DNA of 63,948 nt, filler included, from Collodictyon triciliatum (lineage: Eukaryota): assembly GCA_043381765.1 (NCBI GenBank). It is 5 parts of 5 records of this genome, joined end to end, with 100 filler letters (N's around TTAATTAATTAA, not from the genome) between each part and the next. Parts side by side here need not be neighbours in the genome. Positions count along the whole stretch, not along the records: positions 57,448 to 63,948 come from JBHJMP010001998.1; 4 more parts are not named here. The stretch is one strand, 5' to 3'. Both the position numbers and the translations under genes were made by a program. Each line of letters opens with the position of its first letter. The stretch's first letter is position 1. Of the stretch, positions 1 to 63,948 are shown piece by piece. Below the pieces are notes generated by a model, which saw only the letters and a program-made list of their open reading frames with translations, did no database searches and was not told where the DNA came from.

Positions 1-91
<91 letters not shown>

Positions 92-320
92 AAAAAACAA
101 AAAAACAGAAAAACAAAAAAACAAACAAACATAGAAATACGAAACAATAACACGAAGCAAAAATACAGAATACGAAAACACAGAAAACGAAAACACAAAT
201 AAAACAACATGCGCATGGACGTACTTTTGATTCGAATACGACTGCTCTAGGATCAGGCACGAACGCTCGGGCGGACCGATCTCCTCCTTTTGTGGATAAA
301 TCCTACGAAACTCTTTTATC

Positions 321-1107
321 ATGGTAAGAACTGTCTTCAGTTATCAGCCCTTTTCCTTCTTCGCCGCCATGTCACCAGAGCAGATAGTCCCTTCTAACAC
401 ACGATCGAATGATCTAGAAAGAAAAGATGAGAGGAGGTGTAATGCGTTTCATGTCAACTAATATCTTGCACCGACCGTAGGCACAAAAGAAGGAAGTCAT
501 ATTGGATCTCACAAAGCATTTCGGCAAACAAGTCAGAGTCAAATTCAACGGAGGACGGGAAGGTAAGACCATCCTTCGGTCTTCATATATTATGAATATT
601 ATCAACACCCAAACACAAGAACGATTATAAATACTTAAACTTTTTTCATCTTAACCTGCACGTTCATTCAATTTTTTCACTCTTACTATCATTGTTACCG
701 AATTCGTATGCATGAGTACTGTCCTTGGGAAAAGTGTGTAATTACTGATTGAGTCGCCTTTATATCATATTACCAGCAACTGGTATCCTAAGAGGTCATG
801 ACTCCATGGCCAATCTTGTGCTAGACGAGGCCATCGAATATCTTCGCGGTATGTATGAAGCTAAATCAGAGCCATTTCCATTTCCATGAATCTCCTTCCT
901 TTCTTTCAGGACCAATGCGTTGGTATTGTTCATGGGCTCAAGTTCCTTTCCACAGACCCTGAAGACCCATACAAGCTTATCCCAGAGACCAGGAAGCTTG
1001 GGCTCGTGGTCTGCCGTGGGACGTCTGTCGTGCTGATATGCCCACAGGACGGATTCCAGCCCATCGAGAACCCTTTTGCTCAAGAGGCTGGGCTTGAGGC
1101 AGAATAA
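321..1107 (+). CDS. LSM7: U6 snRNA-associated Sm-like protein LSm7 (spliced)
   Basis: GT-AG exons read AQKKEVILDLTKHFGKQVRVKFNGGRE / ATGILRGHDSMANLVLDEAIEYLR / DPEDPYKLIPETRKLGLVVCRGTSVVLICPQDGFQPIENPF, the LSm7 signature. Start (321 vs ~427) is uncertain. Confidence 0.95.
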
Positions 1108-1789
1108 ACATATTCTCACGTTTTGCAGCCAACGTTGCAAGTGCGGTTCAGAGGAGATGAATCACAGCCGAATGCACGACGAGAGAATAGATGCTCACCC
1201 AATGACGGGATATATTATGGTATTGACATTCACAATTCGCAGCTAATCTAATTGCAGTATTATTGAGCAGTCGGGGTTCGCAGGGATTCGGTATCGATGA
1301 TGGTTGGATATAATGTTCTAGATATGGCACTTATGCCATCATCTTAATCGAGACTCAATGTCTGATTCAATTGCAGCTTTGCTGGCTGGGTGAAAGTTTA
1401 TCAGTTTTCACACACCTTCAAGAGAGTGCAATCTGCCACAGGCTCTGGCACTGGCGACATTTCTTACGCGAGCGGGTATTGAGAGTGTATCAAAGATATG
1501 CTCGGGTGCGTACTAGTAGGAAACATCATTCTCAACCTTAAAGACTAGCGGAGGAAACTGGGGTGCTTTTTAATTTGCATTCACATACTCGCCCCCCTTT
1601 TTTTTTTACAGCAAACTTGACGATGATGATTCTGATTGCTACGAACGTGTTATTTTACTGTTACACGTAAATTATATAACTCAACACAGCAAATCAAAAT
1701 GCAATTACTAGAAAAAGGCGAAAGAAATGAACATGAGAAAAATGGGATAAACCGTTCCATCATGTATGAATTTGTCTCTATAGATGCTT

Positions 1790-4428
1790 CCTAAATAAAT
1801 ATACCGAGTCACTGGTATCCTGAAAAAAGCGGGATAAATCCTTCATTCGCGACAAAGAACTCTTCGAGTCAAACCTCCAAATGCGCACGTCAGAGTCATC
1901 GGAGCAAGTAGCCATTCTATGCAATAAAAGGTATTAGAAATAAACCGGGGTAGTGGGGAAATGGCAGATTTAGTTCGCATATGTCTTGGCTGCGAGATGG
2001 GCCAGAAAGAAGTTATTATTACCGAGTAGCATCAGACAGAGACCACGCTACAGATGAAACCTCTTTATTATGTGCAGAAAGTTCAAAACAAGGGTCTCCT
2101 GGGGAGTCTACCTACAAACCATCAGAGAGATTTTGTTTACTTCCCAGTATCAGATTATTCTTCAAATAAAAAAAGTAGTATTTACACATTCAATAAAAGG
2201 CCTTGATTCGAATACTGTATAGGAGAACATTACATAATCGCTTCAGAGATGAAATCGAGTATTAAATATTACTCGACGTTTTTTCTCTAAGTGGATGCGA
2301 CACAACATACCCGCCATATTTTAGCTATACCATCTGAAGAACCCCCCAATATGAAGCGCCCATCGGGACTAAAAGAGGATTTCACATAAAAGGATTCCAC
2401 GGTAGACCCGTGGTAAATTCGACGATCTTGGTCCGATATATTAGTAAGGTTGAAGACGTAATTCCTGTGTAAAAAAAAAATCTATCAGGAAAAATCAAAT
2501 ATATTCTCAAATAAACAAACACCATGTTAGTTATGTGAAAAGATTCATTGGGTGTTACATTTGGAAAAAAAAACTTGTGGTAATTTATTATACATTATAA
2601 AGTCGATAAACCCACAGAGAAATTCACCTGCCATCAAGGGCTGTTACGAGAAGAAGTCTACCAGAATGATCGACATCTAGACCGGTGATTCCCCATTTAC
2701 GGCTCATGAACATATCTACAATTTGGACCGGAGCTGGTTTATAGTCTCCGGAACATGCATATGTTTTTCGAAGGTCCCATATTTTCAGGCAACTGTAGTA
2801 AGAGTGTTTAAACCAAAGCTTTTCTTAAAGAATAAATTAACGTAGACAAAAATTACTTTAAAAAGGAATGAATTTTGCGATAGAGGTTAATCAGTCCTCG
2901 CAAATATATGATGTTTTCAAATGCATCCATATCATGGCACACACATTCAGCTTACAACATGTTTGATTAAGTTAAAAAAAAAAAGGGTTTCTTATCAACC
3001 CATCAGTGCTTCCTGAAGTGATCAAATTGTATCCATTCGGAGAGAAGCACAAGCATGTGACCGAGCCAATTCCTTCGTCATATGCAGTTGGTTTCGTTTG
3101 GGGTCGTCTAAAGAAATATACATAAGATCGAGTTCGAGTGATTCTAATGTGGGGCTCAATCACAACATTTGAATGCCAGGTAACTGATTGGAGTATACTT
3201 TATGGTATGTAATAGTCGCAATAAAAAGTTACATGGGCGAGTCAACTTTTCTTCGCTTTGGAGATGGTTTCGATGAAGTGGAGAAAGTTAAATGGGATCC
3301 TTTAATGACTCCATACGGTCGGATATATTCTTCATTTGAGAATCTATCAATTAATCTCGAGGCGCGAGTATCCCATAGATATGTGTGCCCGTCTCTAGAC
3401 CCAGAGGCGAATATGTCTTGGATTCGAATGCAACATCAGTTGTAGACACATAAATTAATGAAAAATATACAATAAAAAACATTATTTCTTGCAAGAGAAC
3501 ATGTATCCATACATTCTTCTTCTTTCTTCTGCCTGATTACTTTCATGCTGCCAGTGGCACCACGGAGTGAATACGTGCATCTACAGAGATTCATGAATGT
3601 ATGCATGATAACTGTACCCAAAATAATTATAAAATAGTATATTTACTTTTAGGACGATATGCAACCATGAGTTACCTCTGGGTCTCTGTGTCCCATATCT
3701 TGGATGTGTAATCACCAGAAGCTGTCACCACGGACTTGTCATTTCCGGTGAATATCAAATCAAAAATGGCATTTGCATGCGCTACAAATGATGTGCTGTG
3801 TCTATCCCCTTAAAATAATCGTGAATTTAGAAGACAACCAAGGATGAAAAAAAAAAAAATAAAACAGAAAATGTTAATAGACAAAAACGATATTCGGCAA
3901 AGGGATGGTACTTTTCATTGAGGAAACGATACCGGCAACATCGCGAGACTGCCCGACGGCCATGATCGAAACACAACCTGCTTCATCAGCTACCCCTAGT
4001 AACGGTTGGCGATGCAACGAGTTGGAGAAAACCATAGACATCGGGGTTGTGAGCGTCCCCGATGCTGACCTAAGAATCAAGGCTCTTTCTATTTTGCAGT
4101 CGAGAGCGCTTAGTTCCATGGTAATGGTTGCCGGGCAATTCACTGTAGCAGGTAGAAGATAGTCGATGGAATAATGTGAATTTTATGCATATTTTCATGG
4201 CTACATGTAATCTGACATACTCACTTTGGAGGGAGGAGGTATTACAACAGCAAAAGCAATATATATATATATATATATATATGAAAGAAAATAAGCATTG
4301 AAGAAAATAATTTAGAGCAGCAAACTAGCTTGTCGGAGTGCTCTCTGCCCATATGTTTGTAGCTGGCGATGCAAGTGAAAGGGATTGCGCAGACTTTTCA
4401 GGTTGGTGTCTTTGTTACATAGTTGCAT
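1790..4428 (-). CDS. DTL: Denticleless/CDT2 WD40 substrate receptor of CRL4 (multi-exon; 3' end uncertain)
   Basis: Exons give LLGVADEAGCV, AHANAIFDLIF..VVTASGD..SKIWD, SVTCLCFSPNGYNLITSGSTDG, SFYVKSSFSPDGRFILGGSSDG, EVSSVAWS and MATCSDDSDVRIWR. This is the CDT2 motif order. Confidence 0.85.
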
Positions 4429-5797
4429 GGTAAATTATGTTGTTGGGCAACACAAATCGTTTGATATACTCCGTTATTGACACAAGTACGATCCTGTAAG
4501 TGTTTCAAATATAATCTGAGTTATCGTAACCATGCATCCATTTACATGATTCTCCCTCTATTTGATCAAGGCATTCATTGTTTTATAATTTCCCAGTAGA
4601 AAAAGATGCGATATCCTGCCGTTTCCTTTTTACAATAAATCGTTTGATTGTGTCATAAGAAAAGCCGTAGAGTTATACATCCCAAATAATGTAGGTTGGT
4701 TAAATACAATAGTTAATGTAAAAATCAACTTTAGGGTGCTCATCTTTCGTCGATGTGACAAAATAACATACACTTTTGTACAGCAGAGAATCAACCAGAC
4801 GATCTTAATATTCAGAGTAGTTGGAGTACAAAATAATGGGCACACATAAGGCTAAGTAAAAAGCTCAGCCATCCCCCAACAATAGTAAGGTAACGTCGGC
4901 CATAGAATTGGAAAGAAGCATAGAAAGGAAGGATTTGACGTTTGGTATCGTTAAAACGCTTGCAACACATATTGCAAGTGCCGTGTAGTTCGACTAGACT
5001 CACCTGGTCGTTTTTGATACGTGCATTTTTTTTTTTTTTTTTTGCTTGCACAACAAGCAAAGGTCCATCAGTTAATAACAGACATATATCAAATTTGCTT
5101 CCTAGATGATCTCCTAGGCTGCAGTCTTTCACAAAATGTTTTTCTCACCGACCCGAGTCGATGCGAGTGCGGTTGGGTAGTGACGAACAAAGAAAAGAAG
5201 TATACGTATAGATAAGGAGTTAAGACTTCATGGCCAATACAGATCTAAGCCGAGTGCTTCTAGGTGCGCGCAACGCGACTAGAACGATCTTAAGCGCTCG
5301 CTCATTCCCGCACTCCTACATGGTCGGTCGCATCGTGTTGCTGGCTACTCGAAACCTGTTCTGCGCCTCGCGCCGCGGGTTGATCACTCACCGGGTGCGC
5401 TGGTGCGGCGAATAAGAGCAACGTTGAATTCGAAATTTTGAATATTTGTGCCGGAATAGATTATTATTTATGGAATTTATAAGAGATATTCTTTTTGTTC
5501 CTTTCCCAACGTAGCCATCCAATACTTGATTAAAATTATGGATGCGTATGTGCCAGATAGCTATGAGCACTATTTTCTTAGACATGCGCTGCTGGCGTCC
5601 TGCTGTGATACCTCACCTAGAGAATGATTTTGAGGGGAATTCGACTAAATCAGGTCTTTTCATTTATTTTCCTTTCGGATTGCGCGAGGTGACAGGGATG
5701 TTTGCTTTGATTCACCAGCAATTGAATGAATTCTTAGAAAGTATAATTTAACAACATTAACAGTCTATGAATGGCACTCACTAGTTACTAATATGGT

Positions 5798-8700
5798 TTA
5801 TTGTTCTTTCATAGAATGGCTTATATTTAAGAGGTTATGGCCTGGGCAGGAAAGAGTAGCTCGTGGGGATGACAAGCGGATCGGAGTTGGATGGATTCGC
5901 GTACGATTAAACAACGTCCAAAAGGGCCAGTCATTGAAGTCCAGGAATGAAGGGAGAGTGAACGCAATTAAGAGGTACATATTCTAGACCGCTTTGATCG
6001 TAGCTGAGGAAGAGGTTTCCTATGATATCATACTAATATTTGAGCTAATGACTAGCAGGGCGGTTGCACCTGGTGGCGCGCGAACACCTCCTTCCCATTC
6101 AGTTCTGTACTGAATCCAAACCCATATGATTTCATAATCTAATCAGTGATTAGTTTAGAATTGTATGAAAAATGTCAGAGGGTGTAAAAGTAAGAATGAA
6201 TATACAAACAAATAAGCATATGGAAAAAAAAATACACGAAAATGTCGTACCTTTCGAAAATTATGCCACAAAATTTCACAGTTTAATCCTGACATTGGGA
6301 CCTGATAGCCGTGGCTAGATTTTAGAACATATAACTCTCTACTTGATTTTCCGTCTTTTCGAATCTCGAGTGTCTGAGTAATTCGGATGATATTGTTAAA
6401 ATTTGTATGGTTGAATGCAAATAGTTCGTAGTCTACCCACATGACGAGAAAATGGGAAGGTTAGTCATGATTACCCAAACAACTTGATTTTTCTTTCTCT
6501 TTCCACCCTCAACTTAATCCACCTTGAAATCTGGTTCTCTATGTATTGAATAGACTTACGAGTTTTATTCTCTCTACAGACTCATGCATGACAGGGACCA
6601 GCCTTTCGGCAAGAAATCCATATGAACAACTTTTGCTTAAGTATCGAGGGTAGCGGTCTCGCCTGATAACCAGCTCTGTAGAAAAAAAAACATCCAAATC
6701 CAAGGGGACTAGCTCCGTTGATGCCGATTCTGTCAAAGCTTCGGCCTTCAGTACAACTTCTAGAATTATAGCAATTTTTGAATTCCTTTTTTGAAAACTC
6801 GATAGGTACCAAATCCAAAAAATAAAAAATAAAAAATAAAAAATAAAAAATAAAAAATAAAAAATAAAAAAAAAATAAAAAATAAAAAATAAAAAAAAAG
6901 GTAGACATTAGTGTGAAAATGTGTTCAGATTGAAATTTTTTTAATCTTTAAATAGGTAAATGAATATAATCATTTTAATGGCTGAACTATCAAAAATTAT
7001 AGTGTAGTAAAGGGGCAGAATTAATCGTAGAACCTGATTGGATTTCAGTCTCAAGAGATTCTATACGGGATACACGGCAGGTGTTTTTGCCTTCTGTGGA
7101 CGATATAGGCGAATCTAAATTTCCTGAGTGGCTTCGTTTTGATCTTTTCTTTGGGGCTCCAGGTTGGGTAATATTCTGTCTTAATACTTTAATAGCATCT
7201 AGATAAGGATGAAGAGGATAATCCCGGCTCAGGCACTTCTCGAATAGATCAAGAATATATCCTAGATGTGGTTTAGTGAACTGTCCATAGGCAGCCAAGT
7301 CTGCAGGAAGAGGTTCATAGTACAATAATGCATCTCCATTTTCGTTGTTCATTAAGTATTCCAATCCTGTTAAGATGCTATCTACCTCTCTTTCATACAA
7401 AGGAATCGACATATGAACGGAATCAGACAGCAGACCATTTATTCCAAATAAAATAAGTTCCTGTTTTTAACGATGATAATTTGTTTTCTGTTTAAAAAAC
7501 ACATATTTGTCTCCCTTGCAATAAGACAAGAAGGCACAGGAAAGCATGAGAATGGGTCAATATGAGAAAAGATGAGAAATAAAATTTGTCGTTACATACA
7601 TGCAAATAAGGGTAGCAAAATTTCCTGTCTGTACCAGCCTCAATTTCCATTCGTCGAACCTCTACGACCTTTTGTAAATCTAACAAATGAATGAAATTGC
7701 CACCAAAAACTATAGAGTCAATAGGAGTGTAAACAGAGTGTATCCAACCAGAGGGAAGCAAAAGTGTCTCTCCTTTTTGCAACTTGAAGAATCTGAGTAG
7801 ATTATATCAATAATACAATAGAAATAGGCAGGATTTGTTTTTAAATAAAAAAAAGCATTCAACATTATGATCAGGGGCATGTAGTGTAAATTCTAGTATA
7901 AACAAATATGCGAAGATTTATACAGAGGAATAAAAATAATGATGAAGTGACACACAAGGCTTCATTTCCATCAAAGTAACTCTTGTCTTCAGTTGGGCAC
8001 CCGACGAGATTCCAGGCTCGATATGATTCCATATTCTGTAATGTCGGGGGATATACTATGAACCATTTTTCACCTTTGACGACATGGTACCAAACCTGTG
8101 AATGCACAATATCAGAGAATAAAAGATAAAAATTAATATTAACCCACGATGAGGTATTCATGCGAGATATTCTTGTCCAGTTAAGATGCAATCTTAAATT
8201 TGAAGTGTAACTTTTATGATTATCACGACCACAATACGACCATTAATTTATTGATTATAATCAAACATTTTCCCCTTATTCGATTCAAAGTGAATATAAT
8301 CAAATGTAAATGGAGTTACAGAGGATCCGCTTGCGTCAATATGAATGTCAGTGAAGGACCTAGCCATGCTCATAATAAGGTATTTCTGTACCTTTTTTTC
8401 CAAACGAAAAAAAGAGTATGTGATTAATTACAGTTACAAGGTAATCTCCAAACGTCACCGACTGTATAACAAATGAGTTTATTTACCTGACTTGCTCGAA
8501 CTTTATCTAAAAAATATCCTGACTGCAAGAAGCTATTGGGTTTCCAAGGCCAATATCGCTCATATATATCCAATTCAGTTATCCACTGAAATATAATATA
8601 TGTAGTCCAATTAGGGTATCTGTGATATTTTTTTTTCCTTTATTCGATTCAAGGGTATCTGTGATATCTTTTGAAACTGAATATTCAATTTCTAAGGAAT

Positions 8701-11700
8701 ATAATTACGCTAGGGGGGCTGACATATTTTGACAACTCAGTATTACTAAACTCTAGACTGAGGCAATTCAGAACAGTTGTCCACTTTTCAGCTCTATTTG
8801 GGTCATTGAAAACATCTACCCACCTACAAATAGGCAACATAAAATGTTTCAAATATGTACACATATATTTTGATGTGCGAGCGATTGAGGTGTTCATTAC
8901 TTTCCCATAGTCCATAAATTTGTTTGAACAACTTGAGCGCACACATCAATCACCGGGAATAGAGTTTCAGTTCCAACGAGTTCTTCCAATTGAGACAGAG
9001 TTGCCTCTTCGGGAACCTGATGAAATTGGTGAGAATGTAATGTTATCTAACTCCCATGTTAAGATTCCCTTGAATTGAATATATATGTGTAAAAAAAAAA
9101 AAAAAAAAAANNNNNNNNNNNNNNNNNNNNNNNNNNNNNNNNNNNNNNNNNNNNNNNNNNNNNNNNNNNNNNNNNNNNNAAAAAAAAAAAAAAAAAAAGG
9201 GAAACTCTCGTGTTATAATGTTGGGACGCCAAAACCAAATCTAATATACAGGTAAAATTGAAGACGAGGAAGAAAAAGGCTCAAGTTCACTATTGATTGA
9301 ACACACATGGATGGGTCTCAATACTAAAATAAAAGTATTAGGAAAATCTTGAATTGATTTTTATGAATACCTTGAATCCAGGGATAAAGCCATCCGATAT
9401 TATATAGGGGTGTCTGAATCCTTCTTTCTTCAACTTCGACAGATTTACTTCACTGGCCTTAACTTTCTTAGGGAATGGAAAAAGAGGATGCTGCGTAATG
9501 GTAATTGATTTCATTTGCTTAAAAAGTATCAACGACATTAGATTAAGGCATACCAAGAACAAGAACAAGAACAAGAACAAGAACAAGAACAAGAACAAGA
9601 ACAAGAACAAGAACAAGAACAAGAACAAAGCAGGTACGCACATCGCCAACGTGATTATGATGAGTCTTTTTCCTCCTTATATACATCATCTTATATGTAA
9701 TACAGAACCGGAAATAAAAAAATCATTCCATTTAATTAGAATACCCTTCGAGTAAGTTCCCTGACTTCAGAAGATAATCTATAATTTATTGATGAGTATG
9801 CTTATCCATTGATTGGTTGCTTTATTGAGTCATTTGGCCAGGTACCAACAAAAGAGTTACGGCGGGCTGATTAAAATTATTTGACTTACATGTTACGAGG
9901 CGGGGTTTTAAGATGACAAATATCCATCAGAATCTGTCCGACTTTAACATCATCGATTGTTTTCAACTGCCCTTCATTCATATCAACCAACTTCACCAAA
10001 TCTTTACATAATAAGGGGTCGTATTCTTCATTCGATTCTGCTAAATCCCCGACGTACTCTTGACAGAAGCGCTCCATTTGCTTCAAAGTTGGAAATGATT
10101 CGGGCTCATCCAGCTTCTCTGAAGAAGCATCTATAAAGTGATTCTGCGTTGGAAAAATAGAAATATAGAAATATAGAAATATAGAAATATAGAAAATAGA
10201 AAAAGAAAAAAGAAAAAGAAAAAAGAAAAAGAAAAAAGAAAAAGAAAAAAGAAGGAAAAAGAAAAAGAAGGAAAAAGAAAAGAAGGAAAAAGAAAAGAAG
10301 GAAAAAGAAAAGAAGGAAAAAGAAAAGAAGGAAAAAGAAGGAAAAATGCGTTTATATACATGGATATATTTTGTAATATTGTCCTATAAGCTATTTATGG
10401 AATATGCATATGTATTGAATACCAAAAGAGCAAGAAACAGCTGCTGAGTTACATGCCGCTTTTAAATTTTGATTCATAAATTTGTACAAACATCTAGATA
10501 TCTCATCTCTAACAGAGTTTTTTTTAATAGGATTAAAGGATAGGAGTTCATTTTCGATCTCGAATATCACATTAGAGTTTTCAGCAGTTAGGTTGGTGGG
10601 GTCTGCGTCTTCAGTTTCAGTCAAAAAAATGCTAGATTTCTCTATACTTTTGTTGGTGGAAGTGGGTGAAATAACGGAAAGTTGTACCTCAGTACTTGAT
10701 TGCGTTACATGATCTCCTCCTTCCTTCTTTAAAGCAATTATACTATTCAAAGTACCAATTTTGACGTCTTGGATTTTAAGCATTCGGTCCCCATTATGGA
10801 CAGGAGCTATATTTGTATCGTACAACTGGTATGATTGACTAATTGAAGTAGCGAGGAGATTATCATCAATGTATTGTGGGCGATACACTTGAGAACGAGA
10901 ATCATTTCTATCATCATCTATGGTAGCGCAAAGCTCCTCCTTTTCAACTACATATCTCATACTTTTTTCAACTTCAATTATGTGATGGGATGAGTCTTGA
11001 TGCGTTTGGTGGCCGTGACTTGATTTTTGATTGAAATCGCTATGGCCTCCAACATTATGATCCAGATATGAAAATAGAGATGTATCTTCAGGGTCTTTTC
11101 TACCATTTTGGTTCATTTGGTCAGATTCCACCTGGTATAAGCAGTCTTCAGGTTCTAGCTGAGGAAAATTTCTTGGAAACTGTCTGCGCCAGCCATCGCT
11201 AGAACAAACATCGCTTCTATGAGGCTGTCCATGATTCTGGATTTTTTCACCTCGACCAAAGGTCGTACATGGGTAACTCGTGTAATTTCTAGGTCTCCGA
11301 TCTCGACATTGAATACTTTTTCCATGAGCCTCATTTCTTCTTTTTGGTTGGATATCTCCTCCATTATTTACCCCTCCATCTCCTCTGTACGGGTAATCAC
11401 ATAATTTCAAGTCTGTCTCGCCTGAAGATTGTGCATGTTTATGAAGAAAAGAACCAGGGGGCTGGTGAGATTGGTTTAAAAAAGACGGCTCGGATTCAAG
11501 TAAGGGAGGACGGCGTCTATAAGTATGTCCCTGTCCGCGGTCTTCTCTGGAGAATAATTTTGTATGGTTATGAGGGCTATCTTTCTCATTTTGATAGTAA
11601 CCTTCCTTGTGTCTGGACTCGTCAATGTAAGTCTTTTTTCTTGGAGTATCCTTTTGAGTTGGGATTCCATTTACAAATCCGCGAGTCACTTTCGGGTCAT

Positions 11701-12494
11701 CGGAAAATTTAGACCTATAAGTTATATTTTGAGGTCTGTCAGGCAAGGTATCATCTCTCCTTAAGTCAGTTCTAGGTTGGTGTTCCCGATAATGGTCATG
11801 CTTATCTCTAACACATAACCCCTGCTTTTCAGAATATCCTTGGTGAGATTTCTGACTAGATTCTCTGTAGTTATAATTTTTTCCCTCTATCCTGTGAGAA
11901 GTTTCAGACTCGTCGCCTCGTCTTTGCAGAGAGAGGGTTCTGCTCAGTCTGCTATCTAATTAATTGATTGGTAATAGGAAAAAGAAAAAGAAAAAGAAAA
12001 AGAAAAAGAAAAAGAAAAAGAAAAAGGAAAAGAAAAAGGAAAAGAAAAAGGAAAAGAAAAAGGAAGAAGAAAGAGAAAAAGAAAAAGAAAAAGAAAAAGA
12101 AAGACATGGCTGAGATTCGGACTCAATAAATTCCTAGATTCATTCCTTTTTGTTTCTTTATATAAATAATTTATATGAATGTACAGCAATTTCAAAAGCT
12201 CTCCACATTCGAGAGATTAAATCTTCGAAAATTAGAAAAGACATTGAAAGAATATTATCTTAAACGCTATCATGACAGAAGGAGAGAAAAGAAAAAATTG
12301 GAGCCGAATGCTCCATCATTCTATTGCTATAGGATTATAGCTCCGAGCGGGCGGTGATACCGAACATAAAAATAAAAAGAATATCCATGTGAGCAGATGT
12401 TAGGAAAAATTAAGAGTGAACCTCGATCGTAGTGAGAACTGTTATCGATAGCATCTTGCTCATCCGCCCAGCGAGGCTCGAAGTCGCGATCCAT
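5798..12494 (-). CDS. JmjC histone demethylase, JHDM1 (KDM2/KDM7-like), with long low-complexity N-terminus; ends approximate
   Basis: Exons LNCLSLEFSNTELSKYV, FTDIHIDASGSS (HxD), VWYHVVKGEKWFIVYPPT and GETLLLPSGWIHSVYTPIDSIVFGGNFIH. Linking the large 10391-11760 exon and the terminal exons is inferred. Confidence 0.85.
9555..9628. repeat. (AAGAAC)n intronic microsatellite
   Basis: Direct tandem hexamer. Confidence 0.95.
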
Positions 12495-12557
12495 TCTATG
12501 CAAGGAAAAGAAAGTATTTTCTTGGAGTAAGTTAGATGCTCAATATATAACGACCAG

Positions 12558-12632
<75 letters not shown>

Positions 12633-14082
12633 TACACTCGCACTAATAAAAAAAAAAACACCCCGAAATCCAGTGGAAAGTCAAGTTGAAAGGTAATAAT
12701 AGTAATAATAATAAGAATAAATCATTTCAATAACTAAACAGAGCGGCGACAGATATAAAGCAGGGCCAGAGAAACCACAGCAGCAGTGGAACTCAAAGAT
12801 CAAAGAAAAGAAGAGTTGTACATTCATGCACTCTACCCAACCAGGGACACCCAAACCATTATTGTTTGTTCTTCTGGCCAGGAAACCACGGATTAGGTTT
12901 CGAAGACAAGCGACCGACACAAAGGGAGGCTGCCATTTCGCTGAGTGGTGCATGGCCAATGTTCAAACAGGCTTGCAATTATTATAATATTATATTGTAA
13001 TGTATTGCGTGATTAGTACATTCAAGTTACGAGAATAGATATTAAATACATATATTCCACATATATGTATCATTTATGGATTTTATAGTAAAAAGTGTAA
13101 AATAATCATAATTGTCGTTTAATATGTCAAACTATACTAATTTTAATGACAAAAATATATAAAATATATATATATTTAATTAGAAATGAATGCGGAAATC
13201 ATTAAGAAATCATATTCCGGTTGTGGCGTTGGACACTCCACTTTCTATGAAATAGGCGTGAAAATAGCGTAGAAGATTACTAAATTTGATATTTTTTATA
13301 TCACATGACAATAATTTTTTCAGTTACAAGGTCAAATTAAGTTAAAGTTTGACTAAAGGAACACAATGGTTCCCGTTGTCCCCCAACATTTTCAAAGAAG
13401 CTCCTTGGCTTTCAAGGAAAAAATGAGAAGACCTCGTATTTTCGAATTCCGAAGGAATAATTCAGTGAAGAAACAAGCCAATCCCAACACAAGCCTTTTA
13501 TGCAAAGAAACGCACGAGGAGAAATTCCCTGGGTCTATATATATTTCAGAAATACGTTGTAGTTTTTCCTGCGAAACACTGCATTAAAGCCAAAAAGTCC
13601 GTATTGCCCAGCGCCCTGTCACAAAGCCATAAAAGCTTGGAACAAGAAGTTACCGCCGTGCTTCTCGAGACAGACACACTGCTTTTCGACTTAAACGTCC
13701 CCATAAGTTAACATAGAGAAAGGGAGAGAGAGAGAGAGAGGAGCACATCAACACACAAACGTCTCCAACAATGAGACAGCGTCAGTTCTTCCAGTTTGTC
13801 TGAAGCCCACCAGATAATGAGATGCAGCAAACACTGGGTCAATAATTTTGTTTTGGGAGTTAAGAGTTGACCCGAGATTATGAACAGACATAACACCACA
13901 CAAATGCTCTATCGAACTGACCCAAGCGCGAAGGTACTTATTGGTAGAAGCACACTATGAGAACACAGAAACCGAAGAGAATACCAGCCAAGCTTTAGGG
14001 GGTACCACCATATTCGCACTTTGACAATTATTTTCAATAGAAGCAAAACTCCTGGGATAAAGGCAAAGTTTAGAGGAAGCAA

Positions 14083-14264
14083 AATGCAAGGAATACGAGC
14101 AGGAGAAGACACAGAGGGCCCAGCTATGGGTGTCTATGACAAAGAGCAGCGGGAACTCAAGGAAGAGCGAGACCTGATGCGCATGTCGCTTTCCAGCTCT
14201 ATCACTGGCGGGTTGGACATCGCCGACCTGTCCTCTGTCTGGAACAGAAACCCTGGCGCGGGAA
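14083..14264 (+). CDS. Hypothetical protein fragment truncated at scaffold end
   Basis: Open frame MQGIRAGEDTEGPAMGVYDKEQRELKEERDLMRMSLSSS... runs into the linker. No family recognised. Confidence 0.3.
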
Positions 14265-14364
14265 NNNNNNNNNNNNNNNNNNNNNNNNNNNNNNNNNNNN
14301 NNNNNNNNTTAATTAATTAANNNNNNNNNNNNNNNNNNNNNNNNNNNNNNNNNNNNNNNNNNNN
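14265..14364. other. Artificial scaffold-joining linker (N44-TTAATTAATTAA-N44)
   Basis: Exactly 100 bp with a six-frame stop cassette, repeated four times in the window. Confidence 0.97.
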
Positions 14365-14592
14365 TTATTTTATTAGTTTATTATTTTATTAGTTTATTAT
14401 TTTATTAGTTTATTATTTTATTAGTTTATTATTTTATTAGTTTATTATTTTATTAGTTTATTAGTTTATTAGTTTATTAGTTTATTAGTTTATAAGTTTA
14501 TAAGTTTATTAGTTTATATTTGTAATCAATTAATATTTGTGTGCTCTCATGTAAACGGGGAAAATGTATATGAAAGCTTTGAATAATGCTAC

Positions 14593-15466
<874 letters not shown>

Positions 15467-29537: not shown

Positions 29538-31488
29538 CTAGTTGATGTATTGAGACAACCAGCGGAAACCTGAAATATGATGACGATGCGTTTGGTGATA
29601 AATGGGGGGGTTTCTATTTACTTTTCAATGTCTTCGAAGTTGTTTGGCTTGGAACAGGGCGGTGATATAAAAATGTTGATACAGATTCTGCTATGTTAAG
29701 TACAGTACCTTCCCCGTATCCCTGGCGGCGCAGGATACTGCACATAAATACCTCAATCGGTCGGATACCCTTTTGCAGCTTGACGGTTCCCTATTTACAC
29801 ATTTATTATAATTCGATGGTGATTATAAATTAATGGGGATACAAAACCAAAATTCCAAAATTAAAAGGATATGAAGAAAATAAAGGTTACAACAAATTGA
29901 TGGCGCCAAAAGAAATTATGAAAAATACGGTGAATCATTGTGAATCGATTATTGTTAATGTGATTATTTTTTTTTCGTTTCTTTGCACAGGATAATCAAT
30001 CTAATCAATCATACTTTACCGATTGCTAATGTACAAAATGTGATACAGCGAATCATATTATATTTGAAACAAAATAGGGGCGATGGACAAGGAGATGGTG
30101 TTACCTTTCCAGTTGTTAGATGGTGAATTCCGAGGGACATTCGGAGTTCATCTTCGCTGGCAGCATGAGGCATGTCGATCTTATTCCCAAGAACAAGGAA
30201 TGGAACGTGTGAAAGCTCGGGATAAGAAAGCAGATTCTGCGTAGCATTGAAGATAGAAGCGTTAAAATTGGAGAAACCCCGCACCATAATGTAAATAATT
30301 GGCAAGAATTAGGGTATCATAGCACCCTTTGTTAAATTGTCATACTATTTTTCGATTCGGTTTACTATATAATTATTCTTTCATGGCCATTTGCTGAAAA
30401 ATATGTACAAAATAATTCCAATAACGATACAGTATTGTGTGTGTATGTTTAAAATTGGCTTTCTGGTGACTGAGGGGTAGGGGGGTGAAAGGACGTCGAG
30501 GATAATTTTATGTAAACTTAGCATGGAGGCAGTTAAATTGGGATAAAAAAATCTGGTCAACTGTCTTGGGTTTGGACATACATCGAGCTCCTTCTTTGAC
30601 TCTGGGAACCTCTCTCGATCGAAGCTATCAACAAGGAAGACGATGGCGTCAGTGTCAACAAAGAACTGCTTCCAGACAGAACGCACTATGTCAAATTAAG
30701 AGATATTGTTAAATCTAAAAACCCTTCCTTCTCCTGAATCGAATAAAGGGGGGAGAAATTAATATGTATTCTTAGAACCATGACGCGCCAACGAATTAAT
30801 TTACGAGGGCTCATTACAAAGACGATGGGAGTTTGAATGAGTTTCTGATGAATCTATTGCATTTTGAGACTACCTTGTGCGTGGCCTCCGAGATCGTGGG
30901 CTTGGAATCGGATGTTTTGGATAGTAAGCTCCTCCATTGCTTTATGAGAGTGAAAATGAATCAGCTTGAATTTTACTTATTATTATTCATTACTGGATAT
31001 ATGAGCATTTTCTATTTCTTTTTTAAAAAAAAATAATTGAAAGGTTCCTGGGGCTTAGAGTGGGAAGATGTGCTAGTGAAAAATCTAAGTCTCCAGGAAT
31101 TGGTCTTTAGAATGATACATAAATATATAACGTACTTGCGTGCTGAGTGGGGGTGTGAGAGGCTACACGACCTTCCTTCAGCATATGCATCAGAGTTGTC
31201 TTCCCTGCGTTGTCCAACCCAACAAAAAGGATTTTGGCATTCTTGGAATAAAGGCCTAGAAATAGAAAAGAAAATTGATAGTCAGGATATAGCCTTATGA
31301 GAAGAGCAATAGAAATGCGTAACATATGGACTGAATAAAAAGAAGCAGACCCTTTTTTTTAAAAAAAAAAATAGAGTGTTTGGATACAGATAGGGCGAGG
31401 GCGGATACGTGGATTCATGGCGAAAGTTACAGAACGAGTACAAACCAAGGTAGGACAGGACATCAAAGAACCAGTTGACCAAGAACAT
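29538..31488 (-). CDS. SAR1: Small GTPase Sar1 (7 exons)
   Basis: [68 protein letters not shown]. Confidence 0.97.
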
Positions 31489-33176
31489 CCTGAATATACT
31501 TTTCTCTGACCTAGTTGGATAGGCGATGAGGAAGAAGCCCAGAGCAATATGGTTATAGATATAATCGGAAAATAATCATAGAAATAATATTAAAAAAAAA
31601 ACAATAAGATTGTGATCAATATATGTATGTCCATGGAAGTAATATAATCGTGCCAGGGTAGAGAATTTTCAAAGGAAAAGTTGAGGGGAGGTGGGTCTCA
31701 AGGTACGGTGCACGAGTTTGAGAGGAAATATAAAAGGGAAGTCTGCTAACTTCACTCACTATTACAGGTACGCTCTGTACAAAGAATATATTAATTTTTC
31801 ATATACCAGTGATTGTTTTGGACACCTTTTTTTTTCCTTTATGGCCTAGTGGACACTAAGCAGTAACGTAGGGGGGGAAAAAAAAAAGCACAGATCGAAG
31901 GGTCAAGATTTCTTTCGATTCACTGCCAAACAACAAGCCACGCGACAACCAATAGCAAAAGACCAAGGCGAAGATTAAAACAAGAAACAAAACAAAAAAA
32001 AAGGAAAACAGAGTATTTATTTATCTTTCCTTTTTTTGATTGGAGGGGCTTTGATTCACGTAATTTTTGTTATCTTTTTCTTCTTCTGTTGGTTGAGCTT
32101 TGATCCTGGGGTCATGGCTGATCGAAGCGAGAGTGGTTTGGACGCTGCTGGCCACCTCAAGGCCGCATAGAATGATTCACGGAGACATAATGTTTTGATG
32201 ATCACCTGTGTCGTGGACTTTGTGATCAACTTCAAGAATCGATTTTTCCATTATCAGATGTGTATAACACCTATTTATTTCAATTTGTTTCCTTTTTTGT
32301 TGATGAATCCCAATTCCAAGAACGTCGTTGTCACCGATGAACGCATTTCCCAGAATCGTCCAGAAAGTATATGTGAAAAAATATAAATTGCATTATGTAT
32401 TATTATTATTATTATACACGTAATTAATGTAATTTAATGAGTACAGAATTTTAATAATGTAATATTATATTATATTCCATAATTATTTTCTATTTATGGA
32501 TTTTATTATATAAAGTTTTGATGCTATTAGTAATTGGTTATGATGGTATATATAATATGAAAGTATATGCAGTTATTGTTATAATAATTACATAATATGT
32601 GACTAGGCTGTGAAGGATTGATATTGTGCATTAGATTTCTTGCTTACCACAGAACGTTAGCCCACCACATGCGCCACAGGATTCCCACGATAGAAATATT
32701 TTGACACGCGTGCAACCTCACAAACATACATCCAATCTGCATAGAATCAACTAATCATCCATAAAATCATACAAAAATAGAAAATCCTCCAGAGTCTGCA
32801 CGCGCGCCCATATGTGTAGGGAACAAGCAACCACAGAGCGCACTCGTGCGCAATACTAGGCAGGAAAGGATGCATCCGTAATATCCGGCAGGGGAGCACG
32901 AGGCGGCGATGAGAGGCCGATATAATGACAGAGACATCGCATGCGCACAGACGCGATTAGCAGCCAGCACCACCTGACCAAGAAGCAGTGTGCCACAGCA
33001 GCAACGCGGCCAGGAGAATGACGAACACAGCCGCAGATACACCGAAGCTGGGAGTGTATTCTGCCGGACTGGGGCAAAGGGCAAAGGGCAAAGGGCAAAG
33101 GGTAAAGGGCAGGGCAGGGCAACAGCAAAGCACTAACACACAACCCGAACCACGACAGCCACCCGGAGAGCGAAGC

Positions 33177-34264
33177 ATGCACAACACCATCCGCGCCACA
33201 ACCCTTCTCACGCTGCTGCTGCTGGGCGTGCACGCGGCACAGACACTCGCGCACGAGGCGCAGGAGCTGTGCAGCCGGGGAGACGAGGGGGCGGCCTTAG
33301 GGGATCTCGTGGAGGTGGAGCGGGAGCAGCAGCAGCAGCAGAAACAGCAACAGCAACAGCAACAGCAGCGCAAGTGGGGCTACGACGGGGCCAGCGGGGC
33401 GGCGTTCTGGGGCGACCTGGACGGGGCCTTCGCCACGTGCCGCACGGGGCTGCAGCAGTCGCCCGTGTCCATCCCGACGGCCGCACAGCACCTGCCCGGC
33501 CTGCTGCAGCTGCACTGGTCCGCCCTGCCCGCCCCGCTCGCCGTCTCCCATCTCGGCCCCGCCTTCCAGGTCGACATCGCCCCGCACCCCGCCGCCCCGG
33601 ACAACTACGTCCTCTTCAACGGCACCGCCTACTCGCTGCTGCAGTTCCACTTCCACGGGTCGGTCCCCGCCCACCCATGCCATATGCGGACACCCGCTCA
33701 CTCACCCATCCACTCATCCACTCATCCACCCCCGCAGGCCCAGCGAGCACCGCACCAACGGCACGTACTACCCGCTCGAGATGCACGCGGTGCACCGCAA
33801 CGCCGCCGGGCAGCTGCTGGTCGTGGGGATCTTCCTGGACTACTCGGCCACGCCCAACGCGTTCTTCGAGGAGCTGCTGCCCCACGTGAGTACCCCCCTC
33901 TGACGCACGTGCGCGCGACCACACCGCCCTGACACCCCCCTCCCCTCCCCTGCAGCTCCCGCGCACCCCCGGAGCGGCGCCCCTGCCCGACGGCCTGCGG
34001 TGGGACGCGCTGCTGCCTGCGCTGTCGCCGGACCGCGTGTGGCTGTACGCCGGGTCGCTGACCACGCCGCCGTGCTCGGAGGGTGTGCAGTGGGTCGTGC
34101 TGGAGGCTGTGGTCGGCGTCTCGGCCCGCTTCATCGCCACGCACACCGCCGCCATCGGCTTCAACTCGCGCCACACGCAGCCCCTCAACGGCCGCCTCGC
34201 CCCTCACACCTACGTCGCACACGGCCATACACACGCCCCGGACTGCGCCCTCCACGCCCACTGA
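33177..34264 (+). CDS. Secreted alpha-carbonic anhydrase (3 exons)
   Basis: Signal peptide, poly-Q, WGYDG, CRTGLQQSPV, QFHFH, PSEH, PLEMHAVH, YAGSLTTPPCSEGVQW and NSRHTQPLNGR. All three Zn-binding His are present. Confidence 0.95.
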
Positions 34265-34468
34265 GCGCCTCCCCTTCTCCTGCCTCTCACTCCACTCCCC
34301 TCCTCTCCTCTCCTCTCCTCTCCTCTCCTTCCCTCCTGCCGGGCCTCTCCTCTCCAACCACATTCTCCCCTGGGACATTCGCACATATAAACACGTCACA
34401 CGTCACACGTCAACTGCCACACACGCGCGCCCACAACCGCTTCTGCCTGACAGGTCGGGTCTGTTTAC

Positions 34469-37580
<3,112 letters not shown>

Positions 37581-38091
37581 CCCTACTTGAAGTTTTGCTA
37601 TTCCTCCAACTCGAGAGAAAAAAGGAAAAAAGAAAAAGAAAAAGAAAAAGAAAAAGAAAAAGAAAAAGAAAAAGAAAAAGAAAAAGAAAAAGAAAAGAGA
37701 AAGAAAAGAAAAAGAAAAATGAAAAATTGAAATACATCTGCTAGTTCGTTCAGACTTCCCCAAGGATAAAAGCCACACGCCACCTCGCCATGATCCCACA
37801 TAGCAAGCCAGACCGCGCTCAACCCACACATATATACATGCGACCGCCGCGAAAGCAGACGGCGATAGGAAAAGGCGAAGTTCCAAAGCCGGAATCGAAC
37901 ACAGGACAGCACGCTCATACCGCCGCAGGGAACACTCCGCGACCAAGGGCCAAGCAGCAGCACCGAGGTAATTGGGAAGATACAGGGTGGCAGACAACGT
38001 CCAAACAAACGAGAAAGAAGAAATGGCTCAGCTATGCGTTTGTTGTTTTTATTGCAGGAGATGAGTCTGCTGGGGCTGCGCAAGGGGGCAT

Positions 38092-39125
38092 CTAGGCGGT
38101 GAAGGCCAGGGCAAGGCCGAAGGCAGGGGAGGCGAAGGCCTTTGCCGGGAAGGATGCGGAGAAGGAGACGACGGTGTCCTTGCTGACGTTTCCGACAAGG
38201 ACGGTGTCGAGCTTGCCGGTGTTGTCGAGCTTGAAGCGGACCTGGTTGTCGGGGCCGTCGAAGCGGGTGAGGGAGCCGACGGTGAAGGACTGGGTGGCGG
38301 AGGAGCGATCGTAGGCGTACTCGGCAGCCAGGACGGTGTTTGAGCCGGTGTACTTTGCGACGTCGCGGAAGACGCTGACGCCGACGGTGGAGTAGTCCTT
38401 TGTCAGGCTGACATTGAAGACGAGGTCCTTGGCCGAGTAGCCGAGTGTGGCGTCCTGCTTGGTGAGCTTGCTGGCGGCCACGCTGTAGGCCACATCCACG
38501 CCCAGAGACACGCCCTGCGAGCCCACCACAACGGCCGACCCGAGCTCCTTCTTGACCGCATCGGCAAAGACAGAGCCGGCCACGCTGCCCTCGGCATAGC
38601 TGACCGTCACCTTGCCGGACTCGGACGCCTTGTTGCGCACAACGCCCTCCACCTGCACCTTGCTGCCCTCCACGGGTTTGTTCTCAAAAGTCACCTCGGC
38701 CTTGGTCTTGTCCGCTCCGAACTCGTGCTTGGTCTTTGCACTCACCCCAAAGTCCTTGAAGTTGTACTTGGCCTCCACATCTCCGAGTCCCACAGAGCTG
38801 TCCTTGCGCACAAGGCTCGCTGTCACGGCCGGGCCGTTGCTGATCGTCGTCTTGAGCTCAACCTTCAGGTCCGAGACATACTTCTCTGTCAGCACATCTA
38901 CGAGCAAGTTTGTTCAGGTGCGTATGTGAGTGTGGTATCGTTGTGTGTTGGGAGGGAGCTGATTGCGCCCTTAGGCAGAGTATTTTCCTGGATAGTCAAA
39001 ACGAAGTCATGCGACTGTGTATAACCCATCAAAGGAAGTCGCATGGTGGTTGGCTCGAAAAGAATAATGCCCATACCCTTGACTTTCTTTCCGAGGTCGG
39101 CGTATTGAGTGGGTTTGAACGACAT
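38092..39125 (-). CDS. VDAC: Mitochondrial porin VDAC (2 exons)
   Basis: MSFKPTQYADLGKKVK/DVLTEKY N-terminal helix, alternating beta-strand pattern, C-terminal FGLALAFTA beta-signal. Confidence 0.92.
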
Positions 39126-40411
39126 ATTGCGGGCGATCCGAAGAAACGGGGCGAGCTATAGTTTGTTGTCTTAGTTGCAAAAAAAAACAAAGAGAAAAAT
39201 ATTCTAAGCTAAAGAGTTGACATAATTGGGCTGGGTCTGCTATCGAAAAGTCAGTAGCTCGCTTTGTTGGCTGGGAACAAAAGAACCCCACCACCCGAGA
39301 TAGTCAAGAGTTTAAAGGTTTCATTAACTAAACTCTTTGGTTGGCGAGTCGATCCGTATTATTTAGAAGTCTCTCTCTCTCTCTGATCGTGGGTATCGGA
39401 TAGTCTATGAACGGAGTCTGTCGTTGCTGCTTCCTGGCACAGGACAATGAGAGCATCTGCCTCATGGGGGAAGTGAATGCGAGCGGCTGATTTGAGCGAG
39501 TGATGTCCAAGTTTGATTGATGTGGAGAACACTTCGCTCACGCGCTATAATAACCAGGCTCGTGCTAATATCGCTACCAAAGGCTGTCCAAGCATATTCC
39601 ATCGCTGCAAGACAGGACATCACCCATAATTTGAAAAGACCATTCGCAACGACAGACCACACATTCAAAAATCTATATTTAGATAATTTTCCCCATTCAT
39701 TGATAAAATGAAATGTCCGCAACGGCTGCTGTTCAACGACAATATAATAAAAATCTCCATCCTGCATTTTCTTACATGATTGTTCATAATCATTTAATTG
39801 TAGCTTACATTTTTGTATTTTGGAGTAAAATTTAATACGAAAATATCATAAAAATTCGTAAAATGGAATAAATGTATCAATTAATGTAATTTCCATATAT
39901 TGTTACGTCGACATATCATCTCCTAACCCACAAGTAGATCGAAATTAACCATTCCCTGTGACGCAGACATTGGAGGTAAAGTGACGTCATGAAAAGCCGG
40001 CATCAATCTGGCCTTCTCGCTTCCTGTTATATTGCCTGTGTTCACAATCAACACCAGTCCATATCTTTGGGATTTCGTGCACCGAGCAGTGTGACCGCAC
40101 TTGAAGTGCCCCACCCGCGCTACTTGGCGCCCATGCATTCCACCGCATCCTCACCGAAACACACGTGAAGACAGCCAAGGTCACAAACAAAAGAACAACA
40201 AGAACCAAAAAAACCAAAATAACAAAAAAGAAAGTCAAGGAACTCTCAGAGCACCAGGACGAGAGATCCGAGAGTTGAAAAGTTTTCTCGTGTCTCCTCA
40301 GCCACCAATCTTCCCTTTCTAACACCCCGACTCATTTCTTTCTTCTACTCAACGCACCTGACGGATCAGCCGAGGTAAAAAAAAAAGAAAAAAAGAAAAG
40401 AGAAAGAAACG

Positions 40412-41525
40412 ATGTCGCTGTCTGCAGAAAGAGCCGTTGCGGTGGAGGCAGTTGTGCGCGCCTCGCGGCTGTGCACGAAGGTGTTCCGGGCACTTGTGTC
40501 CGAGCAGACGCTGCAGAAGAAGGACAACTCGCCAGTGACGGTGGCCGACTTCGGGGCACAGGCGGTGGTTGTGTCTGTGCTGCGCAAGCACTTCCCGGGC
40601 ATCCCGATGATCGGCGAGGAGGACGCCAAGGACCTGCGGGACCCGGCCGGGGCGGTGCTGAAGCAGAACGTGGTGAGGCTCGTGCAGGAGGTGGACGGCG
40701 ACCTGACGGAGGACCAGATCCTGGACCACATCGACTACGGCACCTACGAGGGCTCGGCCACCGGGCGCCACTGGGTGCTGGACCCCATCGACGGCACAAA
40801 GGGCTTCCTGCGCGGCGAGCAGTATGCCGTGGCCCTGGGCCTTGTGGAGGACGGCCAGGTGGTTCTGGGCGTGCTGGGCTGCCCGAATCTGCCGGCCCGC
40901 GATGGTGATCCCGCCGCGCCTGTTGGTACGTACCTGTCATCCGTCACCTGTCATCCGTCACCTGTCATCCGTCACCTGTCACCTGTCAGAATCGCTCATC
41001 CATCCATCCGTCCGTCCAGGTGTGATCTACGTGGCCGTCAAGGGCCAGGGCGCGCACGGGCGTCTGATCGAGGGCGACGGGCAGGAGTGGCCGGTCCAAG
41101 TGTCCGGGGCAGCCACGGCGGCGGACGCCAGCTTCTGCGAATCCGTGGAGGCCGGGCACTCGGACCAGGCGCTGTCTGCAAAGATGGTGCAGCTGCTCGG
41201 AGTCACCCGCCCGCCCTGCCGCATGGACAGCCAGTGCAAGTATGGCGTTGTCGCCCGTGGCGGGGCCGAGATCTACCTGCGCCTGCCCACCGTCGCCTCC
41301 CGCAAGGAGCTCGTCTGGGACCACGCGGCCGGCTTCCTGGTCACCTCCGAGGCCGGCGGCACCGTCACAGACATCGACGGCAAGCCCCTCGACTTCTCCC
41401 TCGGCCGCAAGCTCTCGGCCAACCGCGGCATCATCGCCTCAAACTCCCGCTTCCACTCTGCCATTGTCGACGCATACAAGCAGGCGTCCCAGGAGGTTGC
41501 TGCCGCCGGTGCGGCCCATCACTAG
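40412..41525 (+). CDS. 3'(2'),5'-bisphosphate nucleotidase, SAL1/MET22/HAL2 family (intron 40927-41019)
   Basis: KKDNSPVTVADFGAQ, GEED, WVLDPIDGTKGFLRGEQYAVAL, LGCPNL, MDSQCKY, WDHAAG. Confidence 0.96.
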
Positions 41526-42988
41526 ATCTGTCAGTCCTGCGGGGCTGGGTCCGTTTGTCCGCTCTCCTACCACCTTTTTCTTAATCTTACCTGATATTTT
41601 TCTGTTGCGCGGTCCTCACGGCTGCAGACAACCTACTATGTGTCTCTCTCTTCTCCACATCCTACTATCTCCACCTCTATCATTCCCTGACGCACTGTCC
41701 CTGCTCTCAACCCCATGGTCGCTTTCCCCCCGATATCCCCGTCTTAGTGCGGTGCGAGGAAGGCCAACCGGGAAGCTGCGAGTCGGGGCATCCGAACCAT
41801 TACATCCTTAGAAAACATGTCCCCTCTCTTCTTCATAGATGTTGACCTGGTGTGGCCGCTGGCGCTGGGTCAGGAGCAAGGAATATAAACCGATCCCAAT
41901 TTACCAACTTTACCAGCGCTAGAGCGACCGATACGAATAGTAAACTCTACTTCCCTCAAACGGGGCCCAATTGCAGGCCGCTAAGCCTCTTCAAGGTTCC
42001 TCATCACTTTTTTTTTCCCTTGCCTCCTGACTCATCGCACCTAAACAGGATAATCGGACATATGTTACCTCCCACCACCACTCTGTAGTAGCTTCTTTTT
42101 TAAGGGAAGGAGACAATCACCAGTGAACAATCCCTGACTTACCGCGCAAAAAGAAAAAGAAAAAACCTCCGAGTTACGATTGTGGTGTTTGGTCACATAT
42201 CTCGTATGGTAGTAGCCCTCCCCCATTTTTATTTCGAGATAGGTGAATACAACGAGTCAAACCACCCAAGCAGCGCGAGGGGCTAACAAGTGATACCAGG
42301 ATTTGAATTATGCACGTGTCAAGGCTCTCCTATCATCTACAGCCCTATAAGAGTCATAGACAGACAAGCACCACGCTCCTTAGTAGGTGATGGGAGGTGG
42401 AGTTTGATACCATCCCTTTTTGTTTCAAAGGCGGTCATTGGATTAGGGAAAGCATTATCAATCCTTGACTGTACTTAGAACATAACATAGTAAATACTCA
42501 CACAAAACAGAATTATTCACCCTTTAATACCCTTTTGATAGACATTTGGAGTTAATAAACACATAAAGGACTTTGCCTTCGCAGCGGCGATGCTTGGTTT
42601 ATTTCCATCCAGCGAATTGCTTTCGGCCAAACAGCATCCACAACACAAAGAGACCAAGCTTGAAAGGCAAACCTGACGTGACTGATACCTTTTAATGTAA
42701 CTTACCTGATGCAAATAACGTTTCCAAGAGCTCACACCAGGAGCCTTAGACGAAACAGAGATGCAGGGTCTCCATTCGGAATCACCAAAGGACTCAATAG
42801 AAGAGTTCGAAATTGCGAAGGCCACAGGCGATCGTATACAAGAATTTATTTATCTAACTGGAAGTACAAAGAATGAGTCCAAGGAAACAGCAAAAAAGAA
42901 AAAGAAAAAGAAAAAGAAAAAGAAAAAGAAAAAGAAAAAGAAAAAGAAAAAGAAAAAGAAAAAGAAAAAGAAAAAGAAAAAGAAAAAG

Positions 42989-43088
42989 NNNNNNNNNNNN
43001 NNNNNNNNNNNNNNNNNNNNNNNNNNNNNNNNTTAATTAATTAANNNNNNNNNNNNNNNNNNNNNNNNNNNNNNNNNNNNNNNNNNNN
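42989..43088. other. Artificial scaffold-joining linker
   Basis: N44-TTAATTAATTAA-N44. Confidence 0.97.
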
Positions 43089-43320
43089 TCTTCTCTTCTC
43101 TTCTCTTCTCTTCTCTTCTCTTCTCTTCTCTTCTCTTCTCTTCTCTTCTCTTCTCTTCTCTTCTCTTCTCTTCTCTTCTCTTCTCTTGTAGCCACTGCAT
43201 ACTATTTCAAGCCTTGTAATATTTCTCTGTTCTAACAGAAAAAAAAATGTGAAAAATTGGAGTCTAGTCCTTGCTTTATAGGAGGAAACCCGCCACGGGA
43301 CTATCCCAACCCTACTCGAG

Positions 43321-44675
43321 ATGTTGCTCCGTTCTTTGCCACCAGGGAAGCGTTTTTTCTCGTCAACTCGTGTGTTACTGAGCGACCGTATCCGTCTAAA
43401 AGGAATGATCTTCTTTGGCCGCCATGGGGTATACGCAGAAGAGAAGGTTGGTTGACGGTTTCTTCCAGACTTTTCGATTTTGTTTTCCTTTTGGCCAGTT
43501 GGCACTCATTTGTTTCATTCATATCCCCGTCGTTGGTTTACTTTTTGGAACACATTATTTATTTTGCCTACTTTTTTTCCTATTGTATTCTCTTATTTCT
43601 TTTTTTCTCGTGTGTGAGAGAAAGGTGTTATGTATCATTTTTGTTTTCGTGGAGCTGACTTCGAAACCGGTTTGGTGTAATATTATTCACTTCGTTGAAT
43701 CTTGACGAACCCTTTCTTTATTTTTTTATCCGTATTTTTATCAGTTTCCTGTACATTTTCCTTGTTTTATTTTTATCATCTACATGAAAAAAATCATCCT
43801 TTATTCGAATCAAAGTGCGAAATAGCTATTGTTTATTTTAATTCCTTTTAAAATTTAATATTATCATTTGTTCGTGTTAGCAAAGGTATACTGAAGATTA
43901 TTTATTTTGCGCACGTACTGCAGACACTTGGGCAGAAGTTCAAAATCGATGCGACTCTGTACAGCGACCTTACAAAGCCTGGTCAGACGGATAATTTAGT
44001 TGACACAGTGGACTACGGGAAGGTTTTACTCTCCCCAATCATTTGACTGACATCAATCTTCTCTATAAGCCAATATAAAGACCCTGTAATGCATTTCCTG
44101 TGAAACACATTTTATATAGATATTTATTTTCTCACTTGCTCTCAAGTTATGAATGTTAACCTATGCTATTATCGCTTTAATCTTAGATGCTAATATTACT
44201 GTCCTATAGGTATACAAATCGATCCGGGCCATTGTGGAGGGTGAATATATTTATGACTCCAGTACCCAATGCATACACTGAATAATCCTAGATTTCCCCC
44301 TTCCCTCTTTTATCTTCCTTCATATTTTATTTGGAAATTGTGTGTGAATCCTCTCTTGGATAAAAAAAAAAAATTAAAACAGGAAAGCCTCATAATCTGC
44401 TGGAGAGCCTGGCGAATGAGATTGCAGAAACTGTCTTGTCGCAGCAGAGAGCCGTCTCCAAAATCACTGTATCTGTAGAAAAACCGCAAGTTAGCCTCAT
44501 GAAATCACTCCACCTGCTTCTTGTGTGCACTTTACATCTCATATCCCACATCTCACATCTCACATCACATATACAGGTTAAGTTCAGTGGTGTTTTGGAC
44601 AGCGTTGGGGTGGAAATCACGCGCCACTCAAAGGAAGTCTCACCCGAACAAACCTTGCGCAAAGAAACACAATAA
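43321..44675 (+). CDS. folB: Dihydroneopterin aldolase (FolB family), 5 exons
   Basis: DRIRLKGMIFFGRHGVYAEEK/TLGQKFKIDATL..DNLVDTVDYGK/VYKSIRAIVEG/KPHNLLESLANEIA..VSVEKP/..SVGVEITR. Confidence 0.93.
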
Positions 44676-44973
44676 ACAAGAATATCGCCACCTATGGCAC
44701 CCCTCACCACACAGTTTATCCCACGCAACAGAACACTTTTATTGAAGAAAAAATCACACTCCACCACCAAGGCCAGAACAAACAAACAAACAAACAAACA
44801 AACAAACAAACAAACAAACAAACAAACAAACAAACAAACAAACAAACAAACAAACAGACAGACAGACAAATAAATAAAAATTAAAAAAACAAACAGAAAA
44901 ACAGACAAATAAAAAAAAACAGAAAACAAACAGAAAAATAAATAAAAACAAACAGACAAACAAACAAAAAATA

Positions 44974-45690
44974 TTAGAAGAAAGAGAAAAAAAAGACAAG
45001 AGCAAGAACCTGGGCAAGAATCTGCGCACAAAGCGGCTGAAGCACATGCAGGAGCGGACGCAGCAGGTCAAGCAGCAGAGCCGAGGGCACAACAAACACA
45101 TGCAGCGCAGCCAAAGCCGCCCCGGCCAAGACGTCGGACAGGAAATGCTTGCCCATCCCCACGCGCGACGCACCCACGGCCACGGCCCACAGCGACACGC
45201 CTGCGCGCAAGGAAGGCGGGACATTGCACAGGCCAAAGAGCCACGCGGCAATCAGCCCCGCCCGCGAAGTGTGGCCCGATGGGAACGAGTACTGATCCGG
45301 CCCGCTGAACGACTCCAGCCCAACGCCCTCGCCATAGGCCGGCCGCGCGCGCCGCACAAGGATCTTGATCAGCCCCACACTCACGCTGTCTGCTGCAAGA
45401 TGGAGCCAGAGCCGGGCCCATGAATCAAACGTCCACAAGTCGCAGACAGAGGCTCTGCTTCCTGCTGCTGTTTGCCACAGTGTGCGCGGCTCCGGTGCAA
45501 ATGCGACTCCGTGCCATACTCCGAAGCAGCCCAATCCCACCCCGAGGAAAACAACCCACGGGAAGCCGGAGTTGCTGTATGTCGTGAGCGCCGTTGCGTG
45601 GAAGACCGCTTTGCTGCCGGACTCCTTCAGAAGCCAGGAGTTGGCCTTGCGGGATAGTCTTGCGTCGAGATTCTTGAGCCACAGAAGCAT
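44974..45690 (-). CDS. PAP2-family membrane lipid phosphatase (PLPP6-like), intronless
   Basis: C1 KILVRRARP, C2 DQYSFPSGH, C3 SRVGMGKHFLSDV. Likely start is MLLWLKNLDARLS. Confidence 0.9.
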   Translation of the reverse strand: MLLWLKNLDARLSRKANSWLLKESGSKAVFHATALTTYSNSGFPWVVFLGVGLGCFGVWHGVAFAPEPRTLWQTAAGSRASVCDLWTFDSWARLWLHLAADSVSVGLIKILVRRARPAYGEGVGLESFSGPDQYSFPSGHTSRAGLIAAWLFGLCNVPPSLRAGVSLWAVAVGASRVGMGKHFLSDVLAGAALAALHVFVVPSALLLDLLRPLLHVLQPLCAQILAQVLALVFFFSFF

Positions 45691-46058
45691 CTTTGTCCGC
45701 GTCAGGCTTTGTCGTTCTTGCGTCTGTTTGTTGCCGATGCTCTCCTTCCGCCTGCCTGCGAGCCATGCAAGGGCGATGTGTTTCGATTCGAGCTTGGAAG
45801 TTGTATTCATGCCAATAATGGTATCATAGATGCGTGCTTTTTGGCTTTTTTTTTTCATGACCGGCCGAAGGAACCGATCGGAAACGTAGCAAGGAGTCAG
45901 TCGTATACGGGCAAGTAAAGAGGAAGAAAAAGAAAGTAAGGAGGCGAAGCACTTAAAGGACAGGATCAAGAAAGATGAAAGATGATCGGAGTGGCGATCA
46001 GCTGCTTTTTGCCCCTCCATGGCGCCCCGCACAAGTCTTGCGCTTGTCTGCGACTGCT

Positions 46059-46773
46059 ATGCGTGGATTTACACTCGGCTTCGCAGCCCAGTTTGCAGCC
46101 AGTTTTGTCGGCGCTTTGTTTCTGCGCAATAGGAGGTTTGCATGGCTCCTCTCAAACTCTGGTTGAATATGTCTTTCGGTCTCAACCATTTACCTTCTCT
46201 CCCTATCCTTTCAAGCGCACTCCACACATCTCTACTCCAATTACATGCCTGACACATATTCTACACCCACTGTTAAGGTTTTAAAAAAAAAAGTTCTTTT
46301 TTGTTTTACTTTTCTTTTTACGTTTGACTTTATGTAAGTAATGAATGCCCCTGTAAACATTCCTGCAAAGCCTTCGAACCCGTCTCCTGATTGCACTCCG
46401 ACGCGGCATTCAGACGGGCCTGCGGATATCTTTCTTTGGGCTCACCTACCAGGCGCTTGTTCTTCTGCTCCGCTCGTTGGTGTTCATCAGGCGAGGCTGG
46501 GTTAACTTTGTTGCCGGCGGAGCGACCGCCGCATTCTGGCTCGGCCAGCCCACCCCTCTGAGCTCGGAGTACAGCCTGTTTGCTTTGCAGTTGATTCTCG
46601 GGGCGCATGTGGCCGAGTGGAGAACGCGCTCGGTTGTAGGCTTCCCTCTTCGGTGGCTTCTGCCTTGCCTCTGTGCCGGCCTTATCATGCGCCAGTTCGA
46701 GCGAGAGCCGACAACCCTGCGCCCGCCCGTCGCAATCGGCATGCAGTACATATACCTCCGCTTTGCAAAGTGA
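46059..46773 (+). CDS. Hypothetical small membrane protein
   Basis: Hydrophobic frames MRGFTLGFAAQFAASFVGALF... and ...LVLLLRSLVFIRRGWVNFVAGG...YIYLRFAK*, separated by an intron-like AT-rich segment. Confidence 0.35.
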
Positions 46774-46939
46774 TGGAACTCGCTGTCACTTCCGGGGGCC
46801 CAGAATCCCGTCCCATATGTATCCCACTTGCTACAGCCATGAAAAAATAAATCTTGAGTCAGAGGCAGACGAGCAGGACGAGGCGTGTGCTTGAGCGTTG
46901 CGGGGTGGGATTTCGCAAGGCTCCAGTGGGCAAAATAGA

Positions 46940-47012
46940 TGCCTCCTCGCGGAATCGAACCACGGACCTTCAGTTTACAAGACTGACGCACTACCAACTG
47001 TGCTAAGAAGGC
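46940..47012 (-). tRNA. tRNA-Thr (anticodon UGU)
   Basis: GCCTTCTTAGCACAGTTGGTAGTGCG TCAGT CT-TGT-AA ACTGA AGGTC CGTGG TTCGATT CCGCG AGGAGGCA forms a full 73-nt cloverleaf. Confidence 0.97.
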
Positions 47013-47060
47013 ATTCCTTACGTGTAGGGAAGGAGTATATAAAATTAAATTATATTTTAG

Positions 47061-47440
47061 TCTGTCCTTTTTTCTTCTGTCCTTTTTTCTTCTGTCCTTT
47101 TTTCTTCTGTCCTTTTTTTCTTCTGTCCTTTTTTCTTCTGTCCTTTTTTCTTCTGTCCTTTTTTCTTCTGTCCTTTTTTCTTCTGTCCTTTTTTCTTCTG
47201 TGCTTTTTTCTTATGTGCTCTTTTTTCTTATGTGCTCTTTTTTCTTATGAGCTCTTTTTTCTTATGTGCTCTTTTTTCTTATGTGCTTTTTTCTTATGTG
47301 CTTTTTTCTTATGTGCTTTTTTCTTATGTGCTTTTTTCTTATGTGCTCTTTTCTTATGTGCTCTTTTCTTATGTGCTCTTTTCTTATGTGCTCTTTTCTT
47401 ATGTGCTCTTTTCTTCTGTGCTCTTTTCTTCTGTGCTTTT
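47061..47440. repeat. 16-19-bp minisatellite (TTTTTTCTTCTGTCC drifting to TCTTTTCTTATGTGC)
   Basis: About 24 tandem units with a graded sequence change. Confidence 0.9.
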
Positions 47441-47529
47441 ATCTTTATCAATCATTTATTTTTGTCTGAGGGGTGATAAGGTAACAAACTCGACCTCTTT
47501 GAACAGGCAAGAATTTATTTCGACTTCTC

Positions 47530-49437
47530 TCCCTCATTTAATACATGGTGCATCCTGACCGAGGAGTCAAATCCGAGGGTCGCTCTCAGCTGGCTGATTA
47601 GAACCTGCCATAAAATAAATCGGTTGGTTTATCGCAGTGACTTTATGAACATTCGGGGAGATTTATTGGATATAAATATTCGCCAAACATCATGGCTCGC
47701 ATGAATAAACAGATTTTTTTTTTACTTTTACTGTCTCCGTATCTATGTCTCTAACTAATCTCAGATTAACACGACCCCTGTCTGGACGCATTGCTAATAT
47801 TACACTGTCCTAAAAAATCAAATTAATAACTACCCCCTGCTACATTAAAGGAGGAGGAAAGCGTTGGTAATTTGTTTGGCTTACTAGCATATTGGAATCA
47901 CATAAATTTTCCCCGATTAATGAAAGGCAACACTTCAACCAAACATCCATAAGGATTGGAAGGCTGTTCTTCCCTGCAATGACCTTTAAATACACACTTA
48001 ATAAGGGGAAATGCGTTCGATAGGAATGGCATGACTATTTGCAGTATATTCATTAAGTTCGCTTTGGATATTTGAATGACCCTTGAAAAAATGCACGCCT
48101 TTAGAAATATTCTAAGAAAATAAGAGAGCGAGAAATACCAATATTTGCAAAACTCCTTACGATTTTTCCTCCAGTCAGTTCCATCTCATCCAAAACTGGC
48201 TGAGTTCCAGAAGGTATTATTCGAATATTGAAATATTTTGGCATCCGTTTGATGTTTGGAAGATTGTTGAAGAACCTCCAAAATCCCTTTTAAAAATATT
48301 GGGTAAGTGGGTAACCGAATATACGCATCTGTCTCAGACGATTGATATAACTTTATGTAGTTAATGAAAACCTCCGCTGTATGAAAAGAGCACACTAAAT
48401 GTACGTGCGCCAGAAATGCAAGAAAAGGAACATTTCTTCTTCTACCCAAGTCGAAATAAGCTTCCCAATGTCTTTCCAACAACACTTCCTGTAAAAAAAT
48501 AATCAATTATTTTTTGAAAGTTGAGTTTATACAAGCAATTTTAATTATATAAAAACTGTCTCGATTGTCTTTCTCGAATTTGAATTAATTTTAAGAAGCA
48601 ACTGCGGGACTCAATGTATAACCATACCTTTGAATCAACAACGTGGTCAGTATTTAACTTGACGGGTGACTTTGTGTTGGACTTTTTCAAAGATGTCGAA
48701 AAGGCATCAATCAATTTGCAAGAGAGCTCATCTTTTTGGAAAACGAGAAACTGCGGTGCATTTTGCAGATGCGGTTCGATAGAATGAGTTGAGTGTGGAT
48801 ATGCGAGAGTCTCGCCGAACCGAGATTCACAATTCTCCGTAAAGAGACACATTTTGGAATCCGATTTTCTTTCGAATGAGATATCTGTATCATTTATTGT
48901 CATCGTTGTTCCACTCTTCTCGACAGATCCATATTGAATATAAGTATTTCTGTTTGTAGTGGAGCTCCAGGCGTTGTCCTGTGTCCAGCGATGTGTCCGA
49001 ATATGAACCCGTGGTGGTGAAGATGAAACGGAGGAGGACGGTGATGTTTCGTTGGTCCTCAAGCTTGGTGAGTATGACAGGGGAGGAGAGATTCTTTGCT
49101 CAATATGTATAGGTGAAGTGTCGTTTTCATAGGGACTGATAAATCCATGGTCGACTTGTAGAAACGCAGAAGTGAGAACCTTGCGATGACCGTCCATTTT
49201 TTCGCCCTCATTCGGCCTTCTCTGAGAAGCTTCTATGTGTCTTGAATCTTCGTGGGTGGATACTACTTCACAAGCACTGCTGGAATCCTCTGCCTTTGAA
49301 GAAACACAGCTTTCATGTTTGCTGAAGGGATCGTTGCTTTTGATTTCTTGGTCCTTGTTTTCAGAAGGTGGCTTCGGCAGGTGAGTTGTTTGAGGATGTG
49401 CGCGCAGAGTCTGAGAACACCGGAGTGAGGCGCTCAT
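47530..49437 (-). CDS. Hypothetical multi-exon protein (Ser-rich N-terminus, helical C-terminus)
   Basis: A long first exon from MSASLRCSQ, plus exon EVLLERHWEAYFDLG...KGILEVLQQ and further short exons. No family recognised; 3' end approximate. Confidence 0.5.
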
Positions 49438-49929
49438 TCGTCGGTGTTGTGTCTTTCTCAACTTTTGAGTCTTTTCTTATCCAAGCTCCTGTGTAGTTGG
49501 GGCGTTGTCAAAGCGGAGAAGCAAAAATTGGCGCGCAGACACAAGCAAACAGAACTTTTCGATCGTTCTTAGATAGATCTAAGGCCATTACGAAAAAATT
49601 CAAGAGCGCATCATGGGATTGGTACCTAAATTACTAAAAAATGTATATTTGGAATGATATGCATTCAATTAGGCTTGAAATATCAAGTATTAAGCTTTTA
49701 AAATCAAATTAAACTAATTTCCATAATTGTCATGTTTTGCCAGTCCAACGTTTACATACCTCCCACCACAACAAAGGCAACGCGCCCAATCAAACACAGG
49801 ATTCTTGTGCCCCAACGCGTTTGAAGCCTGGCCGATCGCCTCTGAGAAGAAGGCCACAGGTTGGAAAACTCTGGTTATTCCCAGCGCTCATGTACCTTAC
49901 AGTCTAGATCCACACCGTATTTCTCTGAG

Positions 49930-51453
49930 ATGCCTCGGAAGGCCAAGAATCCAGACGGGGATGAGGAAGAAGACGAAGGCGATGAGGTGGACTTTTTGCT
50001 TGATGGCGGAGAGAGCGACAAGAGTGAAAGTAGTGGAGACGGTGATGATGACGACGACGACTTTAGTGATGATGGAGGGAAAAGGAATAAAGCTTCCAAA
50101 GGGAAGAAAGCTGCGGCCACCAAAGGAAAGAAGACAGCCACCCCTGAGAAGAAAGCAGCAGCAAAAGTTGCGCCAAAGAAAGGGACAGCCAAAGCCACCA
50201 AAGAGGTGTTTTCTTCTTCTTTTGAGTTGCCTCGTCGTTTTCAGCCGCCGCTTTTTTTTTTTTTTTTGCGCTTTTTCTTCGACTTGACACAAACATCCCT
50301 TTTTCTACCACCTATCGAAGCCTGTCGCCTCCAAGGCAGCAGCCACACCAAAAAGGGGGAGAGGTTTTTATCCTTGAATTCCATTCAACTTTTAATTGCA
50401 GTTATGCAAATGTAATCTGGATACAGAATTTGAATGACGGTAGTTATTTTATATCGCTTTGACTTGAAAAAAATCCATGCAGCATCAATTAAACCAGAAC
50501 AACCATCCGAATCCACAGCAAAGGTGATCAAAAATCATCACTTGACTCACTGATATAGAAGGACTAACGGATATATACTTTTAATTATTTTTATATGTAT
50601 TATGTAGATTAGTTTACTCAATAATCGATTTTTTCTTATTTGTTACAGGCCAGGGGTAGAGCCTCGCTGAAGTCGAAAACAGAACCTGCAGAGGATGATG
50701 AAACGGTTGCTACTGAAAAGGACGGAGAATCGGGATTGGAACCAGACCCACCAATCATAATCGAAGAGGAAGACAGAAGCTCGGAAAGCGGAGTTGATGT
50801 TAGTGCCGATGGAGATGGTGAAGAACAACCTAAAAAGAAGGCTAAGGCAGCGACTAAAACTTCGAAAGTGCGTACATTTTTAGTTGACGACGTGCTCAAT
50901 ATACATCCCTTTGGAGAAAATTAATTATGCTAATTCAATTTCACTTTCTAGGACTCTAAACCAAAGGTTGCCCCTGCGAATGGGGGTCGTGCAACAAAGC
51001 TTTCCACTCCCACCATGTCCCCCACCAAGCCAACTGGTTTAGGTTAGTACGAACGGTGTCGAATTCATCATATTGTGTCACTCAACTAAAAGCGCATATA
51101 TATATATCAGTCCTTGTATAGTTAAACCCCCTTGCACTTTTAATCAAATAAAGGGAGAAATCTTACATATGCATGAATATCTTTGTTTTTTCTACTATTA
51201 CCCCAGGAGGCACGACACCCCGCGCCGGACTCAAGGGTATGTGTCCTACTACTGGGGACTTCAATTAATTAACTTTCAAAATGCAGTCCATATATCGGTA
51301 AGTGCAAAATCTCATTACTCACAAAATTTAATCGATGCAGCATCTGGCTCCTTAAACTCTCCGATATCCGCATCTGGATTGTCGCGACCACCTCGCGTTG
51401 GGCTCTCTCGACGGGCCAACATCCCCTCGCTTCATTCGTCCGGACCAGGATGA
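49930..51453 (+). CDS. RAD51AP1/NUCKS-like acidic/Lys-rich protein
   Basis: D/E- and K/A-rich disordered exons, with C-terminal PRVGLSRRANIPSLH resembling the RAD51AP1 LRLGLSRLARVKPLH motif. Confidence 0.7.
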
Positions 51454-52161
51454 GATTCATGTACTATGTATCATCTCTCTGAGAACAACTTGATTTGTCG
51501 GCAGAAAGTCTATCAGATGTCCCACCAATCTGTTGACCTACAGCGTTTTAATTCTGCAAACAATAAAGCATTCTGAAAAATACGCAACTCGCCGTGTGTA
51601 GAAAGGCTGGAAAAGATTTATGACATATGTGGATAATATATTATATTCAACAAATTATGCATATATTTTACTTAAAATCAAAAATATAATATATATTTAT
51701 GTTGATAATTACAGAATAACAATTATGCGGATATTAGAATGTTCTGCCGAATATCCAGATGCATACATTCACACAGCATGTTACAAGAAATTTGAGGAAC
51801 GAGTGGTCTATTTTCTCAAAGAAAATTACCCAATTAGAACAATCTTTCGCAGCCCGCAACCCACAAAGCAACAAGCAATTTTCGATAGACCCAGGAGCAA
51901 CAAACGCTCTCAAAACGCGTTTCCATTGATACAACCAACCGCTCCAACACCATTCGTGATGTATATTGGCCCAAGCATAAGCATCTTGGTAGACTTCAGT
52001 CAGCACTGGCGCCACAATGAAAGCAACAAGAAGCAAGCCGAACGGACCGGCTGATGAACGTCTCCCGAAAGACTGAAAGAGGCTGATTTGTTTCAGGCTT
52101 GGCTAAGCTGTTTATCGGGGTTGCGTCTCAGCCCAGTCTTGGTTCTCCAGCATTTCCACCT

Positions 52162-52264
52162 AAAACAAAACAAAACAAAACAAAACAAAACAAAACAAAA
52201 CAAAACAAAACAAAACAAAACAAAACAAAACAAAACAAAACAAAACAAAACAAAACAAAACAAA
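52162..52264. repeat. (AAAAC)n microsatellite
   Basis: Direct tandem pentamer. Confidence 0.95.
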
Positions 52265-52800
52265 GGATATTGAACAATCGTTGGAGTATTAGCCAAAGAC
52301 GAACTATGGTTACTTTCCACAATACCGAAGAGAAGCAGAGAGTAGGGGTCTTAACCTGTATGTTCCGAGTAACCCCTGTGTTTCTTGTAGGTTCCTGCAA
52401 CTTTTCTCGTGCCTGTGTCCAACCAAACTCCAAAACACAGACAGGACGCATCCCTCCAATAAGCCAAACCCCTACGGGAAGCAAACTCCACAAACAGCCA
52501 CCAGAGAGCTCTTCTCAAAAGTCACTCTAGAACTTCAAGCTTTTGAAAAAGAAAAATAATCACTATTCGGACCTAACTCTTCACCAGACCCAACGAAGTT
52601 GAACAGGCTTTCATTCCCTGCTGAATATTCTTCTATCCAAGCGCTTGTCTCTCAGGGTTCACACTTCAGCCTCGCTCACTCCTCCTTGCGAAGCTTCCAT
52701 TTTTGATTCACTCACTCTTTCTGGCTGTCCAGTTTGTACATCTGAACATTACTTTAGATTAGCTCTACTGTAAAATCAAAAACCCCCCAATATTTAATAC

Positions 52801-55213
52801 ATGTAAGTTAACATCCATCCAATGTACTCGGTCTACTTTGTCATTCAGGCATGTGTAATATAGTATCATTATGATTATTATCATAACACATTATCTTAAT
52901 TCTATTCTACTTAATACAGGGCTTCTGAAACCCTTTTCCCAACCGAACTTAGCTCGTTGGTAGAGCGGTCACTCCTCTGCCGACCGTGAGTGCTTTTTTT
53001 AAAAAAACTTTCTAAACAAAAATTAAACCTATGGGTGACTAGAAACGCTAGCCACATCGTGTTTGAGCAGAACGGCATATCCTGATAATATCTAATTATT
53101 TAGGAACGCCACCTCGAAGAAAGGCTATTCTCAAGGTAGGTCGAATGAATATTTTTTATCTTTCGGAAGACAGCTTTCGTCTGCTCAAGAGAACTCAAGA
53201 CACCCAACCCAATATTATATTCTGTCCTTCTCTAATACTCAATATCCAAAAGGAAATCTCGGCCGTCACCAAATGGCTTTCCATCATCAAAAGAACTTTC
53301 CTCACACTGATATCCACAACCCTGGCGTGGCCTACGAAGACTCTGAAGGCTTTGATGAAAATCTTTCATTTGACGGAGACGATGAAGATGACGAAGATGA
53401 AGTAGGGTTAATTGCAAAATTGATAATTGAAAATACACATTCTTCTTTCCTCTCAAATCACTACATGCAAAACTATACGCGTGAAGTAATGTGCCTCTAA
53501 ATAGTATTAGATTATTTGTAGTCCACTGAATTGTCTTTTGAAATATGCACTTATGAAATCTAGGATTTATCTGATAGCCAGGACCATGCCTCTTTCTACG
53601 GAGATGACAGCGATATTGAAGATATACCCATCGCAGCCTCCAACGCCATCGAGCTCGACAGCAATAGCGAAGACGAGGTTGTGACAGATGTTGAAGAAAT
53701 TTACGATGATAACGACAGTGTTACAAACAGCGAGGACGATGCATCTATGCAAAATGCGATGAACCCAATCGAATTCGAGACGCACGCACTTTTACAAGCC
53801 ATCCAGTCCCAGATGCAGAGGACCCAGTTCCACAAGGAAGCAGTTGTTCTCCCTTCTCCCAGCGCCGTTCGCTCTATCCAAGCCCCAATCGCCCCTCTCG
53901 GCCAGAAAGGAGGGGCAGAAAGTCTGTCCAACACAGGAACCAAGCCGATAGCCTCAGCGCAGCAGAAGCCCTCAAAGAGCATTGAAAGCCATCCGCAAGG
54001 CAGTATCCAAAGTTCTCTCTTTGAAGCCCCTCGAAAGAGAGTTCGCTCCCAGGAAGACAGGTTAGCTAACATAACTCTCACAACACTTTTGTTGATTTAA
54101 TCGAATTCACCACCCTGAACCCTGGAGTCTGCCAATGTCTTGTTTATTTTTCGTCTTAAATGGGATGCGGTCAATATTTATATTAAGGATGTCCTTTTCA
54201 CGCAAATGTGAAACCTCAAAATCTATAGCAAAACAAAGGTTGCCAAGAAACATCTTCAAGAGGTCGATCCTAGGCGCGTAAGCCTTGTGAAGACCATTCT
54301 GGAAACCCTTCCCCGGCAAAAGCTGAAAGGAATCATGGACATTGTTATGGAAGCGGGCGCAGGAGAAATATTTGAAGATGAGCTAATATTTGGTAGTTTA
54401 TACATTTCACACATTCCATGCATAAAGGTCTTGTCTTTTCATTTTTTCCCTAGTATTGATAATGTCACATATTCTTGATAGTCGCACACCTCTGTTTATT
54501 CGCTGTCCCTTGTTCTTGCTTCCACTTCGAAGACGCTTACTCGTATCGCTCACATTTCCTGTCCGTCTCCATCTTTCTATTCTTTTTTTCTAGATGTTTA
54601 CTCTATGGACGAATGTGTTATCCGGAAAATTGAGCTTTTTGTCCAAGACGACTGCACCGGTTTAGCGAGTCGAAAGTCTGTCGCAACTACGCGGAAGTGT
54701 ATAACAACTATGGCAAATGAAGTCAGCTCCACCTCACGGAAACGGGAACAGCAGCTAGCCACCTCCTCACAAACAAAGCCCTTGTCTTCGTCCACATATC
54801 ACAGCTGCAACTCACCAACCAGCTCACTCGCTTCTGTGGGGTCTTCGCCATCATCTTCGTCGTCACTTTCATCTCCAGTAACTCAGTCCAGAGTGGCACC
54901 AACACGAAGTAAGTCCATGTCTGGTGTAGCTACCCCACGACGCAATCAGCCGTTTACAGCACCAGTCCATGCCACCGACATGAATCTTTCGAGGCCTTCA
55001 GTCCGGTCTGCAAAACAATCTACACAGACGCATATACATCCGCAACCCCAGTCACAGTCAAAGAAGGCCTTGTCAAATGTTAACTCGAAGCCCCGGAAGG
55101 ATGCCACCTTCTTTTCGGAGCATGAAGTGATTGCAATATTTTCCACAAACGAGGTACTCAAGATAAAAAAGACAGAGACTGGCAGTGAGGATGAGATTGA
55201 GGTAGACATATAA
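52801..55213 (+). CDS. ET (extra-terminal/NET) domain protein, multi-exon
   Basis: Spliced VKTILETLPRQKLKGIMDIV...EDELIF/DVYSMDECVIRKIELFV fits the ET consensus. It is flanked by acidic and Ser-rich regions. Confidence 0.7.
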
Positions 55214-55759
55214 AGTCATTTTTCACCCGCTCTCAAGAACAAACGAAGCCCAATAATGAATAAGATGTAGCAACTCCCCAGGGGTGATTGTTTTTCTTTT
55301 TAGACATAATTGTTGATCGCATGCATGATGTCTCTTTCCATTCATAAATCATGCCTCTTTTTCTTCTTCCTCTTGTGTTTTTTTTCTCTTTCTCCACGCA
55401 CTCCTCTTTGCCACTCCCTGTCTTTCTGTCTTTCTCTTTCCCCTGGCCACCGCCCCCACCTCCCCGTTTCATTCTTACTTTGTCTGGAAAATAAAGCTGT
55501 CGTCTGAAACAAATACGGGCGCATACTGTTGCCTGGCTGGTACTAATATCACGCCCGCATAATCCACGATGAGATGTACTTTCAAGTCTCGATTATCGCA
55601 GGCACCTCGTAATGGATTACTGACCAAACAGAATTCATTTCGCAGGTTGTATCTGCCCAACAAGCAAGGCCAGCCGACATGTGATTTCTAGCGTTTATTG
55701 CCTCCTGAGTTCCTCCAGACGGGTCGATACGAGAAGGAAGGGAAGGCACAAATAATACA

Positions 55760-56817
55760 TCATTCAAATTCAGACTTGACAAGTACTGCAAATGACTTTT
55801 GAGCCCGGGCGCTCCTTGGTGCAGCCGCCAAAGTGGCGCCACTGTTTTGAAACTGGATGGAGCCTATGGAGGTGGAGGGATTGAATCGTAACATAAACTG
55901 CACGGATTTAAAATGAGAGGAAATAGAAACGCTACATGAGAAAACAAAAAGAAAACAGGCAAGGAAAGGAACAACAAAATTAAGCAGCCCCAGAAGACAA
56001 GTGACAGGATATGACGCGGCATCAACCAAACAAACCATCACGCGCATCGGAAGAGATGGAGCGATAGTGACGGGTTGGTCGAGAGTACTGATACGTCTCT
56101 GGATGGCCTTGTTGAACAAGGGTAGGGTTATCTTGTCTCTGGGGTTTCAAAGTTCGGGTCTGGGAAAGTGTGGAAGGGTGATTTTGGTGGGAGTGATTGA
56201 TGAGAGGTTCATGTTCGTCAGAAGTGACGACCATGTTGGGATTTGAAAACACAGAGTTTCTTTGCGATGGGGCGTGATGTGATGCAGAGTGACCCTGCTT
56301 CGATCTGGACGTGTTTGGCCATGAGCTTCGAACATCAGAGCCAAGCTCAGGACTTCTCGCTGGGGAGATTGATATGATTGGAGATTTTGTCGGAGACTCA
56401 ATCGTACTGATCTGCTGGGGTACAGAGATGCTGATATGAACAACACTCGATACAGAGGCACAAAAAAGAGCCACAACCAGGGCCAAAGCAAAGAAGAAGC
56501 TTTCTCGGCCTGTGCTATCATAAAAAACATCTGGGTGAGTCTCCACAAAGCGAATTGGGCCGGCATAAATCAGAGCCTCTGCAGCTAGGGCTAGCAAGGC
56601 AGCTATGACAATGGAGATTGCCATAAGGCGCCGTCCTGAGAAGCAGAACGTTGTTGACGCAGCTACAATTGCTAGCGCACTGGTACACATTAAGACAGCA
56701 GTGGCGAGACTCATGCTTACAAAAGCGCGCCTCTCTTTTGGATTGATTGAATATGGCAAGATTCCATCCCCATCTAGGTTATCTCGATACTCGATAGTAA
56801 TCCCATCTACGCGCACC
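55760..56817 (-). CDS. Hypothetical multi-pass membrane protein (claudin/tetraspan-like topology); 5' end lies toward the scaffold end
   Basis: Three hydrophobic helices followed by a Ser/His-rich tail in ORF 56022-56816, with an AG acceptor at its 5' end. Confidence 0.5.
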
Positions 56818-57142
56818 TGAGATTTTTTTTTTGATTTTTCACGAGATTGTTCAGTTTGATTGTTATTTTGCTGAGCACTAAGGTGAAGGAATTAACAACG
56901 AAGGCGCTCAGTTACACATTATATTTTGGGAAAACATCGCATTAGATGAACATGGCATAATTTGGGACACTAGGATTTTTACCCGTGTAAGTGAAAATTC
57001 GTAATGTACGCCAACATCGGAGTCGGCTATTGCAAACGATTGAATAAGAAGTGTCATTAATAGATGAAAGAATTTTAAAGCACAAAAAACAGAGAAGTTA
57101 TAATAGGAAAACTGAAGCTGAAAAGGATATGTAAAGGGTACG

Positions 57143-57347
57143 GATAAAGAAAGATAAAGAAAGATAAAGAAAGAAATAGAAAGAAATAGAAAGAAATAGA
57201 AAGAAATAGAAAGAAATAGAAAGAAATAGAAAGAAATAGAAAGAAAAAGAAAGATAAAGAAAGATAAAGAAAGATAAAGAAAGATAAAGAAAGATAAAGA
57301 AAGATAAAGAAAGATAAAGAAAGATAAAGAAAGATAAAGAAAGATAA
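57143..57347. repeat. (AAAGATAAAG)n / (AAAGAAATAG)n decamer satellite at scaffold end
   Basis: Direct tandem repeat. Confidence 0.95.
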
Positions 57348-57447
57348 NNNNNNNNNNNNNNNNNNNNNNNNNNNNNNNNNNNNNNNNNNNNTTAATTAAT
57401 TAANNNNNNNNNNNNNNNNNNNNNNNNNNNNNNNNNNNNNNNNNNNN
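57348..57447. other. Artificial scaffold-joining linker
   Basis: N44-TTAATTAATTAA-N44. Confidence 0.97.
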
Positions 57448-57720
57448 GATGTCCCGAATGGACTAGAAATTCAAGTATTTGTCTGGATGTTGCCAAATAG
57501 AAATGGAACAGGTGTTCAGCAAATCAGATTTGATTCAGCCAGTCCAACAAATAACGCCTTTGTGCTCAGTTCTAGCGGCACAGGTATTGCACTTGGAGGC
57601 ACAACGTACACTGTCACAGAAGGTACGATGTTTAAAGCTACTAATTTCCGTACAACGATAGGACGATGGATGGTTGATTCAACTCGATTTAACTGTACTC
57701 CTGCTTTAACATCCGCGTAA
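57448..57720 (+). CDS. C-terminal 90 aa of a beta-rich G/T/S-rich viral protein (fibre/spike-like)
   Basis: Open from the first scaffold base: DVPNGLEIQVFVWMLPNRNGTGVQQIRFDSASPTNNAFVLSSSGTGIALGGTTYTVTEGTMFKATNFRTTIGRWMVDSTRFNCTPALTSA*. Confidence 0.6.
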   Translation, partial: DVPNGLEIQVFVWMLPNRNGTGVQQIRFDSASPTNNAFVLSSSGTGIALGGTTYTVTEGTMFKATNFRTTIGRWMVDSTRFNCTPALTSA

Positions 57721-57750
57721 ACAATTCTTATTAATAGTAACAATTGTTTA
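57718..57750. terminator. AT-rich hairpin between convergent genes, incorporating both stop codons
   Basis: TAAACAATTCTTATT-AAT-AGTAACAATTGTTTA: 15-position stem with one C-C mismatch and one T-G pair, and a 3-nt loop. Confidence 0.7.
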
Positions 57751-60700
57751 ATAGATTGCCTGAGAAAGGTTTTTCGGTTTATAACCAAAGACGCTTTCTG
57801 TGACCGGGCCGTACCTCTTGCCTTTTGCCGAAGAGTAATATTGAGCGTCTCGGGCTGTTCCGAAAACGGCCTTTTCACCCCGTGGTCCACTTACGACGTA
57901 ATTCAGGCCCTGTCTGCGGATGACACTGCTTGGCTGTGCGCCTACAAATATAGTGCCCATGTCAGAGTTGACTACTTGCCCCTGGGTCTTGTTGAGGAAA
58001 GTCACACTGCGTCCAGTCACGAGATTGTTGTCGGCGTACTTTGGTTTGTACTTGAGTGGCCAGCTGCCGTCTTTTCGACCGCTTTTAATAAGAGCGTCTA
58101 CCGTGCCTTGAGTGTCGTCTCCACTATAAAAATACTGTATGATCTGTTTCAGTAGTGACGTGTCAGAAGTCAAATCAACATACTCAATGTTAAGCGCTCG
58201 CATTGCGTTCTCAAAAGATTCTGTGCTATCAAAATCATACTCTTCGTTACGCTCCATAACAGCTTCTGTTTCAAAGAATCGTGTAACGTTACGCGCAAAC
58301 CTCGACTGATTTCCGTATTCTCTCTCGTCTCTGACCTGGGCTCTGTTGGGGGCAAAGACGGCCATCTGTGAGCCGAATGGTCCACCAAAGCCGCCTCCGC
58401 CGCCGCCGCCACCGCCACCGCCTCCTCCCCCAAGTCCTACTGGTACATTTGGATTAATAGTTCTAGCTATAAACGGCCCACCACCCGCTTGAGCAAAGTT
58501 TGCCGGCATTGCTTGTTGAGATCCTACTTGTGCTCTTTGTGACATATTAGGAGCAGGATTTAAATTTTGTGGCTGAACTGGTTGTTGGACTGGCTGTTGG
58601 ACTGGTTGTTGTTGTAAGGCAGCGAGTTGTTGATTAGCTAAATTAGCTGCATTTTGGGCTAACTCGGCATTTCTTGTTGCGTTGGTTAAATTAGCAAATA
58701 GCCGATTATTCTCTTCAGTTAGCCGAGTGACTTCTGCTCTCTCAGTTTGTAAGGCAAGATTGGCCCTGTTTGATTTAAAGTTTGCTCTAGCTTCATTTGC
58801 TCTGATAGTTTCATTTTTGGCAGCATTTTCAAACTGGCTTCTTTGTAATTCCAGATTTAGACGGGCATTTTCTTGTTCTAAATTTTCTTTTTGAGTACGC
58901 AAGTCTTGTAATTCAGCTTCTTTTCTGGCAGCTGTACCCCGGTCACCTAGTTGTGCCTGTGGTCCAGCTGCTTGTCTTTGAGCTGCTTGTAATTGAGCTT
59001 CAAGTTTTCTGACCTGTAATCTCGCAGCTATTAGTTCTCTGTTACTTTCTTGTACCCTCTGCGGCGATATGTTAGCAATTGGTACAGGTTGATTATCTGG
59101 ACCAAAAAGATTAACACGAGTACCAGTCCTATCAGCAGGTTCCTGAATACGTACTCTTCTTCGTTCAATAATTTCTTGTTTTGTTTCGGCTGACATTTTT
59201 GGCTTCCACCGAACCATAGCTTGCGATGAGACCGATGTTGTATCTGCGGGTTGTTGTTCAGTTGGATCGGCTGTCTGGCGTCTGCGCTGGCTATCATCAA
59301 TACGCAAGCTATCACCATAAGCTCTTGTTTCATCATCAATGGGAATTAGGTCTACTGCTCCAGGTAGTTCTCCAGGCGCATTGCCGGAAATCTCAGGTTG
59401 TCTCAGAGGTTCTGGTACTGTTGCATTTCCGAAAAAAGGTTTTTGTATCGCAGTAATTTGTTGTACTTGACCGCCTGCACCTTGTGTGCCTTGTATAAAT
59501 AATTGTAGAGTGTCGTCGTCTTCGTCAGCCATGATTGCGTCATTTATTTGATCATCTCCAATTCCCACAGGAGGTCTGGGCGCAGATTGTGTTAACAATG
59601 TATGTGTCAAATCAAAGATTTTATATTGTAGTTCACCAAACTCGATACGTGCGTAATAAATCCACTCTGCCATCTCTTCTTTTTCAGGGTCTTCTGTTGC
59701 GATGATTCCATTCAAGAATTCGATTGTTGCTTGTGCTTCTTCAAGAGCTGTGTCGGGTACATTGGGTGCCTCTAGTAATAACTGAAGATTTTCTATCTGC
59801 GCTTTGAGCTCATCAATATCTTCTTTTTGAGCCCTTTCTGCTTCGGCCATCTGTACCATCTCATCCATGCGCTGTTTGACTGTCTTTACCTTCTTACCTA
59901 TTTCTTTTGGCGCTCTTTCATCGACTCTAAATGTAACTCGTTTCTTTTCTTTTCCTTTGAATGGTGTCTTACTGATAGACATCATAGGACTGGTAGCTAT
60001 TTCATTAAATACCCTGGGAGGTGACTGACGTGGGGTCATAGGACTAAGTGCTATAGAATTGAGTTGCGCAACAGCTTTGCGTGGGGTCATTTGCTGCATC
60101 TGTTGTCTAATTTCTCTGATTCTTTGTTGGTAGCCTTGATGTAGATACTGTTCTCTGTGCTCTGAATCCTTGACTAACGTTTCTAACATTTCTTTGAGTC
60201 TTTCGGAACTCATATCAGATTGTGCTCGTTCTTGTAATTGCTTGGCGAGTTCCTGAATCATAGCATGCTTTCGCTTTAGTTCTTCGTATTCTTTTTTGAG
60301 GGCGTCTCGTTCTTGTACGACTTGCTCGATATCAAAAGACGTGTTTTGCTCTTGTGTTGTTCGTAGGGTCGGGTCAGATTGGGCACTTGCTTCAGAACGA
60401 CTTAATGTTGTCTTGGGTCTGGGTTGTAAAGGCGCTCCGGGTTTAGCAAAGTCACCGCTAAAATTGCGCCCGCCTATTTGTGTTACGGGTCTGACAGGAG
60501 ACACAATAGGAGTTGCTGGTGTTGATTGTACAGGTGTAAAGATGGGTGACTGTGCGGCTGTGAGGTACCCGCCTTGATCGTCAATTCCGGTTGTGTCTGG
60601 GTCATCTGCGTTAACTTGGATGGATGTGTCTAGTGCGCTTTCGAAAGAGATATTCCGACTAGCGACATTGGAAATCAAAGATTGAAGAGAAGTGTCAAGT

Positions 60701-62751
60701 TGTCGTGAAATTTTCTTGGGTGTCAGATGGTCATACACCAGAAACTGTTGATCGAGGATATCGAGTTGTTGATCCAGTAGATCAGCATAATCGTTTAATA
60801 GCAAATCGATCTGTTGTTGTTCTGCGTCTTCGGCCAATTGTTCGACAGCTGCCACACGCACAGCGGCACGTTGTACTTCTGTAAGACTGTTTATCAATGC
60901 TTGTTGATCTCCCAAGAACTCATTTAATGTTGGCTCAATTCCTGGTGATGGTCGGATTTTATTTACTGCTTCCAATTGTTTGCGCAGATTAACAAGGTCT
61001 AATTGTTTTTGAAAACTCAGCGGGACCACGTCACTTCGTACTCCGTATGTTTCTAATTGCTGTTGTAGTGTTTCAAGCTGTGCAGTAAGCCCAGCTATTT
61101 CTTGTTGCTCTGGATTTGTTTTTACTATTGTAGTCAGTAGTTTTTGTTCAGCTAATGCCTGTTTTTTCTGTTCTCGTTCCAATGCTTTTTGCTTTTCAGT
61201 TTCTTCTTGTTTCCTTTTTGCTTCTTCGCGCTGTTGAATACGTTTTAAGCGACGCAGGTCTTCTTCATGTTGTTTAGTTTTCTCTGAATACAATTCTTCG
61301 ATAGCTAGCCTATTAAGCAAAAGAGTTTCGATGGTGGCATAGTTGAAAGGTAAATCAGTTAGACCTTCTTCAATCATTTCATGAAAAGCCACCAACACTT
61401 GTTCTCCACCAAAATGCTCAACGATCATATCGTCAGCTTCTGTTAAAACTTCAGTGGGCGCATCAATCGACGGCAAATCACTGTACTTGATTAACCCTCT
61501 GTCCCGTAGCTTGGCTAGAATTCTGTTGGCGATGAAATGTAAATGGTCGGGCTGTGCTGTGCCTCTTTTACGTAATTGTAGGTAAGGAATGAGAAACACT
61601 TCTTTGTTCCGCATGTATTTCCGTCGTAAGTCATTTCTCCGTTGTAATACTTCGTCTTCCGTGATATCAGGCTCCCATTCACCTTCTTCTTGTTGTTCTT
61701 CTTCTTGTCTCACTGGAACGTCATCACTTTCCGGAGGTGCTGGGCCAGCCGATTGAGCAAACGGCAGCGTAGCCGATTGGACATTTGCAGGTTCAGTTTC
61801 CTCTGGACCAAACACTTTGTTGTAAAAGTTTATTGCTATCTCAATAGCCTGATCTTCGTTGTCTGAAACCTCAAATCCAAATACATTTTTTAACCACAAT
61901 CTTGTATTACGTTCTGATTGTCCAAATGTATCCAGTAACCAGTCTATCTCTTCATTGGCTAATTCATAAGAGCCGAATTTGTCTATTGCTATACGGTTCC
62001 ATGCTGCATTAATTTTATTAGGTCTATCAGGTTCAGGAGCAAACAATGTAGGAAAGTATCTGTATGTTTTTGCCAGCGACGTAACTTTTAAAGGTTCTGG
62101 ATTTAAACGGTCAAATAAGCTCAAGTCTTCGTCGTCGTATTCTTGGTAATAGTCGTCGTCGTCTTCGTCAGAACCCACGTTTATTATTTCTGCAGGTTTT
62201 CGACGTTGTCCAGATGTAGGGGCTGCTGTTGCAGTTGAGAGCTGTGACTCTTCACCGGGTGAACGCACTTGAACTCTCTTGGGTGTGGGTGCCTGAGTTG
62301 AAGGTGGTGCTTCAGGGGGGCCATCGATTTGCGAGGGTTTTTGTTTTCTCAGTGCTTCAGGAATTTCAGGGACGGGCCTAGAAGACTCTGCCCATGCTGT
62401 TGCTAATCTTAATCTAAGAGTTTTATTATCAGGTGGTTTACCTTGTCTGATTCCATAGACTTTAGAAAAGTATTCCTCATTGTAATTTTTTTCGGCCACT
62501 TCTTGCGCGTTTTTAATAGTCCCATATTTAGTAATGGCGATTTCATTTATAATCGCAGCAGATAGGTTTCCAGTGTGGGTTTTTTCACCGTATATAAACC
62601 TTTTAATTTCTGGAATAAGAAGTACCTGACCTGATGTGGCCGCTGATGTATACATCGTTTCAACAAACTCGGTAACTTGTTTTTTTCTCTCTGCTGCCTG
62701 TTCTGCTGTATTTCTTGCTACAGCCAGTTTTCTTTTAGGTGGTGAGCTCAT
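57748..62751 (-). CDS. Giant intronless orphan coiled-coil protein (~1667 aa)
   Basis: 5004-nt uninterrupted ORF from the first ATG (MSSPPKRKL). It has Q/E-rich heptad segments, QQPV repeats and a poly-Gly tract. Confidence 0.9.
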   Translation of the reverse strand: MSSPPKRKLAVARNTAEQAAERKKQVTEFVETMYTSAATSGQVLLIPEIKRFIYGEKTHTGNLSAAIINEIAITKYGTIKNAQEVAEKNYNEEYFSKVYGIRQGKPPDNKTLRLRLATAWAESSRPVPEIPEALRKQKPSQIDGPPEAPPSTQAPTPKRVQVRSPGEESQLSTATAAPTSGQRRKPAEIINVGSDEDDDDYYQEYDDEDLSLFDRLNPEPLKVTSLAKTYRYFPTLFAPEPDRPNKINAAWNRIAIDKFGSYELANEEIDWLLDTFGQSERNTRLWLKNVFGFEVSDNEDQAIEIAINFYNKVFGPEETEPANVQSATLPFAQSAGPAPPESDDVPVRQEEEQQEEGEWEPDITEDEVLQRRNDLRRKYMRNKEVFLIPYLQLRKRGTAQPDHLHFIANRILAKLRDRGLIKYSDLPSIDAPTEVLTEADDMIVEHFGGEQVLVAFHEMIEEGLTDLPFNYATIETLLLNRLAIEELYSEKTKQHEEDLRRLKRIQQREEAKRKQEETEKQKALEREQKKQALAEQKLLTTIVKTNPEQQEIAGLTAQLETLQQQLETYGVRSDVVPLSFQKQLDLVNLRKQLEAVNKIRPSPGIEPTLNEFLGDQQALINSLTEVQRAAVRVAAVEQLAEDAEQQQIDLLLNDYADLLDQQLDILDQQFLVYDHLTPKKISRQLDTSLQSLISNVASRNISFESALDTSIQVNADDPDTTGIDDQGGYLTAAQSPIFTPVQSTPATPIVSPVRPVTQIGGRNFSGDFAKPGAPLQPRPKTTLSRSEASAQSDPTLRTTQEQNTSFDIEQVVQERDALKKEYEELKRKHAMIQELAKQLQERAQSDMSSERLKEMLETLVKDSEHREQYLHQGYQQRIREIRQQMQQMTPRKAVAQLNSIALSPMTPRQSPPRVFNEIATSPMMSISKTPFKGKEKKRVTFRVDERAPKEIGKKVKTVKQRMDEMVQMAEAERAQKEDIDELKAQIENLQLLLEAPNVPDTALEEAQATIEFLNGIIATEDPEKEEMAEWIYYARIEFGELQYKIFDLTHTLLTQSAPRPPVGIGDDQINDAIMADEDDDTLQLFIQGTQGAGGQVQQITAIQKPFFGNATVPEPLRQPEISGNAPGELPGAVDLIPIDDETRAYGDSLRIDDSQRRRQTADPTEQQPADTTSVSSQAMVRWKPKMSAETKQEIIERRRVRIQEPADRTGTRVNLFGPDNQPVPIANISPQRVQESNRELIAARLQVRKLEAQLQAAQRQAAGPQAQLGDRGTAARKEAELQDLRTQKENLEQENARLNLELQRSQFENAAKNETIRANEARANFKSNRANLALQTERAEVTRLTEENNRLFANLTNATRNAELAQNAANLANQQLAALQQQPVQQPVQQPVQPQNLNPAPNMSQRAQVGSQQAMPANFAQAGGGPFIARTINPNVPVGLGGGGGGGGGGGGGGFGGPFGSQMAVFAPNRAQVRDEREYGNQSRFARNVTRFFETEAVMERNEEYDFDSTESFENAMRALNIEYVDLTSDTSLLKQIIQYFYSGDDTQGTVDALIKSGRKDGSWPLKYKPKYADNNLVTGRSVTFLNKTQGQVVNSDMGTIFVGAQPSSVIRRQGLNYVVSGPRGEKAVFGTARDAQYYSSAKGKRYGPVTESVFGYKPKNLSQAIY

Positions 62752-62783
62752 GCTATACCCTAGATTTTTATCTGTGCCCCAGT
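62752..62783. promoter_or_regulatory. Candidate 32-bp bidirectional viral promoter
   Basis: Central AGAT-TTTT-ATCT places ATCT exactly 10 nt before the ATG on both strands. Confidence 0.6.
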
Positions 62784-63143
62784 ATGATTGTAAATTACGC
62801 ACAACGAGGAGCACGAGGGGTAGGGCGATTTCTTACTACATCAACTGACAGAGCGATACGACGACTAGAGGGACTCAACAACGCATATGTGAAACTCGAC
62901 GATGCCAGCATGGGACTGGTCGACAATTTATTGACGAGCACCGGAGTGAAGCCCGCCATCCAGACTATCACCAATCCCCTGGTCAGCACTATCAAGGCAG
63001 CCAATTACCTGGGTAGGGGGCTGAGCACTTTGGGAGACCTGGACATCAAAAAAATGAATACAAAGAGTTGAGGATCTGGCATTCATGACCTGGGGCAGGC
63101 TTATGCGCTGGCCACTCACGGGAGAGAATTGAGATTTAGGTAA
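62784..63143 (+). CDS. Small basic amphipathic viral protein (95 aa, or 119 codons through an internal TGA at 63069-63071)
   Basis: MIVNYAQRGARGVGRFL...KKMNTKS*GSGIHDLGQAYALATHGRELRFR*. The second stop lies in the element's TAAACAAT end motif. Confidence 0.6.
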
Positions 63144-63462
63144 ACAATGCAGATCCCCTGTTAATGTCCTGCGAATCCCCCAGAAGAAAATGGGCATTCG
63201 GGTGTTCCCTTACTTCTTTTAGTCTTGTACCTCTTTGCAAATGTCCTGCAAATCCTTACTTACAAATCCTTAAAATATAGAAAGTCGATGGATAAATATA
63301 CCCTACCCTACCCAATTTCATCTAGGGTAGGGTCCAATTAATAGAATAGTTTGGAGGGCCCTAAAAAGGGACTTGTGCAATAAGTAAAACACAGAGACAT
63401 GCCAGTGCCCATTTTATTCTGGGGGAGTGCGTTTGATCTGAAATTAATTTCTTGGCATATGC

Positions 63463-63948
63463 ATGGAGTATCCTAGCGAGGCAAAGTACATGAAGATTCG
63501 GAACTACAATGATAAAGTTCTGGCCCGTCACACCACCAAAGTAACCCCATTCAATGGCGGAACATTCGGCCCTACCCAGGTTGACTGAATCCTCTGGAAC
63601 ATACCCTCGGAGACGGGGATGGAAATAGACATGGACACGTTGATGATTCACTTTGACGTCACCATTAATCCATCAGCGGGGACAGCTGGCACATACGATT
63701 ATTATTTTAACAACTCGATTGAATCAATTATTCAAGCACTTCGGATCAGAAAGGGAACGTCTTTTTTACTCGAAGATATACAGCGGTATAACTACCTCGA
63801 TTCAATGTTTATGAACTACGTGGCGGACGACTACAACAAGTGCGTGGGTGCAGCGACGATGGGAATCGGAGATGCGTTTGAACGAATCAGGAATCATAAA
63901 CAAGATCAAAATAACTTGGCTTCTGCTCTAGTTGCAAGAAATTATGCG
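63463..63948 (+). pseudogene. PLV-type major capsid protein (double jelly-roll), N-terminal 162 codons, with an in-frame TGA at 63586-63588
   Basis: MEYPSEAKYMK..RHTTKVTPFNGGTFGPTQVD*ILWNIPSETGMEIDMDTLMIHFDV...FNNSIESIIQALRIRKGTSFLLEDIQRYNYLDSMF. The pattern P-x-NG-x-TF-x-P / I-x-[FW]-x-IP / D-x5-F / S-x-I-x2-LRI / LEDI-x2-YN is recognised from PLV capsids. Confidence 0.8.

Follow-up and report, generated by a model that had tools for sequence, protein, structure and literature searches.

The question raised by this locus is why a fragment of a small virus, in the Collodictyon triciliatum assembly GCA_043381765.1, carries one very large intact gene beside two interrupted ones, and what the product of that gene might do. 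The window (the whole stretch of DNA analysed, 63,948 nucleotides) consists of five pieces joined by N44-TTAATTAATTAA-N44 spacers. The viral piece spans positions 57448-63948 (6501 bases), and tblastn and blastn searches of its genes gave no match in any of the other four pieces; eukaryotic contigs in the same window carry PAP2, inositol monophosphatase and tRNA-Thr. Rfam and ARAGORN returned nothing in the viral piece.

An intact gene in a viral fragment

The large gene lies at 57748-62751 on the minus strand and reads from ATG to TAA over 1667 codons; the other two minus-strand frames of the same span contain 89 and 142 stops. The original prediction was right about these coordinates, the single open frame and all of the motifs that it listed, and wrong in giving the ORF a third of the viral scaffold, since it fills 77% of the viral piece. 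The product (P0001; 187 kDa, pI 5.1) contains no cysteine and no membrane-type hydrophobic segment, and a membrane protein was dropped as a candidate (maximum 19-residue hydropathy, 0.89). The use of TGA as a sense codon was also rejected: the ORF has eight TGG and no TGA codons, and relatives end genes with TGA (the ATPase of locus L005 and the 266-aa gene of L010).

The viral piece runs out inside viral genes at both ends. At one end (57448-57720, plus strand) are the last 90 codons of a Ser/Thr/Gly/Asn-rich, spike-like gene, clipped by the contig end and 42-43% identical to the C-terminal end of an 807-aa protein of L005. On the other side of P0001, a conserved small ORF of about 119 codons (62784-63143, plus strand) is followed by the first 162 codons of a capsid-like gene encoding about 520-540 aa (63463-63948, plus strand), which is also clipped by the contig end. 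Both of these neighbours are interrupted by an in-frame TGA, as had been noticed from the start, at 63069-63071 in the small ORF, whose frame is still conserved past the stop, and at 63586-63588 in the capsid-like gene. The neighbours thus contain two stops within 369 codons, P0001 none within 1667; a distribution with both stops in the neighbours has a probability of 0.033 if codons are simply counted and of 0.023 when weighted by one-step nonsense paths. This suggests, from two events, that the open ORF is still needed or still selected. The low dN of the neighbours (given below) also fits a copy that was broken only recently.

Two rival readings bear on this imbalance. The viral copy might be endogenous and decaying while the host keeps the ORF open, for example as a defence against the virus or its helper. 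The distribution of the stops (p about 0.02-0.03) and the eukaryotic contigs that accompany this one speak for such an exaptation. However, a 6.5-kb piece that ends inside viral genes on both sides gives no evidence of integration, the viral promoter-like motif and hairpin described below are intact, fragments at least 99% alike occur in two of the four metagenome runs examined, as suits a circulating virus, and the argument depends on just two stop events. We therefore regard exaptation as very improbable. Alternatively, the ORF might be a leftover without present function that stayed intact by chance. The low dN of the neighbours would suggest a recent inactivation, with little time for mutations to accumulate, but the conditional probability of 0.023-0.033 and the conservation of the gene in every related locus with enough DNA make this reading extremely improbable. 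Some stretches of the ORF (e.g. 60920-61136 and 62222-62655) had no cover in the four metagenome runs, an observation to which no weight is given.

Gene order and candidate expression signals in the capsid module

Among 11 related loci, eight extend upstream of the small ORF, and each of these has a long divergent ORF there; in five of the eight it recognisably belongs to the P0001 family. The order of genes in relatives is A32 ATPase, 116 aa, 254-266 aa, spike-like, big gene, small ORF and capsid-like gene. In metagenome contigs the big gene stands between the spike-like gene and the pair formed by the small ORF and the capsid-like gene of about 520 aa, from which it is divergent; its place in the capsid gene module is fixed. 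The longest contigs of relatives with a homologue measure 17,067-17,215 bases, and no terminal inverted repeats were seen in the partial pieces examined. The gene, at 4.2-5.0 kb, would amount to about a quarter (24-29%) of a genome of about 17 kb.

The original prediction had placed the gene in a polinton-like virus (PLV). The relatives support this context, by the conserved order beside the capsid-like gene and because L005 carries an A32-type packaging ATPase (Pox_A32, E 2.4e-9, 37.4 bits against a cut-off of 22.8; phrog_2666, 9.5e-15), a gene that the window piece stops short of. The capsid-like neighbour is the best-conserved gene; a weak match to DJR-like_dom (E 0.012) was found in only one of its 31 members, and its profile had no hits among PDB sequences. 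The 254-266-aa proteins of L005 and L010 had no match in Pfam, PHROGs or PDB and resemble pentons only on visual inspection; in both loci the Ser/Thr/Gly/Asn-rich spike-like gene adjoins them.

The genes of the module also have signals in common. In the 32-bp spacer between the big gene and the small ORF, a near-palindrome AGATTTTTATCT (62762-62773) places the motif [AT]5TCT exactly 10 nt ahead of both flanking start codons, that of the big gene on the minus strand and that of the small ORF on the plus strand, and the capsid-like gene has the same motif 10 nt ahead of its ATG (63445-63452, plus strand). Of 22 gene starts, 16 have it at this distance from the ATG (11 nt in one case), among them all three in the window, whereas only 3-8% of background 35-nt windows contain it. 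At the other end of the gene, an AT-rich hairpin (57718-57750; z = -2.37) covers the two convergent stop codons and is a candidate 3'-end signal for both genes; L005, L010 and the window all show it clearly, L003 weakly. The mimivirid early motif AAAATTGA does not occur in the window piece. A scan for bacterial promoters and terminators gave 8 against 10.2 expected and was uninformative.

According to the available text of PMC8547959, the late promoter of CroV and mavirus is TCTA flanked by AT-rich sequence. The arrangement seen here is similar, with an AT-rich run and then TCT[A/G/T] just upstream of nearly every gene, P0001 included; in contrast to mavirus and CroV, the motif is fixed at 10 nt from the ATG and its fourth base varies. 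Likewise, the AT-rich hairpin at the 3' end of the P0001 gene resembles the hairpin 3'-end signals of Mimiviridae, as given in the available part of PMC4402537. A promoter-like motif and a 3' hairpin common to nearly all genes offer a testable link to a giant-virus helper.

A family with a constant and a variable end

P0001 had been called an orphan, which proved incorrect in the strict sense. Searched exhaustively against 1.84 billion representatives, a profile of its C-terminal domain gave 15 hits, of which 13 are true family members (protein clusters); in addition, P0002 is 74% identical to P0001 over residues 363-1667. Family members range from 467 to 1667 aa. The conserved C-terminal domain comprises residues 1461-1667 (57751-58371, minus strand; terminus ...KNLSQAIY), and the compact unit expected there is real: it is 47-48% identical to P0003 and P0004, its core (residues 1516-1667) is common to the family and recognisable in distant members, and in 12 of the 13 members it finishes exactly at the last residue. 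The final 115 aa are basic, with a pI of 9.7-10.2 in all 15 sequences. The domain had no profile similarity in Pfam, PHROGs or PDB sequences (best E for the latter 0.12, not meaningful), and hhalign gave probabilities of 0.07% and 0.15% against the capsid-like and penton-like alignments, respectively.

Relatives were absent from IMG/VR (queries P0001, A1, P0052, A2, A5 and a degenerate C-terminal-peptide pattern) and from a first metagenome scan with A1, and neither P0001 nor the capsid-like protein nor the ATPase was matched in a phage collection. In the literature searched, the available text of PMC12220804, PMC7805220, PMC4642659, PMC6459981, 10.1101/2022.07.28.501842, 10.1101/2025.10.09.676808 and section 7 of 10.64898/2026.06.19.733378 included, the protein family is not described. 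Judged by sequence, the family is unannotated and small, and consists of probable long coiled-coil proteins of small freshwater viruses.

The opposite end of the protein behaves very differently from the genes around it. Between the window and L001, dN and dS are 0.008 and 0.318 for the small ORF, 0.032 and 0.423 for the capsid-like gene, and 0.501 and 0.763 for the N-terminus of the big gene; the N-terminal dN (0.50) thus stands against neighbours' dS of 0.32-0.42. Residues 1-362 (61666-62751, minus strand) are 40% identical to L001 while neighbouring genes are 95% identical, reach at most 32% identity to P0002, and found no homologues when searched among shorter proteins. The N-terminal 360 aa or so evolve far faster than the neighbouring genes. 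This hypervariable region has a basic start (PPKRK at residue 4, a type of start also present in L001 and L004), small helical units and an acidic run. In keeping with modular evolution, identity between P0001 and P0002 forms a mosaic along the protein, and GC3 is 0.50 in the C-terminal domain, 0.53 in the small ORF and 0.52 in the capsid-like gene against 0.25-0.34 in the rest of P0001.

Between the two ends, a second conserved block (residues 363-501; 61249-61665, minus strand) is common to P0002, P0003 and P0004. Further along, Ser/Thr/Pro-rich sequence includes a conserved xQ(I/L)GGxN island, PVTQIGGRNFSGDF (residues 755-768; 60448-60489, minus strand). The protein has 17 S/T-P sites, clustered at 735-751 and 889-929; the second cluster lies in a segment (residues 886-931; 59959-60096, minus strand) where IALSPM at 900 and IATSPM at 918 are a duplication and MTPR occurs at 888 and 905. 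Our own heptad rule, a crude in-house heuristic rather than a published predictor, assigns 426 residues to nine coiled-coil-like segments, of which 1270-1382 is the longest; the longest heptad-type stretch by the same heuristic was delimited as residues 1231-1382 (58606-59061, minus strand). A Gln/Pro/Gly-rich linker (residues 1383-1460; 58372-58605, minus strand), with QQPV at 1381, 1385 and 1389 and a Gly run at 1440-1457, leads to the C-terminal domain.

The absence of an enzyme motif from the original prediction fits every search run. Pfam yielded no family in P0001 at E<=0.01 and just sub-threshold noise at E<=5, and PDB sequences matched through the Gly linker only. Matches to the named coiled-coil families (MAD, FPP, Rab11-FIP3 and others) were all far below curated cut-offs (FPP, 18.4 against 40); these matches reflect coiled-coil composition only.

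Possible roles of P0001

Tentatively, and with a confidence somewhat short of even, we propose that P0001 is a lineage-specific, late, virion-associated and non-enzymatic modular adaptor of a small freshwater PLV. It would be an elongated, soluble protein in which the fast-evolving N-terminus is followed by the second conserved block, disordered Ser/Thr/Pro-rich stretches and long coiled coils, and then by a flexible Gln/Pro/Gly linker and the basic, conserved C-terminal domain of 150-210 aa. It might be synthesized together with the capsid proteins and transported with the particle; the association with the particle is suggested by where the gene lies and by the signals that it has in common with the capsid-module genes. 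The C-terminal domain could be a constant anchor on the capsid interior, the packaged DNA or both, and the variable N-terminal part a specificity or effector end meeting the host or a helper giant virus. The original suggestion of a factor interfering with the host or a giant virus is compatible with the hypervariable N-terminus.

Scaffolding proteins and capsid-docking decoration proteins have a C-terminal coat-binding domain. By analogy, P0001, which would be elongated and helical like them, could dock on the capsid by its constant C-terminal end; unlike them, its family varies 3.5-fold in length among relatives. A tape-measure or size-setting scaffold was dropped, the range being 467-1667 aa among viruses with similar capsid-like genes.

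The core or scaffold polyprotein that had been put forward gained one hint, the likeness of the conserved xQ(I/L)GGxN motif to Gly-Gly-X sites, and met one difficulty, since searches of the partial loci of relatives turned up no protease family. The motif aligns in all six lineages examined, within non-conserved Ser/Thr/Pro-rich sequence, and [QK][IL]GG occurs five times in 10 proteins against a shuffle mean of 0.64 (maximum 3 in 500 shuffles). We know of no protease in the virus group of P0001. In African swine fever virus (ASFV), following the available text of PMC7178854, the core-shell polyproteins pp220 and pp62 are cut at Gly-Gly-Xaa by the SUMO-protease-like pS273R, and a substrate of this protease reads KVGGNETQ. 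P0001 shares with pp220 and pp62 a very large size, presumed late expression, a virus (here presumably) of the double-jelly-roll lineage and a conserved hydrophobic-Gly-Gly-X motif (QIGG/R, QIGG/N, KIGG/G and QLGG/G in the family against KVGG/N in ASFV); it differs from them in having no sequence homology and a site that is a candidate from sequence. It is possible, if doubtful, that a cysteine protease of the Gly-Gly-X type, of viral or helper origin, cuts P0001 after QIGG and maybe also within the Gly run. Should cleavage occur at QIGG, protease-driven maturation would reach into a PLV group that so far has no record of it.

The NLS-like start, the S/T-P sites, the acidic run and a near-threshold SAP match in one lineage (P0015/P0052; 24.4 bits, below the Pfam cut-off of 26.3) point to DNA or nuclear work as much as to the capsid. 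P0001 might then be a non-structural genome adaptor, whose C-terminal domain binds viral DNA, whose coiled coils oligomerise and whose variable N-terminus tethers the genome either to chromatin of the host or to the viral factory of a particular helper giant virus; the episome-tethering proteins of herpesviruses follow the same logic. Its N-terminal hypervariability and the C-terminal tail, basic in all 15 sequences, agree with this, and the tail pattern IRRxGLNYVV...GKKxxFGSAxDAxYF recalls, by eye, three-strand-plus-helix DNA-binding domains. Nevertheless, Pfam returned nothing at E<=1 for the 15 C-terminal domains and no family at E<=5 for residues 1-363 of P0001, AP2, integrase-arm and SAP families were absent from P0001 and its C-terminal domain at E<=1-5, and the gene lies within the capsid module with the same promoter-like motif as the capsid genes. 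This role seems to us rather unlikely.

An external fibre or decoration protein has also to be considered, anchored to the capsid by its C-terminal domain, with the coiled coils as its stalk and an N-terminus that would recognise a host cell or a giant-virus particle. Proteins longer than 1000 aa that bear fibre-like domains are described as common in PLVs (PMC12220804, section 13), and P0001 resembles them in being very long, PLV-encoded and modular, with a stalk of variable length in the family and one hypervariable end. Unlike the fibre proteins in that section, it lacks any domain of the Peptidase_S74 chaperone, collagen, laminin-G, adenovirus-fibre or phage tail-repeat type and consists of coiled coils, disordered stretches and a C-terminal domain matching no family; in Pfam, neither Peptidase_S74 (PF13884) nor beta-rich binding repeats were found in P0001, 14 homologues or the 15 C-terminal domains. 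Disordered Ser/Thr/Pro-rich and acidic stretches are unusual in a fibre shaft. Moreover, the spike-like gene beside the penton-like gene of L005 and L010, whose end is present in the window, is separate from P0001, so that the fibre role seems already taken. A fibre is decidedly unlikely.

A bolder version of the modular adaptor may be worth stating, although as a whole we hold it to be highly unlikely. A virophage-type PLV would devote a quarter of its genome to one adaptor polyprotein, with a new basic C-terminal fold on the genome or capsid, a SUMO-protease-like QIGG site that frees the halves, and a cassette-like hypervariable N-terminus that picks the helper or host to exploit or block; the gene would stay open in a broken, possibly endogenous copy as it still acts, for example as an anti-giant-virus factor for the host.

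To conclude, one unannotated family takes up about 24-29% of a viral genome of about 17 kb and keeps its position clade-wide, with one constant end and one very fast-evolving end. Thus, P0001 and its relatives are good candidates for what determines specificity for the host or the helper virus across this clade.

Coding potential of the viral piece

The window comprises five pieces (1-14264, 14365-28627, 28728-42988, 43089-57347 and 57448-63948, of 14264, 14263, 14261, 14259 and 6501 bases); the four spacers between them read N44-TTAATTAATTAA-N44 and have stops in six frames. The pieces are probably different contigs of a single assembly, ordered by length. Pieces 1-4 look eukaryotic: matches to PAP2, to inositol monophosphatase and, weakly, to carbonic anhydrase were found there, as were microsatellites at the piece ends and one tRNA-Thr (anticodon TGT, 46938-47013, minus strand, piece 4), which lies beside long CTTTT/GAAAG-type microsatellites. 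Neither tblastn nor blastn detected any likeness to viral genes in these four pieces, and the big ORF therefore belongs to the 6,501-base piece. It fills 77% of that piece, and not roughly a third of a viral scaffold as had been estimated.

The big ORF (57748-62751, minus strand) is intact, as predicted, running from ATG to TAA through 1667 open codons; the other two frames of the same strand contain 89 and 142 stops over it. Its start codon is supported by the homologous start (MSSPPK...) of the big gene in metagenome locus L001 and by a promoter-like motif upstream of the ATG at the spacing standard for the family. The product, P0001, is an acidic protein (187 kDa, overall pI 5.1) devoid of cysteine and of membrane-type segments; it contains all the motifs named in the original prediction, such as the N-terminal PPKRK, at the kind of place described.

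The contrast drawn earlier between this open frame and two interrupted neighbours was confirmed. One in-frame TGA occurs in the small ORF (63069-63071; ORF 62784-63143, plus strand) and one in the capsid-like gene (63586-63588), versus no stop among the 1667 codons of the big ORF. Aligned relatives have a sense codon at both positions, the capsid-like column being invariant among 9 aligned homologues, and an environmental contig from metagenome run X1 also has a sense codon at 63586-63588; in the small ORF the frame is conserved beyond the TGA up to a shared TAA. Recoding is unlikely, because relatives end genes with TGA in the ordinary way and the big ORF has no TGA codon. Given 369 neighbour codons, both stops would hit the neighbours with a probability of 0.033 if codons are simply counted and of 0.023 if they are weighted by one-step nonsense paths, so that with two events their restriction to the neighbours is suggestive.

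A protein family with a basic C-terminal domain

P0001 had been described as an orphan, a view that can no longer be held. A word-based search found P0002 (1523 aa), 74% identical across residues 363-1667, and P0003, with 47% identity over the last 215 aa. A profile of the C-terminal domain (residues 1461-1667) gave 15 matches among 1.84 billion representatives; two, a 6458-aa tandem-repeat protein and a fasciclin protein, were rejected as spurious. In 12 of the 13 true matches the domain lies at the exact C-terminus, where the last residues are ...KNLSQA(I/V)Y. Seven members from this search measure 1014-1448 aa, P0006 is a close relative read with a frameshift, and the family spans 467 aa (locus L010) to 1667 aa. 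All members are unnamed and, save for sub-threshold coiled-coil matches, fall into no Pfam family; one lineage gave a near-threshold Pfam match to SAP. Only two blocks are conserved relative to P0001. One (residues 363-501) is common to P0001, P0002, P0003 and P0004; the other is the C-terminal domain, with a core (1516-1667) common to all members. This domain is basic in all 15 sequences (pI 9.7-10.2). Profile comparison showed no relationship to the penton-like and capsid-like proteins or to any entry in Pfam, PHROGs or PDB sequences.

The motif xQ(I/L)GGxN(F/V) aligned in all six lineages examined (P0001, P0002, P0003, P0007, P0008 and, as a variant, P0004). It stands at 41-50% of protein length, within Ser/Thr/Pro-rich sequence that is otherwise unalignable. 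Ten family proteins contain five copies of [QK][IL]GG in total (500 shuffles: mean 0.64, maximum 3). The motif resembles the C-terminus of SUMO. It may also be likened to the sites in core polyproteins of African swine fever virus (ASFV), which, according to PMC7178854, are cut after Gly-Gly in Gly-Gly-Xaa by a SUMO-protease/adenain-like enzyme, KVGGNETQ being one substrate peptide. A processing site in the big protein is thus possible by analogy; it is treated as a lead because the partial loci revealed no protease gene.

The gene has not evolved evenly. Between the window and L001, 117/119 residues of the small ORF (dN 0.008, dS 0.318) and 154/162 of the capsid-like start (dN 0.032, dS 0.423) are identical, against only 64 of the first 150 aligned residues of the big protein (dN 0.501, dS 0.763). 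Since this N-terminal dN exceeds the synonymous distance of the neighbours, the region has either been subject to diversifying selection or been exchanged with a more distant lineage. Identity between P0001 and P0002 is a mosaic: at most 32% in residues 1-350, 30-66% in 351-650, 84-100% in 651-1100, 64-78% in 1101-1400 and 90-100% in 1551-1667. GC3 is 0.25-0.34 in residues 1-1460 and 0.50 in the C-terminal domain, akin to the small ORF (0.53) and the capsid-like gene (0.52).

Words of the big ORF were shared, among the matches listed, with 20 runs from 16 studies (shares 0.07-0.27). In four runs from 3 studies (X1-X4, labelled drinking-water, lake-water and freshwater metagenomes), short contigs covered 27, 20, 16 and 18 of 30 bins, and 4/32, 0/25, 0/8 and 2/17 records, respectively, were at least 99% alike; close variants are thus in circulation in fresh water. 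In two contigs the match covers the small ORF and spacer, and the sequence departs from the window at the big-gene 5' end, with loose ends at 62746 and 62782.

Gene order and flanking signals

The capsid-like gene (63463-63948, plus strand) is 3'-open at the piece end; it encodes the start of a protein of about 520-540 aa, which has many homologues at 58-95% identity. One of these and P0002 each come from a contig of 8688 bases, and the longest contigs bearing family members and capsid-like homologues measure 17,067-17,215 bases. A metagenome scan with the capsid-like protein gave 11 loci. The small conserved ORF precedes the capsid-like gene, and a long ORF diverges from it in all eight loci reaching upstream, recognisable as the big-protein family in five (L001, L003, L005, L008, L010); that of L006 resembles only the L008 N-terminus, and no resemblance was found for L004 and L009. 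The order in L005 and L010 is an A32-type ATPase, a 116-aa basic protein, a 254-266-aa protein that appears penton-like by eye, a spike-like protein, the big gene, the small ORF and the capsid-like gene. The ATPase match exceeds the Pfam cut-off, and the capsid-like protein gave a weak double jelly roll match in 1 of 31 members and none to PDB sequences. Taken together, these features indicate a virus of the polinton-like (PLV) type, in support of the context first proposed. The IMG/VR copy searched yielded no member of the clade. L010 seemingly carries two tandem penton-like copies (1-267 and 284-1081). Beyond the L005 ATPase, a partial ORF (1-423, minus strand) with a ...YWDLDMVNAHF... stretch had no family match and may be the start of a replication gene.

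The spike-like protein is Ser/Thr/Gly/Asn-rich and probably beta-structured; its gene adjoins the penton-like gene in L005 (3016-5439, 807 aa) and L010 (1131-2210, 359 aa), and its 3' end occupies the first 270 bases of the viral piece (57448-57720). That the big protein might itself be an external fibre is improbable, because this separate spike-like gene exists and the big protein, unlike the PLV fibre proteins reported in section 13 of PMC12220804, lacks the fibre domains described there when compared with Pfam.

Of 22 gene starts examined in the viral piece and five loci (L001, L003, L005, L008, L010), 16, among them all three in the window, have an [AT]5TCT motif that ends exactly 10 nt (once 11 nt) upstream of the ATG; the motif occurs anywhere in only 3-8% of 35-nt windows. 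The six starts lacking it are those of the L005 and L008 big genes, the L005 ATPase, the L010 penton-like gene, the partial L005 ORF and one L003 start, which may be mis-set. It stands at 63445-63452 before the capsid-like gene, and in both directions, as a near-palindrome (62762-62773), in the 32-bp spacer between the big gene and small ORF. Downstream of the small ORF and ahead of the capsid-like gene, at 63143-63428, stand about 285 bases that are missing from L001 and one X1 contig; L002 has different filler at this site. They include an inverted repeat of 30 nt (63176-63205 / 63397-63426), a hairpin of 18 nt and a (TACCC)3 run.

An AT-rich hairpin (57718-57750; z = -2.37, equally stable in 3/200 shuffles) spans the convergent stops of the spike-like and big genes. 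Matching hairpins lie in L005 (about 5440-5472) and L010 (about 2208-2242), with a weak one in L003, and a shared 3'-end signal is possible. The motif is similar to the late promoter of CroV and mavirus, given as 'TCTA flanked by AT-rich' in PMC8547959, which hints at a giant-virus helper, and Mimiviridae transcripts end at such hairpins according to PMC4402537. By analogy, these likenesses suggest that the big gene and the capsid genes are expressed together by giant-virus-type transcription machinery.

Role of the big protein

Our results show that the big gene is a conserved, clade-specific, non-enzymatic late-module gene, and that its product combines a constant basic C-terminal domain, an expandable helical/disordered middle and a hypervariable N-terminus. 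It is unlikely to be a non-structural adaptor that tethers DNA. We tentatively consider the big protein to be a particle-associated adaptor, in which the C-terminal domain would serve as the anchor and the N-terminus as the specificity end, and which might be matured by cleavage.
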